Source: Acidimicrobiales bacterium
GTDB lineage: Bacteria; Actinomycetota; Acidimicrobiia; Acidimicrobiales; JAUJNH01
Direction: 5' to 3'
DNA length: 64,000 nucleotides
Assembly (NCBI GenBank): GCA_030448245.1
Contig: JAUJNH010000005.1
Coordinates: 183,308 to 247,307, forward strand
This document shows, one piece after another, positions 1-64,000 of this stretch (positions are counted from its first letter, which is position 1; each line of letters opens with the position of its first letter). The notes beneath the pieces were generated by a model. It worked only from the letters and a program-made list of their open reading frames with translations, was not told the origin of the DNA and did not search any database. Made by a program: the position numbers and the translations under genes.

Positions 1-1138
1 GGTCGACCGAGTAGCCGGCGCGGCGCAGCTCGTGGAGGAGGCCGATGATCGACGCCGGCGTGTCGAGGGCCACGGCGTTGCCGAGGCGGCTGCGCTTGGT
101 GGGGTAGGCCGACAGCACCAGGGCGATGCGGCGCTCGGCCGGCGGTGTTCGGCCGAGCCGGGCCAGGCGGCAGGCGGTGCCTGCCACCCGCTCGATCCGG
201 TCGGGCACGGTGCGGTAGGCGCTGACCGGGGCCCCCAGCTCGTCGCCCTCGTCCACCTGCTCCTTGAAGGAAAAGGCCGGCCCGACGATCCGGCCGTCGA
301 ACTCGGGGATCGCCACCTGCATGGCCACGTCGACCGGCGGCAGCCCCGTGGCCCGGTCCGCCCAGGCCGTGGCCGACGCCGTCGAGGCGAGCGCTTGGAG
401 GACGGGGACGTCGAGGGAGGCCAGGCTGCTCGGCTCCCACTGGTCGCCGTCGGCCCGGCCGGCGGCGAGCACCGTGGTGACCACCACCCCCACCTGGTGC
501 TCGGCCAGCACGGCCACCGCGGCGTCGCCCGGCTCGCCCCGCAGCGAGTAGGTCCACACGGGCACCGGATCGCAGCCCCGGGCCAGCACGGCCTGGCAGA
601 GGTCGTCGACGAACTGGGTGTTGCCCGACAGGACGTGGGCCCGGTAGAAGCAGATGCCGACCCCGGGGCGGTCGGGGTGGCGCTCGTAGGAGCCCCACAC
701 GCCGCTGGCCGCCACCTCGACGGGAGGGTCGAAGCCCCATCCGCCCATGAGCGTTGTGTCGGCCACGAACCGCAGGAGGTGCTCGACGTTGTGCAGGCCA
801 CCGGCCGACCAGTAGGCGAAGGCCTGGGCCACGGTGGCGCTGGGCACGCTGGACAGCCCGGCCAGCTCGGCGTCGGGCACCGCCTCGCCTCCCAGGGCCA
901 GCAGTGGGATGCCGCGCCCGGCGGCGTCGGCCCGCAGGGCGTCGAAGGGCCCGGGCCAGGCCCGGCGCCCCCCCAGCAGCCGCACCAGCACGCAGGCCAC
1001 CCCGTCCAGGTCGGGTGGGCCCTCGAGGTGGTGGGGGTTGGCGGCCCGCACGCCGGGGAAGCCGTCGGGCAGCCCCTCGACCACCGAGCGCAGGGCGAGC
1101 AGGTCGGTGTCGGCGTTGGTGAGGACGAGCAGCGTCAC
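1..1138 (-). CDS. cobN: Cobaltochelatase subunit CobN, N-terminal part (gene continues past the left edge)
   Basis: My minus-strand translation from GTG 1138 reads VTLLVLTNADTDLLALRSVVEGLPDGFPGV...YRAHVLSGNTQFVDDL...AIPEFDGRI, which is CobN-like. The GTG overlaps the cobQ TGA (GTGA). Absent from the ORF track because it runs off the window. Confidence 0.85.
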   Translation of the reverse strand, partial: MTLLVLTNADTDLLALRSVVEGLPDGFPGVRAANPHHLEGPPDLDGVACVLVRLLGGRRAWPGPFDALRADAAGRGIPLLALGGEAVPDAELAGLSSVPSATVAQAFAYWSAGGLHNVEHLLRFVADTTLMGGWGFDPPVEVAASGVWGSYERHPDRPGVGICFYRAHVLSGNTQFVDDLCQAVLARGCDPVPVWTYSLRGEPGDAAVAVLAEHQVGVVVTTVLAAGRADGDQWEPSSLASLDVPVLQALASTASATAWADRATGLPPVDVAMQVAIPEFDGRIVGPAFSFKEQVDEGDELGAPVSAYRTVPDRIERVAGTACRLARLGRTPPAERRIALVLSAYPTKRSRLGNAVALDTPASIIGLLHELRRAGYSVD

Positions 1139-2643
1139 CGGGGCGCCCCCGACTCGATCAGCGGCAGCAGGCGGTCGAGGTCGGCGTGGGCCTCGAGCAG
1201 GTCGGCCAGGCGGTCGATCTGCGCCTCGCGAGCCGCCCGGAACGAGGTGCCGGCCGGGACGAACGCCTTCCCCCGGCGCCGGCCGACCTCGGTGAGGAAG
1301 CTGGCCCGGAGGGCGTCAGCCTCGAACAGCCCGTGCAGCGAGGTGCCAAGCACCGCGGCCCGCTCCGGCTCGACCGCCCCCTCCTCCTCGAAGCCGGAGG
1401 TGTCGTCGAGGTGAACCCAGGCGGGGGTCCCGCTTCCCCGCTCGACCCGGCCGTGGTGGATCTCGTAGCCCTCGACCGGCTGGCCCATGGCGACGCCACG
1501 CCGGCGGCGCACCACCTTCGCCGGGGCGAAGCGGGTGGTGACGTCGAGCAGTCCGAGCGCAGGCACCTCACCCGACGCCTCGACGCCGTCGTAGTCGACG
1601 ATCGAGCGGCCCAGCTGCTGGTAGCCGCCGCAGATCCCGAGGACGAGCGCCGGCTCGTCCCGCTCGACCAGCCGGGCCAGGGCCCGGTCGAAGCCGCGGG
1701 CCCGCAGCCAGGCCAGGTCGGCGACCGTCGACTTCGACCCGGGGAGGACGACGAGGTCGGGGTCGCCGAGGCCGGCCGGGTCGGCCACCAGGCGCACGCC
1801 GACACCGGGCTCGATCGACAGGGCGTCGACGTCGGTGACGTTCGACAGGTGCGGCACCCGGACCACCGCCACGTCGAGCCCGTCGCCGAGGCCGGGGCGG
1901 TCGGGGGCTGGGCGGGGGCCGGCGAGGGCGAGGGAGTCCTCGGCGTCGAGGCCCAGGTCGGCCAGCCAGGGCAGCACGCCGAGGGTGGGGACGCCGCAGG
2001 CGGCTTCGAGCTGCTGGCACCCGTCGAGGAGCAGGCCCGGGTCGCCCCGCAGCTTGTTGACGAGGAAGCCCTTGACCAGGGCCCGGTACTGGTCGGGCAG
2101 CAGGGCCACGGTGCCGAACAGGGCGGCGAAGACCCCGCCCCGGTCGATGTCGCCCACCACGATGGCGGGCAGCCCGGCCTCAAAGGCGATGCGCAGGTTG
2201 ACGATGTCGTGGTCGAGCAGGTTGATCTCGGCCGGGCTGCCGGCGCCCTCGCAGACCACCACGTCGTAGCGCGAGCGCAGGTCGGCCAGGTCCTCCAGCA
2301 CGAGGCGCAGCAGCTCGGGCTTGCGGGCGTGGTACTCGGCGGCGCTCAGGTGGGCCCACGGCTCGCCCCGCACCACCACCTGGCTCGTCCGGTCGCTGGT
2401 GGGCTTCAGCAGGATCGGGTTCATGGCGACCTCGGGCTCGACCCGGGCGGCCAGCGCCTGCACGCCCTGGGCCCGGCCGATCTCGTGGCCGGTCGAGGTG
2501 ACGAACGAGTTGAGGGCCATGTTCTGGGCCTTGAACGGCGCCACCTTTGTGCCTCGGCGGGCCAAGAGCCGGCACAGGCCGGCGGTCACGTGCGACTTGC
2601 CGGCGTCGCTGGCGGTGCCGCACACCATCAGCCCGCCTCTCAC
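1135..2643 (-). CDS. cobQ: Cobyric acid synthase
   Basis: 502 aa. N-terminus MVCGTASDAGKSHVTAGLCRLLARRG.KVAPFKAQNMALNS plus a C-terminal glutamine amidotransferase region (LGICGGYQQLG). GTGA overlap with cobC. Confidence 0.95.
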   Translation of the reverse strand: MRGGLMVCGTASDAGKSHVTAGLCRLLARRGTKVAPFKAQNMALNSFVTSTGHEIGRAQGVQALAARVEPEVAMNPILLKPTSDRTSQVVVRGEPWAHLSAAEYHARKPELLRLVLEDLADLRSRYDVVVCEGAGSPAEINLLDHDIVNLRIAFEAGLPAIVVGDIDRGGVFAALFGTVALLPDQYRALVKGFLVNKLRGDPGLLLDGCQQLEAACGVPTLGVLPWLADLGLDAEDSLALAGPRPAPDRPGLGDGLDVAVVRVPHLSNVTDVDALSIEPGVGVRLVADPAGLGDPDLVVLPGSKSTVADLAWLRARGFDRALARLVERDEPALVLGICGGYQQLGRSIVDYDGVEASGEVPALGLLDVTTRFAPAKVVRRRRGVAMGQPVEGYEIHHGRVERGSGTPAWVHLDDTSGFEEEGAVEPERAAVLGTSLHGLFEADALRASFLTEVGRRRGKAFVPAGTSFRAAREAQIDRLADLLEAHADLDRLLPLIESGAPR

Positions 2644-3587
2644 CGCGGCACCCCGAGGGCGGCGCGCAGGCGGGGCAGCTCGTGGGCGGGCGGCACGGCG
2701 ATCCGGAAGGTGCCGGGCAGGCCGAACGAGGTGCAGTCGCGGACGACCACGCCGCGGGAGGCGAGGCGGGTCCGGAGGTCGGGATCACCGTCGATGAGGA
2801 CCCAGTTGGCGGTGGCGCCCGGCCGGACCCGCAGGCCGGCGGCCGCGAGGACGGCCGTCAGCTCGGCCCGCAGGGCGCCGACGGCGGCGGCCCACGCCTG
2901 CAGGTCGGCGGTGCTCAGCAGGTCGGCCAGAGCGGCGCAGGCCAAGCCGTTGACGGCCCACCGGGGCTGGCGGGCGGCCAGCCGCTCCCGCGCCGCCCGG
3001 TCGGGGCACACCACGTAGCCCACCCGCAGGCCGGGGCAGGCCAGGAGCTTGGTGAGCGAACCCAGCGTGAAACCGCCGCGCCCCGCCGTCCACCGGCCCG
3101 TGGCCAGCGGGTAGAAGGCCTCGTCCCACACGTCGGCCGTCACCTCGGGGCCGGCCCGCGTCCCCAGCGGGTTGTGGGGGTCGCTCCGCCACCGGGGGCC
3201 GGCGGGATCGAGGGCCGCCAGGTGGCGCCGGTAGAGCGAGAAGTCGCAGGCATCGGCCCAGCCCGGCCCGGTCTCGGCCGCCACCAGGGCGATGGCCTCG
3301 GCGCCGCCGTTGGTCAGGAGCAGGCGCTCGATGTCGACACCCATCACCGCGGCCAACGCCGCCGTGGCAGGGCCGGCGTCGGGGTAGCGACCCAGCGCGT
3401 CGAGGTGACGGGCCACCACCGGCCCGGGATCCGGGGCCACCGGGTTCATCGACGCCGAGAGGTCGAGCACGTCGGCCACGTCCACCCCGAGGGCGGCGGC
3501 CACCCGGGCCCCGTCGCCACCGTGCGGGCCGGCGCCGGGGATGGCCGGGGCCGGCGGCGCATCGTGGCTCGCGGCGCGCACGGTCAT
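2640..3587 (-). CDS. cobC: Class I/II aminotransferase-like threonine-phosphate decarboxylase (CobC/CobD type)
   Basis: Start taken at MTVRAAS (ATGA overlap with the upstream stop). Contains HGGD...DLSASMNP...LGSLTKLLACPGLRVGY (PLP-lysine context). The longer 644-aa ORF in the track is an upstream shadow. Confidence 0.8.
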   Translation of the reverse strand: MTVRAASHDAPPAPAIPGAGPHGGDGARVAAALGVDVADVLDLSASMNPVAPDPGPVVARHLDALGRYPDAGPATAALAAVMGVDIERLLLTNGGAEAIALVAAETGPGWADACDFSLYRRHLAALDPAGPRWRSDPHNPLGTRAGPEVTADVWDEAFYPLATGRWTAGRGGFTLGSLTKLLACPGLRVGYVVCPDRAARERLAARQPRWAVNGLACAALADLLSTADLQAWAAAVGALRAELTAVLAAAGLRVRPGATANWVLIDGDPDLRTRLASRGVVVRDCTSFGLPGTFRIAVPPAHELPRLRAALGVPR

Positions 3588-4498
3588 CGCAGGATCCGCC
3601 GGGCCCAGTGCAGGGCAAGTGGGGTGACCAGGAGGGCGGCCACGGCCAGGGCGACGTCCTCGAGCAGCCGGCAGGCGGGCTCGATGTCGGCCGGCGTCGG
3701 GGGCCTGCCCTCGCCCAGGGGCGGGCGCATCTCCATCCGGTCGCCGTAGCGGCTCGGTCCGCCGAGGCGCAGGTCGAGGGCGGCCGCGAAGGCGGCCTCG
3801 GCCACCCCGGCCGACGGCGACGGGTGGGCCGGAGCGTCGCGCCGGACGGTGCGCAGGACCGACACGGCGGCAGCGGGGCGGACGAACGCCACCAGCCCCG
3901 CGGTGACCCGCGCCGGGACCCATGCAGCCACGTCGTCGGCGCGGGCCGACGCCCACCCGAAGCGCTCGTAGCGGCCGCCGCGGTGGCCCACCATGGAGTC
4001 GAGGGTGTTCGTGGCCCGGTGGGCCAGCGCACCCGTCGCCCCCGCCGCCGCTCCCCACAGCGCCGGGGCGACCACGGCGTCGACGGCGTTCTCGGCCACC
4101 GACTCGACCACGGCCCGGGCGACCTCGTCGGCGCTGAGACCGGACGGGTCGCGACCGACGAGGGCGGGCAGCGCCGCTCTGGCCGCGTCGAGGTCGCCGG
4201 CGGCGAGCAGGGCGGCGACGGCCCGGGCCTCGTCGGCCAGCGATCGGCCGGCCACCGCCAGGTAGGTGCCGGCCGCGGTGGACCGCACGACGCCTCCGGC
4301 CACCACCGCCGCCCCCACGCCCGCCCCCAGGTAGGCCGTCCCCTGCAGGCGATCGTCCAGGTAGAGGGTCTTCTCGAGCCGCTGCATGGCCCAGCCGAAC
4401 GCGGCCACCGGGTGGGGCCTGACCAGCGGCTCGCCCAGGAGCCGGTCGAGGACGACGCCGGCGCCGGCCGCCGCCGCGCGGTTCCGGAGCTTCGTCAT
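3584..4498 (-). CDS. cobD: Adenosylcobinamide-phosphate synthase (CbiB / CobD)
   Basis: Start at MTKLRNRAAAAGAGVVLDRLLGEP.HPV..FG. Membrane-protein profile typical of CbiB. ATGA overlap with the cobS stop. Confidence 0.9.
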   Translation of the reverse strand: MTKLRNRAAAAGAGVVLDRLLGEPLVRPHPVAAFGWAMQRLEKTLYLDDRLQGTAYLGAGVGAAVVAGGVVRSTAAGTYLAVAGRSLADEARAVAALLAAGDLDAARAALPALVGRDPSGLSADEVARAVVESVAENAVDAVVAPALWGAAAGATGALAHRATNTLDSMVGHRGGRYERFGWASARADDVAAWVPARVTAGLVAFVRPAAAVSVLRTVRRDAPAHPSPSAGVAEAAFAAALDLRLGGPSRYGDRMEMRPPLGEGRPPTPADIEPACRLLEDVALAVAALLVTPLALHWARRILR

Positions 4499-5211
4499 CG
4501 GACGGTTGCCACCACGAGGCCGACGGTCTCGCACACGAACCCGCACGCGCCCAGGACGTCGCCGGTGAACCCACCGATGCGGCGGCGAGCCAGCAGGGCC
4601 ACGCCGAGGGCGGCGACCAGCCCGGCCGCCACCGCCAGCGGCCCCCTGACGCCGGCGCCGGCGGCCGCGGCCACGGCGAGCAGGGCCCCGGGGATCCCGA
4701 TGACCAGCGCCTCGGGCATGCCGTCGAGGAAGGCCGAGGCGAGCCCGCCCTCGGGCCGGGCGTAGGGCAGGGCCGCGGCGACGCACGCCATCACCGTGCG
4801 GCTGGCGCACCACAGGCCGATGAGCAGCAACGGGCGAGGGGCGAGCTGGGCGAAGCAGGCCACCCGCAGCAGCAGGCCGACGAGGCCGGCGGCCAGCCCA
4901 AAGGCTCCGACCTCCGGCGCGGCCATGATCACCAGGCGCCGGGCCCGCTCGACCGGCGCCAGCAGCCCGTCGGCCGAGTCGACCAGACCGTCGAAGTGCA
5001 GGGCGCCGGTCAGGGCCAGGTCGGCGGCCACGACCAGGGTGGCCACCAGCAGCCCCTGGCCCCGGGTCAGCCGGTCGAGCCCCCGCCAGGCCAGGCCGAG
5101 CACCCCGCCGAGCAGAGCCCCGACCACCGGGAACCACAGGAGCGTGCGCCCGCTGGGCCGGCGGCCGGCACCCACCGGCAGCGGCGTCAGAAAGGCGAGT
5201 GCGGCGAGCAC
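4495..5211 (-). CDS. cobS: Adenosylcobinamide-GDP ribazoletransferase (cobalamin synthase)
   Basis: 238-aa polytopic membrane protein: MLAALAFLTPLPVG...HFDGLVDSADGL...GGFTGDVLGA. Confidence 0.9.
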   Translation of the reverse strand: MLAALAFLTPLPVGAGRRPSGRTLLWFPVVGALLGGVLGLAWRGLDRLTRGQGLLVATLVVAADLALTGALHFDGLVDSADGLLAPVERARRLVIMAAPEVGAFGLAAGLVGLLLRVACFAQLAPRPLLLIGLWCASRTVMACVAAALPYARPEGGLASAFLDGMPEALVIGIPGALLAVAAAAGAGVRGPLAVAAGLVAALGVALLARRRIGGFTGDVLGACGFVCETVGLVVATVR

Positions 5212-5214
5212 CGG

Positions 5215-5703
5215 CTACAGCCTCAGCGTCCTGCCGGCGATCACCAGCAGCACCTCGTCGGCCGCGTCGGCCACCTCGCGGTTCACCCGGCCGAGCTCGT
5301 CACGGAAGTGGCGGCCGGCGTGGGTCTCGGGGTGGACGCCCAGGCCCACCTCGTCGCTCACCACCACGGCGGAGCCGTCACGCCTGCGCAGGACGCCGGC
5401 GAGCTCGATCCCGTCGGCCCGGAAGCCGCCCACCTGGGCCACCCACGTCCCGAGACCGTCGATCAGCAGGCTGCCCTCCACGCTGGCCACCGCGGCGGCG
5501 AGGTCGGCGTCGTCCACCTCGATCAGCCCCCAGTCGCCGGGCCGGCGCTCACGGTGCTGGGCCACCCGTTCGGCCATGTCCTCGTCAGCCGGGTCCCACG
5601 CCCACGTGGCCACGAACGTGCGGGGCGCCGGCAGACCCGAGACCACGCGCTCCCCCACCTCGGACTTCCCCGACCGGGCGCCGCCCAGCACGAGCGTGAT
5701 CAC
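5215..5703 (-). CDS. cobU: Adenosylcobinamide kinase / adenosylcobinamide-phosphate guanylyltransferase
   Basis: VITLVLGGARSGKS P-loop directly after GTG 5703. The track ORF extends to 5766, but that would run into the riboswitch expression platform. Confidence 0.8.
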   Translation of the reverse strand: MITLVLGGARSGKSEVGERVVSGLPAPRTFVATWAWDPADEDMAERVAQHRERRPGDWGLIEVDDADLAAAVASVEGSLLIDGLGTWVAQVGGFRADGIELAGVLRRRDGSAVVVSDEVGLGVHPETHAGRHFRDELGRVNREVADAADEVLLVIAGRTLRL

Positions 5704-5771
5704 CGTCGGCCGCCCGACGGCCTGCGGCAGCGGTCCTGGATGCCCATGAGGCCTGTGTCCTCGCACGACGG

Positions 5772-5905
5772 TCCACCGGCCGACGATCGGCTGGCGGGCG
5801 GGGAGGTTCCTGGCTCCCGGATCACGACCCGGTCACAGTTGCGGGACAGCCCCGGACTCCCACCGGGTTCCCTCGACCACCGCCGCCGGAGGCTAGCCGG
5901 GGCGG
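5772..5905 (-). promoter_or_regulatory. Cobalamin (AdoCbl) riboswitch in the 5' leader of the cobU-cobN operon
   Basis: Minus-strand sense reads GGTGGTCGAGGGAACCCGGTGGGAGTCCGGGGCTGTCCCGCAACTGTGACCGGG...GGGAGCCAGGAACCTCCCC. This matches the conserved cobalamin-riboswitch core (AGGGAA..GGTG..TCC..CCCGCAACTGT) and the B12-box-like AGCCAGGAACC. Confidence 0.85.
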
Positions 5906-5928
5906 GGGTCAGCGCCTACGGTCCCCGC

Positions 5929-6453
5929 ATGGCCAGAGCCGCTTCGATCGTCCTGCTCAACACCGGCCAGGGCAAGGGCAAGTCGTCGGCCGCCTTTGGT
6001 GTGATGGGGCGAGGCTGGGCCCGCGGGTGGCGGGTCGGGGTCGTCCAGTTCGTGAAGGGCGGCAAGTGGAAGACCGGTGAGCGCAAGCTGGCCGACCACC
6101 TCGGCATCGAGTGGCACACCCTCGGCGACGGCTTCACCTGGGAGTCGACCGACCTCGACGAGACCGCGGCCAGGGGGCGGCACGCCTGGGAGGTGGCCGA
6201 GGCCAAGCTCCGCTCCGGCGACTACGACCTCCTCATCCTCGACGAGCTGACCTACGCCGTGACCTACGGGTGGGTCCCGGCCGAGGCCGTGGTGGCCGGC
6301 ATCCGCAGCCGGTCCCCGAAGACGAACGTCGTCATGACCGGCCGAGGCGCCGCGCCGGAGCTGATCGAGGTGGCCGACACCGTCACCGAGATGACCAAGG
6401 TGAAGCACGCCTACGACCAGGGCATCGGCGCCATGAAGGGCATCGAGTACTAG
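5929..6453 (+). CDS. cobO: Cob(I)yrinic acid a,c-diamide adenosyltransferase (CobO/BtuR type)
   Basis: MARAASIVLLNTGQGKGKSSAAFG...VVQFVKGG...LLILDELTYA...MTKVKHAYDQGIGAMKGIEY. Confidence 0.9.
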   Translation: MARAASIVLLNTGQGKGKSSAAFGVMGRGWARGWRVGVVQFVKGGKWKTGERKLADHLGIEWHTLGDGFTWESTDLDETAARGRHAWEVAEAKLRSGDYDLLILDELTYAVTYGWVPAEAVVAGIRSRSPKTNVVMTGRGAAPELIEVADTVTEMTKVKHAYDQGIGAMKGIEY

Positions 6454-6454
6454 C

Positions 6455-6478
6455 GGGGGGAGGGCAGGCCCTCCCCCC
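6455..6478 (+). terminator. GC-rich hairpin immediately after the cobO stop codon
   Basis: GGGGGGAGGGC-AG-GCCCTCCCCCC, with perfect 11-nt complementary arms. No U-tract follows, so terminator function is uncertain. Confidence 0.35.
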
Positions 6479-6722
6479 GGACCCCCTCCCAACTGCCGCT
6501 GCCACCGCGGCTCGCTGGGCTGTCGGGCCGGCGGAGCCGCCCCTCGGGCGCACCCAGCGCCGCGGCTCTCACGGGAAGGGGCGGCGCCTCCTCCCGGCTT
6601 CCCCCTCTGCCACATCCTCGGCTCGCGGGTTGTCGGCCGGCGGTGCTGGGCTCGGGCGGCGCGTCTTGCGCGGGATTCCCTCCCACAGGGGCTCCGTGGA
6701 TTGGGGTGGGAGGATCCACGGC

Positions 6723-8129
6723 GTGCCCTCCTTGCCGCCGCGGGTTGTCATCGCTGGCACGCACTCCGGGGTTGGGAAGACGACGGTGGCTGCGGGGCTT
6801 CTGGCGGCCTTGACCGCTCGGGGGGTCCGGGTGGGGGCGGCGAAGGTGGGGCCGGACTTCATCGATCCCGGGTACCACGCCATGGCCTGCGGGCGCGCGA
6901 GCCGGAACCTCGACGTGCGCCTGTGCGGCGAGGACACGGTGCGGGCGGTGGCGGCGCGGGCGGGTGCCGGCTGCGACCTGCTCGTCGTCGAAGGCGTGAT
7001 GGGGCTGTTCGACGGATCCGGAAGCGGAACCGAGGCGTCGACCGCCCACGTCGCCCGGCTGCTCGACGCGCCGGTGGTGCTCGTCGTCGACGCCGCCGCC
7101 ATGAGCGGCTCGATCGCCGCCCTGGTCCACGGCTTCCGGTCGTTCGACCCGGCGCTCCGGCTGGGCGGGGTCGTGCTCAACCAGGTCGGCTCGGACGGCC
7201 ACGAGACCCTCCTGCGGGACGCGCTCGCGCCCGTGGGCGTCCCGGTGGTGGGCGCCCTGCATCGTGACGAGCGGGTCGAGTGGCGCGACCGCCATCTGGG
7301 CCTCGTCCCGGTGGCCGAGCGACCGGGCGAAGTGCGGGCCGCGCTCACCGCACTGGCCGCGGCCGTCGCCGCCGCCGTCGACCTCGACGCCGTCATCGCC
7401 CTGGCCCGGTCAGCGCCGGCGGCCACGGCGGGCGAGGTGCCGACGCCGGCACGCTGGGACCAGCCGGCCGCGCCCACCGGGCCGTCGTCGCGGCGAGTCG
7501 TCTCCGACGCAGGCGGTCGGCGGCCAGTTGTGGCCCTGGCCGGGGGGCCCGCCTTCTCCTTCACCTACCCGGAGCTGCCCGAGGCGCTCGTTGCCGCCGG
7601 GGCCGAGGTGGTCCCCTTCGACCCCCGCCACGACCCTGCCCTCCCCGCGCAGGCGACCGGCTTGATCGCCGGCGGCGGGTTCCCCGAGGTGTTCGCCGCC
7701 GAGCTGGCTGCCAACCGGCCCCTCCTCGACGACGTGCGGCGCAGGCTGGGTGACGGGCTGCCGACGTGGGCCGAGTGCGGCGGCCTGCTGTGGTTGGCCC
7801 GGTCGCTCGACGGGGCGCCGCTGGCCGGGGTCGTGCCAGCCGACGGCCGGATGACCGACCGGCTGACCCTCGGCTACCGGACGGCGACGACGCGGTGCCC
7901 GTCGCCCCTGGGACCGACCGGCACCACCCTCTCCGGTCACGAGTTCCGCTACTCCGAGCTGGACCCCCCGGGCGATGCCCTCGAGCTGCTCGGCCGCTTC
8001 GGCCGGCGCAAAGGCGGGTACGCCAGCCCCATCCTCTTCGCCACCTACCTCCACGTCCACCCGTCGGGCGAGCCCGGCGCGGTCGCTGCGTTCGTCCACT
8101 CCGCGGCGACGATCGGCTCCGGCAGATGA
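6723..8129 (+). CDS. cobB: Cobyrinic acid a,c-diamide synthase
   Basis: From GTG 6723 (SD GGGAGGA 7 nt upstream): VPSLPPRVVIAGTHSGVGKTTVAAGL...KVGPDFIDPGYH...ECGGLLWL (amidotransferase Cys). Confidence 0.85.
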   Translation: MPSLPPRVVIAGTHSGVGKTTVAAGLLAALTARGVRVGAAKVGPDFIDPGYHAMACGRASRNLDVRLCGEDTVRAVAARAGAGCDLLVVEGVMGLFDGSGSGTEASTAHVARLLDAPVVLVVDAAAMSGSIAALVHGFRSFDPALRLGGVVLNQVGSDGHETLLRDALAPVGVPVVGALHRDERVEWRDRHLGLVPVAERPGEVRAALTALAAAVAAAVDLDAVIALARSAPAATAGEVPTPARWDQPAAPTGPSSRRVVSDAGGRRPVVALAGGPAFSFTYPELPEALVAAGAEVVPFDPRHDPALPAQATGLIAGGGFPEVFAAELAANRPLLDDVRRRLGDGLPTWAECGGLLWLARSLDGAPLAGVVPADGRMTDRLTLGYRTATTRCPSPLGPTGTTLSGHEFRYSELDPPGDALELLGRFGRRKGGYASPILFATYLHVHPSGEPGAVAAFVHSAATIGSGR

Positions 8130-8197
8130 GCCGGAGCACGCGGTTCGCGCCGCCGTTTCGTCCGGTGCGCCCCGACATGGTCGCTGCGTGCGCCATC

Positions 8198-9262
8198 ATG
8201 GGCCCGGTGGAACGGGGCAGGCGGGTCGCATTGGTGTCGTTGGCTGCGGGCGCGATGCTGCTCGCGGGCTGCTCGGGCGCGAAGAAGCCGGCCCAGGTCT
8301 CGCCGGTCGACGCCAGCGGCCCCGGGGTCGAGGATCCGCCGGCATCACTGGCGCCCACCACGACAGCCGTGCCGCCCACCCTGCCCGTCACGATCCCCAG
8401 CACCACCACCACCCTGCCGCCGCCCATCGGAGCGGCGGGCAACCTCAACATCGTGCGCGAGCTGTCGAGCGGGATGACCGGCGACGACGTGAGGGCGGTC
8501 GAGCAGCGCCTCACCGACCTCAAGTTCTCCCCGGGATCCGTCGACGGCAAGTTCGACGCCAAGACCGGCCAGGCGGTCCTGTCCTTCCAGAAGCAGACGG
8601 GCCTGCCCCGCACGAGCAAGGTGAACGCCGACACGGCCACCCGCATGAACACCGCCGGGTTCGGCCCGCCCATGGTTTCGGACGGCAACCCTGACCGGGT
8701 CGAAGTCGACCTGTCGCGCCAGGTCCTGCAGATCTGGCGGGGTGGCCAGCTGTTCCGGGTCCTCGGCGTCTCCACCGGCACCGGCAAGAGGTACTGCGAC
8801 ACCACCGACACCGGCAAGCGGGTGTGCGGCATCGCCACCACCCCCACCGGCCGGTTCGACTTCGGACGCCGGATCGAGGGCAAGCGCAAGAGCGAGCTGG
8901 GTGTCCTGTTCGACCCCATGTACTTCACGGGGGGCTACGCAGTCCACGGATCGCCGTCGGTGCCCGCCTCGCCGGCCAGCCACGGCTGCGTGCGCATCCC
9001 GATGTGGGAGTCGAAGTTCTTCTTCAACGAGGTGCCCCTCAAGACCCAGATGATCGTCATCAAGGACGGCGCTCCCCCGGTTCCGACGCTGGCCGCTCCG
9101 GTCGTCGGCCCGCCGCCCACGTCCACCACGCTGGCACCGGTCACCGTCCCGACCACCCTGCCGCCGGCCACGACGACCACGCGGCCGCCGCTGCTGGGCA
9201 CCACGACGACCACCCGGCCGGCCAACACCACCACCACCCGGCGCGGCCTCCTCGGCGGCTGA
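8198..9262 (+). CDS. L,D-transpeptidase lipoprotein with a peptidoglycan-binding domain
   Basis: Lipobox LLAGCSG. PG_binding_1-like GDDVRAVEQRLTDLKFSPGSVDGKFD..T..AV..FQ. YkuD catalytic motif HGSPSVPASPASHGCVRIP. An alternative start at ATG 8126 overlaps the cobB stop. Confidence 0.85.
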   Translation: MGPVERGRRVALVSLAAGAMLLAGCSGAKKPAQVSPVDASGPGVEDPPASLAPTTTAVPPTLPVTIPSTTTTLPPPIGAAGNLNIVRELSSGMTGDDVRAVEQRLTDLKFSPGSVDGKFDAKTGQAVLSFQKQTGLPRTSKVNADTATRMNTAGFGPPMVSDGNPDRVEVDLSRQVLQIWRGGQLFRVLGVSTGTGKRYCDTTDTGKRVCGIATTPTGRFDFGRRIEGKRKSELGVLFDPMYFTGGYAVHGSPSVPASPASHGCVRIPMWESKFFFNEVPLKTQMIVIKDGAPPVPTLAAPVVGPPPTSTTLAPVTVPTTLPPATTTTRPPLLGTTTTTRPANTTTTRRGLLGG

Positions 9263-9267
9263 GGGAC

Positions 9268-10686
9268 CTACAGCTGCAGGCTCTTCACCTCGAGGAACTC
9301 CTCGAGCCCGTGCCGGCCGAGCTCCCGGCCGATGCCCGACTGCTTGAACCCGCCGAAGGGCGCCAGGGTGTTGAAGGCGCCGCCGTTGATCTCCACCTGC
9401 CCCGTGCGGATCTGCCTGGCGACGTCGATGGCGTGCTCCGGCGATGCCGACCAGACACCACCGGCCAGGCCGTAGATCGAGTCGTTGGCGATCTCGACGG
9501 CCTCCGCCTCGCTGTCGTAGGGCAGGATCGAGAGCACCGGGCCGAAGATCTCCTCCTGGGCGATCGTCATGTCGGTGCGCACCTCGGAGAAGATCGTGGG
9601 CTGCACGTAGTAGCCGCGCTCCAGCCCGTCTGGACGGCCGAGGCCGCCGGCGACGACGGTGGCGCCCTCGTCGATGCCCGTCTGGATGTACCCCTGCACG
9701 CGGTCCCACTGAGCCTGTGAGACGAGCGGGCCGAGCCGGCTGTCCTCGCCGAAGGGATCACCAGGAGCGAACCGCTCGGCCGTGCGCCGGGCCACCTCCT
9801 CGGCCTCGGCCAGCCTCGAACGGGGGACGAGCATCCGGGTGAGGGCCGAGCAGGTCTGCCCCGAGTTGAGGAAGCACTTGCCCACGCCGTCGCTCACGGC
9901 CCGCTCGAGGTCGGCGTCCTCGAGGATCACGTTGGCGCTCTTGCCGCCCAGCTCGAGCGCCACCCGGGCCACCCGCTGGCTGGCCAGCTCGGCCACCCGC
10001 TTGCCAGCCCGGGTGGACCCGGTGAACGAGACCATGTCGACGTCGGGATGGCCGGCCAGCGCCTCGCCGACCACGGACCCGGTGCCGGTCACCAGGTTGA
10101 ACAGGCCCGGCGGAAGACCGATCTGTTCGATAATCTCGGCCAGGACGAAGGCGTTGAGCGGAGCGACCTCCGACGGCTTCACCACGACGGTGCAGCCGGC
10201 GCCCAGGGCGAGCGCAACCTTGGCCGAGATCTGGTGGAGCGGGTAGTTCCACGGCGTGATGCACCCCACCACGCCGACGGGCTCGCGCACCACCAGCGAG
10301 CTCCCGATCCGCTCCTCGAACGGGAACCCGTCGACCACTCCGGCGACCGAGCTGAACGAGGCGTAGGGCAGTCCGGCCTGGATGAGCATGCTGTGCTGCT
10401 TCACCATCCCCACCTCCCGGCTCACGAGGGTGGCCAGCTCGTCCATCCGGCCCCCGATGCCCTCGGCGATGCGGGTGCACCACTTCGCCCGCTCCTCGGC
10501 CGGGGTTCGTGCCCACCCGGGGAACGCGGCCCGCGCCGCGGCGACGGCGCGGTCGACGTCGTCAGCCGTCCCCTCGGGGACCGAGCCCATCACCTCCTCG
10601 GTCGCCGCCTCGACGACCTCGATCGTGCCCGTCCCGGCGCTGGCGACCCACTCCCCGCCCACGTAGATCCTGTCCCGCGCGATCAC
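9268..10686 (-). CDS. NAD(P)-dependent aldehyde dehydrogenase
   Basis: Start chosen at GTG 10686 ([14 protein letters not shown]) with GGGAGA SD. ALDH motifs [11 protein letters not shown] and [10 protein letters not shown] are present. The 37 extra N-terminal codons of the track ORF lie in repeat copy A. Confidence 0.9.
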
Positions 10687-10690
10687 TGCG

Positions 10691-10955
10691 TCTCCCGCCG
10701 GGCATCGGGCTTCGCTGTCCGCCTGCCTTCCCTCGTCGCTCCCCCGACCCGCCCACAGGGCTCGCCTCCTCCACTCCTCAGTCCAGACAGGCGACACTCA
10801 GCCCTCGCCGGCTCGTACGCTGCGCTCACCCTCACCGTCTCCCGCCGGGCATCGGGCTTCGCTGTCCGCCTAGGGCCCTCGTGGCTCCCCCGACTCGCCC
10901 ACAGGGCTCGCCTCCTCCACTCCTCAGTCCAGACAGGCGACACTCAGCCCTCGCC
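10691..10955 (-). repeat. Two tandem copies (119 and 118 bp, period 147 bp, about 93% identical) directly upstream of the ALDH start
   Basis: Copy A is 10691-10809 and copy B is 10838-10955. Both contain TCTCCCGCCGGGCATCGGGCTTCGCTGTCCGCC...CCCACAGGGCTCGCCTCCTCCACTCCTCAGTCCAGACAGGCGACACTCAGCCCTCGCC. Confidence 0.9.
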
Positions 10956-11508
10956 TGTACGCGGAGTCCCCTCTCAGCCCCAGATGGCTCCGATGACGAT
11001 AGGGCCCTCTGGCAGGAACAGCGTCGAGCGGGCTGGCGGAGGCGGTCGAGCAACGGCCGGCGTCAGCCGCCGGCGAGGCGCTGGCGGCGAGGCGCTGGCG
11101 GAGGCGGTCGGCCGAACGATGGGTCTCGGCCCGCAGGACCGGCTCGAGCATGCTGGTCAGCGGCGAGGAGCCGCCGTAGAGGAGTCGGAGCCGCAGCGTG
11201 CACGGCCCGTCGCCGGTGGCCGGCTCGACCGTGCCCTGCAGCTCCCAGCGCCCGTAGTCGGTGCGGCCCCGCTCCTCCCGGACGAACCGCACCTGCCCCG
11301 GGACACTGCTCTCGGCCCGCACCAGCCGGACCCGCTTCTTCTGGCTGAAGGGCCCGAGCTTGCCCTTGAGGTCGACCATCCAGCCGTCGCCGTCGGGCTC
11401 CACCCGGCTCACCATCCCGTGCCACGACGGGTAGCCCGGCAGGTCGGCCACCTCCGCCAGCACCGCGGCGGGCGGGGCGTCCATCTTGGCTCCCAGGGTG
11501 ACGTCCAC
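10924..11508 (-). CDS. SRPBCC (polyketide cyclase/dehydrase-like) family protein; 3' end probably extended by a 14-bp duplication
   Basis: GTG 11508 lies 2 nt after the upstream stop. Body reads VDVTLGAKMDAPPAAVLAEVADLPGYPSWHGMV...RWELQG. The tail after ADRLRQRL looks non-coding (see finding at 11072-11099). Confidence 0.7.
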   Translation of the reverse strand: MDVTLGAKMDAPPAAVLAEVADLPGYPSWHGMVSRVEPDGDGWMVDLKGKLGPFSQKKRVRLVRAESSVPGQVRFVREERGRTDYGRWELQGTVEPATGDGPCTLRLRLLYGGSSPLTSMLEPVLRAETHRSADRLRQRLAASASPAADAGRCSTASASPLDAVPARGPYRHRSHLGLRGDSAYRRGLSVACLD

Positions 11509-11510
11509 CG

Positions 11511-11963
11511 TCAGGCCGGCTTGACCACCATCAGGATCAGCACGACCAGGAGCAGCACGGTGGCGATGCCACCGCCCAGCTGCACCTTCGACGCCGCCCC
11601 AGGCTCCCCCTCCGCCACGCCGCGCTCCCCTGGCAGCACCAGGGCGCTGATCACCCCACCGATCACCAGCCACAGCAGGAGGGAGATGGCGATCCAGGCG
11701 TCGCTGAACTCGTAGGCGCCGTCGGACACGCCGACGAGGCCGATGCCCAGCACCCCGACGGCCACGAGCGCCGGCAGGTGCACCGCTCGGGTGTTGTTGC
11801 TCGCCGCGCCGGAGAACCGCCGCAACGCCCCCTCGTCGCCGACCAGCCGCCGGCCCACGAGAGGATGGACCACCGCAGGGGCGAAGGCCACGACCACCGC
11901 CAGGATGTGCAGGATGAGGAGCATGTTGTAGACGCCACTGCCGACCTGAGCCAGGATGAACAT
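11511..11963 (-). CDS. Small integral membrane protein (4 predicted TM segments), function unknown
   Basis: 150-aa hydrophobic ORF: MFILAQVGSGVYNMLLILHILAVVVAF... Tightly spaced with the SRPBCC gene. Confidence 0.6.
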   Translation of the reverse strand: MFILAQVGSGVYNMLLILHILAVVVAFAPAVVHPLVGRRLVGDEGALRRFSGAASNNTRAVHLPALVAVGVLGIGLVGVSDGAYEFSDAWIAISLLLWLVIGGVISALVLPGERGVAEGEPGAASKVQLGGGIATVLLLVVLILMVVKPA

Positions 11964-12028
11964 GGCCGGAGGCTACCGACCTGGCCGGCGGCCGGCGGAA
12001 GCTGCCGGCGGCTACGCTTCCCCGGCCC

Positions 12029-12102
12029 GGGCGTATGGCTCAGTTGGTTAGAGCGCTGCCTTCACACGGCAGAGGTCACAGGTTCGAGTCCTGTTACGCC
12101 CA
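12029..12102 (+). tRNA. tRNA-Val (anticodon CAC)
   Basis: Cloverleaf folded by hand: acceptor GGGCGTA/TACGCCC, D arm GCTC-AGTTGGTTA-GAGC, anticodon arm CTGCC-TTCACAC-GGCAG, T arm ACAGG-TTCGAGT-CCTGT, discriminator A. No encoded CCA. Confidence 0.9.
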
Positions 12103-12164
12103 CTTGGAAACCCCCAGGTCGGAGGGGGTGCGGGAGTCGGGACTACCGCCAGACTGACCGTCGT

Positions 12165-12215
12165 GGTGATGACAATGGTGATGAGGAGCCCCGAGACTCA
12201 TTACCCTTGGTGATG
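12165..12215 (+). repeat. GGTGATG(A) repeats between attL core and int (candidate arm-type integrase sites)
   Basis: GGTGATGA at 12165-12172 and 12177-12184, GGTGATG at 12209-12215. The same octamer recurs next to attR (27433-27450 inverted, 27577-27595 direct). Confidence 0.45.
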
Positions 12216-13369
12216 TGCGAGGCAGCATCAGCCGGCGGGGCGACTCCTGGCGCGTGCACGTCTACCTGGGCCTGGACAGCCAGACCGGCAAGCAGCGCTA
12301 CCTGACCAGGACGGTGCACGGCACCAAGCGGGACGCCGAGCGGGTCTGCACCGAGCTGGTAACCGAGGCAGACCGGGGCGGCTTCGGGGACACCTCGGCC
12401 GTGACCTTCGCCGAGCTGGTAGAGCGCTGGCTGGAGCATCTGAAGCCTAACGTCTCGCCCGCGACCCTCGCCGCCTACAAGAACTACATGCGGAAGTGGA
12501 TCCTTCCCGCCCTCGGGACCAGGAAGCTCGACCGCATCCGTCCCGTGGACCTCGATCTGTTCTACGCCTCGCTGCGCCCGCACCTGGCGGGAGCCAGCGT
12601 GCGCAAGGTCCACACCATCCTCCACTCGGTGCTCGGCCAGGCCACCCGATGGCAGCTGATCGGCACCAACCCGGCGGCAGCGGCCACCCCGCCCCGGTTC
12701 GACAAGCCGGCCATCAACCCTCCGACACCAGAGGAGGTCGGCCGCCTTCTCGCCGCCGCCGACGAGCGCGACCCCGAGTTCGGGCTGTTCCTCCGCCTCG
12801 CCGCCGTCACCGGCGCCCGACGTGGCGAGCTGTGCGGCCTCCGCTGGACCGACTACGACCCGGCGGCGGGCGAGATCGTCCTGCGCCGATCCATCGTCCA
12901 GGGCGAGGACGGCGTCGAGGTGAAGAAGACCAAGACGAACCGCGACCGCCGTCTGGCCGTCGACGCCACCACCGTCGCCGCCCTCGACCGCCACCACGGG
13001 ATGGTCGAGAGGCGAGCCAAGGACTGCGGAGGCCGGCTGGCCAGCGGCGCCTACATCTTCTCCAGGGACGTCGAAGGCCTCGAGCCGTGGCGCCCCGACT
13101 CCGGCGTCACCGGTCGGTTTGCCGCCCTCCGCTCGAGCATCGGCCTCCCGCATGTCCGCCTCCACGACCTCCGCCACTACGTGGCCACCCGCCTCCTCGA
13201 CGCCGGCGTCCCCGTCCGCTCCGTCAGCGAGCGCCTCGGCCACGCCAGCGCCACGACGACCCTGACCATCTACGCCGCCCCCGTCCCAGCCACCGACCGC
13301 CGAGCGGCCGAGATCCTGGGGAACCTGCTGGCAAGTGAAGACGTCGCGACGCCCCCGAGCGACTCCTGA
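12215..13369 (+). CDS. int: Tyrosine recombinase / phage-type integrase
   Basis: 384 aa. N-terminal SAM-like domain, then a catalytic region with ...TGARRGELCGLRW...HDLRHYVATRLLDAGVPVRSVSERLGHASATTTLTIYA (R..HxxR..Y pattern). Confidence 0.9.
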   Translation: MRGSISRRGDSWRVHVYLGLDSQTGKQRYLTRTVHGTKRDAERVCTELVTEADRGGFGDTSAVTFAELVERWLEHLKPNVSPATLAAYKNYMRKWILPALGTRKLDRIRPVDLDLFYASLRPHLAGASVRKVHTILHSVLGQATRWQLIGTNPAAAATPPRFDKPAINPPTPEEVGRLLAAADERDPEFGLFLRLAAVTGARRGELCGLRWTDYDPAAGEIVLRRSIVQGEDGVEVKKTKTNRDRRLAVDATTVAALDRHHGMVERRAKDCGGRLASGAYIFSRDVEGLEPWRPDSGVTGRFAALRSSIGLPHVRLHDLRHYVATRLLDAGVPVRSVSERLGHASATTTLTIYAAPVPATDRRAAEILGNLLASEDVATPPSDS

Positions 13370-13674
13370 CGACTGTGACGTCGAGAACCAGCGAACCAGC
13401 CCGTTCACGCTCCGTCCGGCCCGAGTTCGGCGTACGCGACGGTGCCCATGTGCCCGCGCGTTATAGAGCGATTAGCGCCGGCATATCGCCGGATATAGAG
13501 CGCGTGGTGGGTGGGAGTCGTCTCTTCGCGACCCGATCCGTTTGCACCTCTGGCGCCGGTGGCTGTGGGAGAACTTGCTCGGAAGGGAGGGGGACCTGCA
13601 ACAGGTCGGGTCATGGGAGGCCAAGGCCGATGTTGACTGCGGGAGCCGGTCTCGGTGGCTGCGGTTGCCGGAGG

Positions 13675-15150
13675 TCAGCGTGTGGCGGTTGCGTTGTTCG
13701 ATGCGGTTGACCAGGAGCTGGAGCCGATGGTGTTGGTGGCCTGGACCGTGGCGTAGTAGGTGGTCCCGGCGCTGAGGCCGCCGATGGTGGTTTTGAGCGT
13801 GGATCCGCTGACCGTTGCGGTCTTGACGACGGTTCCGTCGGAGGATCGGTGGATGCGGATGCTGTAGCCGGTGATTGGGCTGCCACCGTCGGCGGGGGCG
13901 GTCCAGGCGGCGGTGACGGCTCGCTTGGCGCCGGTGGCGGTGGGGGCGTTCGGGGTGGCTGGTGCAGTGGCGGTGGCGGTGGGGGTGAGGCGGGAGTAGG
14001 CGAGGCGGTTGGGGGTGCCTGCGGTGTCGGTGATGACGTTGGTGGTGGCGCCGTTGATGATGGCGCTGCTGACGGTGCCGGGGGTGGCGGTGGGGGAGGC
14101 TGACAGGTAGAGGGCGGCGGTGCCGGCTGTGTGGGGGGCGGCACTGGAGGTGCCGCTCATGGTGGCGGTGGCGGTGTCGGAGCTGTGGGAGGCGGAGGTG
14201 ACGCCCGTGCCGGGGGCGAACAGGTCGACGCAGCTGCCCCAGTTGGAGTAGGAGGCTCTGGCGTCGGTGGAGGTGGATGCGGCCACGGTGAGCGCTTCGG
14301 CGACCCGGGCGGGGGAGGTGGTGCAAGCGTCGATGTTCTCGTTGCCGGCGGCGACGGTATAGGTGACGCCATCGGTGATCGAGTTGCGCATGGCAGTGTC
14401 GAGGGAGCTGCTGGCGCCGCCACCGAGGCTCATGTTGGCGGCGGCGGGCGTGCCGGGCTGGTGGTGGGAGGTGACCCAGTCGACGCCGGCGATGACACCG
14501 GACATGCTGCCGGCGCCGGTGCAGTCGAGGACCCGCACAGGGACCACGGTGACCGCTTTGGCGGCGCCGTAGGTGGTGCCGGCGACGGTGCCGGCAACGT
14601 GGGTGCCGTGGCCGTTGCAGTCGCTGGTCCCGTAGCCGTCGTTGATGGCGGTGTAGCCGGGAGCGACCCGGCCGGCGAGGTCGATGTGGGTGGCCCGGAC
14701 TCCGGTGTCGATGATGTAGACGGTCACGCCGGAGCCGGTGTGGTCATAGGTGTAGGAGCTGTCGAGGGGACGGCTGTGTTGGTCGACGCGGTCCAGGCCC
14801 CAGGTGGGGTTGGTCTGGGTGCCGCTGGCCCGCACGGGCCCGTCTCGCTCCACCCATTGCACCCGGCCGTCGCCGCGGATCTGTTCGGCCAGGTCCGGGC
14901 CGACCCGGGCGGCGAAGCCAGACAGGGCGTGGCTGTAGACGTGGGAGATCTCGGCGCCCCGACCCCGGAACTCCGCGGCGGTGGCGGCGGCGTCTGCACC
15001 GGGCCGCAAGGTGACGATGAACGAAGCCCGCTCGGCGGCTTGGAGGTTCGCCGGTGGGGCGCTGGGAGCAGCGGCCGCAGGAGAGGCGCCGAGGGCGGCG
15101 GCGCCGGTGGTGAGGCAGACGAGGGGGCGAAGCAGGGACAGACGGGACAA
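13675..15150 (-). CDS. Secreted subtilisin-like S8 serine protease with I9 propeptide and a C-terminal fibronectin type III domain
   Basis: TTG 15150 with GGAGGG SD, signal peptide LSLLRPLVCLTTGAAALGASPAAA. Catalytic triad contexts: D in YIIDTGV, H in HGTHVAGT, S in MSGTSSAAPH. FN3-like tail: GSPITGYSIRI...GTTYYATVQATN. Confidence 0.85.
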   Translation of the reverse strand: MSRLSLLRPLVCLTTGAAALGASPAAAAPSAPPANLQAAERASFIVTLRPGADAAATAAEFRGRGAEISHVYSHALSGFAARVGPDLAEQIRGDGRVQWVERDGPVRASGTQTNPTWGLDRVDQHSRPLDSSYTYDHTGSGVTVYIIDTGVRATHIDLAGRVAPGYTAINDGYGTSDCNGHGTHVAGTVAGTTYGAAKAVTVVPVRVLDCTGAGSMSGVIAGVDWVTSHHQPGTPAAANMSLGGGASSSLDTAMRNSITDGVTYTVAAGNENIDACTTSPARVAEALTVAASTSTDARASYSNWGSCVDLFAPGTGVTSASHSSDTATATMSGTSSAAPHTAGTAALYLSASPTATPGTVSSAIINGATTNVITDTAGTPNRLAYSRLTPTATATAPATPNAPTATGAKRAVTAAWTAPADGGSPITGYSIRIHRSSDGTVVKTATVSGSTLKTTIGGLSAGTTYYATVQATNTIGSSSWSTASNNATATR

Positions 15151-15297
15151 CGGGCCCTCCGGGGCTGGGTGAAGCGCAACTGCGGGATGGTGTGGGGTGC
15201 GTTGAAGCAGGCGAACACACACCGGCTCGGTTGCTGATCGGCATCCTCGGCCAAGACCTGAAGCTTTTCGGGCGACGACGGGCACCGCCGCCGAGAC

Positions 15298-15843
15298 ATG
15301 CCTTTGCGTGAGCTCAGGAAGTGGCACATGCCGTCGATGGTTGAGGTCGTGGGGGGACGGGGTGGCAGGGTGTCCGACTGGGCCGGCGAGTCGTTCGACG
15401 AGTTCCTGTCGGCGACCCAGTCCGGTGCAGGCTGGGCCGCCGAGCGGCTGTGGACACCGCTGGCGCCGGCACTCGCCGGTTACCTGGCGGCCCGGGGAGC
15501 AGCGAAGCCGGATGACCTGACCACTGAGGTGTTCCTCGGGGTGTTCCCGAGCCTGGGCACGTTCTCGGGCTCAGAGGAGCAGTTCCGGTCTTGGATGTTC
15601 ACCATCGCCAACCGCCGCCTGACCAACGAGCGGCGTCGGACCAGGTGTCGCCCTCCGCCGGCTGGTGGGTTGGAGGCGGAGGACGGGCCGCCCAGTCCGA
15701 CCGCCGAGCACGTAGCCCTCCACCGGCTGAGCGTGGAGCGGGTCCTGACGCTGTGCGACCGGCTGGTCCCCGACCAGCGTGATGTGAAGAACGGAGCCAC
15801 CCGGCGTGCCTTCGTACCACCTCGGTGGGTGCTCGATGTCTGA
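15298..15843 (+). CDS. ECF-type sigma-70 family protein lacking the region 4.2 HTH (likely truncated or inactive)
   Basis: Region 2 is present (DDLTTEVFLGVFPSLGTFSGSEEQFRSWMFTIANRRLTNERRR). After LVPDQRDV the expected LLLR..G.s..EiA HTH is replaced by an 18-aa tail, and no HTH appears in the other frames. Confidence 0.6.
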   Translation: MPLRELRKWHMPSMVEVVGGRGGRVSDWAGESFDEFLSATQSGAGWAAERLWTPLAPALAGYLAARGAAKPDDLTTEVFLGVFPSLGTFSGSEEQFRSWMFTIANRRLTNERRRTRCRPPPAGGLEAEDGPPSPTAEHVALHRLSVERVLTLCDRLVPDQRDVKNGATRRAFVPPRWVLDV

Positions 15844-16075
15844 GGACCTCTCTTCTGGAGCCGATGCCGGGGTCCCCGGCCGTGCCGGATTGCTCATCAT
15901 CCGAGTGTGGATCGAGGAGGGGTCCTCCGACTCACTTCGAGCCAACGTTCGGATCGCGAGCGACGTCTCCGTCGGGTTCGATCGGGAGTTGACGCTCACC
16001 GAGCCCGGTGCCGTGTGCACCACGGTCGCCGAGTGGCTGGACGCCTTCACGGCACAGCCAGAGCAGGGGAGCTGA
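15836..16075 (+). CDS. Small hypothetical protein translationally coupled to the ECF sigma gene
   Basis: The ATG overlaps the sigma stop. Sequence MSEDLSS...LLIIRVWIEEGSSDSLRANVRIASDVSVGFDRELTLTEPGAVCTTVAEWLDAF. No recognised family. Confidence 0.45.
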   Translation: MSEDLSSGADAGVPGRAGLLIIRVWIEEGSSDSLRANVRIASDVSVGFDRELTLTEPGAVCTTVAEWLDAFTAQPEQGS

Positions 16076-16632
16076 GCTGGCCAGGAGGTAGCCGGTAGCG
16101 TCGGCGACGGCCCGGTCGGCGAGGCTTGCACCCGGATCACCGCGACGCATCCGGAAGCTGGCCGAGGTCCTTCGGGTCGAGGTGTCGGACCTCATGCGCT
16201 ACGCCGGCTACCTCCCCGAGGGCGAGCCGCCGGGCGCCCATCGGCCGCTGGCCAGGTGAGCGACCTGACCACCAGCTGATCGTTCTCATCGACTGTGATG
16301 AGAGGAGTACCGGGGGGCGTCCCGGGCTTCGGCTGGAGGACCCGCGTCGACTGTTAGACGGCGACTGGTTCGCGAGCGCGCCTGATAGGGCTAAGGTGCC
16401 CTTTGAAGGCTAGAACCTTCGGCACAGGCGGCGGGTTGCTGCGGAAGGCGGGTGGTGCAGTGGACGAGGCTGAATTGATCTGCGGACGGCAGGCGCCGCC
16501 GACCTCGGCGGGCTCCGGATCCCGGCGATCTCGGTGATGGAGGGCGACCGGGCGGAGGACGCTGCTGGGGAGGCCTCGGCCGACGGGTCTGGTGGAGATC
16601 CGCACAAGATGCTCGAGAACCAGCGGGCGCGG

Positions 16633-17336
16633 ATGACCGGTGACAACAGGCTGGGGCTGTTGGGCGGCTTTGTCTTCTCGGTGGGGGGTGACGTTCTGCT
16701 TGGGGTCTCGACCGGTTCGCAGCGGCTGCTCGCCTTTTTGGCCGTGCGTGACCGGTTGACGATGCGTGACCATGTGGCTGGGACGCTGTGGCCGGAGTCG
16801 TCCGATGAGCGTGCCGGAGCCAGCCTACGATCCGCGTGTCGCGCCTGGACGGTCCGATCCGCCAGGCATTGGAAGTGACCGCGTCGGATCTGAGCCTGTC
16901 CGAGGGTGTGGCCGTTGATGTGCACAGCTCCCGGGCCTTGGCTCACCGGCTGATCGACCGAGGGGTCGCCCGTTCTGAGGGGGACATCGGGGCCGGGGCG
17001 GTCTCGTCCCTGTTGGACGATCTGCTGCCGGGGTGGTACGACGACTGGGCCATCATTGCCGCTGAGGACTGGCGCCAGCTGCGGTTGCACGCTCTTGAGG
17101 CGGTGGCGGCCCGGCTGACCGAAGCCGACCGCTTGGCCGAGGCAGCCGTTGCCGCGATGGCTGCGGTGCGAGCCGAACCGTTGCGGGAGAGCGCTCGCGC
17201 CGCGCTCATACGGGTCCACCTGGCCGAGGGGAACCAGTCGAACGCCCATGGGGAGTTCGAGCGCTACCGGGTGCTGCTCCGCGCTGAGCTGGGCGTGGCA
17301 CCGACGCCGCGCCTGCGCCAGCTCCTCGACGCGTAG
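16633..17336 (+). pseudogene. SARP/AfsR-type regulator (OmpR-like winged helix + BTAD domain) with a frameshift near 16836
   Basis: Frame 1 reads LGLLGGFVFSVGGDVLLGVSTGSQRLLAFLAVRD..MRDHVAGTLWPESSDERAGASLRSA. It continues in another frame as SRLDGPIRQALEV...LLPGWYDDW...RAALIRVHLAEGNQSNAHGEFERYR.LL.AELGV.P. Confidence 0.7.
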
Positions 17337-17339
17337 TCG

Positions 17340-17790
17340 GGCAAAGGGAGATCTTCCTGGGGGCGGCCCGCTCCGCCCGCATCTCGTCGGTAGCGCAACT
17401 CCATGTCGTCCCGAGGGTGTCTTCGGTGAAGCCGCCGGCAGAGCACCAAGTCCCAGCGGAGGAGCCCGAAGGTGCCGGAGATGATCAGGTTCCGCGGCGT
17501 GCAGTCGCGCCAGCCCTAGCTCAAGGGCGCGTCTGCCCCCTCGGTTACCCTGCGGGCGTCCGGTGAGGTCTGATCGGGCCGACGCGACACGAACGGGCTT
17601 CGAGCCACGCCCAAGCCTCTGCGAGCCGGTCGGCCATTCCAGGCGTGGCGAGATGATCTGCGTGCCAGGACTGGTTCTCCACGTGCCAGCTATGGACGTT
17701 CCACCCGTTGCGGTCCCGGAAGTCGGCTAGCACCAGTAGCGCGAGGTGGGGATGGGAAGCTGTAACAGCTCCTGCGACGTGTGCTCCCAC
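17340..17790 (-). pseudogene. Remnant of a phosphotransferase (APH/kinase-like) gene
   Basis: Fragments in two frames: ...WHADHLATPGMADRLAEAWAWLEA... and ...RDCTPRNLIISG..., which resembles the HxDxxPxN catalytic loop. Weak call made by eye. Confidence 0.3.
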
Positions 17791-17855
17791 AACTTCACGC
17801 CTTCACGCTAGGACCTAGGGCTGCCTGGGGCCCCCTCAGGACCAGACCCATGCGG

Positions 17856-17890
17856 CGCCCGGGATCGGCACCTCCTGCTCGCTCGGTAAC
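17856..17890 (+). promoter_or_regulatory. Island motif copy 1 (CGCCCnnnnTCGGCAC-N15-TAAC)
   Basis: CGCCCGGGATCGGCACctcctgctcgctcggTAAC. Lies 93 nt upstream of the GTG 17983 ORF. Confidence 0.45.
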
Positions 17891-17982
17891 GCGGGCTGCT
17901 CGAGGCGAGCGTTGTGTTGCGGCGCCAGACCTGCCTCTCCCTCCATGGTCCGTCCGTCACGGCACGTGGATAGGCTCCGCTG

Positions 17983-18285
17983 GTGGCAAGACCGTGGTGG
18001 CTCGAGCCGACGGGCCTTCCTCCGGCTGACCGGAGGAAGCTGGCCGCCGGGCCGACGGAGGCCGACATCCGTCGCAGCCGCTGGCTGCGAAGCCACCGCG
18101 TCCTGGTTTCCATCGTGAGCGGGACCCTATGGGGGTTGGTCTGCGGCCTGGTTTTCTGGCTGCTCCTGGATCACAACCTGATGGTCCTCATCGGTTGGCT
18201 GGTCGCTGGATTGGTAGTGCAGGGTCCGATATCCACGATGATGCTGATGCGGCAGTTGGACAGGTCGTCGCAGCGCAACCAGTAG
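17983..18285 (+). CDS. Small membrane protein with an N-terminal RPWW motif (paralog of 23513-23815)
   Basis: 100 aa: VARPWWLEPTGLPPADRR..., then two hydrophobic helices (VLVSIVSGTLWGLVCGLVFWLLL, MVLIGWLVAGLVV). Lower GC than the surroundings. Confidence 0.5.
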   Translation: MARPWWLEPTGLPPADRRKLAAGPTEADIRRSRWLRSHRVLVSIVSGTLWGLVCGLVFWLLLDHNLMVLIGWLVAGLVVQGPISTMMLMRQLDRSSQRNQ

Positions 18286-18366
18286 TGATCGTCCGGCAGG
18301 ACTTCACCGGAGGCACTCTCGCTGACGAGACCGGTCACTTGTCGTTCAACACCGTGGCTCCTCACC

Positions 18367-18401
18367 CGCCCGGGATCGGCACGTGCCGAGCGTCCGGTAA
18401 C
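18367..18401 (+). promoter_or_regulatory. Island motif copy 2
   Basis: CGCCCGGGATCGGCACgtgccgagcgtccggTAAC. Lies 115 nt upstream of a possible GTG 18516 ORF. Confidence 0.4.
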
Positions 18402-18515
18402 GCTCCACGTGGAGAGGCTGCCGCCCGAGGCGCGTTACAACGCCCTCGGCGTTGCCAGCAGCACTGGTTACCGCCGGGTCGAGTTCCTGGTCACGCTTGT
18501 GGAGATGCCCTGAAC

Positions 18516-18698
18516 GTGGCCGGCACCAACCTCGAGCTCGGCCTGCACCAGTCTGGCGGTCCTCGGTCCCAGACCGAGGACCGCTTCTTCTCCCGCCAGT
18601 CGGTGGCGATCGACGTCCCGCTCAGCTTCTACCAGCTGGCCGCCCTGTTCCCCTACGACCCCGGTCATCTGACAGGAGCTCGGCATCTTCCTGGGTGA
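18516..18698 (+). CDS. Possible 60-aa ORF downstream of motif copy 2
   Basis: VAGTNLELGLHQSGGPRSQTEDRFFSRQSVAIDVPLSFYQLAALFPYDPGHL... reads protein-like, but it is short and unsupported by any family. Confidence 0.25.
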   Translation: MAGTNLELGLHQSGGPRSQTEDRFFSRQSVAIDVPLSFYQLAALFPYDPGHLTGARHLPG

Positions 18699-18723
18699 AC
18701 AGCTCCCTGGCGCGTCCGGGAGA

Positions 18724-19287
18724 TCAGGGGGTGCGGGGCGTGAACGAGACGGTGACCCGGCGGTTCTTCGCCCGACCCACCGGGTCGTCCTCCCCGCCGC
18801 TCGACGTTCGGGGCCACCGGTTCCCGGGCGGCTCGGCCCTCGGTGGCGATCTGGGTGCCGGGCGGCAGGCTCGCCCGGGGGTAGCACCGCCCCGGCGGCC
18901 TGGGCCCGCTGGTTCGACAGGACGGCATTGGACGCGCCGTCACCGATCGAGTCGGTGTGCCCGACGACCGTCACCGGTTGGGTCGTGCCGCCGATCCGGC
19001 CCGCCAGCTCCTTGAGTTTGGCCGTGGCCTCACTTGTGAGCGTTGCGCTGGCGAAGTCGAACAGCACGTCCGAGCTGATGGTCACGACCGTCTGCTCGCC
19101 CTTCTTGGCCTCAGTGCGAAGCACGGTGACACTGTTCCGGGTCTCATAGACCGTCACCGATCCACGGGGGTCGTAGATGGTGACCGAGGCCGCCAGCTCG
19201 CTGGTGGAGGGCTCCCGGTGGAGGGCCTGGGCCGGCACGGCGAACGGGACAGCCAGGAGCGACACGACGGCGAGGACGAGGCTCACC
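18724..19287 (-). pseudogene. OmpA-family peptidoglycan-binding protein with signal peptide, broken by two frameshifts (about 18873 and 18796)
   Basis: VSLVLAVVSLLAVPFAVPAQA...ISSDVLFDFASATLTSEATAKLKELA...VTVVGHTDSIGDGASNAVLSNQRAQA. The domain continues in frame 2 (IATEGRAAREPVAPN) and frame 3 (EDDPVGRAKNRRVTVSF). Confidence 0.7.
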
Positions 19288-19879
19288 GCTGGATCGTCGA
19301 CACCGCCTTGAAGGCGGGCCACCAGTCGGAGGCGTGGACGTCGACGGTGGTGATGGGGTCCTCGGGGGCCGCGAAGACGGCGAACGCGCTCATTGACGTG
19401 CCGTTGACCGTCCTCGTGTCGACGGAGTCGGAGGCAAAGCGCGACCCGCTCCCCTTGACGACGTCGTAGCGCTTCAGGTTGCCCAGGTCCAGCAGGTAGG
19501 GATTGAAGCCGCTCCCCTCGTAGATGTCGAAGATCTGGATGGTTTCGGCCGCCGGCTTGGACTTGAACCGCGGGGTCAGCACCAGCTGCAGCGTGGCGAT
19601 CTTGCCCGACACCGTCAGGGAGACCAGGCCAACCTCGACGGTGTCCTCCGGCTTCTTCCGCAGCTTGAAGGTTTGGCGGGCCACGACCTTGTCCGGGTCG
19701 ACCGTAGCCACCTGCGAGGGGGCAGCGGACCCGCCGGCGCCCTTCGCCGCCTTCTCCGTGACCGGCGTGGGCCCCGTCGCCGACCCCTCCTTCTCGCCGG
19801 AGCACCCGCCGAGCAGAGCGATCGACAGCGCAATGGTGGACGCCAGCGAGGCTCTATGGGATCGGTGAGATCGTTTCAC
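19283..19879 (-). CDS. Lipoprotein, function unknown
   Basis: GAGGAGA SD and GTG start. Lipobox IALLGGCSG. 198 aa, with its stop overlapping the OmpA-like start. Confidence 0.7.
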   Translation of the reverse strand: MKRSHRSHRASLASTIALSIALLGGCSGEKEGSATGPTPVTEKAAKGAGGSAAPSQVATVDPDKVVARQTFKLRKKPEDTVEVGLVSLTVSGKIATLQLVLTPRFKSKPAAETIQIFDIYEGSGFNPYLLDLGNLKRYDVVKGSGSRFASDSVDTRTVNGTSMSAFAVFAAPEDPITTVDVHASDWWPAFKAVSTIQR

Positions 19880-20191
19880 ACTGGCGTCTCCTCGTCGGCG
19901 GACCTGCCGACCCTACTTGTCGGCAGCTTCGCAGCCGCTCCAGTCGGCGCCTCGCCAGCGGCAACGTTGGCCAGATGGGGGCTCCTGGTCGTATGCGGTT
20001 TCCGCTCTGGGCGACTGCCCACTTCGCCCGGCCTCCCGGGCCACAAGTGGGCCATGGTGGCGTCGCGTCAGCCAGCGGCGCGGATCTCGGGGTTGGCGGC
20101 GAAGCTGGCAGCGGTGGCGGGGCCGGCAGCCCAGCGTAGTCGGTAATCTTCGGCTGCCCCTTCGAGGCGGTCGCCGAACACGACTCGAGAA

Positions 20192-20226
20192 CGCCCGACT
20201 TCGGCACGAGGTGAGCGCTCGGTAAC
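20192..20226 (+). promoter_or_regulatory. Island motif copy 3
   Basis: CGCCCGACTTCGGCACgaggtgagcgctcggTAAC. Lies 150 nt upstream of 20376. Confidence 0.45.
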
Positions 20227-20375
20227 TCCGCTCGACCACTCGGTCGACCGCGCTCAAGTGCTCTGCGGTGTGAGAGCGACGCTGACCGTCTGGGAGGGCC
20301 GTCGGCGACTTCCTCGCCGCAGCTAGGATCAGGACGCTGTCGACCTGGAGTGGATGTGTCTGCAAGGCAGGGCAT

Positions 20376-20866
20376 GTGATGGCGGCGGTTCGGACGAATC
20401 TGCTGGCCTTGAGGCCTTCACGAAAGGCGCCTCGAGCAGGCGACGTATTCGCCATGCAGCTGCCCGATGAGCGGTTCTTGTTCGGACGGGTCGTGAGCAC
20501 CGAAGCCATGGCGGGACCGTCGATGCCGGGAGCGATCCTGATCTACGTGTGTCGGCCCCGGTTCGACTCGATGACGGCGCCGGACCGCTCCGAGCTCTCA
20601 CGACGAAGTTGCTCGTACCGCCCATGATGACGAACAAGCTGCCTTGGTCGAAGGGCTACTTCCAGACCGTCGACCACTGGCCGCTGGAACCAGGCGACCT
20701 GCTCCGTCAGCACTGCTTCCTCAGTGGAGCACGGGCGCGCTACTTCGACGAAGCGGGCAACGAACTACCGGGTCCGGTCGAGCCGGTCGGTGATTACGGG
20801 CTTCACAGCTTTCGGACCATCGACGATGCCGTGAGCGACGCGCTAGGAATCGACCGCGCGCCATGA
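20376..20866 (+). pseudogene. Imm26-like polymorphic-toxin immunity protein, frameshifted near 20597
   Basis: RAGDVFAMQLPDERFLFGRVVS...GAILIYVCRPRFDSM... continues in another frame as LLVPPMMTNKLPWSKGYFQTVDHWPLEP...YFDEAGNEL. The family assignment is from memory of the Imm26 pattern. Confidence 0.5.
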
Positions 20867-21051
20867 CGAGCCCCGCTATGCCGCGGGCACCGAGTAACCA
20901 GCACCGCATCGCCACTAGCACGGCGGAGCAGGGCCCATCGTCGGGATTTCGTTCGTCCTGGGTGCCCGCGACCCCCTACCCCTGAGGCGCCAACGGACCG
21001 AAGGGGTCGAAGGGTCGGCGCCTCCACCTGGCCCTCGGGTCGCCTCGCGAA

Positions 21052-21086
21052 CGTCCCACTTCGGCACCTCCGGCGCGCTGCATAAC
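21052..21086 (+). promoter_or_regulatory. Island motif copy 4
   Basis: CGTCCCACTTCGGCACctccggcgcgctgcaTAAC. Lies 32 nt upstream of GTG 21118. Confidence 0.45.
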
Positions 21087-21117
21087 AGCTGCCCGGGGTG
21101 CACGCCAGACTCGGCTG

Positions 21118-21720
21118 GTGGACGTCGACCAGCACGCAGTCCTCCAAGCGGCACTCGAGCGCGCCAAGGCACTCGCCTCGTCGGATGAGGAGGCCCTTCG
21201 TGACCTGCATGCGCCGAGCCTTCGTTGGACGACCCACACGGGCCAGGTCCTTGATCGGGAGAGCTACATAGCCGGCAACGTCGGCGACTCGCTGATCTGG
21301 CGGAGCCAGATCCTCGAGGACGTCCACATCCAGGTGTACGGCGACTTTGGAGTCTTGACGGGAGTGGTCGTCGACGAAGTCGAGCGAGATGGGCGAGCGT
21401 CGACCTTCAGGCTGCGGCTGACGCAGGTCTGGGCCCGAGATCGTGGCGGCACGTGGCGATGCGTGGCCGGGCATGCCGGACCGAAGCTCGGACGACGACG
21501 TGCCGTCGGAGCGTCGTTTCAGCGTCGGCAGGTCGGGGCGACCCGCCCGGATTTGCGAGAGCGACGTCTTAGGCCGCGCCTTCCCGAGCGTGGCACCCAG
21601 TCGGCGCGCCCGCCCGGGAACGGCACCAGTCGGGCGCCCGGTAAACGCAGCCCTACGGGCCCTTGGATGGGCTGGAGCCCTTGCTTGTCAGCTGCGGACA
21701 GGGCTGCGTCGCAGCGTTGA
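21118..21720 (+). CDS. NTF2-like / DUF4440 (SnoaL-like fold) protein; the last 75 or so codons look like a non-coding read-through
   Basis: VDVDQHAVLQAALERAKALASSDEEALRDLHAPSLRWTTHTGQVLDRESYIAGN...FRLRLTQVWARDRGGTWRCVAGHAG. The arginine-rich tail after this is implausible as protein. Confidence 0.6.
   Translation: MDVDQHAVLQAALERAKALASSDEEALRDLHAPSLRWTTHTGQVLDRESYIAGNVGDSLIWRSQILEDVHIQVYGDFGVLTGVVVDEVERDGRASTFRLRLTQVWARDRGGTWRCVAGHAGPKLGRRRAVGASFQRRQVGATRPDLRERRLRPRLPERGTQSARPPGNGTSRAPGKRSPTGPWMGWSPCLSAADRAASQR
21611..21645 (+). promoter_or_regulatory. Island motif copy 7 (variant: AACGGCAC ... TAAA)
   Basis: CGCCCGGGAACGGCACcagtcgggcgcccggTAAA. No obvious plus-strand gene follows; it faces the 3' end of the minus-strand phosphoesterase. 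Confidence 0.3.
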
Positions 21721-21761
21721 CCGGCCGGCGCTCGGTGAGGTCGATCGCTCAACGGACCTCG

Positions 21762-23181
21762 TCAGCGGGTGATGACGATAGGCATGTCGGCCGTGCCACC
21801 CCCGACAGCAGCGGCTTCGACGGGGACCGGCCGGCCGGCGGCGTCGAGACGGACGACGGGCAGGATGGAGATGCGGTCGGCGTCGACTTCAAGGAGCAGC
21901 AGGTGCGGCTCAGCCGCCCAACTCCGGAGGCCGGCGGCATCGACTCCATCGGGCTCCCCGGCCGCAACTTCCCCCGGCGCCCGACACGAGGTAGTGGATG
22001 CCGTCGTTGACCGCGTGCTGGAAGTTGTGCTCGTGCCCGGAGAGCACCACCCGCACGCCCCCGCCCTGGTAGCGCGGTACGAGTGAGCGGATCTGGGCCT
22101 CGTCGTTGTGGTGCTTCGGGCCCGCACAGTACGGCGGGTGGTGGCCGAAGGGGATCAACCAGCGGCTGCGGTCGGCGCGGGTGAGGTCGAAGGCCTCGTT
22201 GAGGAACGGCTGGTGCTCTGGGTCGTCGAAGTAGCGGTCTACCTCGAAGGCGCTGGCTTCGGAGGTGTCTATGCAGAGGAGCTCGACCAGGCGCCCGAAC
22301 GACACCCGGTAGAACAGCCCGGGAAGCTCTTTGCCCTCGATCTCCACGATGTCCCGGTCCTCCTCGACCGAGGGGTTGAAGCGCAGGTCGGTGAAGTGGT
22401 TGTCGGCGAGTTGGCCCCGGTCGTCGCTGTGCTCGGTCTCTGCCACGTCGTGATTGCCGACACAGGGGTATACCGGAACCTTACGGCTTAACACGAACCG
22501 GTAGGGCTCGTAGTAGCTGAAGTACCAGTCGTCATCCTCACGACCACTGCCGCCGGCGCTGTCGTCGCCGTGATAGATGTTGTCGCCCAGGGTCACGACG
22601 AAGTCAATGCCCGGGTCCTCTACGAGGTGCTCGAGGACCGGCGCGATATGGCGCTGGTGGCGGCCGGCGTCGTCCCCGGTCTGGATTCCGATGCCGTAGT
22701 CGCCGAACGCAGCAAAGCGGGCCGTGGTGGCGGCCCCTGGTTCGGGGAACGTGCGGAACCGGCAGTCGTAGGTTCGACCAGCCGGGCGGAGCTCGCCCCG
22801 GTCGCCGTCGATCGGCTGCCAACGCATGCAGCTGTCGGGCACCCACGGACGGCCGTCGACGGTGATCTCGTAGCGGTACTCGGTGTCGGAGTGGAGGCCC
22901 GTGACCCAGACGTGGTTGGTCTCGCTCGTTCGCGCCTCGCCGGCGAGGCGACCATCGCCGTCGAAGACCTGTACCCGCGCGTCGCCATAGGGCTCGGAGC
23001 GGGCGCCGATGCTCTCGGTGCGCCCCGGGTCGACCTCGTGGAGCTCCTCGTCGTCGACGGTCCGCCAGCCCCGCCCGTCGGGGAAAGGGCGGAACCAGAA
23101 GCCACCCCAGGCGATGAGCACCTGGTCGTCGTCCAGATCGGCAAGGTGCACGAAGGGCTCGAAGTGCAGGCCGTCCTCCAT
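21762..23181 (-). pseudogene. Purple-acid-phosphatase-like metallophosphoesterase, single frameshift at a C5/G5 run (21971-21975)
   Basis: FAAFGDYG...VTLGDNIY...CVGNHD...SGHEHNFQH...HYLVSGAGG. The C-terminus continues in another frame (EVAAGEPDG...EPHLLLLEVDADRISILPV). A homopolymer sequencing error could explain it. Confidence 0.75.
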
Positions 23182-23319
23182 GAGCCCATCCTGGCAGGCA
23201 CAGAAGGGACCCGCATCGAGGCGTCCGGGCCGCGCCGTTACCCTATGCGGCGCCTTGAGAGCGGGCCCGGCTCACCGCGCCGAGGGGCCTGTTGAGGCTC
23301 AGCCGGCCCGTGGCAGAAA

Positions 23320-23354
23320 CGCCCCACTTCGGCACCACCTTCGCGCTCGGTAAC
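23320..23354 (+). promoter_or_regulatory. Island motif copy 5
   Basis: CGCCCCACTTCGGCACcaccttcgcgctcggTAAC. Lies 159 nt upstream of ATG 23513. Confidence 0.45.
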
Positions 23355-23512
23355 GTCGGCCGGCCAGACGTTGACCTGACCTACTTCATCCGCCCGGACG
23401 ACGTAGTGGCGGAGTTGGAAGACCGCCTGAGACCCTTTGGTCGGTGGCGCCCCCACGGGCCCACGCTCAAGGGTGCTGCTTGCGCCTTCACCGGGGCGGG
23501 TACGTCTCCGAA

Positions 23513-23815
23513 ATGGGCAGCCCCACACCTGACGGCCGGCCGTGGTGGCGCCGGCCCGAGGGGATGCCTGCGTGGATGCAGCGTCGAGCGGATGCCGCCC
23601 GCAATCGTGACCTTACGCGGGGGAGGATTCTCTTCCTCCGCTTGTACGTACTAACTGTTCTCTGCGCTTTTGGCATCGCAGTAGTCTTACGCTCCTGGGC
23701 GCTTGCGCTCGTTTTCTATCGAGCCCGTTCACGACGATTGCTATGTGGCCCGCTGAGACACGCAAAGCCGTCCTCAGGGGACTCCTTCATGGGAGCGAGA
23801 GGCACGCGAGGATAA
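23513..23815 (+). CDS. Small membrane protein with RPWW motif (paralog of 17983-18285)
   Basis: MGSPTPDGRPWWRRPEGMPAW...RILFLRLYVLTVLCAFGIAVVLRSWALALVFY. RPWWrrPeGmP versus RPWWlePtGlP in the other copy. Locally AT-richer. Confidence 0.4.
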   Translation: MGSPTPDGRPWWRRPEGMPAWMQRRADAARNRDLTRGRILFLRLYVLTVLCAFGIAVVLRSWALALVFYRARSRRLLCGPLRHAKPSSGDSFMGARGTRG

Positions 23816-24187
23816 CGGACTGAAGTCCTGACGCCACGCCGAGACGTTCCAGGTTCTCCACCGACCCCGAGCTCGACGCTAAGGCTCCGCGAGTTGGACG
23901 TGGTTGCAGGTGCGCCCTGCGGAAGGCATCGGGGTCAACCCCCATGGCTTGTCCCTTCCGGATAGGATACACGGGTGAGGGCTCGGCCTCTACATGTTGC
24001 GCGCCGTCGACGCCGGCTAGCGGCGCAGCCCGGCACCTACTCGTCAGAGGAAGGGCTGCCTGGTCGGCCGCCGCGCCGAAGCGGATTGACCCGACCGGAT
24101 CAGCGGCGTGTCCCGCAACTCGTACCAACCACGTCTCTGCTATAACGCCGTCGTCCCTGTTCGGCTTGGCTCGATCGCCTTGGAAGG

Positions 24188-24221
24188 CGCCCGGGCTCGG
24201 CACCTGTCGAGCGCTCGTAAC
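24188..24221 (+). promoter_or_regulatory. Island motif copy 6 (spacer 14)
   Basis: CGCCCGGGCTCGGCACctgtcgagcgctcgTAAC. Lies 191 nt upstream of ATG 24412. Confidence 0.4.
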
Positions 24222-24411
24222 GCGTCGACCGTCAGGCCCCGCCGTGGCGCCTTGAAGGCGCGTCGACGTGCGCTGCAGCCCGACATGCCGAGCCTTCGCG
24301 GCCTCCCCGATCGGCAGATCGGTGACGGTGCCGAGGAAGCGGTGGAGGAGCGACGAGGGGGCTCGAGCAGCTCGATGTTCACAGCGCTTGGCCTTGCTGC
24401 ATACTGCGGGG

Positions 24412-24627
24412 ATGGCCGAGGAAGTGGAACTCATCAGCGACGGCGAAGGGCTGGCGGTGGTTGGGAGCCCGACGGCTGTCGAACGCTTCATGGAGTCAGC
24501 GGGTCTGTCGTTGAACGCTGGATCCACTCATCGCCGCCGCCTCGGTCCAGCGCGACGAGGTTGCCGAGAGTTCTTCCTGAGACCACTTGTCGCGATCGGC
24601 GTCGTGGAGGGGCCGTATAGAGGGTGA
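24412..24627 (+). CDS. Possible small ORF downstream of motif copy 6
   Basis: MAEEVELISDGEGLAVVGSPTAVERFMESAGLSL... The N-terminus reads protein-like, the remainder is arginine-rich and doubtful. Confidence 0.3.
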   Translation: MAEEVELISDGEGLAVVGSPTAVERFMESAGLSLNAGSTHRRRLGPARRGCREFFLRPLVAIGVVEGPYRG

Positions 24628-24653
24628 AGTCACCATCCGGACGAGGAGGACCC

Positions 24654-24926
24654 ATGACGGACACCACGAGAACCCCTGCCCCTGGCGGCGGCCGGCCGTA
24701 TCCGCCGGATGCCTCTCTCGCCGGCCTCCCGCTGATGCTCACCGTCGACGAGGCCGCCGGTCTCCTTCGGATCAGTCGAACCAGCGCCTACAAGCTCGCC
24801 CACGAGTGGCGGTGCACGGCCGGCGCCACCGGCCTGCCGACAGTTCGCCTGGGCAGCCGGATCATGGTGCGCCGTGTCGACCTGGCCGTCATCGTCGGCC
24901 TCAGCCGGCCGAATGATCTCTCGTGA
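24654..24926 (+). CDS. xis: Excisionase-type helix-turn-helix DNA-binding protein
   Basis: GAGGAGGA SD. LTVDEAAGLLRISRTSAYKLAHE...LPTVRLGSRIMVRRVDL is the typical Xis/MerR-like HTH_17 pattern. A TATAGA -10-like box lies at 24616-24621. Confidence 0.7.
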   Translation: MTDTTRTPAPGGGRPYPPDASLAGLPLMLTVDEAAGLLRISRTSAYKLAHEWRCTAGATGLPTVRLGSRIMVRRVDLAVIVGLSRPNDLS

Positions 24927-25091
24927 TGACATTGTCCACAGACCAGGGTTGCGAGCTCGCCAGAGGTCAGCGGTCCGGCCGGAGCTCGTGAAGGCGACGC
25001 AGTGCCACCGGTGGGACGTGACTCGGCTTCACCGAGACGATGGTGCCCAACCCAGCAAACTGTGGGTGGTTCCGTACTACGATTGCCCTGT

Positions 25092-25332
25092 GTGGATTTC
25101 CGTCCTTCGGCGTTCAAACACGGCGTCCAGGTCGAGGACATCGAGCACTCAGTACGATCCGATGGTGATCGAGGAGCTAGACGAAAACCTCCGCCTCTAC
25201 CTGGGCCCGAGCCGCAGCGGGGCCCTCCTCGAGGTGGTCGTCGTCGTCCGCGGTGAGGCTCAGCCGGAGCTGGCTATCCACGCCATGACTGCTCGACAGA
25301 AGTATCGACGGCTGCTACCGGGAGGAGACTGA
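25092..25332 (+). pseudogene. Small toxin-like protein (FKHG...IHAM family, unnamed), frameshifted near 25150
   Basis: VDFRPSAFKHGVQVEDIEHS continues in another frame as YDPMVIEELDENLRLYLGPSRSGALLEVVVVVRGEAQPELAIHAMTARQKYRRLL. It is immediately followed by an RHH gene. Confidence 0.5.
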
Positions 25333-25335
25333 GCG

Positions 25336-25614
25336 ATGCCCAGCAAGGACCATGGACGGACTCGCAGCGGTCAGCCGGTCACCGAGGAGCTTCTGGAGAC
25401 CTGGGTCGCCAAGGCTGAAGAGGGCTTTGATGTCGACGAGATCATCCGTCGCCGAGGTGGACGGCCGCTCATGGGCTCGTCCGCGGCCACGGTCGAGTCG
25501 GTGCGGCTTGATCCTGAGCTGAGCGAGGCTCTGCACCAGCGGGCCGAGGACGAGGGGCGCACGACCTCGGATCTGCTCCGGGATGCCCTCCGCCGCTACC
25601 TCCAAGCCAGTTAG
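25336..25614 (+). CDS. Ribbon-helix-helix (CopG-like) antitoxin
   Basis: C-terminal VRLDPELSEALHQRAEDEGRTTSDLLRDALRRYL. Lies 3 nt after the toxin-like ORF. Confidence 0.75.
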   Translation: MPSKDHGRTRSGQPVTEELLETWVAKAEEGFDVDEIIRRRGGRPLMGSSAATVESVRLDPELSEALHQRAEDEGRTTSDLLRDALRRYLQAS

Positions 25615-25958
25615 AGCGGGCCCGGGCGGTGGCAGACGATGGTCAGGCCTCCTTCACCGCCTAGGGCATCGTGGAGTCTCCACGTCCCCTACGGGCGCCG
25701 ACCAGGTGCGACCGCTGTATCGAGGAGGAGAGTCAAATCAGGACGGCTTCAGTGGTCATGCCGCTCATGATGCGGACCTCGACCGCAGATGTTCAGTGGC
25801 TGGGCAAACTCTCGATGTACCAGGGGAGATGTCGCTAGAAGCCGCTGGGAGAAGGGAGAGGGCTGGCTGCTGATCCGTGCCTCCCTCACCCCCAGCGGCG
25901 ACCGTGTGGACTCTCCGGTATACGTCAGAATGGCGCATGCCCACGCCGCGGTCCGGGT

Positions 25959-26567
25959 ATGCACGCGGGGCACATGACCACACGGCGAACGGAGGACCAG
26001 ATGGATCCGTACTGCACGAGTCGCACGGTTGGCGAGACCAACAGGCAACGGCAGCTGGCCGGCGCAGGGTTGATCGCGCTCACGGCAGTTGCCTGTGCCG
26101 TCACCACCTTGGCGGGGTGGCCTCTGTACCAGACCCTGTTCGTGCTCGGCGCCGGTGCCACGCTCGCGTGGCTGGCAGACGGCAGCAGCCGGCGGTTCAT
26201 GGGGCCGGGCCTCGCCGCGGTGGCGATTGGCGGTGGGATCACCGCCTACAGGGCTCTTGAGATGGAGGCCGGGAAGGGCGAGCACACGATCGTCTACCCG
26301 GCCTTGGGCGTAGCGCTGCTCATCGCCTCGCTGTTCAACCCGATGGCCATCCGGGGGGCTGGCACCTTCCTCGTCGTCGTCGGCTCCGTCGCGCTGGTCG
26401 ACACCCCGTGGAACCCCGGCTGGAGCTTGGTCGGGCTGCTTCTCATCTGGAGCGCCATTGCCTTTGGCGTCATCTCGCGTGGCCAGGACGACGCCACCCA
26501 CGACGGCCGCAGCCAGCCTGCGACCGAGCGCGGTACGCGTGAACCCGTCCAGGCGGGCAGCCGATAG
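25959..26567 (+). CDS. Polytopic membrane protein, unknown function
   Basis: About 5 hydrophobic segments (GLIALTAVACAVTTLAGWPLY, LFVLGAGATLAWL, AAVAIGGGITAY, VYPALGVALLIASLF, FLVVVGSVALV, LVGLLLIWSAIAFGVI). The start is uncertain. Confidence 0.5.
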   Translation: MHAGHMTTRRTEDQMDPYCTSRTVGETNRQRQLAGAGLIALTAVACAVTTLAGWPLYQTLFVLGAGATLAWLADGSSRRFMGPGLAAVAIGGGITAYRALEMEAGKGEHTIVYPALGVALLIASLFNPMAIRGAGTFLVVVGSVALVDTPWNPGWSLVGLLLIWSAIAFGVISRGQDDATHDGRSQPATERGTREPVQAGSR

Positions 26568-26732
26568 GCACGAGCTGCCAAGCCGCTCCTCGCCACCGGC
26601 GACGTTTGACCGCCGGTGGTGAGGCTTCGGCTCCCTAGCAAGTTCCCCCCCATCGCCGCCAGCGATGGGGGCGTGCCGCGGGTGGCTACCTACTCGACGG
26701 TGAACTCGGCGAACATGCCCTCGGCGATGCGC

Positions 26733-26761
26733 CTGTCATTTCGCGATGGCATGACTAGGAT
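26733..26761 (+). promoter_or_regulatory. Sigma-70-like promoter giving a leaderless yefM transcript
   Basis: CTGTCA-N17-TAGGAT, followed by 7 nt and then ATG 26769. This is the actinobacterial leaderless-mRNA geometry. Confidence 0.4.
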
Positions 26762-26768
26762 TCTGGTC

Positions 26769-27041
26769 ATGCCAGAGACATTGCCGCTTGCGGAGATCAA
26801 AGCCCACCTCTCGGAGATCGTGGATCGGGTCGAGCGAGAGCACGAGCGGGTTGTCCTGACCCGCAATGGCCGTCCGGCGGCCGTGATCATGAGCCCCGCT
26901 GATCTGGAAGCCCTCGAGGACACCCTCGACCTGTTGTCCGATCCGCGAGCGCTGAAGGAGATCAAGGCGGCACGTGACGACCTCGCCAAGGGCCGAGTGG
27001 TCACCGCCGACGAGCTGCGCGCCAAGTACATGCAGAGGTGA
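26769..27041 (+). CDS. yefM: Phd/YefM family antitoxin
   Basis: MPETLPLAEIKAHLSEIVDRVEREHERVVLTRNGRPAAVIMSPADLEALEDTLDLLSDP. Confidence 0.85.
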   Translation: MPETLPLAEIKAHLSEIVDRVEREHERVVLTRNGRPAAVIMSPADLEALEDTLDLLSDPRALKEIKAARDDLAKGRVVTADELRAKYMQR

Positions 27042-27313
27042 CGGCGCCGAAATACCGGCTGGTCCTTGCGGCGACCGCTGAACGCTCCCTCGCTCGGCTG
27101 CCTGAGGGCGTGGCTGCTGCGATCGTCGAGTTCATGCTCGGAGCCCTCGTCGATGCACCTCGCCGCGTCGGTCACCCCCTGCAACGAGAGCTCGCTGGCC
27201 TATGGTCAGCCCGCCGCGGGCCCTACTGGGTCGTGTACGACATCGAGGACGACCGACCCGCAGTGATGGTCGTCCGAATCGACCATCGCGCGGACGTCTA
27301 CCGCCACCGCTGA
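27038..27313 (+). CDS. relE: RelE/ParE family toxin
   Basis: GTGA overlap with yefM. Sequence YRLVLAATAERSLARLPEGVAAAIVEFMLGAL.D.P.RVG.PL..EL.GLWSARRG.YWVVYDIEDD...V.VVRIDHR.DVY. Confidence 0.85.
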   Translation: MTAPKYRLVLAATAERSLARLPEGVAAAIVEFMLGALVDAPRRVGHPLQRELAGLWSARRGPYWVVYDIEDDRPAVMVVRIDHRADVYRHR

Positions 27314-27432
27314 GCAGCGGGGCACCACGCCGCCGAGCAACCCGCTGTGGCGGTGGTCCGAGGTCGACGCCTGGTTCGGGGGCCTACGAGCCGGGAGCCG
27401 GCGACCAAGCGCCTGCTCGTACCGGGCGCAGC

Positions 27433-27595
27433 TCATCACCACTCATCACCACCACGCGGAACTCTGCCGTCAGGGCAGGAGACCATCCTTCTATGCCGCG
27501 GTGAGGTGCTGATGGGATCACGAACCGGGACGGTGGCGCGGCTGCCTCGAGACTGTGGCGGCCCTTGTGATGGTGTGGTGATGAGATGGTGATGA
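27433..27595 (+). repeat. GGTGATGA octamers on the attR-proximal arm
   Basis: TCATCACC at 27433-27440 and 27443-27450 (inverted). GGTGATGA at 27577-27584 and 27588-27595 (direct). Confidence 0.45.
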
Positions 27596-27696
27596 ACTGG
27601 CCGGACGGGACCCATCACGGCCGGACTAGCGCGGGACGAGGAAGGCCCTGACCTGCATGAACGTGACGGACGAGAACGCCCGAACGCCCTCCGGGA

Positions 27697-27741
27697 CCTT
27701 CACACGGCAGAGGTCACAGGTTCGAGTCCTGTTACGCCCAC
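27697..27741 (+). repeat. attR: 45-bp perfect direct repeat of the tRNA-Val 3' half (matches 12059-12103)
   Basis: CCTTCACACGGCAGAGGTCACAGGTTCGAGTCCTGTTACGCCCAC is identical at both sites. It runs from the anticodon loop to one base past the 3' end of the tRNA. Confidence 0.9.
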
Positions 27742-27842
27742 GGACCGACAAACCTCAAGTCGGAGGGGGCGGCGGGTTCCGAGGGCCGGTCACACCGACC
27801 ATCGTGGTGATGAGGAGCCGAGGACTCGTGACCCTTGGTGAT

Positions 27843-28016
27843 GTGCGAGGCAGCATCAGCCCGGGCAGCTCCTGGCGCGTCCACGCCTACCTGGGCCTCG
27901 ACAACCAGACCGGCAAGGACCGCTACCTGACCAGGACGGTGCAGGACACTGGGGTCGACCCGGTCGCGGACATTCACGATCAGGCCCGTAGCAGTGGTGC
28001 CGGGCGGCGGCGGTGA
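27843..28016 (+). pseudogene. Truncated integrase (first 35 or so codons homologous to int at 12215)
   Basis: VRGSISPGSSWRVHAYLGLDNQTGKDRYLTRTVQ versus VRGSISRRGDSWRVHVYLGLDSQTGKQRYLTRTVH in int. Homology ends near 27947 and a stop follows at 28016. Confidence 0.8.
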
Positions 28017-28119
28017 CGCTGGTTGACGGGGGGTCGGGTGAACTGCCGGGGCCGATGTTCCCCAGGGGCCATGGCGCAACGACTCCTCAGCCCGCAAGCG
28101 GCTAGCCCGGCGAGGGTGC

Positions 28120-29057
28120 TCACGTCGGTTCGTCAGGCTGCGGCCTGAGGGCCTGCGCGGAGGCAGCCAACGCCGCCGCCTCGGCCCGGGTTCGGACGCC
28201 GAGCTTGACGAAGAGGTTGCTGACGTGGCGCTCGACGGTCTTGGTGGACAGGAAGAGCCGAGCAGCGATGGCGGCATTGGCCTCGCCCCTCCGAAGTCCG
28301 CCCAGGATCTCGGCCTCCCGGGGCGACAGCTCCTTCAGCGCGGTGCGCGCTGGGATGGCCCGTGGAGGGCACGCGCCGAACCCTCGCAGCACTGCGGCGC
28401 TCCGGTCGCGGAGCTGGTCGGCTCCCAGTCGAACGGCAGCCGCGTGGGCGGCCCGGGCGGCGATGACCGCGTCATCGGGGGCGGTTCCGGCGAGGGTCTC
28501 GGCCATCGCCAGCTGCACCTGCGCGACGTGGAGGGGCTGCTCGGCGGCGAGAAAGGCCTTTCTGGCTTGCTCGAGCCCGCCCAGGGCTTCGGCGGCGGCT
28601 CCTCGTGCCGCCGCGACCCTGGCGTCGGCCAGCGCCGCCAGTCCCTCGACGACGGGCGCGTCGGCGGCCTGCGCGATCTCGCGCAGGCTGGCTGCGGCCG
28701 CGACCGCCGAGCCGCGATCGTCACACGCGAGCTCCGCCTCGACGATCAGGGAGAGCACGGCGGCTCTCCGTAGGACCTCCCCGACGAGGCATCGAGCCCG
28801 CGCCGCGCCGCAGCCGCCGCCAGGCGCGGCTGCCCCCGGCTCATGAGGATCAGCGCACGGGGCCAAGCCGCCGAGTGGTGGTCTTCGATCGACGCGACCA
28901 GTTCCTCTGCCTCATCAACTCGGCCGGCGTGGACGCACAGCTCGGCGAGCCGCGAGGTGGCCTCGATCCGCTGAGCGGTGGTGGCCCCGCTCGCGGGATC
29001 GAGCGGCTGCCGGATCGCCTGCTCCGCCTCCGGCCACCGACCGGCCGAGCAGAGCAC
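28120..29057 (-). pseudogene. C-terminal remnant of a large LuxR-family (LAL/MalT-like) regulator
   Basis: C-terminal HTH LSPREAEILGGLRRGEANAAIAARLFLSTKTVERHVSNLFVKLGV. Alanine-rich helical repeats lie upstream in two overlapping frames. No ATPase domain is present. Confidence 0.6.
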
Positions 29058-30217
29058 ACCGCCGAGCCGGACATGGCGGTGCTCGGTCGCCGGCTCGGCC
29101 GCGCAACGCCGACGACCTCGACCTCGCCCTCGACGTGCGAAGCCGTCCGCGCCGGCCCTGGGGACGAGCGCCCCGAGTCGGCAACGGCGTGGCGACTCGG
29201 CGGCAATGCCGGCGCGCTCTGCTGGGGCCGGACGCCGGCCGGTCCGACTACCGGGATCGCCGTCTAGCAGGCGGTGGCTCGACGACCCCGCCTGCCCGGT
29301 GGACGCCGGCGCCGGCTGAGGCGCCCGCCTCCGTGCTGACCAGCGCCGTCGCCAGGCCTGCGCTCAGCCCGCTGAGCGGTGCCCGCATCGACGACGACGC
29401 CCGGCCGGTGGAGCGATCAGTCACCGCTGCCCCGGCGGGAGGCGGGGCCGCTGTTCGAGCGCCTCTTCGCCGACCGTCGGTGGCGCCTGGAGGGCGCAGG
29501 GCCGACGACGCCACTGGAACCACCTCAACGAGCACCGGCACCAGCTTCGCCCGCCCCGATGGGCACGGTTCTTCGAGTCCTTCGACGCCGTGGGCTGACC
29601 CCGGTCCTCGCCCGTAGCCACCGATCGCCCACGACACCGCCGGCCCACAACACCGGCGCCCCGACGATCGTGCCCCGCACGATCGCCGTCGTGAACGGCG
29701 CCGAGCGCTGTCCGACTACACCGACCAGTCCGTACTGACCGTGGACAGCGCTCCCTTGCCGACGACGCCCGGCCGGTGGAGCTGTACCTGTTCGAGCGCC
29801 TTGCTGCGGTGCGCGCCGACTGGTCAACGAGCACCGGGGCTCACGGTTCTTCGAGGCGGCCCGGTCTCGCCCGTCGGGATGCAGGTGATGGACAGGCCTT
29901 GCGCCCGTACCTCGAGGACCCGAGGCGGCCTGCCCGTCGCACCGCCATCGACGTGGTCCGGCAGATCGAGCGAACCGTCGGCGGCTTCCAGGCACCGCAC
30001 GTCGGTTGAGATGGCTGGAAGTGCGGCGGAGCGGCCTCGCCCACTCCGCCGCCGTCTCGCGTGGCGTGGGCGGCTGCACCTCTCGTCGTCATCTTCGCTC
30101 GTCAAAAGCCGTGGCCTGCCGGGGGCAGTGAGCGAACGCCAGTAAGCGGAAACGTGCTGTTCGAGGCACGGTCGCGCACCGCCAGAGACCGGATTGCTTC
30201 GCCCTTCTGGAAGGTTC

Positions 30218-31158
30218 CTACGACACTTCCGCGGCCAGGGGCACCGGAGCCTTCTCGTCCAGGGGTTCCGACTCGTCCACCTTCTCCTGGTCCTGCGGCT
30301 CAGGTTCGTCGCTCCTGACTGCTTCGAGCTGGGCGGCAACGGCCGCACCGTAGATCAGGACCGTCGACGACAGCACCGCCCACATCATCAGCGCCACCAT
30401 CCCCGCCAGCGGGCCGTAGGTCTCGCCGAACGAGTGCGAGACCCGGAAGAACAGGCCGAGCGCAATGGTCACCGCGGCCCAGCCCACCACGGCGATGCCC
30501 GACCCGAACGCCAACCACGACAGCTGCGGCTGGGACCGGCGAGGGCACGTGCGCAGCAGCCCCGTCACCACCGCGCCGATCAGGATCAACCCCATCGGCC
30601 AGCGAGCCACGTTCCACGTGGTCGACGCCGCTGCACTGGTGACACCGGCGAGGAGGTTCTTCCCGAGGGCGAGCGACACAAAGGCGAGCGTTGCCACGGT
30701 GCCGTGGGTCACGGCCATCACCAAGGCCCTCCCGTACTTCGGCAGCGGCGGACGGTCCTGTTCGATGCCGTAGAGCCGGTTGAAGGCCCGTTCGAGCTGG
30801 CCGAACGCCAAGGTGGCGGTGAGCAACGTGCCGATCGTCCCGAGGACCAGGCCGCCGTAGCCGTGCTCGGCGCCATTGTCTTGCGCGTGGGAGATGGCGG
30901 ATGTCAAGGCCTCACCCGCTGGGCCTGGCACGGCCCGCGGACGGTGGCGGCGATCACCGAGGAGAAGCCGTTGCCGCCGTTGGAGGCGGCTAGGCCAACC
31001 ACGGCGATCACGCCCTCGACGGCGACGAGCGAGGTGAGGAAGGCGAGTGAGCGGGCGTGGCTGAAGCCGTCGGAGACCCGCATGCGCAGGAAGGCGTCGA
31101 CCAGCAGGCGGCGCCGTCCCGTGCGTCGCAGCGTCGTCCAGGCGTGCTCGCCCGACAA
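30218..31158 (-). pseudogene. YihY/BrkB-family membrane protein, frameshift near 30933
   Basis: LLVDAFLRMRVSDGFSHARSLAFLTSLVAVEGVIAVVGLA...TVRGP, then in another frame VPGPAGEALTSAI...LERAFNRLYGIEQDRP...GPLAGMVALMMWAVLSSTVLIYGAAV. Confidence 0.75.
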
Positions 31159-31363
31159 CCCCTGGTCTCCGGGACGGCGGCGGCGGTGCTCACGCTGCCC
31201 CTGCCGCCGCCACGGTGGTCACCGCCAGCGATGTCATCGGGCTTCCTCCTGGGGTAGCCGGCCGCCAAATGCGAGAGCTGCGATGCACGAATCGTAGGAC
31301 GCCGCCGCCGGGCCTCGGGCAGCACCGTGAGCACCGGATGGACCGTGTCGTGCTCGACCTGTC

Positions 31364-32160
31364 TCAGAAGGCGGACAAGCCGGGGCCCCACTCGACATGG
31401 GCGGGCTCAGCCTCGCTGTCAGCCAAGCCAACAAGCCGCTTGTCGTCGCTGCCTGGCGCCGGGGCGTACCGATGGAGCGTCTTGAACTGCTCCGGCTGCT
31501 TCCGGGTGGGCACGTGTCGGCCCCGGCGGGTCAGGTGGCCCGCCGGGGCGTCGGCTTCAGCGGTGGGGGCCTCGCGTCCGGCGTCGACCTGCGGTCCGAA
31601 TGCCTGGGCGTCGGTGCGCTGGTCGCCGTAGGGGGCGTTGTCGTCGGCGTTGCGGCGCCCTTCGGGCGGCAGGCCAGCGTTGGCCTGCCGCTCAGGTTCC
31701 ATCTGGTCGCCACCCATCGTGGCCCGCTGCCCGCTGTCGTCGCTGAGCGGGTCTCCTGTGTCCCGAGCCCCACCGTGAGCCATGGGCGCGGCCTTGGTGC
31801 CCTCGGCCTCGACCCACCTCTGCAGCCGCACCGCTCCTCGTCGTAGTCCAGCCCGTAGTGGCCGTAGAGGTGGGCCTCCTCCTCCTGCGAGAGCTGCCCG
31901 TCGGCGCCAGCGTTGGGCGCATCCTTGACCTGCTCCTTCGGGAAGGGCACCATCACGTCGTCGCCTGCCAGCGACGCTCCGGCGACCGGGACGAAGCTCA
32001 CGTTCGAGCCGAAGAGCCCTGTCGTGACCGCGATCCACTCGGGCTGGCCCGTGTCGTCATCGGTGTAGATGTCTTCGATCTTGCCGACCTTGTGGCCGGA
32101 TGCGTCGTGAAGGATGCGACCGATCCAGCTCTCGTGCTGTTCGGTGAGCTGCTGAGACAT
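31364..32160 (-). pseudogene. PRC-barrel domain protein, probable frameshift near 31835
   Basis: GGAGGA SD. MSQQLTEQHESWIGRILHDASGHKVGKIEDIYTDDDTGQPEWIAVTTGLFGSNVSFVPVAGA...HLYGHYGLDYDEE. A plausible continuation (VRLQRWVEAEG...) lies in a second frame. Confidence 0.55.
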
Positions 32161-32663
32161 GGAAGTCCTCCGTAGGTCGTGTCGTGGCTGGGAAACGCTG
32201 GCGCCCGAGTGATCGGTCCCTTCTCGTCGAGCTCCGGCGCTGACCGTCGAGTGTCCGAGAGAGGAAAAGGCGCTGCGCCAACGCTTCCCTGCCCTCCTCC
32301 GGCAAACGAGCAGGTCCGAACACGACACCGTTGGGATGATTTGGAGCGGTCACCCAGGTTTTGCGTCAGCACCCGAGGAACATCGTCACCGACACGGTGC
32401 GGCTGTCTTCTGACCTTCTCGCCGATCCCGACATTCTCCTGGAGCATCGATGCCGCGGACGACGGTTGCCCCGACCCGTAGCGAAGACGACGATCCAGGC
32501 GCCGACGAGACTCGAGAAGAGCGCGGATTCGGTTCCGTCCCGAGGCGAGCTTGGCCTGGCCCGGCATGCTGCATGATGGCGACATGGCCGGCACACCCGG
32601 AGGTCCCGCTGACGACCGCTCGCCGCTCGCCGGCCGCCCTCCTGCGAAGCCGACCTTGGCTTC

Positions 32664-34325
32664 GTGCGGCGCCCAATGGTGCGCTGGTTCGATCCGCACC
32701 AGCTCCTCGATACCGCCGTGCGTGTGGTCGTCTCGGGCATCTTCAGTTCGTACGCCGACAAGCGCGACTCCAGGCGCGGCTCCCGGCTGAGGTGCCCGAC
32801 CGCTCCGGGGCCGGCGAGCTGTGGTTCGACTACGTGGCCGACCTGGGCGACGGGTGGAACTCGACCTACACCGTAGCCAGGCTCCTGGCCGCCGAGGAGT
32901 TGAAGCTCGACTGGAACGGCCAGGCCCACGTTACCGAGCGGGGGCGGATCCTCGTCATGGGGGGCGACCAGGTGTACCCGGTGCCCAAGGCGGTCGAGTA
33001 CGAGAACCGCACGATCGGTCCCTACCGGGCGGCGCTGCCCTGTGCCCCCGGAGAGGCGCCCGAGCTGTTCGCCATCCCCGGAAGCCACGACTGGTACGAC
33101 GGGCTGGTCAACTTCACCAGCATCTTCTGCCGCAGCCACGACATCGGCGGCTGGAGGACGAGCCAGGCCCGGAGCTACTTCGCCCTGAAGCTCCCGAACG
33201 GCTGGTGGCTCTGGGGCGTCGACATCCAGTTCGGCGCCTGCCTCGACGAGGTCCAGTTGCAGTACTTCGCGACGTCGTCGCCAACCAGCTGCAGCCCGGC
33301 GACCGGATCATCGTCTGCATGGGCAAGGAGGTCGAGAGCGGCAGGAAGGAGGTCGAGGTCCACTCCGATTGGAACGTGGTGTACCTGGAGCGTGAGGTCA
33401 TCCAGCCCACTGGTGCCCAGGTGGTCCTGTTCCTCAGGAGCGGGAAGCACTACTACGCCCGCTACGAGGAGGAGGAAGGCTCCCGCCAGCACATCGCCTC
33501 GGGCGGCGGCGGCGCCTTTTTGCATCCCACCCACGACCTCCCCGAGCGGGTGGACCTCCCGGCGCGGACGGGATGGTGACGTGCCGCCGGGCCGCCACCT
33601 ATCCCTCAGGGGCGGTGTCGAAGGGGTTCCGCAAGAGGATCTGGCTGCTGGCCCCCTTCAACATCCCTCTGGCCGCGGTGTTCGGCACGGTCCAGGTGCT
33701 GCTGGCCTTCATGATGGGGCTCCACCTGGAAGGACCGGCACGTCTCGCTCGGCCCGGTCGATCTGCGGCGGGCGCTGTGGGAGAGCCCCACGGCCTTCCT
33801 CCTCATCCTGCTCATGATCGTGTCCCTGGCCCTGATGGTGCGCTTCGCCCACGACGCCAGTGGCCTCGCACGATGGCTGCTGGGCCTGGTGCACTCGACG
33901 CTGCAGCTGGTCAGCGTGGCCGCGGTCATGATGATCGCTTCCCGGCTCTCCTCCACGTCGGGGCTCCGGGGCGGGTGGTCGCTCGTCGTCTTCCTCGGCG
34001 TGATCGGGGTTCTGGGCGGCATCGGGGGGATGGTGGGGATGTCGGGCTACCTGTGGGCCACCAACTGCCTCGGCTTCCACGGAAACGAGGGGTTCGCCCC
34101 CTCCACCACCAGGACCAGAAGCACTTCCTCCGGCTCCACATCGACGCCCAGGGTGCCCTGACCGTGTTCCCGATGGGAGTCGACCGGGTGGGCCGGAAGT
34201 GGCAACTGCGCCCCGATGCGCCCCCGCATGCGCCGTGGTTCGATCCGAGCGGCCCTGAGCCCGAGCCGCACCTCATCGAGGGCCCGATCAGGATCGAGGG
34301 CCGGGCAACCTCAGCTGCGCTCTAG
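32664..34325 (+). pseudogene. Large metallophosphoesterase with a C-terminal membrane domain, at least 5 frameshifts
   Basis: Recognisable sequence hops between frames: VRWFDPHQLLDTAVRVVVSGIFSSYADKR / ELWFDYVADLGDGWNSTYTVA...VMGGDQVYP...IPGSHDWYDGL...GGWRTSQARSYFALKLP / QYFRDVV...HYYARYEE...GGGGAFLHPTH / membrane segments / HFLRLHIDAQGALTVFPMGVD. Confidence 0.7.
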
Positions 34326-34718
34326 CCAAGCTCGGCCAGCCGGGCCTCATGCGCGGTAGCGGTCGAGCCACGGGCAGAGCTCGGGAGGTCGTGTCCCGTT
34401 CGTCGCTCGCGAGACCCGACGCAAGGTGATGGCCGTCGTGATCCCCCAGGGAGGGGATGGGCTGCTCTGGGGCCTGCCTGAACATCGCGCCCGTCGGAGG
34501 GCTTCAGCGGGGGCGGTGCGGGGTACGAACCGGTTACCTTCTACAGCGAGGGTTCGTGGGCGGCCTGGCTGCCCGATGCAAGCCTTTGGAGCTACGAGCT
34601 CATGCTCATCAACTCGCTGCTGTCGAGACCGGACCCACTGTGCCTGACAGGGGGGCCTCTGCGGTCTGCGGCGTCTCCGTGTGCTTCCGTGCGGACTCAA
34701 CCGAGTCCGGAAGATCAC

Positions 34719-35248
34719 GTGACGTCACGTGAAGAAGCCGACGCATGGATAGGGCGGACCGGCCTCGACAGCGGCGGCCGGAAGATCGGCAAGATCACAC
34801 GGGTCTGGATCGATGACTACTCCGGACTGCCGACGTGGGTCACGCTCGAGCGCGGGCGGCTTCCCCGTCGCGAGGGGATCGCGCGCCGTTCTTGGATGTG
34901 ACAGCCACAGGAGGCCGCCCGCAGCTCGCCTGTACCAAAGCCGAGGTCATGAGCGCTCCATCAATCGACGACGACGGACACCTTGGACTGGATGACGAGT
35001 GGCGGCTGATCAACCACTACAAGCTCGCCGGCACGCCCGACCCGACCAGACCAGTTCCCGCAGGTGAGCGGTCTGGCAGGATGCCCCGGATCGCAGCGAG
35101 CACCCGCACCCACCTCGGGTCACGCCCTCCTGGTCCGCGAAACGCAAGCAGCAGCGGAGCTAAGGAGCAGGACCAACGGGCCGAGCAAGCTGAACGGTCC
35201 GGTCGCCTGCACCTCCCCGGCATGCGCCGGCGACTCGGGCTGGGCTAG
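34719..35248 (+). pseudogene. Second PRC-barrel domain protein, frameshift near 34860
   Basis: VTSREEADAWIGRTGLDSGGRKIGKITRVWIDDYSGLPTWVTLERG, then in another frame APFLDVTATGGRPQLACTKAEVMSAPSIDDDGHLGLDDEWRLINHYKL. Confidence 0.5.
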
Positions 35249-35471
35249 CTGTTCCCCAACCTCCGGGCATATCGCTCGGCCCGCCCCGACGCCGCGAGGC
35301 GCATCACGAACATCGACGCCTCCACCAGACCCCAGCCGGGTAGACGCTGATCGTCCCGAAGTCGACCTCCGCTCACCGAGTGGGCGGTGCTGAAACCATC
35401 CACCCTCGACCAGCGGCAGCCCCCAGCCGGCATCCACTGCACACGTTCGTTCCGAAAGAGGTTCTTCGTCA

Positions 35472-36371
35472 ATGCTTCGCTACCGGGCCGATCGGTCATC
35501 ACTGGGTTGTGTCATCGCGAGCGCCACGGGCCAGGTGGCGTGGCTTGCCACCGGGAAGGTCGCCTTCCTTCTGCCCATGTTCGCAGCGCTGCGTTGGACC
35601 GCCCTCGTCCAGCACAACCAGTCGCACTTGACCATGTTCAGGCACCGATGGGCCAACCGGCTCCTCGAGCTGACGCTCGGCACCGTGACCGGCACGCCGA
35701 TGGAGCTCTACCGGGAAGCGCATGCCCGCACGCACCACCCTCACGTCGGTACTGCCAAGGACTGGACCCAGCCGACGCAGCTGCGTGACGGGCAGGCTCT
35801 CCAGTGCCAGCCGCTCTCCCGGTGGCGGTACCTGTACGTGTTCGCGCCGCGAAGCTGGTTCGTCGGATGCTCCGCAGTGAGACGAGTCCGTTCCCAGATG
35901 CGGTGCCTCATCGCCGAGGGTGCGGCGATGGCCGTTCTCGCCGCCCTGCCCGTCCTCCTGGGCTCACCCGTCAGGCTCCTCCCCATCGTCTTCCAGTGGA
36001 CCCTCGTGGCGGTCTTCTCCGCCCACGCCAACTACGAGCACCACAACGGCTACCTGGAGGCTGACCGGCCCACCGACTTCGCCAACGACACCGCCTCCCG
36101 GTTGCACACCTCCCTCGGCTTCAACATCGGGTACCACACCGCGCACCACCGCAGGCCGAACGCACACTGGACGAAGCTTCCAGATCTGGAGGCGAAGCGA
36201 GCTCCGCAGCCGGCGATGCGCAGCGTGGCCCCCGCCGACATGGCGAGACCCGGCAGCAGCCCTTCTAGCTCCGTGGCACAGGGAAGGGAGCTCCCGGAGG
36301 GGCCGGTCAGTGGCGTCTCCATGAGCAGCCCGCGGATGCGCCCTGGGTACGGCACCACTCGGGCGCGGTGA
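35472..36371 (+). CDS. Fatty acid desaturase family membrane protein
   Basis: Three histidine boxes: HNQSH, HARTHH and HTAHH, with hydrophobic segments between them. The C-terminal tail may be over-extended. Confidence 0.7.
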   Translation: MLRYRADRSSLGCVIASATGQVAWLATGKVAFLLPMFAALRWTALVQHNQSHLTMFRHRWANRLLELTLGTVTGTPMELYREAHARTHHPHVGTAKDWTQPTQLRDGQALQCQPLSRWRYLYVFAPRSWFVGCSAVRRVRSQMRCLIAEGAAMAVLAALPVLLGSPVRLLPIVFQWTLVAVFSAHANYEHHNGYLEADRPTDFANDTASRLHTSLGFNIGYHTAHHRRPNAHWTKLPDLEAKRAPQPAMRSVAPADMARPGSSPSSSVAQGRELPEGPVSGVSMSSPRMRPGYGTTRAR

Positions 36372-36400
36372 CGCACCCCCACTCACGCACGCAGCGATGG

Positions 36401-37111
36401 CTACGGGACCGAGGCGCGCCAGGCGTCACAGACCCAGGGGACCTTGAACCGCCCCTCCGGGACGGCGGCACGCACGGAACGCAGGAGGGCCAGGCGCTGC
36501 TCGGCCTCCTGCACGATGACGACGCTGCGGGAGGCCATGTTCGCGACCACGAGGTCGGGGTCCGCCGCCTGCCAGTGGGGGAACAGCTGCCGCGACCACG
36601 GCCGCCACACCTCGCACCCCACAGCCGGGGAGGTGGCTGCCCTGTCAACGAGCGACAGCCGGTCCTCCAGGCCCAGCATCTCCGCCACCTCCAGCGCCCA
36701 CCCCCCGCTGTCGTCGAGGACGTTCCAGAGAAGCCCGAGGGTGCCCCCCGGCCGCAGCACCCGGCCGACCTCCGCGAGCGCCTCGGCTGTGTCGAACCAG
36801 TGCCACGCCTGCCCGGCGACGACCGCGTCGACCGAGCGGTCCGGCAGCGGCACCTGTTCTGCCGTACCGGCCAGGGGCACGGCCCGTGTGTCGACGTGGG
36901 CGCGCATGGCGTCGTCCGGCTCGACGGCGACGACCTCCAGGCCCAGGTCAAGCAACCCGGTGGTCACCTTGCCCGTGCCGGCTCCGAGGTCTAGAACCCG
37001 ACCGGCTCCCGGGGGCACGACAAAACGCAGCGCCTCCGGCGGGTAGGTCGGGCGGGCCAGCGCGTAGGCGTCCGCGACGGCCCCGAACGAGCGCGCACGG
37101 CGGGGATCCAC
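36401..37111 (-). CDS. Class I SAM-dependent methyltransferase
   Basis: Motif I VLDLGAGTGKVTTGLLDLGLEVVAVEPDDAM, followed by AVVAGQAWHWFD and LRPGGTLGLLWN. Confidence 0.85.
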   Translation of the reverse strand: MDPRRARSFGAVADAYALARPTYPPEALRFVVPPGAGRVLDLGAGTGKVTTGLLDLGLEVVAVEPDDAMRAHVDTRAVPLAGTAEQVPLPDRSVDAVVAGQAWHWFDTAEALAEVGRVLRPGGTLGLLWNVLDDSGGWALEVAEMLGLEDRLSLVDRAATSPAVGCEVWRPWSRQLFPHWQAADPDLVVANMASRSVVIVQEAEQRLALLRSVRAAVPEGRFKVPWVCDAWRASVP

Positions 37112-37366
37112 GCCCGCCAGTGCAGCACAGCGCCATCACGGTCCGCCGCGGCACCCAGCGACGAGCGGAAGGCCCTGCTTCACCTCCAGCAGGATCGGGG
37201 GGATGCTGTCTGCCCTCGGCAGATGGCGTGTTGCTGGCCGGGAGCCGGAAGACCCGGTTCCCACATGGTCTCCCTCCTGTGAACCCGGCTGGGACACGCC
37301 GAGCGGCCCCAGGGCCGCCCGTCCGCCCGCGCCTCGCCGGGCCGCGTCGCCCGCCCGGCGTCCGCG

Positions 37367-38158
37367 TCAGGCCGTGGAGAAGACGATCGATCCGTCGCGG
37401 CGGCCGGCGTCGGCCAGCCAGCGGAAGGTGGCGAGCGACAGCAGAAGCCAGCCTCCGCCGACCAGGGCCTCGAGGCCGGCGTCGCCGAGGATGTCTGACG
37501 CGCCGGCGCCCGCGAACAGCTCGCGGATGGCCTTCAGGCCATGGGTGAGGGGCAGGACCTGCGCCACGGCCCGGACGACCTCCGGGTAGACCGACAGCGG
37601 CACGCTGACGCCGCAGAAGGCCATCATCACGAGGCGGGCCACGTTGCTGACCGTGCGCCGGGTGCCCGGTGAGCGGAGGACGAACCCCGCCAGGAAGGTG
37701 GCGGTCATGTACGTGCTCACCGTCACCAGGGTGAGGAGGGCGAGGAGCGCGGGCAGACGGGCCCATGGCAGGGAGACGTCGTACAGGGGGGCCACGATGG
37801 CCAGGGCGCCGAGGGAGGTGATGAGGCCGTTGGGGACGAAGCTGGCGCCACGGCCCATCAGCGCCACGAGCGGGCTGGTGGGCGAGGCGACGAGGAGGGG
37901 CAGGGTGCCGGCGTCGCGCTCGCCGACGGTGGCGACCGTCACCGTGAAGCTGGAGGAGGTCGACACCATGATGGCGTTGCCGATCAGGAGGAACTCGACG
38001 TCGGCCTGCCGGCCGAGGAGCTGGCCCAGCGAGGCGAAGAACGCCACTTGCGCCACCATGCGCACGAACAGACCCAGCACCCAGCTCTGGACGGTGTAGA
38101 CGGCGCCCAGGGTGTCGCGGAAGCCGACCAGGGCGGCCCACCCCAGCACCCGCAGCAT
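37367..38158 (-). CDS. ABC-2 type exporter permease
   Basis: 264 aa, 6 hydrophobic segments. Follows a second permease and an ATPase in one operon. Confidence 0.8.
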   Translation of the reverse strand: MLRVLGWAALVGFRDTLGAVYTVQSWVLGLFVRMVAQVAFFASLGQLLGRQADVEFLLIGNAIMVSTSSSFTVTVATVGERDAGTLPLLVASPTSPLVALMGRGASFVPNGLITSLGALAIVAPLYDVSLPWARLPALLALLTLVTVSTYMTATFLAGFVLRSPGTRRTVSNVARLVMMAFCGVSVPLSVYPEVVRAVAQVLPLTHGLKAIRELFAGAGASDILGDAGLEALVGGGWLLLSLATFRWLADAGRRDGSIVFSTA

Positions 38159-38172
38159 GTGGCCCAGGCGGC

Positions 38173-38940
38173 TCACTCTTGGCCGATCGTTCCGAGGTGG
38201 CGGACGCGGTGGAGGACCAGTCGGAGGATGATCGAGCCGATCAGGAAGCCTCCGGCCCCGAGCAGCAGGACCGCCGACAACCGCCGCAGGACGTCCTGAG
38301 CCGGCTCGGGCTGCAGCGAGTCGCGCAGCAGGTCGGCGCTCCAGGAGAGGAAGATCAGCCGGCTCATCGGACGGAGCCACCCGGGCAGGTACGAGATTGG
38401 CACCAGGACGCCGGCCAGCAGGTAGATGGGGTAGTTCATCGTGTTCTGGAACGTCCGGGCGCCGCCGGCGAGCACAAAGGCGCCGGCCATGACCAGCGCG
38501 GTGCCCGTCATGGCCAGGGCGGTGGCCGCCAGGGCGCCCGCCAGCACGCCGGGGTGGTGGACGCTGACCTCGACGCCGAACCCGATGCGGGCCACGAGCC
38601 AGGTCTCGACGACGCCCACGGTGCCGAGCAGCGTGACGGCGAGGACGCGCCCGAAGACGACGGTCTGGAACCGGGTCGGCGTGGCCACCACCAGCTCGAG
38701 GATCCCGACCCCGCGGTCGGCGGAGACGACGTTCCCGGAGATCTCGAGCGACAGCGCCCACAGGGTCATGAGCACCGGGGCCACGATGGCGAAGGTCGTG
38801 AGGTCGCGGCGGCCGGCGGCCCGGACCACGCCGAGGAAGATGACGGCGAAGAACGGGTTGGTGAGGATCTCGTTCAGGTAGCCGCGGTCGGCCACGACGA
38901 TCTGCAGCTGGAGGCGGATGGCCCCGATGAGCGCCCGCAC
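38173..38940 (-). CDS. ABC-2 type exporter permease
   Basis: 255 aa: MRALIGAIRLQLQIVVADRGYLNEILTNPFFAVIFLGVV... polytopic. Confidence 0.8.
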   Translation of the reverse strand: MRALIGAIRLQLQIVVADRGYLNEILTNPFFAVIFLGVVRAAGRRDLTTFAIVAPVLMTLWALSLEISGNVVSADRGVGILELVVATPTRFQTVVFGRVLAVTLLGTVGVVETWLVARIGFGVEVSVHHPGVLAGALAATALAMTGTALVMAGAFVLAGGARTFQNTMNYPIYLLAGVLVPISYLPGWLRPMSRLIFLSWSADLLRDSLQPEPAQDVLRRLSAVLLLGAGGFLIGSIILRLVLHRVRHLGTIGQE

Positions 38941-38949
38941 CGCTCTCTC

Positions 38950-39909
38950 CTAGACGTCCATGCCACGCCGGCCGACGAGGTCGAGGTAGACCTCCTCCAG
39001 GGTGGGGCGGGTCACCCGGACCGATGTGACGCCGGCCGCCACGAGCCTGCGCATGACCTCGGGCACGACGCCGTCGGAATCGACCTCGATCCGCGTCGAC
39101 AACCCGAGCGCGCTGACGCTGCTCACCCCTCGGAGGGCCGACAGGTCCGCCACCACCTCGTCGGTCGCCCCGTCGCACTCCACCCGCTCGTAGCGAGACA
39201 GCATCTCCGACAGCGCCCTCGGCGTCTCGGTGGCGAGGATGCGGCCGCGGTCGATGAGCGTCACCCGTTGGCACAGCGCCTCGGCCTCGGCCATGTCGTG
39301 GGTCGTCAGGAAGATCGTGCGCCGCTCCCCGGCCAGCTCGCCGACGATCGCCCGGAGCTCGCGGGCGGCCAGCGGGTCGAGCCCGGTGGTCGGCTCGTCG
39401 AGGAACAGCACCGGTGGGTCGTGCATCAGCGCCCGGGCCAGGTGCAGGCGCTGCCGCATGCCGCGCGAGTACGTCTGCACCCGGTCGTCGGCCCGCTTGG
39501 TGAGGCCCATCCGCTCGAGGAGGGCGTCGACCCGCCGCCGGCCGGCACCTGGCTCGAGCTTGTGGAGCGCCGCCCAGTAGCGGAGGTTCTGGCGGGCGGT
39601 GAGGCGGTTGTAGAGGCCGCGGTCACCGCCGAGGACGATCCCGATCAACGGTCGCACGCTCGTGGCCTCGGCGGCGACATCGCGTCCCAGCACGGTTGCG
39701 GACCCCGAGGTGGGGAGCAGGATGGTGGCGAGGATCTTCACGAGCGTGGTCTTGCCGGCACCGTTCGGGCCCAGCAAGCCGTGCACCTCACCTTCGTCGA
39801 CCCGCAGCGACACCCCCTGGAGCGCCACCACCTCGGGCCGCTTCTTCGGCTGGAAGGTGCGCACGAGATCCTCGACGACCACCGCCGGACCAGACCACGG
39901 ACCGCCCAT
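38950..39909 (-). CDS. ABC transporter ATP-binding protein (DrrA-like)
   Basis: Walker A GPNGAGKTT, signature YSRGMRQRL, Walker B VLFLDEPTTGLD. Confidence 0.9.
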   Translation of the reverse strand: MGGPWSGPAVVVEDLVRTFQPKKRPEVVALQGVSLRVDEGEVHGLLGPNGAGKTTLVKILATILLPTSGSATVLGRDVAAEATSVRPLIGIVLGGDRGLYNRLTARQNLRYWAALHKLEPGAGRRRVDALLERMGLTKRADDRVQTYSRGMRQRLHLARALMHDPPVLFLDEPTTGLDPLAARELRAIVGELAGERRTIFLTTHDMAEAEALCQRVTLIDRGRILATETPRALSEMLSRYERVECDGATDEVVADLSALRGVSSVSALGLSTRIEVDSDGVVPEVMRRLVAAGVTSVRVTRPTLEEVYLDLVGRRGMDV

Positions 39910-40149
39910 GACCCCTCCTCGCCCGTGACGCTAGTGGGACGTTGGCACCGCCCCGAGGGATTTCGTCCGCACTCCCAGTGCGTGATCGTCCATCGGATCG
40001 GCGCGATCAACCATCCGCCGGACCTCCTGGCGTGCCACAGTCGGATGTCGACCGGCTGCTCGATCGGGCACCGCCGGCGGCGTCGCTGAGGCTGTCGTGG
40101 TGCCTGACAGTGCCCTCCGAGCCTGCGTGCACCGCGCGGGCCGCGCCTG

Positions 40150-40521
40150 TCAGTCGGTCTTGCTGAAGCGGTGGACGGCGATGGCGAAGGTGACCAGGCC
40201 GAGGACGGCGAGGATGAGGAGCCTCGGTGGGTCCCCGTGCAGCTCCCTGCTCAGCCCGGTCCCCAGCACGAACGTCCGGAAGTCGACGTTCCCGGTCGGC
40301 GTGCCGGGCGCACCCACCGACACGACCCTGCTCAGCCCGGTCCCCAGCACGAACAGCCACAGGAGGGGCTGGACCAGGCCAGCCACCAGCCGGCGGCGGT
40401 CCTTGCCCCACCGCAGCAGCTCGCGGTGGCAGACGATGCGGACGGCCCGCAGGTCGGCCCGCACACCGGAGGGCGGCCGGCTGACCTGGGCGACCGGCAG
40501 CTGTGAGCGGAGCGTGGCCAC
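40150..40521 (-). pseudogene. Collapsed ABC-2 permease (N-terminal and C-terminal ends joined, middle missing)
   Basis: 123 aa: the typical N-terminus ...RAVRIVCHRELLRWGKDRRRLVAGLVQPLLWLFVLGTGLSR is joined to the C-terminal ...LLILAVLGLVTFAIAVHRFSKTD. A 29-bp perfect repeat sits at the junction. Confidence 0.6.
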
Positions 40522-41511
40522 CTACGTCCGGCCCCGGTACATGGCTGGGATCTCCGGCCCGGCGTTCTCGGCGTTGCGGATGGTGCGGCCCGTGAAGGCC
40601 ATGAACACGTCGTCCAGCGTCGGCCGGGTGACGCTGACCGAGCGGACGCCCACGTCCAGATCGGTGAGGAGCCGGGGGACGAAGCGCTCGCCGTCGGGAA
40701 CGTCGAGCGCCAGCCCACCGTCGACCGCGATGGCGTCCAGCCCGAACTGGCGCTTGATGTCAGCGGCGGCGGCCGCGTCGTCGGCGGTCTCCAGCCTGAT
40801 GCGGTCGGTGCCGATCGCCGCCTTCAGCGCCTGGGGCGTGTTGAGGGCGACGATCTGGCCGGCGTCCATGATGGCGATCCGGTCGCAGTGCTCGGCCTCG
40901 TCCATGTAGTGGGTGGTAAGGAAGATCGTCAGGTCCTCCTGGTGACGGAGCTCGTCGAGGTACTCCCAGATCGAGGCGCGGGTCTGCGGGTCGAGGCCCA
41001 CGGTCGGCTCGTCGAGGAAGAGGACCCGAGGCGAGTGCAGCAGCCCCCGGGCGATCTCGAGCCGCCGCTTCATCCCGCCCGAGAAGGTGGCGACGTCCTT
41101 GTCCCGCCGCTCCCACAGCCCGACCAGCTCCAGGACCTGGCGCATCCGAGCTTCCAGCCGCTCCGGCGGGACGCCGTAGAGCTGACCGTGGAAGCGGAGG
41201 TTCTGCGCAGCCGACAGGTAGGTGTCGAGCGTCATGTCCTGGAAGACCAGGCCGATCTCGCGCCGGACCTCGTCGCGCTGGGTCGCCACGTCCCAGCCGG
41301 CCACCTCGGCCCGGCCACCGGTGGGCAGCTGAAGGGTGCAGAGCACGTTGATGGTGGTCGACTTGCCCGCCCCGTTGGGACCCAGGAACCCGAACGTCTC
41401 GCCGGCCTCGACCTCGAAGTCCACACCTCGCACGGCCTCGACCTCACCGAAGCGCTTCTGGAGGTGCTCGACCCGTATGGCGACCTTCCGGCCGCTCACC
41501 TGCTGATCCAC
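40522..41511 (-). CDS. ABC transporter ATP-binding protein
   Basis: GTG 41511 with GGAGGG SD. Walker A GPNGAGKST, signature FSGGMKRRL, Walker B VLFLDEPTVGLD. Confidence 0.9.
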   Translation of the reverse strand: MDQQVSGRKVAIRVEHLQKRFGEVEAVRGVDFEVEAGETFGFLGPNGAGKSTTINVLCTLQLPTGGRAEVAGWDVATQRDEVRREIGLVFQDMTLDTYLSAAQNLRFHGQLYGVPPERLEARMRQVLELVGLWERRDKDVATFSGGMKRRLEIARGLLHSPRVLFLDEPTVGLDPQTRASIWEYLDELRHQEDLTIFLTTHYMDEAEHCDRIAIMDAGQIVALNTPQALKAAIGTDRIRLETADDAAAAADIKRQFGLDAIAVDGGLALDVPDGERFVPRLLTDLDVGVRSVSVTRPTLDDVFMAFTGRTIRNAENAGPEIPAMYRGRT

Positions 41512-41587
41512 AGCCCACCCTCCAACCGTTGGCAGTTCCAACGATAGACGGTTCCCACTGATTGTCAAGGGGAGGTACGGTGGCGTC

Positions 41588-42061
41588 GTGGACGACGACG
41601 ATCGCCGCACGAACGCCCTGTCGGGCGTTTTCCTCCTCGCCCGGGAGATGCGCAGACACCTCCACGAGCTCATGGCCGACGAGCCATGGGTCACCGAGGC
41701 CGGCTTCCGGCCGCCGTGCATGGGCGTGCTCCACGTCGTGGCCAAGCTGCAGCCCGTGTCCCAGCGCGAGATCGGCGACCGCCTCGGGCTCGACGCCAGC
41801 GACGTGGTGGGCGTGCTCGACGTGCTCGAGGCGGCCCGCATGGTCGAGCGCCGGCGGGACCCTCACGATCGTCGCCGCCACGCAGTCGTGCTCACCGGCC
41901 TCGGGGAGACGGCCGCCCGCCGCTCGGCCGACCTGCAAGCCAAGGCCGAAGACCGGGCGCTGGCCGACCTCGATCCCGAGGAACGCCGCCTCCTGACCGA
42001 CCTCCTCAACCGGGCCACCGCCCGGTCCACGTCGGGTCCGGCACGCCGCCTGCCCGTCTGA
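41588..42061 (+). CDS. MarR family transcriptional regulator
   Basis: Winged HTH: VSQREIGDRLGLDASDVVGVLDVLEAARMVERRRDPHDRRRHAVVLT. Divergent from the ABC operon. Confidence 0.85.
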   Translation: MDDDDRRTNALSGVFLLAREMRRHLHELMADEPWVTEAGFRPPCMGVLHVVAKLQPVSQREIGDRLGLDASDVVGVLDVLEAARMVERRRDPHDRRRHAVVLTGLGETAARRSADLQAKAEDRALADLDPEERRLLTDLLNRATARSTSGPARRLPV

Positions 42062-42126
42062 GGCCGACACGACGTCCGGCAGGACGTCCTCGCTCGCACG
42101 GGCCTCCGGGTCGGGGAAGAGCCCCG

Positions 42127-42453
42127 TCAGCGCCCGACAGCCTCCTCCAGCTGGGCCTTGGTCATCTTCGAACGGCCCTTGATGCCCTTCTGGCGGGCCT
42201 CGTTGTAGAGCTGGTCCCTGGTCCGGCCGCCCGCCCCGCGGTGGGACCGCAGGCCGCCCCGTCGACCGGAGGAGATGTCGTCAGTCGAGGTGCGGCTGGC
42301 CTGCTTGGCCTCACCGGCCCGGGCCCGCTCCTTGTTGACGGTGCGGGCCGCGATCTCGGCCGCGGTCTCCTCGTCCTCACCACGGTCGAGGAGCCCGTCC
42401 TTGATGTGGTCGTACTGGCGCTCCCGCTTCTTGCTCCACCCCGGCTGCGGCAC
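42127..42453 (-). CDS. Small basic protein with a Rho-N/SAP-like C-terminal motif
   Basis: MPQPGWSKKRERQYDHIKDGL...TRDQLYNEARQKGIKGRSKMTKAQLEEAV. Confidence 0.55.
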   Translation of the reverse strand: MPQPGWSKKRERQYDHIKDGLLDRGEDEETAAEIAARTVNKERARAGEAKQASRTSTDDISSGRRGGLRSHRGAGGRTRDQLYNEARQKGIKGRSKMTKAQLEEAVGR

Positions 42454-42507
42454 GAAGGCCTCCTACCCGCCGGACGGCCCAAACCACCCTTCCGTGGGGC
42501 CGCTGGG

Positions 42508-43457
42508 TCAGGCGCCTAGCAGCTCGCGCACCGAGTCGTTGGCCGTGCTGGGGTGGCGCAGCTTGCACATGGCCTTGACCTCGATCTGGCGGATGCGCTC
42601 CCTCGTGAGGTCGAAGTGGGCGGAGACGTCCTCGAGCGTCCTGGGCTCGCCACCGCCCTCCAGCCCGTAGCGCAGCATCAGGATCCGGCGCTCGCGGTCG
42701 TCCAGGCGGCTGAGCAGCTTGTCGATCTGCGGGGCGGTGTCGGCGTCGATCACCTGGCCGGCGGGATCCTGGCCGGCGTCCGGCACCCGGTCGCCGAGGG
42801 AGAGCTCGCCGTCGACCCCGATCGGCTGGTCGAGGCTGGTGGTGGACTGCATCCACCTCTGGGTCTCCTCGACCTGGGCGGGAGCCAGGCCCGACTCGTA
42901 GGCCAGCTCCTCGGTGGTCGGGCGCCGGCCGAGCCGGCCCTCGAGGCGGGCGCTGGTCTTGGTGAGCAGCGTGACCGTGTCGCCGGCGTGCACGGGGAGG
43001 CGGATGGTGCGCTCCTGGTTGGCGATGCCGCGCGTGATCGACTGCTTGATCCACCAGGTGGCGTAGGTCGAGAACTTGAAGCCCTTGCGCCAGTCGAACT
43101 TCTCGACCGCGTGCATCAGCCCCAGGTTGCCCTCCTGGATCAGGTCGGCCAGCGGCATCCCCGACGACTGGTAGCGCCGGGCGATCGAGATGACCAGCCG
43201 AAGGTTGGCGTGGATGAACTGATCGGTGGCCTCCTGGCCGGCCCGGACCTGGGCGCGGGCGGTGCGCCGCTGCTCGGCCGAGAGCGGCTCGTCGCCCTCG
43301 AGCCGAGCCGCGCCGCGGCGCCCTCCTCGATGACGGCCGCCAGCCGAGCCTCGTCGTCCTTGGTGAGGAGCTCCCAGCGCCCGAGGCCCTCCATGTACAG
43401 GCCGACCGAGTCAGCCTCGATGCCCTGATCCCGCTTGTCGTGCTTCACCTTGGCCAC
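42508..43457 (-). pseudogene. SigB-like (group 2) sigma-70 factor interrupted by a 5-bp tandem duplication
   Basis: Region 1.2 ([31 protein letters not shown]) is in one frame. Regions 2-4 ([16 protein letters not shown]...[37 protein letters not shown]...RERIRQIE) are in another. The junction is GAGCCGAGCC at 43300-43309. Confidence 0.8.
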
Positions 43458-43718
43458 CAGGCTGCTCCTGTCGTTGCCTTTGCTCTTCGGAAGGGCGGGC
43501 CGCGGCGGATGCCTCCCGAGGGTGGGCGCCCGCTGCGGTCGCTGCTGAGGCCGGCCCACCGGTGCCCTGTGCCGGTCGGTCGAGCGACCGCCCTGGCCGC
43601 TTCAGGTTGAACGCACCGGCGCAGGCGCGCATTCCACCTGGCCGGCCCCTCTCGAGCAGATGCGGGGGTCCGCAGCAGCCCGCGCTGGCACCGAATGGGC
43701 TCCCGTAGGATCCAGGAG

Positions 43719-43961
43719 GTGAGCGCCAACCGGACCCGGCTCGACCACTGCCTGGTCCAGGCGGCCGACGAAGCCCTTCCCATCGAGGGTCGTCTGGCCG
43801 CGGTCAACATCGCCAGGCAGTACCTCGAGGCCATGACCCGGGAGATGGTCACCGAGGCGCGGGAGGCGGGGCAGTCGTGGGAGGACCTGGCCGACGTGTT
43901 CGGCACCTCGGCCCAGAACCTGAAGGCCCGGTTCGGCAGCTACCGCGAGTACGACGACTGA
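43719..43961 (+). CDS. Small hypothetical protein, possibly leaderless
   Basis: TAGGAT (43706-43711), then 7 nt, then GTG 43719; alternative ATG at 43695. The C-terminus SWEDLADVFGTSAQNLKARFG is HTH-like. Confidence 0.45.
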   Translation: MSANRTRLDHCLVQAADEALPIEGRLAAVNIARQYLEAMTREMVTEAREAGQSWEDLADVFGTSAQNLKARFGSYREYDD

Positions 43962-43988
43962 TCGGCCGCTGGCGGCCGCCGGCGCCGG

Positions 43989-44492
43989 CTACTCGACGTC
44001 GAACACCTCGTCGGCCGCCGTGGCCATCAGCCGGTCGGCCAGCTCCTGCTTCATCGCCGTGAACCGCTCCAGCTCGTCAGGCGTCAGGGCGGGGTTCTGG
44101 GCCAGCGCCACGAACTCGTCGGTCACCGTGCCCTCCCGGAGGAGCAGCGACAGGGTCCGGCCCCGGTAGCCGACCCGGAAGGCGAAGGTCTCGAGGGTGT
44201 GCCCCCGCTCGGGCCGCACCACGGTCGGGTCGACGACGTAGCGCCCGTCGGTGAGGCCACGGGTCACCAGCTCGCAGGCATCCCGAGCCCCCGGGCCCCG
44301 GAAGGCGGCGTCGATGACCACCTCCCGCCGCTCCAGCGGCCCGTCCAGGTCGAGCAGGGCGAAGGCCCGCTCCATCAGCTTGAAGCCCAGCGCCACGCCG
44401 CCCGGGCTGCCCGGCCCGCTGTAGCGCAGCATCTCGTCGAAGGAGAAGGCGATCGCCTGCCCCTGTTCCTGCACCTGGATCGAGTCGCTCAT
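43989..44492 (-). CDS. Conserved-looking hypothetical protein (167 aa)
   Basis: Clean ORF with normal composition: MSDSIQVQEQGQAIAFSFDEMLRYSGPGSPGGVALGFKLMERAF... No family recognised. Confidence 0.55.
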   Translation of the reverse strand: MSDSIQVQEQGQAIAFSFDEMLRYSGPGSPGGVALGFKLMERAFALLDLDGPLERREVVIDAAFRGPGARDACELVTRGLTDGRYVVDPTVVRPERGHTLETFAFRVGYRGRTLSLLLREGTVTDEFVALAQNPALTPDELERFTAMKQELADRLMATAADEVFDVE

Positions 44493-44532
44493 CGGCCCAG
44501 GCTGTCAGCCCGGCCGCTCCTAGGATCACCCC

Positions 44533-45279
44533 GTGGGCTCGAAGCTGCAGGCGGTGGTGTTCGACGTCGACGGCACCCTGGTCGACAGCGAGCGCCACGG
44601 GCACCGGGTGGCCTTCAACGACGCCTTTGCAGCCGCCGGCCTGCCCTACTCCTGGGACGAGGAAACCTACGGGCACTGGCTCTCGGTGCACGGCGGGGTG
44701 CGCCGGATCGACGCCTTCCTCGAGGAGATGGGGCGGCCCGAGGCCGAGCGGGAGGAGCTGGCACCGAAGCTGCACGCCGAGAAGACCAAGCTGCTGCGGG
44801 CCATGATCGACGCGGGCCGGATCCCGCCCCGGCCGGGCATGGCCGAGCTCCTCGATCACCTGGCCGCCTCCGGGGTCAGGCTCGGCGTGGCCACCGTCGG
44901 GAGCGACGGGTGGGTCAAGCACCTCCTCGGCCGGCTCTTCCCCGAGGCGGACTTCGAGGTCGTCGTAACCGGCGCCGACGTCAGCGAGAAGAAGCCCGAC
45001 CCGGGCTGCTACCTGCAGGCCCTGGAGGGCCTGGGGGTCGGGCCAGAGGCGGCGGTGGCCGTCGAGGACTCGGCCACCGGGCTGGCCTCGGCCCGCGGGT
45101 CCGGGCTGGCATGCGTGGTCGTCCGCAACGACTACACGGCCGACGAGGACATGACCGGAGCCGACCTGGTGCTCGACGGCGTCGACGCCGGCGCCCACGT
45201 CCTGGACGACCCCCACGGCGTGGCCCCGAGCCTCCCGCTCGAGCTCGACGCGCTGGAGCGCCTGCTCGGCAGCCGCTGA
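44533..45279 (+). CDS. HAD-IA family hydrolase (CbbY-like)
   Basis: Motif I VVFDVDGTLVDSE, and later GVATVGS and EDSATGLASARGSGLACVV. Confidence 0.85.
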   Translation: MGSKLQAVVFDVDGTLVDSERHGHRVAFNDAFAAAGLPYSWDEETYGHWLSVHGGVRRIDAFLEEMGRPEAEREELAPKLHAEKTKLLRAMIDAGRIPPRPGMAELLDHLAASGVRLGVATVGSDGWVKHLLGRLFPEADFEVVVTGADVSEKKPDPGCYLQALEGLGVGPEAAVAVEDSATGLASARGSGLACVVVRNDYTADEDMTGADLVLDGVDAGAHVLDDPHGVAPSLPLELDALERLLGSR

Positions 45280-45317
45280 GGCTGGCACCTCGGTCCCTCC
45301 GGCGGGCAAGGTTGCGC

Positions 45318-46340
45318 ATGGCCACGCGCTCCGCACTCGTGACCGGCGCCACCGGGTTCATCGGCGGCCGGCTCGTCTCGAGCCTGGGCAACCAGGGGTT
45401 CTCCGTCCGCGCCTGCGGGCGCCGACCACGGCCCCACGACCTCCCCCAGGACGTCGAGTATGAAGCCGTCGACCTCGCCGGGGGCGACGACCTCGCCCCG
45501 CTGTACGACGGGGTCACCCACGTGTTCCACCTGGCCGGCGCCTCCAGCTCGAACGCAGACGAGGCAGAGATGGAACGGGCCAACGTCCAAGCCACCCGGA
45601 ACCTCGTCCGAGCCGCGCCTCCGGGCCAGGTCGAGCGGTTCGTGCACATGAGCTCGACCTCGATCTACGGCGAGGAGGAGCAGCTGCCGCTGCCGGTGCG
45701 AGAAGACGTCGGACCACACCCCAGCCGGACCTACGGCAAGGCCAAGTGGCGCACCGAGCAGGTGGTGCAGGAGGCGACCCGTGCGGGCCTGCCCACCGTC
45801 GTCCTGCGCCCGGTCTCGGTGTACGGCCCCGGCAACGTGAAGCTCCTGGCCAGCGCCATCCTCGACGTGGCCATCGAGGCCTTCGCGAAGCTCCGAACGG
45901 TGCCCGTCCCGGCCAAGCCCATCGAGCAGCGCCTGGTGCACATCGACGACCTCCTCGCCGTCACCCTGCACGTGGCCGAAGCCGACGAGGCGGTGGGGAA
46001 GGCCTTCAACGTCGTCGACGGCCTCTACCCGAGCAGCCACGACATTGCCCGGATCCTCGCCGGCCACTTCGACCTCGAGGTGGAGCTGGCCGACGACCCC
46101 GAGGCCGGCCCCAGCCACGAGGAGCGCCAGCGGTGGCACGGCGAGATGGTCGAGCAGGGGATGAAGCAGGACATCTTCCTCACCAAGGAGCGCTTCCGCT
46201 TCATGCGCAAGACCAACCGCAACAACAGGGTGAGCATCGACGCCCTGCTGGCCACCGGCTTCCACTTCGAGCACACCGACCTCGAGGCCAGCATCGGCTC
46301 GACGATCACCTGGTACCGCGACCACCGCTGGATCCTCTGA
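45318..46340 (+). CDS. NAD-dependent epimerase/dehydratase family (SDR) protein
   Basis: Rossmann ALVTGATGFIGGRLV and catalytic YGKAKW (YxxxK). Confidence 0.85.
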   Translation: MATRSALVTGATGFIGGRLVSSLGNQGFSVRACGRRPRPHDLPQDVEYEAVDLAGGDDLAPLYDGVTHVFHLAGASSSNADEAEMERANVQATRNLVRAAPPGQVERFVHMSSTSIYGEEEQLPLPVREDVGPHPSRTYGKAKWRTEQVVQEATRAGLPTVVLRPVSVYGPGNVKLLASAILDVAIEAFAKLRTVPVPAKPIEQRLVHIDDLLAVTLHVAEADEAVGKAFNVVDGLYPSSHDIARILAGHFDLEVELADDPEAGPSHEERQRWHGEMVEQGMKQDIFLTKERFRFMRKTNRNNRVSIDALLATGFHFEHTDLEASIGSTITWYRDHRWIL

Positions 46341-46959
46341 TCCGGAAGGGGATCAGGGGCGTGGCGTGGTGGGGCAGGCCGAGGGGGGCGGCCCCAGGTC
46401 GAAGGTTGGGCGGCGGCTGGCCCGCCGGGGTGATCACGGCCTGGATCTCCTCGGTGCGCAGCGGCAGCTGAGCCGTGGTGGTCAGGCCGGAGAGGCTGCC
46501 GCTGTCGCCACCCAGGCTCCAACGGGCCGTCCACGCCACCGTCACCACCAGGGTGCCGACGCACCGGTCGATGTACTGGTGGACGAGCTTGCCGTCGGGG
46601 TACGGAGCGCCGGCGTACCCGCGCGGGCCTGTGGTGACGTGCCCGTCGCCCCACCTGATGGTCGGCGTACCGACCGCGGTGACGGTGAGCGGGCCGAGCG
46701 GGGTCTGGTGGGTGATGGCGGGCCGCAGATCGGCCCGGAGCGACAGGTAGGCGTCGAGCCCCGTGATCGGGTTCGTCGGGTTGAGCGCCGCTTGGGTGCG
46801 GGCAGCGGCGTGGCCCGCCAGAACTCGGTGGCCAGCGTGGAGGGTGCCGGCGTCGCCCGAGCAGCCGGCCGAGCCCGTGCCCGCCCACCCGAGCAAGGAG
46901 TGAACGTCGACACCAAACGTTCCCCCTGGCGGCCCCCACTGATAGTCCCCGACCCACAA
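46306..46959 (-). CDS. Hypothetical protein, possibly the distal part of a disrupted secreted protein
   Basis: LWVGDYQWGPPGGTFGVDVHS...TIRWGDGHVTTGPRGYAGAPYPDGKLVHQYIDRCVGTLVVTVAWTARW. There is no signal peptide in this frame, though one exists in another frame at 47204. Confidence 0.4.
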   Translation of the reverse strand: MWVGDYQWGPPGGTFGVDVHSLLGWAGTGSAGCSGDAGTLHAGHRVLAGHAAARTQAALNPTNPITGLDAYLSLRADLRPAITHQTPLGPLTVTAVGTPTIRWGDGHVTTGPRGYAGAPYPDGKLVHQYIDRCVGTLVVTVAWTARWSLGGDSGSLSGLTTTAQLPLRTEEIQAVITPAGQPPPNLRPGAAPLGLPHHATPLIPFRIRGSSGGRGTR

Positions 46960-47191
46960 AAGCCTGCGCCGATAGTTCCGACGAGGGTCTTTGCCGCCGC
47001 AGACCGGAGACCCGATGATCGAGGCACTGCTCTACTGGGTGGTGCTGTTCCTGCTGTGGATGGGCATCTGGTCTCATGAAGCAGCCCGCTGATGCTCGCT
47101 CTGGCCACCGTGGCACATCCATCGGCGGCGGCAGGCACGGGAAGGAGCCAGTCGGTGCCCACTAATGAAGCTATGACCGCGACCGTGGCGC

Positions 47192-47860
47192 TCAGCCGGT
47201 GCACAGTTCGCTGGTCTCACCTGAGGCGTCGATCACAAAGAAGTCATCGATCATCCAGGGCGTCGGGTTCACGCTGGCCCCACTCGTCTTCGTGCGGGGC
47301 ATCAGCCGAAACGCGTTCATCGCTTTCGGCACGCTTGTGTTGACCCCTCCGTAATCGAGCGAAGCGGTCAGACTGACGCATCGGCTCTCGGCATTGACGA
47401 TCCGATCGACAGTGGCGAGGGGATCTCCCGGAGGAATGACCAACCCGTTGGGCGGTCCACGTGTGATGTCCACCAGCGCCTTGTACTGGCCGGGGAAGAC
47501 CGACGGGCCGTAGATCTGCTCAAGCGCTTCAGCTGTGGAAGGAGAGACCACTTTGGTGCTGACGACGCTACGGAAGGCGTCGCCGGCGACTCGATTGAGC
47601 GCCGCCAGGATGGCGTTCCAGTACGCGGGGTCTTGGAGCTGGGCTGGGGTCGGGGGTGCCGAGACGTCCAGGGTCGTGGTCGGGGCGGCGGTCGGTCCGG
47701 TGGTTGCCGGCAGGAGGGTGGTCGTCGTGGGTGGGACCGGGCTGGCCTTCTTGGGGCGGCACCCGACCAGGACCAGGGTTCCGCACAGGAAGATCACCGC
47801 CAGCCGCCGCACCGCCTCGAACCCAGCCAGCACCTGAAGATGCAGTCTAGGGTCTTTCAT
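47192..47860 (-). CDS. Lipoprotein, unknown function
   Basis: Lipobox LVLVGCRP followed by a Pro/Thr-rich linker. 222 aa. Confidence 0.6.
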   Translation of the reverse strand: MKDPRLHLQVLAGFEAVRRLAVIFLCGTLVLVGCRPKKASPVPPTTTTLLPATTGPTAAPTTTLDVSAPPTPAQLQDPAYWNAILAALNRVAGDAFRSVVSTKVVSPSTAEALEQIYGPSVFPGQYKALVDITRGPPNGLVIPPGDPLATVDRIVNAESRCVSLTASLDYGGVNTSVPKAMNAFRLMPRTKTSGASVNPTPWMIDDFFVIDASGETSELCTG

Positions 47861-47947
47861 TGCTTGCTGTGCGCGCGCTCCGCGTTCGAAGGGTGGCAGC
47901 ACGGGGACGTCCGCCAGGGGCGCCTCGGGCCCGGGTAGACAGCGACC

Positions 47948-49225
47948 ATGACCCAGCTGACCAGCGCTCCGCCCCCCGTCCGGGCCGCCTCGCTCGAGAC
48001 CAAGCGCCGCCAGCTCCAGGTGAACCGGCGGCGGGCGACCGGGTCGCTGGTGGCTGTCACGCTGGTCTTCCTGGCCGTCACCGTCGCCGGCGGCGAGCAG
48101 GGCTGGGCCGGTTACGTCCAGGCCACCGCCGAGGCCTCGATGGTCGGCGGGCTCGCCGACTGGTTCGCCGTCACCGCCCTCTTCCGGCACCCGCTCGGCA
48201 TCCCCATCCCTCACACCGCGGTGGTGCCCGAGCGCAAGGAGCAGTTCGCCGCCACCCTCGGCGAGTTCGTGCAGGAGAGCTTCCTGACCCCCGAGGTGAT
48301 CGCCGAGCGGGTGGCCGGGGTCGGGCTGGCCGACCGGCTGGCCCGGTGGCTCAGCGTCCCCGCCAACAGCGACCGGGTGGCCGCCCTGCTGGCCGACGCG
48401 GCCGTCGCCGCCGCCGACGTGGTCGAGGACGACGCCGTGCACCAGCTGGTCGACGACATCGTCCAGCACCTGCTGAAGGTGGCACCCCTCGCTCCGCTGG
48501 CCGGCCGGGCGCTGGGGGTGGCCATGGAGGGCGGCCGCCACCAGGCTGTGCTCGACGCCGCCCTGAAGGGCCTCGACCGCTACCTCGCCGAGCATCAGGA
48601 CGAGCTGCGCCGCCGCCTGTCCGAGAAGTCGCCCTGGTGGCTGCCGGAGGCGCTCGAGGAGAAGGTCGTGAAGCGGCTGGTGGCCAAGGCCCACGGCCTG
48701 ATCGCCGAGATCGCCGCCGACCCGGGTCACGAGATGCGGCGCCAGCTCGACGCCCGGCTGCACAGGCTGGCCGTCGACCTGCAGACCTCGCCCGAGCTGC
48801 GCCGCCGCGGCGAGGAGCTGGCTCGCGAGCTGCTGGCCAAGCCCGAGCTGCGGACGTGGGTGGCCTCGATGTGGACCCAGGTCAAGACCGACGTCCGCTC
48901 GCAGGCGGCCCTGCCCGGCTCACCGGTCCGCCAGCGGCTGGCCGCAGCCGTCGCCGCGGCAGGCGCCCGGCTCCAGGCGGATCCGGCCCTGGCCGAGCGC
49001 CTCGACCAGGCCGCGGTGGCCGGCGCCCGCTACGCCGCCGAGCATCTGGGCGACGAGGCCGCCAGCCTCATCACCACGACGATCGGCCGGTGGGACGCCG
49101 AGGAGACCTCCGATCGCCTCGAGCTGCTCCTCGGGCCGGACCTGCAGTACATCCGCATCAACGGCACCATCGTCGGCGGCCTGGCCGGCCTGGGGCTGCA
49201 CACCGTCAGCCAGGCCCTGAGCTGA
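47948..49225 (+). CDS. DUF445 family membrane-associated protein
   Basis: MVGGLADWFAVTALFRHPLGIPIPHTAVVPERKEQFA..LGEFV... and the C-terminal INGTIVGGLAGLGLH. Confidence 0.8.
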   Translation: MTQLTSAPPPVRAASLETKRRQLQVNRRRATGSLVAVTLVFLAVTVAGGEQGWAGYVQATAEASMVGGLADWFAVTALFRHPLGIPIPHTAVVPERKEQFAATLGEFVQESFLTPEVIAERVAGVGLADRLARWLSVPANSDRVAALLADAAVAAADVVEDDAVHQLVDDIVQHLLKVAPLAPLAGRALGVAMEGGRHQAVLDAALKGLDRYLAEHQDELRRRLSEKSPWWLPEALEEKVVKRLVAKAHGLIAEIAADPGHEMRRQLDARLHRLAVDLQTSPELRRRGEELARELLAKPELRTWVASMWTQVKTDVRSQAALPGSPVRQRLAAAVAAAGARLQADPALAERLDQAAVAGARYAAEHLGDEAASLITTTIGRWDAEETSDRLELLLGPDLQYIRINGTIVGGLAGLGLHTVSQALS

Positions 49226-49484
49226 TCCACCCGCGGCCGGAGGCCTCGGCGGGCGACACCTGGGAGGAGACGGCGGCCAGGAGGTCGTCGAAGGTGCGCA
49301 GCCCCTCCTGCACGGGGTCGGGGATCGAGATGGCCAGGTCGTCCTCGAGGACCAGCAGCGCCTCGGTGAGCCCCAGCGAGTCGAGGCCGAGCTCCTCAAC
49401 CAGGCGAGCGGTCCCCGTGAGGCGGCTCGGGTCGACACCGAGCTGAGTGACCAGCAGGTCGCGCACCTTGTCCTCGATCAGCAC
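49206..49484 (-). CDS. Acyl carrier protein-like (phosphopantetheine-binding)
   Basis: LIEDKVRDLLVTQLGVDPSRLTGTARLVEELGLDSLGLTEALLVLEDDLAISIP, with the DSL serine motif. The GTG overlaps the ArsR stop by 7 nt. Confidence 0.7.
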   Translation of the reverse strand: MLIEDKVRDLLVTQLGVDPSRLTGTARLVEELGLDSLGLTEALLVLEDDLAISIPDPVQEGLRTFDDLLAAVSSQVSPAEASGRGWISSGPG

Positions 49485-49819
49485 GGGTCGGCGGCGACTC
49501 CCGCGGCGTGGTCGCTGGCCGGGCCGGTGGCGCCGGCGAGCACGCCGAGCCGCTGGTGCAGCTCCCGGACCTTCACGGTGTCGGCCGTGTAGCACACGAA
49601 GTTGCCCGCCCGGCGCCGGGAGACGAGGCCTGCCTCGACGAGCGCCGTCAGGTGGTGGCTGGCCAGCGACGGGGCGATGCCGAGGGCGCGCGACAGGTAG
49701 CCGGCGGACCGCGGGCCTCGACGCAGCTGGCGCAGGATCAGCAGCCGGTGCGGCTCGGCCAAGGCGGCCAGCGCGCTCGAGAGCCGCTCGGCCTGCCGCT
49801 GGGCCTGATCGCTGACCAC
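49478..49819 (-). CDS. ArsR/SmtB family transcriptional regulator
   Basis: LAALAEPHRLLILRQLRRGPRSAGYLSRALGIAPSLASHHLTALVEAGLVSRRRAGNFVCY. Confidence 0.85.
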   Translation of the reverse strand: MVSDQAQRQAERLSSALAALAEPHRLLILRQLRRGPRSAGYLSRALGIAPSLASHHLTALVEAGLVSRRRAGNFVCYTADTVKVRELHQRLGVLAGATGPASDHAAGVAADPC

Positions 49820-49888
49820 GCAAGGCAGGCTACCGAGCCCGCTCCGCGGTGCGGCCCCACGTCGGGACGCAGCCGCTTCGGGGCAGGT

Positions 49889-50584
49889 TCAGCCGGCGCC
49901 GCGGGCCCGGCGGGTGCGCCATCCCCTCTGGGCGGCGGCCCGTCGCCGCCGGGCGGTCTTCTCGGCCTCCTCCACCTCGCGCCGGGCCTGGCGGGCCGCC
50001 CGGGCCAGCGCGGCCTGGGCTCGCCGCTCCTCGGCCTCGATGGCGCCGGCCGACCGCACGGGCCAGACGTAGGGGAGATCGTCCGGGTCGTCGGGGAACA
50101 GGGGCCGGTAGTGGGCGGGGTCCTTGCGCAGCAGCGCCGAGCGGTGGCTGCGGTGCAGGCCGTCGTCGCCGAGCCAGGCCGGCAGGAGGCCGGCCTCGGC
50201 CAGCTCCTCCTGGCTGCGAACGGGGCCGGGCACGCCGGCGGCGGCCAGGTCCTGGCGGACCGTGGCCTGGCAGGTGTCCTCGAAGCCGCGTGCTCGCCAC
50301 TCGTCGCAGATGGCCCCGACGTAGCACTCGAGGGCCTCGGCGTGCGGCAGCCACATCAGGGTGGCGGGGTGGTTGGCCCACCCGTACCCCGGCACGAAGA
50401 TGGCCCGGACGATCTGGATCACCTCCACCCGCTGCTTGCCCAGCCGGCGGTCGTCGAGCACCGCCGCGGTGGCGGCGAAGCCGGGGTACGGCAGGAACGT
50501 CTGCACCGGCCCGCCGTACCCTGCACCGGAGCCCGTGACACCCGGCCGTTCGAGCACCGGGGCCAACGGGTAACGCTCGCCCAT
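49889..50584 (-). CDS. MSMEG_6728-like family protein with a Lys/Arg/Ala-rich C-terminal tail
   Basis: VQTFLPYPGFAATAAVLDDRRLGKQRVEVIQIVRAI...GWANHPATLMW...EALECYVGAICDEWRARGFEDTC. The start could be GTG 50506. Family recalled from memory. Confidence 0.55.
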   Translation of the reverse strand: MGERYPLAPVLERPGVTGSGAGYGGPVQTFLPYPGFAATAAVLDDRRLGKQRVEVIQIVRAIFVPGYGWANHPATLMWLPHAEALECYVGAICDEWRARGFEDTCQATVRQDLAAAGVPGPVRSQEELAEAGLLPAWLGDDGLHRSHRSALLRKDPAHYRPLFPDDPDDLPYVWPVRSAGAIEAEERRAQAALARAARQARREVEEAEKTARRRRAAAQRGWRTRRARGAG

Positions 50585-50612
50585 GCAACGCAAGGCTTCG
50601 AAGCTCGTTCTC

Positions 50613-50909
50613 ATGTCGACCGGCGCAGCGCTCGCCTGGTTCCTTGACCCGGTCTCGGGCGCCGAGCGGCGCCGCCAGCTGGCCGAGCAGCTGTCGGGGC
50701 TCACGGGCCAGGTCCGTCCACCCAGCGACCCGACCGGTGGCGCCGCACCCGCCACGGCGGCGGCGGTCCCGCCTCCTCCCTCGTCCAGCGCCGACGACCC
50801 CGCCCTGCTGCAGGCCGTCGAGGCCGCCGGTGCCGGTGAGAAGGTGCTGCGGGGACCCGAGCCCGAGGGCGGCGACACCAACCGAGCCACGCTGCGCACC
50901 ACCTGGTAG
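50613..50909 (+). CDS. Possible small protein with a YtxH/BON-protein-like N-terminus
   Basis: MSTGAALAWFLDPVSGAERRRQLAEQL... followed by low-complexity sequence. Weak. Confidence 0.3.
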   Translation: MSTGAALAWFLDPVSGAERRRQLAEQLSGLTGQVRPPSDPTGGAAPATAAAVPPPPSSSADDPALLQAVEAAGAGEKVLRGPEPEGGDTNRATLRTTW

Positions 50910-50929
50910 CTGCCCCCAGAGGCGGGGCC

Positions 50930-51613
50930 TCAGCCTCCTGGGGCGGTCTCGGGCGGCGCCGTGGGGGCCAGCAGGGTCCGCAGCAACCCACTCGGCCGGC
51001 GGCTCGGCTCGAGCACCAGGCTGCGGCCGTTGACGATCCACCCGCGCCGTGAGCCGGCGAGCGAGACGAGCCCGTCGCCAGGCGGCACGGCGATCTCGAC
51101 CCGGGCCCGCCGGATCCACCCGCTGAAGCGGGCCGGCACCACCACCGGCCCGTCGCTGCGCCGCTGCAGCCCCCGCAGGCCCTTGGTGAAGGGCCCGGCC
51201 CCGGGGCGGACCGCGGCCTGCACCTCGATGTCGCGCTCCGACCAGACCAGCGTGCGGTGCGGACCGACGGCCAGCCACCGGAGTGCTCCGACCTGGCGGG
51301 GCATGCCCCAGCCCAGTCGACCGGCCAGCCGGGCGTCGGCGTTGTTGACCACGCTCATGGTGATGCACAACCCAGGACGCAGGCCCAGGCGGGCCGGCAC
51401 GGCCACGGCCAGCTCGCTGAACGGCCCCACCGGCGTCTGACCCCAGTGGCCGGCCCAGACGACCGCGGGCCCAGGCAGGGGCTGAAGGCCGGCGGGGAGC
51501 ACGGCGGCGTCACCCCCGGGGGGTCGACGCACGAACGCCACGACCACCTCGCCCGACAGCGTCCAGGGGGCGGCAGGCAGCATCGGACGCCGAGCCTGCC
51601 CCACCGGGCCCAC
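50930..51613 (-). CDS. Acetoacetate decarboxylase-like family protein
   Basis: PAAPWTLSGEVVVAFV...GPFSELAVAVPARLGLRPGLCITMSVVNNADARLAGRLGWGMP. ADC-family-like pattern recognised by eye. Confidence 0.5.
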   Translation of the reverse strand: MGPVGQARRPMLPAAPWTLSGEVVVAFVRRPPGGDAAVLPAGLQPLPGPAVVWAGHWGQTPVGPFSELAVAVPARLGLRPGLCITMSVVNNADARLAGRLGWGMPRQVGALRWLAVGPHRTLVWSERDIEVQAAVRPGAGPFTKGLRGLQRRSDGPVVVPARFSGWIRRARVEIAVPPGDGLVSLAGSRRGWIVNGRSLVLEPSRRPSGLLRTLLAPTAPPETAPGG

Positions 51614-51706
51614 CCGCCGCCGGCCGGGTGGTCAGATCGACGCCAGGTGCGCTTTGATGGCCAGGGCACAGCACCCACAACACGAAGCACCACCAGGAGC
51701 CGCAAC

Positions 51707-52630
51707 GTGGTCACCTCGCCAGGTCGGGGGGTGGAGGACCCGTTCGGCCTCTACCTGGCCGAGATCGGCAGGCACGGCCTGCTCGACAAGGCTGGTGAGG
51801 CCGAGCTGGCCAAGTGCATCCAGCGCGGCCGGGCCGCCGAGGAGCACCTCGCGGCGGGAGCGGCCGGTCCGGCGGAGCGGCAGGACCTCGAGGCGGTGGC
51901 CCGCGCTGGCCGCCTCGCCGCCAAGCGCTTCGCCGAGGCCAACCTGCGCCTCGTCGTCAGCGTGGCCCGCCGGTACGCGGCCAGCGGGGTGCCGATCGCC
52001 GACCTGGTGCAGGAGGGAAACCTCGGCCTCCTCAGGGCCGTCGAGCGCTTCGAGTGGGAGCGGGGCTTCAAGTTCTCGACCTACGGGGCGTGGTGGATCC
52101 GCCAGGCCATCACCAGGGGGATCGCCGAGTCGTCCCGCACGATCCGCCTGCCGGTCCACCTGCACGACCAGGTCGGGCGGATCCGCCGGGCCCGCCTCGA
52201 CCTCGAGGCGGACCTCGGCCGGGCCCCGACCAGCGACGAGGTCGCCGCCGTGACCGGCGACGACCCGAGCGAGGTGGCGGCCAGCCTCGACTGGGACCGC
52301 GACGTGCGCAGCCTCGAGGAGCCCGTGCGGGCCGACGCCGACCTCGTCCTCGCCGACCTGGTCGCCGACGCCAGCTCGACCACCGAGGACACCGCCATCG
52401 ACGGGCTGCAGGCGGGGGTGGTCGACGACCTCCTTCGGCCGCTCGACCCGCGGGAGCGGCGCATCCTGCGCCTGCGCTTCGGCGTGGACCGCGGTGAGCC
52501 CCGCACCTTCCCCGAGGTGGCGGCCGAGCTCGGCCTGTCGAAGGAGCGGATCCGCCAGCTCGAGCTGCGCGCCTTTTGCAAGCTGCGCCATCCCAGCACC
52601 GGGCTCGACAAGGAGGGCCTGCTGACGTAG
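51707..52630 (+). CDS. SigB-like (group 2) sigma-70 factor, intact
   Basis: AGGAG SD and GTG 51707. DPFGLYLAEIGRHGLLDKAGE...ANLRLVVSVARRY...DLVQEGNLGLLRAVERFEWERGFKFSTYGAWWIRQAITR...LSKERIRQLE. Confidence 0.9.
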   Translation: MVTSPGRGVEDPFGLYLAEIGRHGLLDKAGEAELAKCIQRGRAAEEHLAAGAAGPAERQDLEAVARAGRLAAKRFAEANLRLVVSVARRYAASGVPIADLVQEGNLGLLRAVERFEWERGFKFSTYGAWWIRQAITRGIAESSRTIRLPVHLHDQVGRIRRARLDLEADLGRAPTSDEVAAVTGDDPSEVAASLDWDRDVRSLEEPVRADADLVLADLVADASSTTEDTAIDGLQAGVVDDLLRPLDPRERRILRLRFGVDRGEPRTFPEVAAELGLSKERIRQLELRAFCKLRHPSTGLDKEGLLT

Positions 52631-52655
52631 CCGCTGGCCTCTAGCGTCCGCCAGC

Positions 52656-53468
52656 GTGCTTGGCGCCGCAGCTTTCGACCACGTGGCGCTGGCCCTCCCC
52701 AGCCGGGAGCCGTTCTGGGACGTCTTCGCCTGCGACCTCGGGGGCCGGTGGGTCGGCGGCCACGACACCGACCGGGGCTTCTCGGTCGCCCAGCTGCGGT
52801 ACGCCAACGGCATGAAGGTCGAGGCGCTCGAGCCGCGGCCCGACGGCGACGACTTCCTGGTCCGCTTCCTGGCGGATCGAGGGCCGGGGCCGCATCACCT
52901 CACGTTCAAGGTCGACGACCTGCCGGCCACCATCGAGCGGGCCGAGGCGGCGGGCTACCAGGCGCTCGGGATCGCCCTCGACGGTCCCTTCTGGAAGGAG
53001 GCCTTCCTCCACCCCAGGCAGGCCAGCGGCATCGTGGTGCAGCTGGCGTGGGCCGCCGGCGAGCTCGACGATCCGCCACCTCCGGATCTCCCCGCGCCGC
53101 GGGGGGCCGAGCCGGCCGAGCTGGTCCACGTGGCTCATGCGGTCGCCGACCTCGAGGGCGCGCTCGACCTGTTCAAGGGGCTCCTCGGCGGGCACACCGT
53201 CGACGCCGGCGCCGGTGGCGGGCTCGGCTTCGTCGACCTCGCCTACCCGGGCCCGGGACGGCTGCGGCTGCTGGCCGGCGGCCCGACCGCGGCCTGGGTC
53301 GGCACCCAGCCCGGACGCCTCCACTCGCTGTGCTTCCGGCTGGGGGACCCGGGCGGTGTCGCCGGCGCCGTGGCCAGGGACGGGTGGTGGGAGGTGGCCG
53401 CCGCGGCCCCGCTCGGGGTCAGGTTGGTCCTGCTCGAGCCGGATGCCCCGGTTCCGGTGGCCGGCTGA
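52656..53468 (+). CDS. VOC (glyoxalase/bleomycin resistance/dioxygenase) family protein, two-domain
   Basis: FDHVALALPS...GPGPHHLTFKVDDL in the N-domain and LVHVAHAVADLEGALDLF in the C-domain. Confidence 0.75.
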   Translation: MLGAAAFDHVALALPSREPFWDVFACDLGGRWVGGHDTDRGFSVAQLRYANGMKVEALEPRPDGDDFLVRFLADRGPGPHHLTFKVDDLPATIERAEAAGYQALGIALDGPFWKEAFLHPRQASGIVVQLAWAAGELDDPPPPDLPAPRGAEPAELVHVAHAVADLEGALDLFKGLLGGHTVDAGAGGGLGFVDLAYPGPGRLRLLAGGPTAAWVGTQPGRLHSLCFRLGDPGGVAGAVARDGWWEVAAAAPLGVRLVLLEPDAPVPVAG

Positions 53469-53512
53469 CCACCCCTCGTTCACATCCCGCACGAAGCGGG
53501 TAGGGCTAGGTC

Positions 53513-53680
53513 ATGCCGAACAGGGACAACATCGAAGGTCGGGTCAAGGAGAGCGCCGGAGCCCTCACCGGCGACGACGAGCTGAAGACCGAGGGCAAGG
53601 GCCAGCAGGCCGCCGGCACGATCAGGGACAAGGCCGACGGGGTGGCCAACAAGGTGAAGAACCTCTTCAAGAAGCGCTGA
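53513..53680 (+). CDS. CsbD family stress-response protein
   Basis: 55 aa, below the ORF-track cutoff: MPNRDNIEGRVKESAGALTGDDELKTEGKGQQAAGTIRDKADGVANKVKNLFKKR. Confidence 0.8.
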   Translation: MPNRDNIEGRVKESAGALTGDDELKTEGKGQQAAGTIRDKADGVANKVKNLFKKR

Positions 53681-53689
53681 GCTGCGGGG

Positions 53690-53722
53690 CCTGCCGGCGG
53701 ACAGCTCCGATCCGCCGGCAGG
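53690..53722. terminator. Hairpin between convergent csbD-like and helicase genes
   Basis: CCTGCCGGCGGA-cagctccga-TCCGCCGGCAGG, a perfect 12-bp stem. Confidence 0.55.
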
Positions 53723-53753
53723 GCGGTGGCTGAGATGGGGCGGACCGGCGCGC

Positions 53754-56700
53754 TCAGCGGAGCTGGCTGGAAGCCAGTCGGCGGCGGACCGCAGCCTTTG
53801 CTTCGTCCAGCGCGGCGCCGGCCACCACCTCCTGCGCCGCCGCGCCCGGGCTGCAGAAGATCAGGGCGAGCTCGACGACCGGGCGTGCGGTGACGTGCTC
53901 CAGCGCCACCGCATACGTGGCTAGCTGGAGGGCGTAGTGGCTGGCCTTGGCCCACCGATCCTCGGCCGACGCCACCTGGTCGGTCTTCCAGTCGCCGACG
54001 TGGAGGCCGGCCTCGTCCTCCCACAGCAGGTCGACGAACCCCTCGACCACGACACCCTCGATCTCGGCGGCCACGAACGCCTCGCGCCACGACCGACGGG
54101 CGCCAGCGGCGGCCCGGGCGGCGGGTGAGCGCAGGGCGGACGACGCGGCGGCGACGACCTCGACCGGGTCGACGCCCTCGGCGGTGGCCGCCGCCGCCGC
54201 CCGCCTGACCACCGCGGGATCGGCCGGATCCAGCGGCAGGCCGAGGGCGGCGTGTTCGAGCAGGGCGTGCACGGCCCGCCCGAAGGGCATGCCCCGACCA
54301 GGCGGAAGCGGTGCGCCGAGACCGGCCTCGGCGTCGCCTGCTCCGCCGGTGAAGCCGGCGAGGGGGCCGAGGTGAAGGGTCGGCGGGGCGTCCGGGGTCT
54401 CGAGGTCGGCCACGGCCGTGGCCGGGATCGCCGCCGACCGGCCGGCACCCACCAGCGCGGCACGGCGGCGCCGCTCCCACTCCTCGAGCGGGGCCGAGGG
54501 CTGTGGCGTGGCGGGCAGGGATTCGACCGAACCCGGCGGCGACCCCGCCTCGACGTAGGGCAGCCCGGGGACGAGGGCCAGGTCGTCGAGGCCGTGCACG
54601 ATGCCAGGCACCTGCGCCATCCAGGCCGACAGGTCGGCTGCCGCGCTCAGCTCGTCGCGCGACGAGCCCGTGCGGTGGGCGCAGACCACCAGGTGATCAC
54701 GGGCGCGGGTGCACGCCACGTACAGCAGGCGCGTCTGCTCCTGCTCGTTGCGCACCCGTTCGACCTCGGCCAGGTCGGTGAACCCGGCGGTGCGGAAGCC
54801 GCGCTGCTGCGCGCCGCACGACAGCTCGAGGCGGCCGTCCCGCCCCCACAGCACCCTGGTGGTGGGCTGCACCGAGCCGCCTCGGGGCACGTTGAGGCCG
54901 GCGAGGATCGTGATCGGGAACTCGAGCCCCTTGGCCGAGTGGATGGTGAGGACGCGCACCGCTTGGTCGTCGGGCTCCGGCACCACCGACTCGAGTGCCT
55001 GGGCCTGCTCGTCGGCCTGGCCGTCGGCCCAGTCGCAGAAGCCACGGAGGCCTGAGGTCCCGGTGGCGGCGAACGAGCGGGCCTGCTCGGCCAGGAAGCG
55101 CACCCGGTTCCAGGCCTCGCGCTGGCGTGGCTGGGCGAACGCCGCCTCGAGCACGGCCCGCTCCCGCACGACGCGGTCGAGCAGGGCTGCGGGCGTGACC
55201 CAGTGCGCCAGCTCGGCCCAGCCGGCCAGGGAGGCCATCGCGTCGGCCACCGGGTGGTGTGCATCGACGCTGGCCGGCCTGGGGCGGCCGTGGTCCCACG
55301 TCCCGCCCGCCGAGCGCCAGCGGCTGAGGTCCTCGTACGAGCAGGCCAGCACCCCCGACAGCAGGGCGGCTGCGGCGGCCACCTGATCACTCGGGTCGGC
55401 GACCGCCCTGAGCACCGACAGCAGGTCCCGCACCTCCTGGGTGGCCCACACCAGCGACCGGGCCTCGACCCGGTACGGGAGCCCGGCGTCCTCGAACGCC
55501 CGCTCGAGCGCCGGCAGGGCGGTGCGGGTGGGGATCAGCACCGTGATGTCGTCAGGCCGGGCCGGGCGCCACGCCCGGCTCCGAAGGTCGAGCACCGGCC
55601 ACCGCCGCTCGAGGGCGAGGCGGGCGCACCGCACCACGTCGGCCGCCGCCGCCTCGCGGGCCTGGTGGGCCGCCGTCCCCTGCTGCACCCCGCCGACCAC
55701 GGCCACCGTGCCCCGCACCCCGGCCGTGTCGCGAGCCGCCACCAGGTCGCGCCACGGCGCCTGGCCCTCGCCCTGGGCGTCGAACCACGGGCGGAAGGCC
55801 TCGTTCACCGCGTCCACCACCGCTGGCGTCGACCGGAAGCTGGAGACCAGGGGGGCCAGCTCGGCCCCGAGCCCGTCGCGCACGCGGGCGTAGAGGTCGA
55901 TGTCGGCGCGGCGGAAGCGGTAGATCGACTGCTTGGGGTCGCCGACGAAGAACAGCCGGCCGGCGGCGACGGGCAGCTCGCTCCACGAGCGGTCGTCCGG
56001 GATCAGTCCCGCCTCGGTCGTGCAGGCCAGCACGGCCAGGTCGACCTGGAGGGGGTCGGTGTCCTGGAACTCGTCGACCAGCACCACCCGGTGCCGCCGC
56101 CCGACCTCGTGGCGCACCACCGGCTCCGACCGCAGCAGCTGCTTGGCCCGCACGAGGAGGTCGTGGTACTCGAGCACCCCCTCGCGCCGTCGCTCCTCGG
56201 CGCCAGCCACGGTGAAGTCGACGAGGGCGGGGAGCAGGTGCTCGAGCAGGTGCTGGCGGACGGCGCGCCGAGCCTCCTCGACTGCCTCGACGACCGCCTT
56301 GCAGGCGGCCCGCACCTCCGCAACGGGAACGTTCCAGTTGGGTGTCTTGCCGAGGTTCCCCAGCCTCGGCGGCGCCTCCTCGAGCGCCGCGGCCACGGCG
56401 GCCGCGTGCCCGCCGGCCGCCTCGATGGCCGTGGCCACCGACGCCCACCACGGCAGGACCCGCTGGTCGATGGCCGACGCCAGGCTGTCGAGCGAGATGG
56501 CGCACCGCGGTCTGAGCTCCGCCACCTCGGCCACCGCGGCGGCCACCGGGTCGCACACCCCGGCCACCGCTCGCGGGGGCTCGTGGGGCACGGCGGCGGC
56601 CAGGTCCCACGAGTCGTGAAGGGCTCGCGCCACGTCGCGCAGGTTGTCGACGGTGAGCCCCAGCGAGACGGCAGCTCGCAGCGGTGGCCCCAGGACGGGG

Positions 56701-57167
56701 TTCCGCTGCAGGTCGAGGAGGAACCGGCGCCAGCGGGCCTCGAACGCCACCTCGAGCTCGGTGGCGTCGCGCAGCGAGAAGCCGGGCGGCAGGCCAGCCT
56801 CGACCGGGTGCGCGGCCAGGATCCGGTGGGCGAAGCCGTGGAGGGTCTGCAGCGCCGCCTCGTCGACCTCGTCGAGGGCCTCGGCGCACCGCTGCCGCTC
56901 GTCGGCGGTCCTGGCGGGGTCGCCGGCGGCCTGCTCGAGGCTGAGCCGGATGCGCTCGCGGAGCTCGGCGGCGGCGGTCTCGGTGAAGGTGATGGCGGCC
57001 ACCTGGCCCAGCCGCACCCGCCCGCACGCCACGAGGTTCGTCACCCGCCCCACCAGGGCCGAGGTCTTGCCCGTCCCTGCGCCCGCCTCGACGAAGAGGT
57101 TGGCCCCGAGGTCCGTGGCGACCCGGCCACGGGCTGCGCCGTCGACGCCCGGGGCGCGAGCGCTCAC
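53754..57167 (-). CDS. adnB: UvrD-type helicase with a C-terminal RecB-family nuclease (AdnB/AddA-like)
   Basis: Walker A AGAGTGKTSALV, helicase motifs VDEFQDT, IHSAKGLEF and VACTRAR. C-terminal nuclease GFVDLLWEDE..LHVGDWKTD. Confidence 0.9.
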   Translation of the reverse strand: MSARAPGVDGAARGRVATDLGANLFVEAGAGTGKTSALVGRVTNLVACGRVRLGQVAAITFTETAAAELRERIRLSLEQAAGDPARTADERQRCAEALDEVDEAALQTLHGFAHRILAAHPVEAGLPPGFSLRDATELEVAFEARWRRFLLDLQRNPVLGPPLRAAVSLGLTVDNLRDVARALHDSWDLAAAVPHEPPRAVAGVCDPVAAAVAEVAELRPRCAISLDSLASAIDQRVLPWWASVATAIEAAGGHAAAVAAALEEAPPRLGNLGKTPNWNVPVAEVRAACKAVVEAVEEARRAVRQHLLEHLLPALVDFTVAGAEERRREGVLEYHDLLVRAKQLLRSEPVVRHEVGRRHRVVLVDEFQDTDPLQVDLAVLACTTEAGLIPDDRSWSELPVAAGRLFFVGDPKQSIYRFRRADIDLYARVRDGLGAELAPLVSSFRSTPAVVDAVNEAFRPWFDAQGEGQAPWRDLVAARDTAGVRGTVAVVGGVQQGTAAHQAREAAAADVVRCARLALERRWPVLDLRSRAWRPARPDDITVLIPTRTALPALERAFEDAGLPYRVEARSLVWATQEVRDLLSVLRAVADPSDQVAAAAALLSGVLACSYEDLSRWRSAGGTWDHGRPRPASVDAHHPVADAMASLAGWAELAHWVTPAALLDRVVRERAVLEAAFAQPRQREAWNRVRFLAEQARSFAATGTSGLRGFCDWADGQADEQAQALESVVPEPDDQAVRVLTIHSAKGLEFPITILAGLNVPRGGSVQPTTRVLWGRDGRLELSCGAQQRGFRTAGFTDLAEVERVRNEQEQTRLLYVACTRARDHLVVCAHRTGSSRDELSAAADLSAWMAQVPGIVHGLDDLALVPGLPYVEAGSPPGSVESLPATPQPSAPLEEWERRRRAALVGAGRSAAIPATAVADLETPDAPPTLHLGPLAGFTGGAGDAEAGLGAPLPPGRGMPFGRAVHALLEHAALGLPLDPADPAVVRRAAAAATAEGVDPVEVVAAASSALRSPAARAAAGARRSWREAFVAAEIEGVVVEGFVDLLWEDEAGLHVGDWKTDQVASAEDRWAKASHYALQLATYAVALEHVTARPVVELALIFCSPGAAAQEVVAGAALDEAKAAVRRRLASSQLR

Positions 57168-60100
57168 GAGGGGCTCCCGCGGCCAGGCTCGGGTTCGGGT
57201 TCGGCGACCGCTTCGCCCACCTGCCGCACGGCTCGCCAGGCGCCGAGGGCGGGGTCGCCGGCCATCCGCTGCAGTGCCCGCACCCGATCGGCGCGGCAGA
57301 CGCGGTCGTACGGGCAGAACCGGCAGTTCTCCGGGCCCCGGTACCCGTCCTCACCCGGGTCGGCAGGAAAGGCGCCGGCCTCGATGCCGGCCGTGATCGC
57401 CTCGAGTGCCGCGGAGAAGCCGTCGCGGTCGAGGCGGTTCGGCACGATCGGCCCTTCCTTGCCCGTCGCCTCGAGGAGCCACCAGCCAGACGAGACCTCG
57501 GCGCCCGGGCGGGCTGCGGCGGCCGCCGCCTCGTACACGGCCAGCTGCAGGAGCCGGGCGGCCGCCGCTCCCCCGGTGGCGGCCGCCAGGTACTGCTTGC
57601 CCCGGCCGGTCTTGTAGTCGACCACCCGGACCCGGGAGACGCCCGGATCGGCGGGGTCAGCGGCCGTGTCGACCCGGTCGATGCGGCCGCGGAACCTCAC
57701 GGCCCGCCCCGAGGGGAGGGCGACGCTGACGGGGCGGCCCGCATCCTCGCCGAACGCCTCCTCGACGGCGGCGGGCGCCCATCCCTCCTCGGCGCGGAGG
57801 GCGTCGTCGTGGTCGAGCGCAGCCAGCAGGGCGGCCTGCAGCTCGTCGATGCGCAGGTCGGCCAGCACGCCCGTGCCGAGGCGGCCGCGGCGGCGGAGCC
57901 CCTCGGCCCGCCGGCGCAGCTCGGCCCTGAGGAACGCCCTGTCCTCGTCGTCCCATGGCTGCAACGGTGGCCGGCCCAGGCTCCGGCCGACGACTGCCGC
58001 CAGCACCTCATGGGCCAGGCTGCCGCGGTCCCGCCCGTCGACGTCGAGGGCGTCAGCCGGCGCGGCCGTCTCGGCCACGTCGAGGACGCGGTGCAGCAGG
58101 TAGCGCTGGGGGCAGGTGGACCATTCCTCGAGCGCCGAGGCCGAGACCTCCTCTTCGAGGGTCAGGCGTCGGCTCAGGAGCCCGTCCCACGGCGTGAAAC
58201 GGGCGCTGCGGCGGGCCCTTGACGCCGCGACGGCCCGTGCGAGCGCCGGATGACCGGCGACCAGCGGCGAGCGCGCCAGGTCCCATCGCGCGGGGTCGGC
58301 TGCGGCGCCGGCCAGCGCGGCCAGGCGACCCTCCTGCACCGAGCCCGTGACCGCCCCGCAGACGGCGGCCATGAACGATGGCACCACCGTGAGCCACGGG
58401 CCTTCGGCGTGCTCGATGTCGTCGGCCCCCAGAGGGATTGGGCTCCCGGCGAGGACCCCGGCCCACCGCAGGAACCAGCGGGAGGGCCGGCGCGACGCCT
58501 GGGCATCGGCCCTGTGGGCGAAGGCGACGGTGCGCCACGCGCTGCCCACGGCGGCCAGCACCGCGGCCCGCTCGGCGGCACGGCGCGCCGCTCGCTTCGG
58601 CGCACCCACCACCAGGCCGATGGCGTCCTCTGACACCAGCGGGTCGTCGGTCGTTCGAGCGGGCGCGGCACCCTCGACCACGCCGACCAGCAGCAGCAGC
58701 TCGGGCGCGGTGCCCACCAGGTCGGCAGGGTCGCTCGTGACGAGCACGCCCCGGCCCACACGCCCCCGGCGGGGGGCGGCCGTGGCCCCAAGCCTTGCCT
58801 GGAGGGCAGCCAGCAGCTCGTGCGGCCCGGGTGCGCCGGCTGGGCACCCGCCGACGAGGTCGAGGTCGGCCAGCGCGGTGATCGAGGCCCGTACGGCCTG
58901 GTGGGCGGCCGCCGCGGCCTCGGGCCACCCGGACGCCTCAGGGTCCAGGAGCTGGTCGAACACTTCGAGGGCCCACCCGGCCAGGGCCGCCCAGGTGCGC
59001 TCGGGAGGCGGGCGCAGCAGCCCGGCGAGACGGGTGGCGAAGGCGCCGAGGTCCTCGAGCTCGGCCGCTCCCGCCTCGTCACCGCGGCGTCGAGCGTGCG
59101 CGGCCAGGCGAGCGGGCCTCTGGCACCACTGCTCGCGGCCGGCCACGACGTTGGCCTGCCGGGCCAGGTCGGCCCACCGGCCGAGCGGCAGCGCACCGGG
59201 CAGGTCGCGGCTGCGGCGCAGGGGCGCGCATCCGAGGGTGGCCAGGAACCCGGCGTGCGTCCAGCCCTCGGTGTCGAGGCCGAGGAGGCCGAGGAGGGCC
59301 AGGCCCGACGGCGTGCCGGCCAGGGTGTGGCCGACCGGGCCTGACCAGGGCACGCCGGCGGCGTCGAGGAGGTCAGCCAGCCTGCCGATGGCGACCGGCC
59401 CCCCGAAGGTGACGACGCAGATGTCGTGGCCGGCGACACCACCTTCTAGAGCGGCCACCACCTCCTGCACCGCGAGGCGGCCCTCGGCCTCGGCGTCGGG
59501 GGCGACCACGAGGTTGTCGGGCACGGGCGCCGTGACCTCGGTGCCGGCGGCGACCGCTGGCCCTCCTGGGGCAGCCCACGCCGCCGGACCGTCCAGCTGG
59601 TGGGCCAGCGCCCGCACCGGTGCGTCGGCACCGGCCTCGCCGGTCACCGCCACCACCACCCGAAGCCGACCGCTGGCCGCCAGCGCCTTCAGGAGGTCGA
59701 GCTCGGCCGGGTTGGCGCCGCGGGGGCAGAAGGCCACCACCGGCCCTGGATCGAGGCCGGCCGCCAGGGCGTGGACCGCCGCACCCGTGGCGGCATGGCG
59801 GTCGTGGTACCCGGCGGTCGAGCGCTCGACGGCCTCGAGCAGGCGCACGAGGTGCTGGGCCCGGTGGCCGGCACCCCGGCCGCCGGCCAACGCCGTGCGC
59901 TCGTCGGCCGTGGCGGGGCGCAGGCGGCGGAGGGCCGCGGCCACCTTGGTGACCGAAGCGGGATGGTGAGCCACCGCTTGGAACGGTCCGGGATCGGAGG
60001 CGAGCGCCACCCGCACCGCCTCCTCCCAGCCGCCCGCCGGCAGCGGCCGGGTGCCGGCGGCGGCCCGAGCAGGGGCCGCCAGCCGGTCAGCCAGCTCGCC

Positions 60101-60406
60101 GGCGGTGACGACGTCGACGGCCGCGACGCCACCCAGCCGTCCGAGCGCCCTCCGCACGTGCAGACGGGCCAACGGCCCGGGGACGACCACGGTGGCGGGC
60201 GTCAGTGGATCACCGTCCCGCAGCTCGGCGAGGGCGCCGCCGAGGGCGGCGAGGCACGGGAGGCCGGGGCGGGCCAGCACGACGAACGGCACGGCTGGGC
60301 CACGGTACAGACCAGCCGTGACGCTCAGCGCGCTTTGCTCGGCGGCCAGCGCCAGCGACCCGAGAATTACCGTACAAACAAAGGCAGCGCGAACTGCACG
60401 AATCAC
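57164..60406 (-). CDS. adnA: Helicase-nuclease partner subunit (AdnA/AddB-like) with a C-terminal PD-(D/E)XK nuclease and Cys cluster
   Basis: Overlaps the adnB start by 4 nt. C-terminus RGRIDRVD...VVDYKTGR...CRFCPYDRVC. I saw no clear Walker A, and the exact start is uncertain. Confidence 0.75.
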   Translation of the reverse strand: MIRAVRAAFVCTVILGSLALAAEQSALSVTAGLYRGPAVPFVVLARPGLPCLAALGGALAELRDGDPLTPATVVVPGPLARLHVRRALGRLGGVAAVDVVTAGELADRLAAPARAAAGTRPLPAGGWEEAVRVALASDPGPFQAVAHHPASVTKVAAALRRLRPATADERTALAGGRGAGHRAQHLVRLLEAVERSTAGYHDRHAATGAAVHALAAGLDPGPVVAFCPRGANPAELDLLKALAASGRLRVVVAVTGEAGADAPVRALAHQLDGPAAWAAPGGPAVAAGTEVTAPVPDNLVVAPDAEAEGRLAVQEVVAALEGGVAGHDICVVTFGGPVAIGRLADLLDAAGVPWSGPVGHTLAGTPSGLALLGLLGLDTEGWTHAGFLATLGCAPLRRSRDLPGALPLGRWADLARQANVVAGREQWCQRPARLAAHARRRGDEAGAAELEDLGAFATRLAGLLRPPPERTWAALAGWALEVFDQLLDPEASGWPEAAAAAHQAVRASITALADLDLVGGCPAGAPGPHELLAALQARLGATAAPRRGRVGRGVLVTSDPADLVGTAPELLLLVGVVEGAAPARTTDDPLVSEDAIGLVVGAPKRAARRAAERAAVLAAVGSAWRTVAFAHRADAQASRRPSRWFLRWAGVLAGSPIPLGADDIEHAEGPWLTVVPSFMAAVCGAVTGSVQEGRLAALAGAAADPARWDLARSPLVAGHPALARAVAASRARRSARFTPWDGLLSRRLTLEEEVSASALEEWSTCPQRYLLHRVLDVAETAAPADALDVDGRDRGSLAHEVLAAVVGRSLGRPPLQPWDDEDRAFLRAELRRRAEGLRRRGRLGTGVLADLRIDELQAALLAALDHDDALRAEEGWAPAAVEEAFGEDAGRPVSVALPSGRAVRFRGRIDRVDTAADPADPGVSRVRVVDYKTGRGKQYLAAATGGAAAARLLQLAVYEAAAAAARPGAEVSSGWWLLEATGKEGPIVPNRLDRDGFSAALEAITAGIEAGAFPADPGEDGYRGPENCRFCPYDRVCRADRVRALQRMAGDPALGAWRAVRQVGEAVAEPEPEPGRGSPS

Positions 60407-60435
60407 TTGTCAAGGGCGCGTTCGTGCGATAGAAC
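60407..60435 (+). promoter_or_regulatory. Possible sigma-70-like promoter for the beta-helix gene
   Basis: TTGTCA-N17-TAGAAC in an unusually AT-rich intergenic patch, about 100 nt upstream of ATG 60539. Confidence 0.3.
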
Positions 60436-60538
60436 GACAACGCTCAGTCAGGCGCGGACTGTGTGGTCGAGACAGCTACCAAACGGCAATGGTGGTTCGC
60501 ACGCTGCGGGCTGCACGACAAGGGGGAAGGCAGACAGA

Positions 60539-62335
60539 ATGACGCTCCGCAAAGGTTTTGGCGCGCTCGGCGCGCTGGCCTTCACGCTTGGGACGCTGGT
60601 TGTGACGGCGACGCCGGCCTCGGCCGCGCACGTCGTGTGCGGCCAGCTGGCCACCACCGACATCACCTTGGACAGCGACCTCGGGCCCTGTCCGGGTGGC
60701 GGCCTCGTCGTGGTGGCCGACAACGTCACGATCGACCTGAACGGCTTCCGGATCTTCGCCGCCAACGGTGCGGGCGACAATGCCGGCGTCACCATCGGCC
60801 GGCTGGCCGGCCCGCCGACCACCCCAGGCGGTGCGCCCGTCGCACCGCTCGAGGTCAGCAACGTCACCGTCCAGAACGGGACCATCGAGGGCTTCGACGC
60901 CGGCGTCGTCATCGCCGGCGGCTCCGGCAGCACCGTCCAGAATCTGACCATCCGGAACAACGTCAACGACCAGCTGGCACCGCCGTGCAACCTCGGTGAC
61001 GGCATCGCCATCTTCAACTCGGACGACAACAAGATCCTCAACAACACCCTCGTGGCCAACGGGCCCTTCGGTGGCATCTCGGTCATCGAGGATTCCGACC
61101 GGAATCTCATCAGCGGCAACGTGGTGCTGGGCCACAACCTCCGCAGCCGCAGCGGCAGCGGCTGCGGCAACACCAACCAGGACGAGGGCATCCGCATCGA
61201 AGGCCCCGGCGCCAACGACAACATCGTCGAGAACAACCGGGTCGAGGGCAGCGGGCTGGCAGGGATCGGCCTGCACGGCTTCGTCTGCGGCGACCCTGAG
61301 GAGAACGACGACCCCAACACCGGCACCGTCATCCGGCGCAACACCGTCGTGAACAACGAACGCGACGGCATCAGCTTCCTGCAGCAGGGCCCCGCCACCA
61401 TCGTGTGCCCGGCCTACGGCAGCATCATCGAGCGGAACATCTCCTCCAACAACGGCGGGGACGGCATCTTCGTGGCCCACAACTCCCACGACAACGTCAT
61501 CAGCCACAACGTGACCAGCAACAACCAGCTGGCCGGCATCCGCCTCAACGACCCGACCTTCAACAACGTGTTCACCAACGTCGGCCCGACGCTGTTCGAC
61601 CTGATCCAGCCCGACCGGTTGCCCTACGTGGAGGGGAACACCGCCGACTACCGGGTCATGCCAGGGTCGGGCAGTGGTGACGTGACCGCCCGGGTGGTGC
61701 CGATCGACATCAGCATCGGTGGCTCCGGGGCGACCAACACCAACGCGGTCGACACCTCCACCAGCGGCTGCCAGCAGAGCGACTACGACGCCGCCGGCTT
61801 CCAGGCCGGCGACATCGCCCTGGTCCAGCGGGGCACCTGCACCTTCGCGGCCAAGGTCAACCTGGCCATCGCGAACGGAGCCAGCGCGGTCATCATGTTC
61901 AACGAGGGCCAGTCCGGTCGCACGACCGCCAACTTCGGCTCGGTGGGCCCGGTTCGCATCCCGGTGCTCTCGACGACCTTCGCCGTGGGCCGGGAGCTGG
62001 TCGACCTGGCTCGGGCCGGTACGGTCACCGCCCACATCGTCACCAACACGACGAACGTGGAGACGCTCGTCGCCCCGGCTCCCTACGACAACACCCTCAT
62101 CGGGAACCGGGGCTCCGGCAACCGTGAGGTCGACGGCTACGACGGCAACCTCGAGCCACCGTGCGACAACAACAAGTGGCGGGCCAGCCGCTTCGGCACG
62201 GTGAACCAGCCGTGCGTCGTCGGTCCCGGTGGTTCCGGAACGGCGAAGGGCCGCACCGGCGTCCGCCCCGGCAACCCCGACCACGGCAAGGACGTGGGCA
62301 CGGTCCGAGGCCGGTCGGCCGGCAGCACCGTCTAG
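60539..62335 (+). CDS. Secreted right-handed parallel beta-helix (CASH/NosD-like) repeat protein with an embedded PA (protease-associated) domain
   Basis: Signal peptide ALAFTLGTLVVTATPASAAH. Repeated N-x-I/V-x-x-N units (NVTVQNGTIEG, NLTIRNNV, NKILNNTL, NLISGNVV, NIVENNRV, IRRNTVVNN, ERNISSNN, NVISHNVTSNN). PA-like GDIALVQRGTCTFAAKVNLAIANGASAVIMFN. Confidence 0.8.
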   Translation: MTLRKGFGALGALAFTLGTLVVTATPASAAHVVCGQLATTDITLDSDLGPCPGGGLVVVADNVTIDLNGFRIFAANGAGDNAGVTIGRLAGPPTTPGGAPVAPLEVSNVTVQNGTIEGFDAGVVIAGGSGSTVQNLTIRNNVNDQLAPPCNLGDGIAIFNSDDNKILNNTLVANGPFGGISVIEDSDRNLISGNVVLGHNLRSRSGSGCGNTNQDEGIRIEGPGANDNIVENNRVEGSGLAGIGLHGFVCGDPEENDDPNTGTVIRRNTVVNNERDGISFLQQGPATIVCPAYGSIIERNISSNNGGDGIFVAHNSHDNVISHNVTSNNQLAGIRLNDPTFNNVFTNVGPTLFDLIQPDRLPYVEGNTADYRVMPGSGSGDVTARVVPIDISIGGSGATNTNAVDTSTSGCQQSDYDAAGFQAGDIALVQRGTCTFAAKVNLAIANGASAVIMFNEGQSGRTTANFGSVGPVRIPVLSTTFAVGRELVDLARAGTVTAHIVTNTTNVETLVAPAPYDNTLIGNRGSGNREVDGYDGNLEPPCDNNKWRASRFGTVNQPCVVGPGGSGTAKGRTGVRPGNPDHGKDVGTVRGRSAGSTV

Positions 62336-62355
62336 TAGCCAACGAAGTGTTCCGA

Positions 62356-62394
62356 GGAGAGCCCGGCCCGTCCCACGACGGAGCCGGGCTCTCC
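62356..62394. terminator. Bidirectional hairpin between convergent genes
   Basis: GGAGAGCCCGGC-15 nt-GCCGGGCTCTCC, a perfect 12-bp stem. Confidence 0.6.
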
Positions 62395-62417
62395 CGCGTC
62401 CGGCCACCTGGTCGGGT

Positions 62418-63401
62418 TCAACCGTCGGGGGGCTTCTCTGCCGGCGGCGGCACCGATTCGCGGGCGACCGGCCAGAGGACACCGTCCGCCTGCAGCGCCT
62501 CGTGGACCCGCAGGCGCAGCTCGCGCATCAGGGCGAACTGAGCGGCCGGCTGGGTCTTCACCACCAGGCGGAGCGACACCGACTCCTTGCCGAGCAGCTC
62601 GACGCCCAGGACCTCGGGCGGCTCCAGCACCTGGGCCGCGAACCTCTCTTCGGCGCAGGTCTCCTCGGCCGTCCGCTTGATGGTGTCCTGCGTCGCCCGC
62701 AGGTCGGTGCCGTAGCCGACCTCGATGTCGACGAGGGCCCGGGACCAGTCCTGGCTCTTGTTGCCCACCCGGTTGACCTGGCCGTTGGGGACGTGCCACA
62801 TGACCCCGCGGGCGTCGCGGACGCGGGTGGTGCGCAGGCCCACGCCTTCGACCGTGCCCGACGCCGGGCCGAGGTCGACGATGTCACCCACGCCGTACTG
62901 GTCCTCGACGAGCATGAACACGCCGGTCAGGAAGTCCTTGACGAGGCTCTGGGCGCCGAAGCCGAGGGCGACGCCGGCGACGCCGGCGCTGGCCACCAGC
63001 GGCCCGAGGTTGATGCCGACCTCCCCGAGGATGGTGAGCAGGGCGAGGCCGTAGATGGTGGCGGTCGACAGGCTCCGCAGGACGTCGCCGAGGGTCGCGG
63101 CCCGGCCCGCCGCCCGAAGGTCGGGCTGGCCCGCCTCGAGCATCGTCTTCAGCCGGCCGCTGGAGCCGGCCGACGCCACCAGGCGGGAGGTGAACCGGCG
63201 GATGGCCCGGCGGGCCAGCCGGTTCAGGATGAAGGCCAGGGCCAGGATCAGGAGGATCCTGAGCGGGGCGGTGACCAGGAAGTCGATGGCGCCGGCCAAC
63301 CCGTCGTTTCCCGTGGCCTCGTAGACCTGGCGGCACACGAAGCCGGGCTTCGCCCCGCACGCCTTTGCCAGGTCGTCCGAGAGCACCTGGGTGGCCACCA
63401 C
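62418..63401 (-). CDS. mscS: Small-conductance mechanosensitive channel (MscS family)
   Basis: LVKDFLTGVFMLVEDQYGVGDIVDLGPASGTVEGVGLRTTRVRDARGVMWHVPNG. Confidence 0.9.
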   Translation of the reverse strand: MVATQVLSDDLAKACGAKPGFVCRQVYEATGNDGLAGAIDFLVTAPLRILLILALAFILNRLARRAIRRFTSRLVASAGSSGRLKTMLEAGQPDLRAAGRAATLGDVLRSLSTATIYGLALLTILGEVGINLGPLVASAGVAGVALGFGAQSLVKDFLTGVFMLVEDQYGVGDIVDLGPASGTVEGVGLRTTRVRDARGVMWHVPNGQVNRVGNKSQDWSRALVDIEVGYGTDLRATQDTIKRTAEETCAEERFAAQVLEPPEVLGVELLGKESVSLRLVVKTQPAAQFALMRELRLRVHEALQADGVLWPVARESVPPPAEKPPDG

Positions 63402-63542
63402 GGGTCCCGGACCCTACCGGCCGCCGCTCGACGCCCGAGGCGCTCTGAGCGTCGGGCCGGAACCTCGAGGTGGTTGGGCCGTCACCGCGAGACGTCCCGG
63501 GCACGGGCCAGGCGCCCTGCGCCCCGAGCCGTTCGATCCGCC

Positions 63543-64000
63543 ATGCTGGAGGACGTGGAGCGGGCCGTTGCGGGAACCGAGCCAGTGCACGTCCGGCGGG
63601 ACGTGGAGGTCGAGCGGCTGTGGCTGGACGCGACGTCGTGGGTTGACGTCGCCCGAGGCTGGCTGGCCGGTGCCGACGAGATGTTCGAAGCGCTCCGAAC
63701 GGGTGTGGCGTGGCAGGCGAGCCAGCTGTTCCGCTACGACCATTGGGTCGAGGAGCGGCGCCTGGCCGCGTTCTGGCGGCCGGGACGGCCGCTCCCCCAC
63801 CCCGGGGTCGCCGTGGCGCAGCGGGCACTGCAGGCTCGCTACCGGGTCACCTTCGACGGCTGCGGGCTGATCCACTACCGCGACGGGCGCGACGGCCAGG
63901 CGTTCCACCGAGACACCGACATGCGCTGGCTCGACGAAACGGTGATCGCCGTCCTCACCCTCGGGGCCCAGCGCCCGTGGCTGCTGCGCCCGAGGACCAG
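63543..64000 (+). CDS. AlkB-like 2OG-Fe(II) oxygenase, N-terminal part (continues past the right edge)
   Basis: My translation: MLEDVERAV...SQLFRYDHWVEERRLAAFW...GLIHYRDGRDGQAFHRDTD...VIAVLTLGAQRPW (HxD iron-binding context). Confidence 0.7.
   Translation, partial: MLEDVERAVAGTEPVHVRRDVEVERLWLDATSWVDVARGWLAGADEMFEALRTGVAWQASQLFRYDHWVEERRLAAFWRPGRPLPHPGVAVAQRALQARYRVTFDGCGLIHYRDGRDGQAFHRDTDMRWLDETVIAVLTLGAQRPWLLRPRT

Follow-up and report, generated by a model that had tools for sequence, protein, structure and literature searches.

A 37-nt element with the pattern CGCCCGnnnn-CGGCAC-N8-CGCyCGGTAAC occurs in seven copies, all on the plus strand, between positions 17854 and 24221 of the analysed stretch of an Acidimicrobiales chromosome (64,000 nucleotides, hereafter the window). 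The element is probably the site at which a Xer-like enzyme recombines DNA, and the region it punctuates would be an integron-like, recombinase-less array of six complete cassettes and a truncated seventh, built of exchangeable modules. No published description of such an integron-like arrangement in Acidimicrobiia was found. The initial annotation read the region as a run of individually promoted plus-strand genes, possibly a polyimmunity locus or one of cassettes carried by a mobile element. Its cassette idea is supported, since the repeat delimits exchangeable modules and a tRNA-Val island houses the array; individual promotion and polyimmunity did not hold up. The repeat run it had noticed is confirmed in its seven copies, its tRNA island and its Imm26 and DUF4440 genes; its gene-by-gene description needs correction.

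The core pattern, allowing up to three mismatches, gives 6 matches in the 64-kb window versus 0.07 expected from shuffles. PWM and indel-tolerant nhmmer scans identify exactly seven array copies in the 64 kb, each with E ≤ 6e-5, and no match at PWM ≥ 15 across 48 kb of window backbone. Copies m1 (17854-17890, core 17866-17871), m2 (18365-18401, core 18377-18382), m3 (20190-20226, core 20202-20207) and m6 (23318-23354, core 23330-23335) were found by the pattern, PWM and nhmmer scans. The right arm of m4 (21050-21086, core 21062-21067) is degenerate (CGCTGCATAAC), m5 (21609-21645, core 21621-21626) ends with TAAA, and m7 (24186-24221, core 24198-24203), the last copy of the array, has a 1-nt deletion in its right arm. 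A solitary, degenerate eighth copy with indels (36341-36375, plus strand; partial nhmmer match, E 0.0046) reads GCGCCCTGGGTACGGCACCACTCGGGCGCGGTGAC and is found in the chromosome backbone, with a fatty-acid desaturase and a methyltransferase as neighbours. The site is composed of imperfect inverted arms of ~11 bp (nCGCCCGAnnn / nnnTCGGGCGn) around an invariant and asymmetric central region of 6 bp, CGGCAC, with yCGGTAAC as a conserved 3' extension beyond the right arm. The arms of the window copies are comparatively degenerate: GAGCGC replaces GGGCGC, and m4, m5 and m7 are imperfect.

The array sits within a 15.6-kb tRNA-Val island. The 3' 45 nt (12059-12103) of the tRNA-Val(CAC) gene, identified by ARAGORN at 12029-12103 on the plus strand, form attL and are repeated exactly at 27697-27741 (attR, plus strand), the only two copies in the window. 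This repeat and an integrase gene at 12254-13369 bear out the earlier proposal of a tRNA-integrated element. The integrase, encoded on the plus strand, is a tyrosine recombinase (Pfam Phage_integrase 74 bits, Phage_int_SAM_3 56 bits) with an arm-type N-terminal SAM_3 domain, and scores no more than 55 bits with the XerD model; it is an enzyme serving the island, not the cassette array. An excisionase-like HTH_17 gene (24654-24926, plus strand; Pfam 32.3 bits) belongs to the island backbone. Directly upstream of the array are found an ECF-like sigma ORF without region 4 (15298-15843) and a SARP-type activator gene split by a frameshift (16534-17336).

Cassette 1, 511 bp from core to core (17866-18376, plus strand), carries the membrane-protein gene RPWW1 (17983-18285). 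The coding signature of this gene is good, with a GC3 of 0.83, and homologues share 93% and 80% identity with it. Cassette 2 (18377-20201, 1825 bp) has genes on both strands: a putative plus-strand ORF (18516-18698) without homologue among the fetched loci by tblastn and without Pfam match, a C-terminally disrupted OmpA-like gene (~18468-19322, minus strand; Pfam OmpA 37.9 bits over profile positions 1-64 of 98), and a minus-strand lipoprotein gene (19283-19879; GC3 0.91) with a lipobox-like signal peptide read from the sequence. The Imm26-family gene of cassette 3 (20376-20866, plus strand) has a 1-nt frameshift near 20590; its first ORF scores 27.1 bits and the frameshift-repaired protein 42.6 bits over profile positions 2-90 of 107, so that the profile search upholds the original assignment. 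Cassette 4 codes for a DUF4440/SnoaL-like protein of NTF2 fold (21118-21500, plus strand), whose open frame extends to 21720 and whose domain stops near residue 120. Its DUF4440 assignment stands at 66.5-67.9 bits; neither of the Pfam Imm-NTF2 families matches it at E ≤ 0.1. The metallophosphoesterase gene of cassette 5 (21762-23181, minus strand; Pfam Metallophos 58.5 bits) is inverted relative to the sites and has a frameshift near 21950, the high-GC3 frame switching at about 21900. In cassette 6, ORF RPWW2 (23513-23815, plus strand) encodes a possible membrane protein; its coding signal is weak (GC3 0.63) and none of the fetched loci contains a homologue. A single BLASTP comparison of RPWW1 with RPWW2 gives 15/41 identities (E 1e-4), leaving the claimed paralogy of the two doubtful. 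Distal to m7, the plus-strand ORF 24412-24627 is a truncated remnant that keeps ~50 N-terminal residues of a protein 300 aa or more in length: it shares 51% identity over 53 aa (tblastn) with positions 12565-12723 of locus L093, within an intact 303-aa ORF flanked by two L093 site copies. Several of these cargo genes appear decayed. The run is not one of plus-strand genes alone, the OmpA-like, lipoprotein and phosphoesterase genes having been overlooked, nor is each copy followed by a small gene: m5 precedes no plus-strand gene and faces the 3' end of the convergent phosphoesterase gene.

Related loci add 104 motif copies in 65 loci, where the element is intergenic. The arrays are strictly same-strand in 26 of the 27 loci with at least two copies, and core-to-core spacing ranges from 385 to 3023 bp (median 1.35 kb). 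When one genome of each species was scanned for the exact core, a single motif-bearing locus turned up per genome. Across the family, the gene upstream of a copy is co-oriented in 38 cases and divergent in 26. Cargo of the related arrays is miscellaneous, including toxin-antitoxin pairs, GNATs, Lsr2, dehydrogenases and methyltransferases. The element displays no covariation (63.0% paired versus 62.7% in shuffles), no folding-stability signal (mean z -0.17) and no Rfam family. Judged from these comparisons and from the orientation of the downstream genes discussed below, its behaviour is not that of a promoter, nor that of a folded RNA or single-stranded DNA.

Homology between loci repeatedly begins or ends at the invariant CGGCAC, left arms staying with the module upstream of the site and right arms with that downstream of it. 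Five pairs (L120/L134, L074/L102, L083/L132, L090/L122 and L088/L092) have unrelated upstream flanks with differing left arms and are nearly identical from CGGCAC, or from just 5' of it. The 511-bp RPWW1 unit recurs in array L139, conserved at 78% from 17866, the first base of the m1 CGGCAC, to m2. Upstream of the m1 core L139 has a different, unrelated module, and the sequences are again unrelated downstream of the next core; the left arm of m2 is identical (12/12) to that of the matching L139 copy and its right part diverges. In the sister genomes L140 and L150, whose recombinases are 95% identical, an adh_short module (1.44 kb, 98% identical) and a GNAT module are located differently, with relocation on both flanks of the recombinase gene. 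At three sites the recombinant joints are explicit and read [adh...left arm A]CGGCAC[right arm B...TA], [X...]CGGCAC[right arm B...TA] and [adh...left arm A]CGGCAC[right arm C...]. Overall, the junction coincides with the left-arm/core boundary in roughly 9 of the 11 pairs examined. Some homology blocks of L101/L112 and L074/L102 stop 50-70 nt downstream of a site, at points lacking any recognisable canonical site, and L109/L116 have the entire site in common, left arm included.

The recombinase family associated with the site, represented in locus L036, has thousands of members at ≥ 70% identity. Its scores are 140-152 bits against the NCBIfam XerC/XerD equivalogs (cut-offs ~330) and 69-74 bits against the integron-integrase subfamily model (cut-off 265). 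By NCBIfam criteria it belongs to neither XerC/D nor IntI and stands apart as a Xer-like tyrosine recombinase. A catalytic signature can be read in its sequence: R in GLRISEAL, HSLRH, and H...Y in SHADRRTTMRY. Motif copies at PWM ≥ 15 lie within 10 kb in 4 of 7 independent recombinase loci, all ten on the recombinase strand. A motif-like site is present 70-110 nt upstream of the recombinase start codon in 6 of the 7; it is canonical in L140, L150 and L151 and increasingly diverged in L152, L153 and Microthrix. These last three, with recombinases at 74-79% identity, have diverged sites only and no detectable array. L149 has only a degenerate trace at this distance, its best copy being 760 nt upstream of the gene. 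The copy upstream of the recombinase gene is followed by a conserved 5'-UTR hairpin and a Shine-Dalgarno sequence, and some recombinase-proximal copies end with GATAAT or GGTAAT. Conversely, 3 of the about 65 loci found by DNA pattern, most of them on short contigs, carry this recombinase family, and two further ones carry other tyrosine recombinases. Acidimicrobiales, the clade of the host and of the best named matches to its CobQ, is the one with both site and enzyme.

The fixed distance of that copy from the recombinase gene would also fit a promoter, or an overlap with the promoter of that gene, and the GATAAT/GGTAAT ends resemble a -10 hexamer. The motif could then be a promoter/operator module through which one regulator, such as the island ECF sigma factor or SARP, drives each downstream gene, shuffling arising secondarily as the conserved promoters recombine with one another by homology. 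Five of the seven window copies do precede co-oriented ORFs, at 32-190 nt, and the sigma and SARP ORFs adjoin the array on its upstream side. However, the downstream gene is convergent nearly as often as co-oriented (27 versus 32), as at m5 and L029_1534, and a consensus scan places no sigma-70-type promoter at any copy, which speaks against the individually promoted genes of the initial annotation. On inspection, the block spacing (CGGCAC, 13 nt, GGTAAC) does not fit what we take to be sigma-70 (-35/-10) or ECF geometries. The candidate regulators are themselves impaired, lacking region 4 or frameshifted, and BTAD and sigma-70 families are not among the top 25 families listed per batch of related loci. 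Junctions gather at one side of CGGCAC rather than anywhere in the 37 nt, and we find a promoter role very improbable. A REP-like or insulator-type intergenic repeat marking gene boundaries, for instance a nucleoid or termination factor site without dedicated recombinase, would only now and then be used by homologous or illegitimate recombination. The strictly intergenic position and partial palindrome (CGCCCG-N14-CGGGCG) agree with this, as do the recurrent Lsr2-type nucleoid proteins of motif loci and the IS110-family transposases adjoining copies in L013 and L102, a family that targets REP and attC repeats. Yet copies are not dispersed: the exact-core scan gave one locus per genome and, outside the island, the 48-kb window backbone has none except the degenerate one. 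The same-strand arrays and shared strand with the recombinase are unexpected for REP/BIME-type elements; the preference of junctions for the left-arm/core boundary and the recurring site-beside-recombinase module also make this origin unlikely.

A closer relative of the preferred reading, with the same chemistry and a different role, is that the element is the chromosomal dif of a single-recombinase Xer system in Acidimicrobiia, extra copies being pseudo-dif scars of IMEX-type elements and the window array an inert relic without cassette biology. An 11-6-11 site adjoining a highly conserved Xer-like gene resembles XerS/difSL (PMC5357621), class-specific simple tyrosine recombinases replace Xer in some taxa (PMC8138268), and an earlier dif system was discovered through mobile-element mimicry (PMC9765430). 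In the sampled Microthrix loci the chromosomal context of the Xer-like gene is fixed. At the recombinase loci, GC skew computed over 20 kb changes sign as expected for dif in 4 of 7 and does not in 3 of 7. Against this, the seven-copy array lies inside a tRNA-Val island, not beside the recombinase, and the module moves around the L140/L150 recombinase gene look like active shuffling instead of one-off IMEX scars. A dif origin has some chance of being right, though we would not favour it. The locus could also be a polyimmunity island, a defensive repertoire of orphan genes conferring immunity to polymorphic toxins. The region does include one genuine member of the Imm26 family, and NTF2-like folds serve in some immunity proteins. 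However, Imm26 is the sole recognised immunity-family product among about nine and is frameshifted, DUF4440 is a generic NTF2-like family, and the remaining cargo is heterogeneous (membrane protein, OmpA-like, lipoprotein, phosphoesterase), as it is in the related arrays. No Rhs, LXG/WXG, deaminase or nuclease toxin genes were noticed among the translated island ORFs or Pfam-scanned proteins. As a description of the locus, polyimmunity is largely refuted and hardly credible.

On comparative evidence, we privilege the integron-like cassette array, in which the 37-nt element would act as duplex DNA and be recombined site-specifically. Strand exchange within or beside CGGCAC, the likely cleavage region, would couple one module's left arm to the right arm of a second, so that directly repeated sites would mark off cassettes of 0.4-3 kb that can be excised and inserted. 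A cassette would hold one or two genes in either orientation and, because of this, probably brings its own promoters. The most likely candidate for the cognate enzyme is a simple tyrosine recombinase, Xer-like and specific to Acidimicrobiia, of the P0003/P0047 family (~305 aa), and cassettes would accumulate near its gene, on the same strand. The 64-kb window encodes no P0003-family recombinase; any activity of its array would therefore have to come in trans. With its degenerate arms and several frameshifted cargo genes, this array may be a fossil.

The window array is similar in logic to integrons, IMEX arrays and pdif modules. As an array without its own recombinase family in the 64-kb window, it is comparable to an integron CALIN. 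The 37-nt element matches dif and XerS/difSL in its 11-6-11 layout and its adjacency to a recombinase gene, both established for these sites (PMC5357621). It differs from known dif sites in its arms, each of which varies at its four inner bases and is conserved at its outer ones.

The window array comprises seven plus-strand copies (m1 to m7) of a 37-nt site, nnCGCCCGnnnnCGGCAC-N8-CGCyCGGTAAC, starting at positions 17854, 18365, 20190, 21050, 21609, 23318, and 24186. Six matches to the core pattern are found in the window at up to three mismatches (0.07 expected), and position weight matrix (PWM) and nhmmer scans of the 64 kb each recover exactly these seven copies. The conserved 35-bp element described in the initial annotation is thus real. 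The copies bound six complete cassettes of 511, 1825, 860, 559, 1709, and 868 bp, followed by a truncated, distal seventh. The P0003 family, a group of ~305-aa Xer-like tyrosine recombinases that provides the candidate enzyme, has no member encoded anywhere in the 64-kb window, so that the array, if active at all, would depend on an enzyme acting in trans. The most fitting description is that of a recombinase-less array, comparable to a CALIN and possibly in decay. A lone degenerate eighth copy with indels (GCGCCCTGGGTACGGCACCACTCGGGCGCGGTGAC) lies on the plus strand of the chromosome backbone at 36341-36375, 8.6 kb past attR. Its neighbours are a methyltransferase gene and a fatty-acid desaturase ORF, at whose 3' end it lies. 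It may represent a relic site of the chromosome.

The GC content of the window DNA is 0.65-0.78. The 3' 45 nt of the tRNA-Val gene (12029-12103) form an exact repeat present only twice in the window, at 12059-12103 and 27697-27741, which delimits an integrated island of 15.6 kb. The arm-type tyrosine integrase of the island is encoded next to the tRNA (12254-13369). The array lies inside this island, in agreement with the mobile-element setting proposed initially. Other island genes encode an S8 protease, an HTH_17 Xis-like protein, and RHH and Phd/ParE toxin-antitoxin proteins. An ECF-like ORF starting at 15298 has sigma-70 region 2 and no region 4, and a SARP-like regulator is split by a frameshift into a wHTH part (16534-16878) and a BTAD part (16836-17336); both genes (15298-17336) look inactivated or hit by indel errors. 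The carrier is a classic tRNA-integrated island, with its arm-type integrase beside tRNA-Val, exact att repeat, Xis-like gene, and toxin-antitoxin modules. This explains the arrival of the region here but not the 37-nt repeat inside it, whose sequence bears no relation to the att repeat.

The DNA around the island has several features of its own. Right after attR, at 27750-28016, a remnant of ~270 nt matches the 5' part of the island integrase gene at 70-95% identity, with a LuxR-type regulator gene on the opposite strand beyond it. A second tandem island past 27741 was considered and rejected as only this remnant is found there; it is the trace of a former occupant of the tRNA-Val site. Upstream of tRNA-Val, an intergenic tandem duplication of ~147 bp (10689-10955) has copies that are 98-100% identical. 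Positions 1-10800 are ordinary backbone, with a cobalamin-biosynthesis cluster (CobQ, CobD/CbiB, CobO, CobB/CbiA), an L,D-transpeptidase (YkuD), and an aldehyde dehydrogenase. CobU, CobS, and CobN are encoded in the sister contig. The window CobQ is 99% identical to a protein of a sister-strain contig and 87% identical to one assigned to an Acidimicrobiales bacterium, the group to which the window DNA belongs.

The cargo of the window array is mixed. RPWW1 (17983-18285), in cassette 1, is a real gene (GC3 of 0.83; homologues with 93% and 80% identity), whereas RPWW2 (23513-23815), in cassette 6, is a doubtful ORF whose similarity to RPWW1 is marginal and leaves the paralogy attributed to the pair doubtful. 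The Imm26 assignment is supported by a score of 42.6 bits over profile positions 2-90 of 107 after repair of a 1-nt frameshift that splits the gene. The product assigned to DUF4440/NTF2 does match DUF4440 (66-68 bits) and gave no Imm-NTF2 match at E <= 0.1. ORF 24412 is the N-terminal remnant of a much larger protein rather than a complete small gene, and ORF 18516 is a putative gene. The run was also read as entirely plus-strand, which overlooked three minus-strand genes coding for an OmpA-like protein, a lipoprotein, and a metallophosphoesterase. An exact protein look-up of the lipoprotein returned nothing on record. The motif does not always precede a plus-strand gene, since m5 is followed by a convergent gene whose 3' end points toward it. 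Polyimmunity loci of polymorphic-toxin systems hold several recognised immunity-family genes, usually near or derived from toxin cassettes. Here Imm26 is the only product in an immunity family, no toxin domain is found among the island proteins scanned with Pfam, and the cargo of related arrays is miscellaneous; the polyimmunity reading is abandoned.

Frameshifts are found in the genes of Imm26 (~20590), the metallophosphoesterase (~21950), the OmpA-like protein (~18880), and the SARP-like regulator (~16850). Comparison with the 99.6% identical sister assembly GCA_030447705.1 (locus L154) gives 10 indels in 1.9 kb beside the island versus 4 in 10.8 kb elsewhere. Because of this concentration, some of the island frameshifts and apparent pseudogenes may be assembly artefacts. 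The sister contig JAUJOI010000003.1, if colinear, would end ~180 nt beyond m2 (window ~18.58 kb). The protein collection contains no RPWW1 at 99% identity or more, the best match (93%) coming from another sample, which hints that array content differs between the window genome and its near-identical sister.

A scan for the exact core in one genome per species gives mainly background singletons. The extended motif is present in five contigs of this species-representative set, all from Acidimicrobiia/Actinomycetota, three of which carry two or three same-strand copies. The full-length degenerate pattern matches 64 metagenome contigs and no viral contig. A census with an indel-tolerant profile yields 104 copies in 65 loci. 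Exact-pattern matches inside long genes (L087/95/117/128, L096/136, L108) are presumed to be chance matches; they were dropped from the box and spacing statistics and from the final census and kept in the orientation counts. The copies are intergenic and polar: 26 of the 27 loci with at least two copies carry them on the same strand only, with core-to-core distances of 385-3023 bp (median 1.35 kb). Alignment of 89 copies defines the consensus CGCCCG(N4)-CGGCAC-(N4)CGGGCG. Four columns of the central hexamer are invariant and the other two are conserved at 90% or more. In the arms the outer bases are kept and the inner ones vary, and a conserved 9-nt extension (yCGGTAAC) follows the right arm. 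The arrays are chromosomal, with housekeeping genes in their flanks, and their cargo includes PIN, MazF, ParE, RHH, GNAT, and Lsr2 proteins, methyltransferases, dehydrogenases, and many unknowns.

Some copies are accompanied by a second box, ATCCGGAAyTGCCGG, placed at exactly +36-38 nt (L013, L074, L081, L099, L102, L118, L119, L122, L131). This box holds the inverse of the core, and TCCGGAAAC is found ~30 nt beyond it at some of these copies. Homology between some loci stops at the box, and L122 contains a pair of full sites in facing orientation, separated by 113 nt. Complete or fragmentary genes of IS110-family (DEDD) transposases are present within a few hundred nt of copies in L013 (3999-4573) and L102 (4264-4563), recalling insertion sequences that target attC, REP, or pdif sites. 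The hypothesis that the box is an IS110 end was rejected since only ~10 of 84 copies have it and the sequences beyond are unrelated.

Several other identities could be envisaged for the 37-nt element. The initial annotation saw in it a promoter for each gene. Gene orientation was called with a codon model self-trained on the related loci, which misses weak-bias genes such as that of the DUF4440 protein. Downstream of the copies, 32 genes point the same way as the motif and 27 are convergent, and upstream of them 38 genes are co-oriented and 26 divergent; a hand tally of high-scoring genes only gives ~13 co-oriented versus 16 convergent downstream. These orientation statistics (32 versus 27) argue against promoter readings of any kind. 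Distances from motif to gene vary between 10 and 394 nt, and no window copy coincides with a sigma-70-like promoter or a terminator. The co-orientation, constrained distance, and -35/-10 geometry of a regulon under a dedicated sigma factor or activator are thus lacking, and the idea of individually promoted genes does not survive. The block spacings also do not fit, by inspection, a sigma-54-like GG-N10-GC arrangement, SARP heptads, or GlnR-type periodicities. To our knowledge, Actinomycetota lack sigma-54.

A structured RNA or single-stranded DNA element was suggested by copies that form perfect hairpins by eye (e.g., in L074) and by seemingly compensatory changes, but the 89 distinct copies show no covariation (paired fraction of 63.0% versus 62.7% in shuffles) and folding of 105-nt segments reveals no excess of stability (mean z of -0.17). 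An Rfam scan of the array and 12 related loci gave no hit. The HUH-relaxase or oriT-like reading, based on a hairpin followed by CGGTAA, was dropped once the hairpin failed; no HUH/relaxase family figures among the most frequent families of the related loci, where a single TrwC-like protein was noticed by eye, in L023 only. In an attC-like reading, R'' would be GGTAAC, or R' its complement; this was rejected since the conserved positions are on the wrong side of the triplet and an inverted partner is absent. REP or BIME elements would occur as tens to hundreds of dispersed intergenic copies forming hairpins, whereas the species-representative scan finds one motif-bearing locus per genome and the 48 kb of window backbone contain no copy at PWM >= 15.

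The junctions between related loci point to recombination at the core. In an all-against-all comparison inspected nucleotide by nucleotide, pairs of loci have unrelated upstream flanks and differing left arms, followed by near-identity from CGGCAC, or just 5' of it, onward. Such pairs are L120/L134 (97% identity over 831 nt), L074/L102, L083/L132, L090/L122, and L088/L092. Locus L139 has three motif copies and an RPWW1 that is 80% identical. Its homology to the window begins at 17866, where the CGGCAC of m1 starts, and ends with m2, while the module upstream of the core differs from that of the window. At m2 the left arm is identical to that of L139 (12 of 12 positions), the right part has diverged, and the downstream sequences are unrelated. 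In L140 and L150, whose recombinases are 95% identical, an adh_short module of 1.44 kb (98% identity) has changed position: it lies upstream of the recombinase gene in L140 and ~6 kb downstream of it in L150. A GNAT module is likewise relocated. Explicit recombinant joints are visible at three sites of these two loci, where the left arm travels with the upstream module and the right arm with the downstream one, the exchange taking place at CGGCAC. By hand tally, the boundary between left arm and core is the junction in roughly 9 of 11 cases examined, which argues for site-specific over homologous exchange. The idea of a cassette array is therefore upheld: order and content vary between relatives and the RPWW1 cassette is found in two different arrays.

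A second junction hot-spot is seen 50-70 nt downstream of some sites. L140 (13724-13822) and L150 (5582-5680) also share a 99% identical unit of 99 nt that runs from a site core to a left-arm-like GCGCCCAGATCG and has unrelated DNA on either side. It may be an 'empty' mini-cassette.

The candidate enzyme is encoded by a gene located, depending on the way of measuring, about 70-107 nt downstream of a site copy in L036 and L140. It belongs to a family with thousands of members at 70% identity or more, including proteins of Ca. Microthrix. The protein has the architecture of a simple tyrosine recombinase, with SAM_1 and catalytic domains, and the R...HxxR...H...Y catalytic signature is readable in its sequence. 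All its scores against NCBIfam models remain below the cut-offs: 139-152 bits for the XerC/XerD equivalogs (cut-offs 330-335), 125-133 for XerA (220), 64-69 for XerS (267), 53-57 for the IntI equivalog (435), and 69-74 for the integrase_gron subfamily (265), this last match covering residues ~210-300 only. The protein thus does not qualify as an orthologue of XerC, XerD, XerS, or XerA and is, by NCBIfam, a distinct Xer-like simple recombinase.

Site and recombinase gene are linked, as in single-recombinase Xer systems. Among seven independent loci encoding the family, the four with recombinases at 80% identity or more (L140, L149, L150, L151) have motif copies within 10 kb at PWM >= 15, and all 10 copies are on the recombinase strand, versus no match in the 48 kb of window backbone at the same threshold. 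In six of the seven loci, a motif-like site precedes the start codon by 70-110 nt. It is canonical in L140, L150, and L151 and shows growing divergence in L152, L153, and Microthrix; after it come a hairpin conserved in the 5'-UTR and a Shine-Dalgarno sequence. L149 has only a degenerate trace at the usual position and its best copy 760 nt upstream. A Xer/dif system has a single functional chromosomal site at the replication terminus, where GC skew switches, and its loss leads to segregation defects. The GC-skew sign change expected of a terminus is seen at four of the seven recombinase loci, each assessed over 20 kb only.

In Ca. Microthrix (L141-L148) the recombinase orthologue occupies a fixed chromosomal position with only diverged site-like sequence upstream. 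On one side lies a defence and toxin-antitoxin cluster (CBASS CD-NTase and Cap15, RloB/AAA_21, PemK, PIN/DUF433, MNT, IS4) and on the other are strain-variable small ORFs and a ~110-nt direct repeat (L141 12637-12743 and 13947-14052).

The 37-nt element is probably a recombination site. In the mechanism we envisage, the Xer-like recombinase would bind the two arms and exchange strands in or next to CGGCAC. Recombination between direct repeats would excise a cassette as a circle with one hybrid site, which could re-integrate at any site. The circle junction predicted for RPWW1 consists of the m2 left arm (CCCGCCCGGGAT), CGGCAC, and the m1 right arm (CTCCTGCTCGCTCGGTAAC). Cassettes probably bring their own promoters, as their genes are found in either orientation. 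We propose more tentatively, giving the idea a little under an even chance, that these parts form an undescribed platform for cassette exchange on duplex DNA in Acidimicrobiia, and possibly in other Actinomycetota, that is, an 'actinobacterial integron' built on dif-type rather than attC chemistry. It would combine a class-specific Xer-like recombinase, an adjacent 11-6-11 site with core CGGCAC, and promoter-bearing cassettes captured, excised, and reshuffled there. Arrays like that of the window could be carried between genomes on tRNA-integrating islands. The recombinase-site pair might double as the chromosome-dimer resolution system of the class; its role would be either that of the chromosomal dif/Xer pair with IMEX-like accretions or that of a dedicated cassette platform.

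If this proposal is correct, an actinobacterial class that is large and abundant in the environment possesses an integron analogue that relies on another recombinase subfamily and on a short duplex site. Accessory genes would have a new route of flux among the Acidimicrobiia of soil and wastewater, relatives of Ca. Microthrix among them, with toxin-antitoxin, defence, and immunity genes among the cargo. CGCCCG-N4-CGGCAC-N8-CGCyCGGTAAC would then be a simple signature to find cassettes in metagenomes, and it becomes testable whether the class has in this pair its missing or alternative dif/Xer system. A compact recombinase-site pair that may act on double-stranded DNA is also a possible genetic tool for high-GC hosts.

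Integrons, the textbook case of gene capture by cassettes, are reported to be essentially absent from Actinomycetota. Like integrons and CALINs, the arrays described here have same-strand sites (26 of 27 loci) between small, mostly one-gene modules (median of 1.35 kb), a mixed cargo of mainly unknown and small proteins, toxin-antitoxin pairs, and acetyltransferases, an order and content that vary among close relatives (the L140/L150 relocations), and a simple Xer-related tyrosine recombinase beside a primary site. Arrays devoid of recombinase, such as that of the window, parallel CALINs. However, the recombinase is not IntI, which carries a specific insertion in its catalytic domain: its score on the integron model (69-74 bits) is far below the cut-off of 265, and the match is confined to the C-terminal catalytic part. 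Its gene is co-oriented with the array and located between sites. attC sites are imperfect palindromes of 57-141 nt recognised as folded single strands, conserved in structure and variable in sequence, whereas the site here is short and conserved in sequence, with no covariation, single-stranded structure, or R''/L''-L'/R' boxes. Integron cassette ORFs are mostly promoterless and co-oriented with the array; here genes are in either orientation (roughly 55:45), so that no Pc-type common promoter logic applies.

The site architecture is that of Xer/dif, whose sites of ~28-31 bp have two ~11-bp imperfect inverted arms around a central region of 6-11 bp (PMC5357621). In the 37-nt element, too, a 6-bp centre separates two arms of ~11 bp that are partly dyad-symmetric, and the element neighbours a single Xer-like recombinase gene, as difSL directly adjoins that of XerS (PMC5357621). 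Class-specific Xer surrogates have a precedent (PMC8138268). The system differs from Xer/dif by a recombinase scoring under the XerC, XerD, XerS, and XerA cut-offs, by the inverted conservation within the arms, by the additional 9-nt extension, and by arrays also located away from the recombinase, like that of the tRNA-Val island. IMEX arrays (CTX/TLC/VGJ at Vibrio dif1, Legionella LME-1) likewise hold recombinase-less elements in tandem between direct site repeats, and mobile-element mimicry is what first revealed the Legionella dif system (PMC9765430). Their units are phages or large islands, in contrast to the 0.4-3-kb gene cassettes found here.

The pdif sites flanking a module alternate between XerC-XerD and XerD-XerC orientations, unlike the direct repeats of 26 of our 27 arrays. 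The pdif modules of Acinetobacter are discrete accessory-gene modules, toxin-antitoxin pairs among them, that are flanked by 28-bp sites of Xer type and move between replicons; they are comparable to ours and likewise encode no recombinase. Insertion sequences are reported to target pdif sites (PMC10132070), a parallel to the IS110-family genes adjoining sites here. pdif modules belong mainly to Rep_3 plasmids of one genus and rely on the housekeeping XerC/D, whereas the present arrays are found in Acidimicrobiia, are both chromosomal and carried on islands, and have one distinct recombinase as candidate. We found no published description of this site or system in the literature. It works like integron arrays, IMEX arrays, and pdif modules but departs from the defining features of each.
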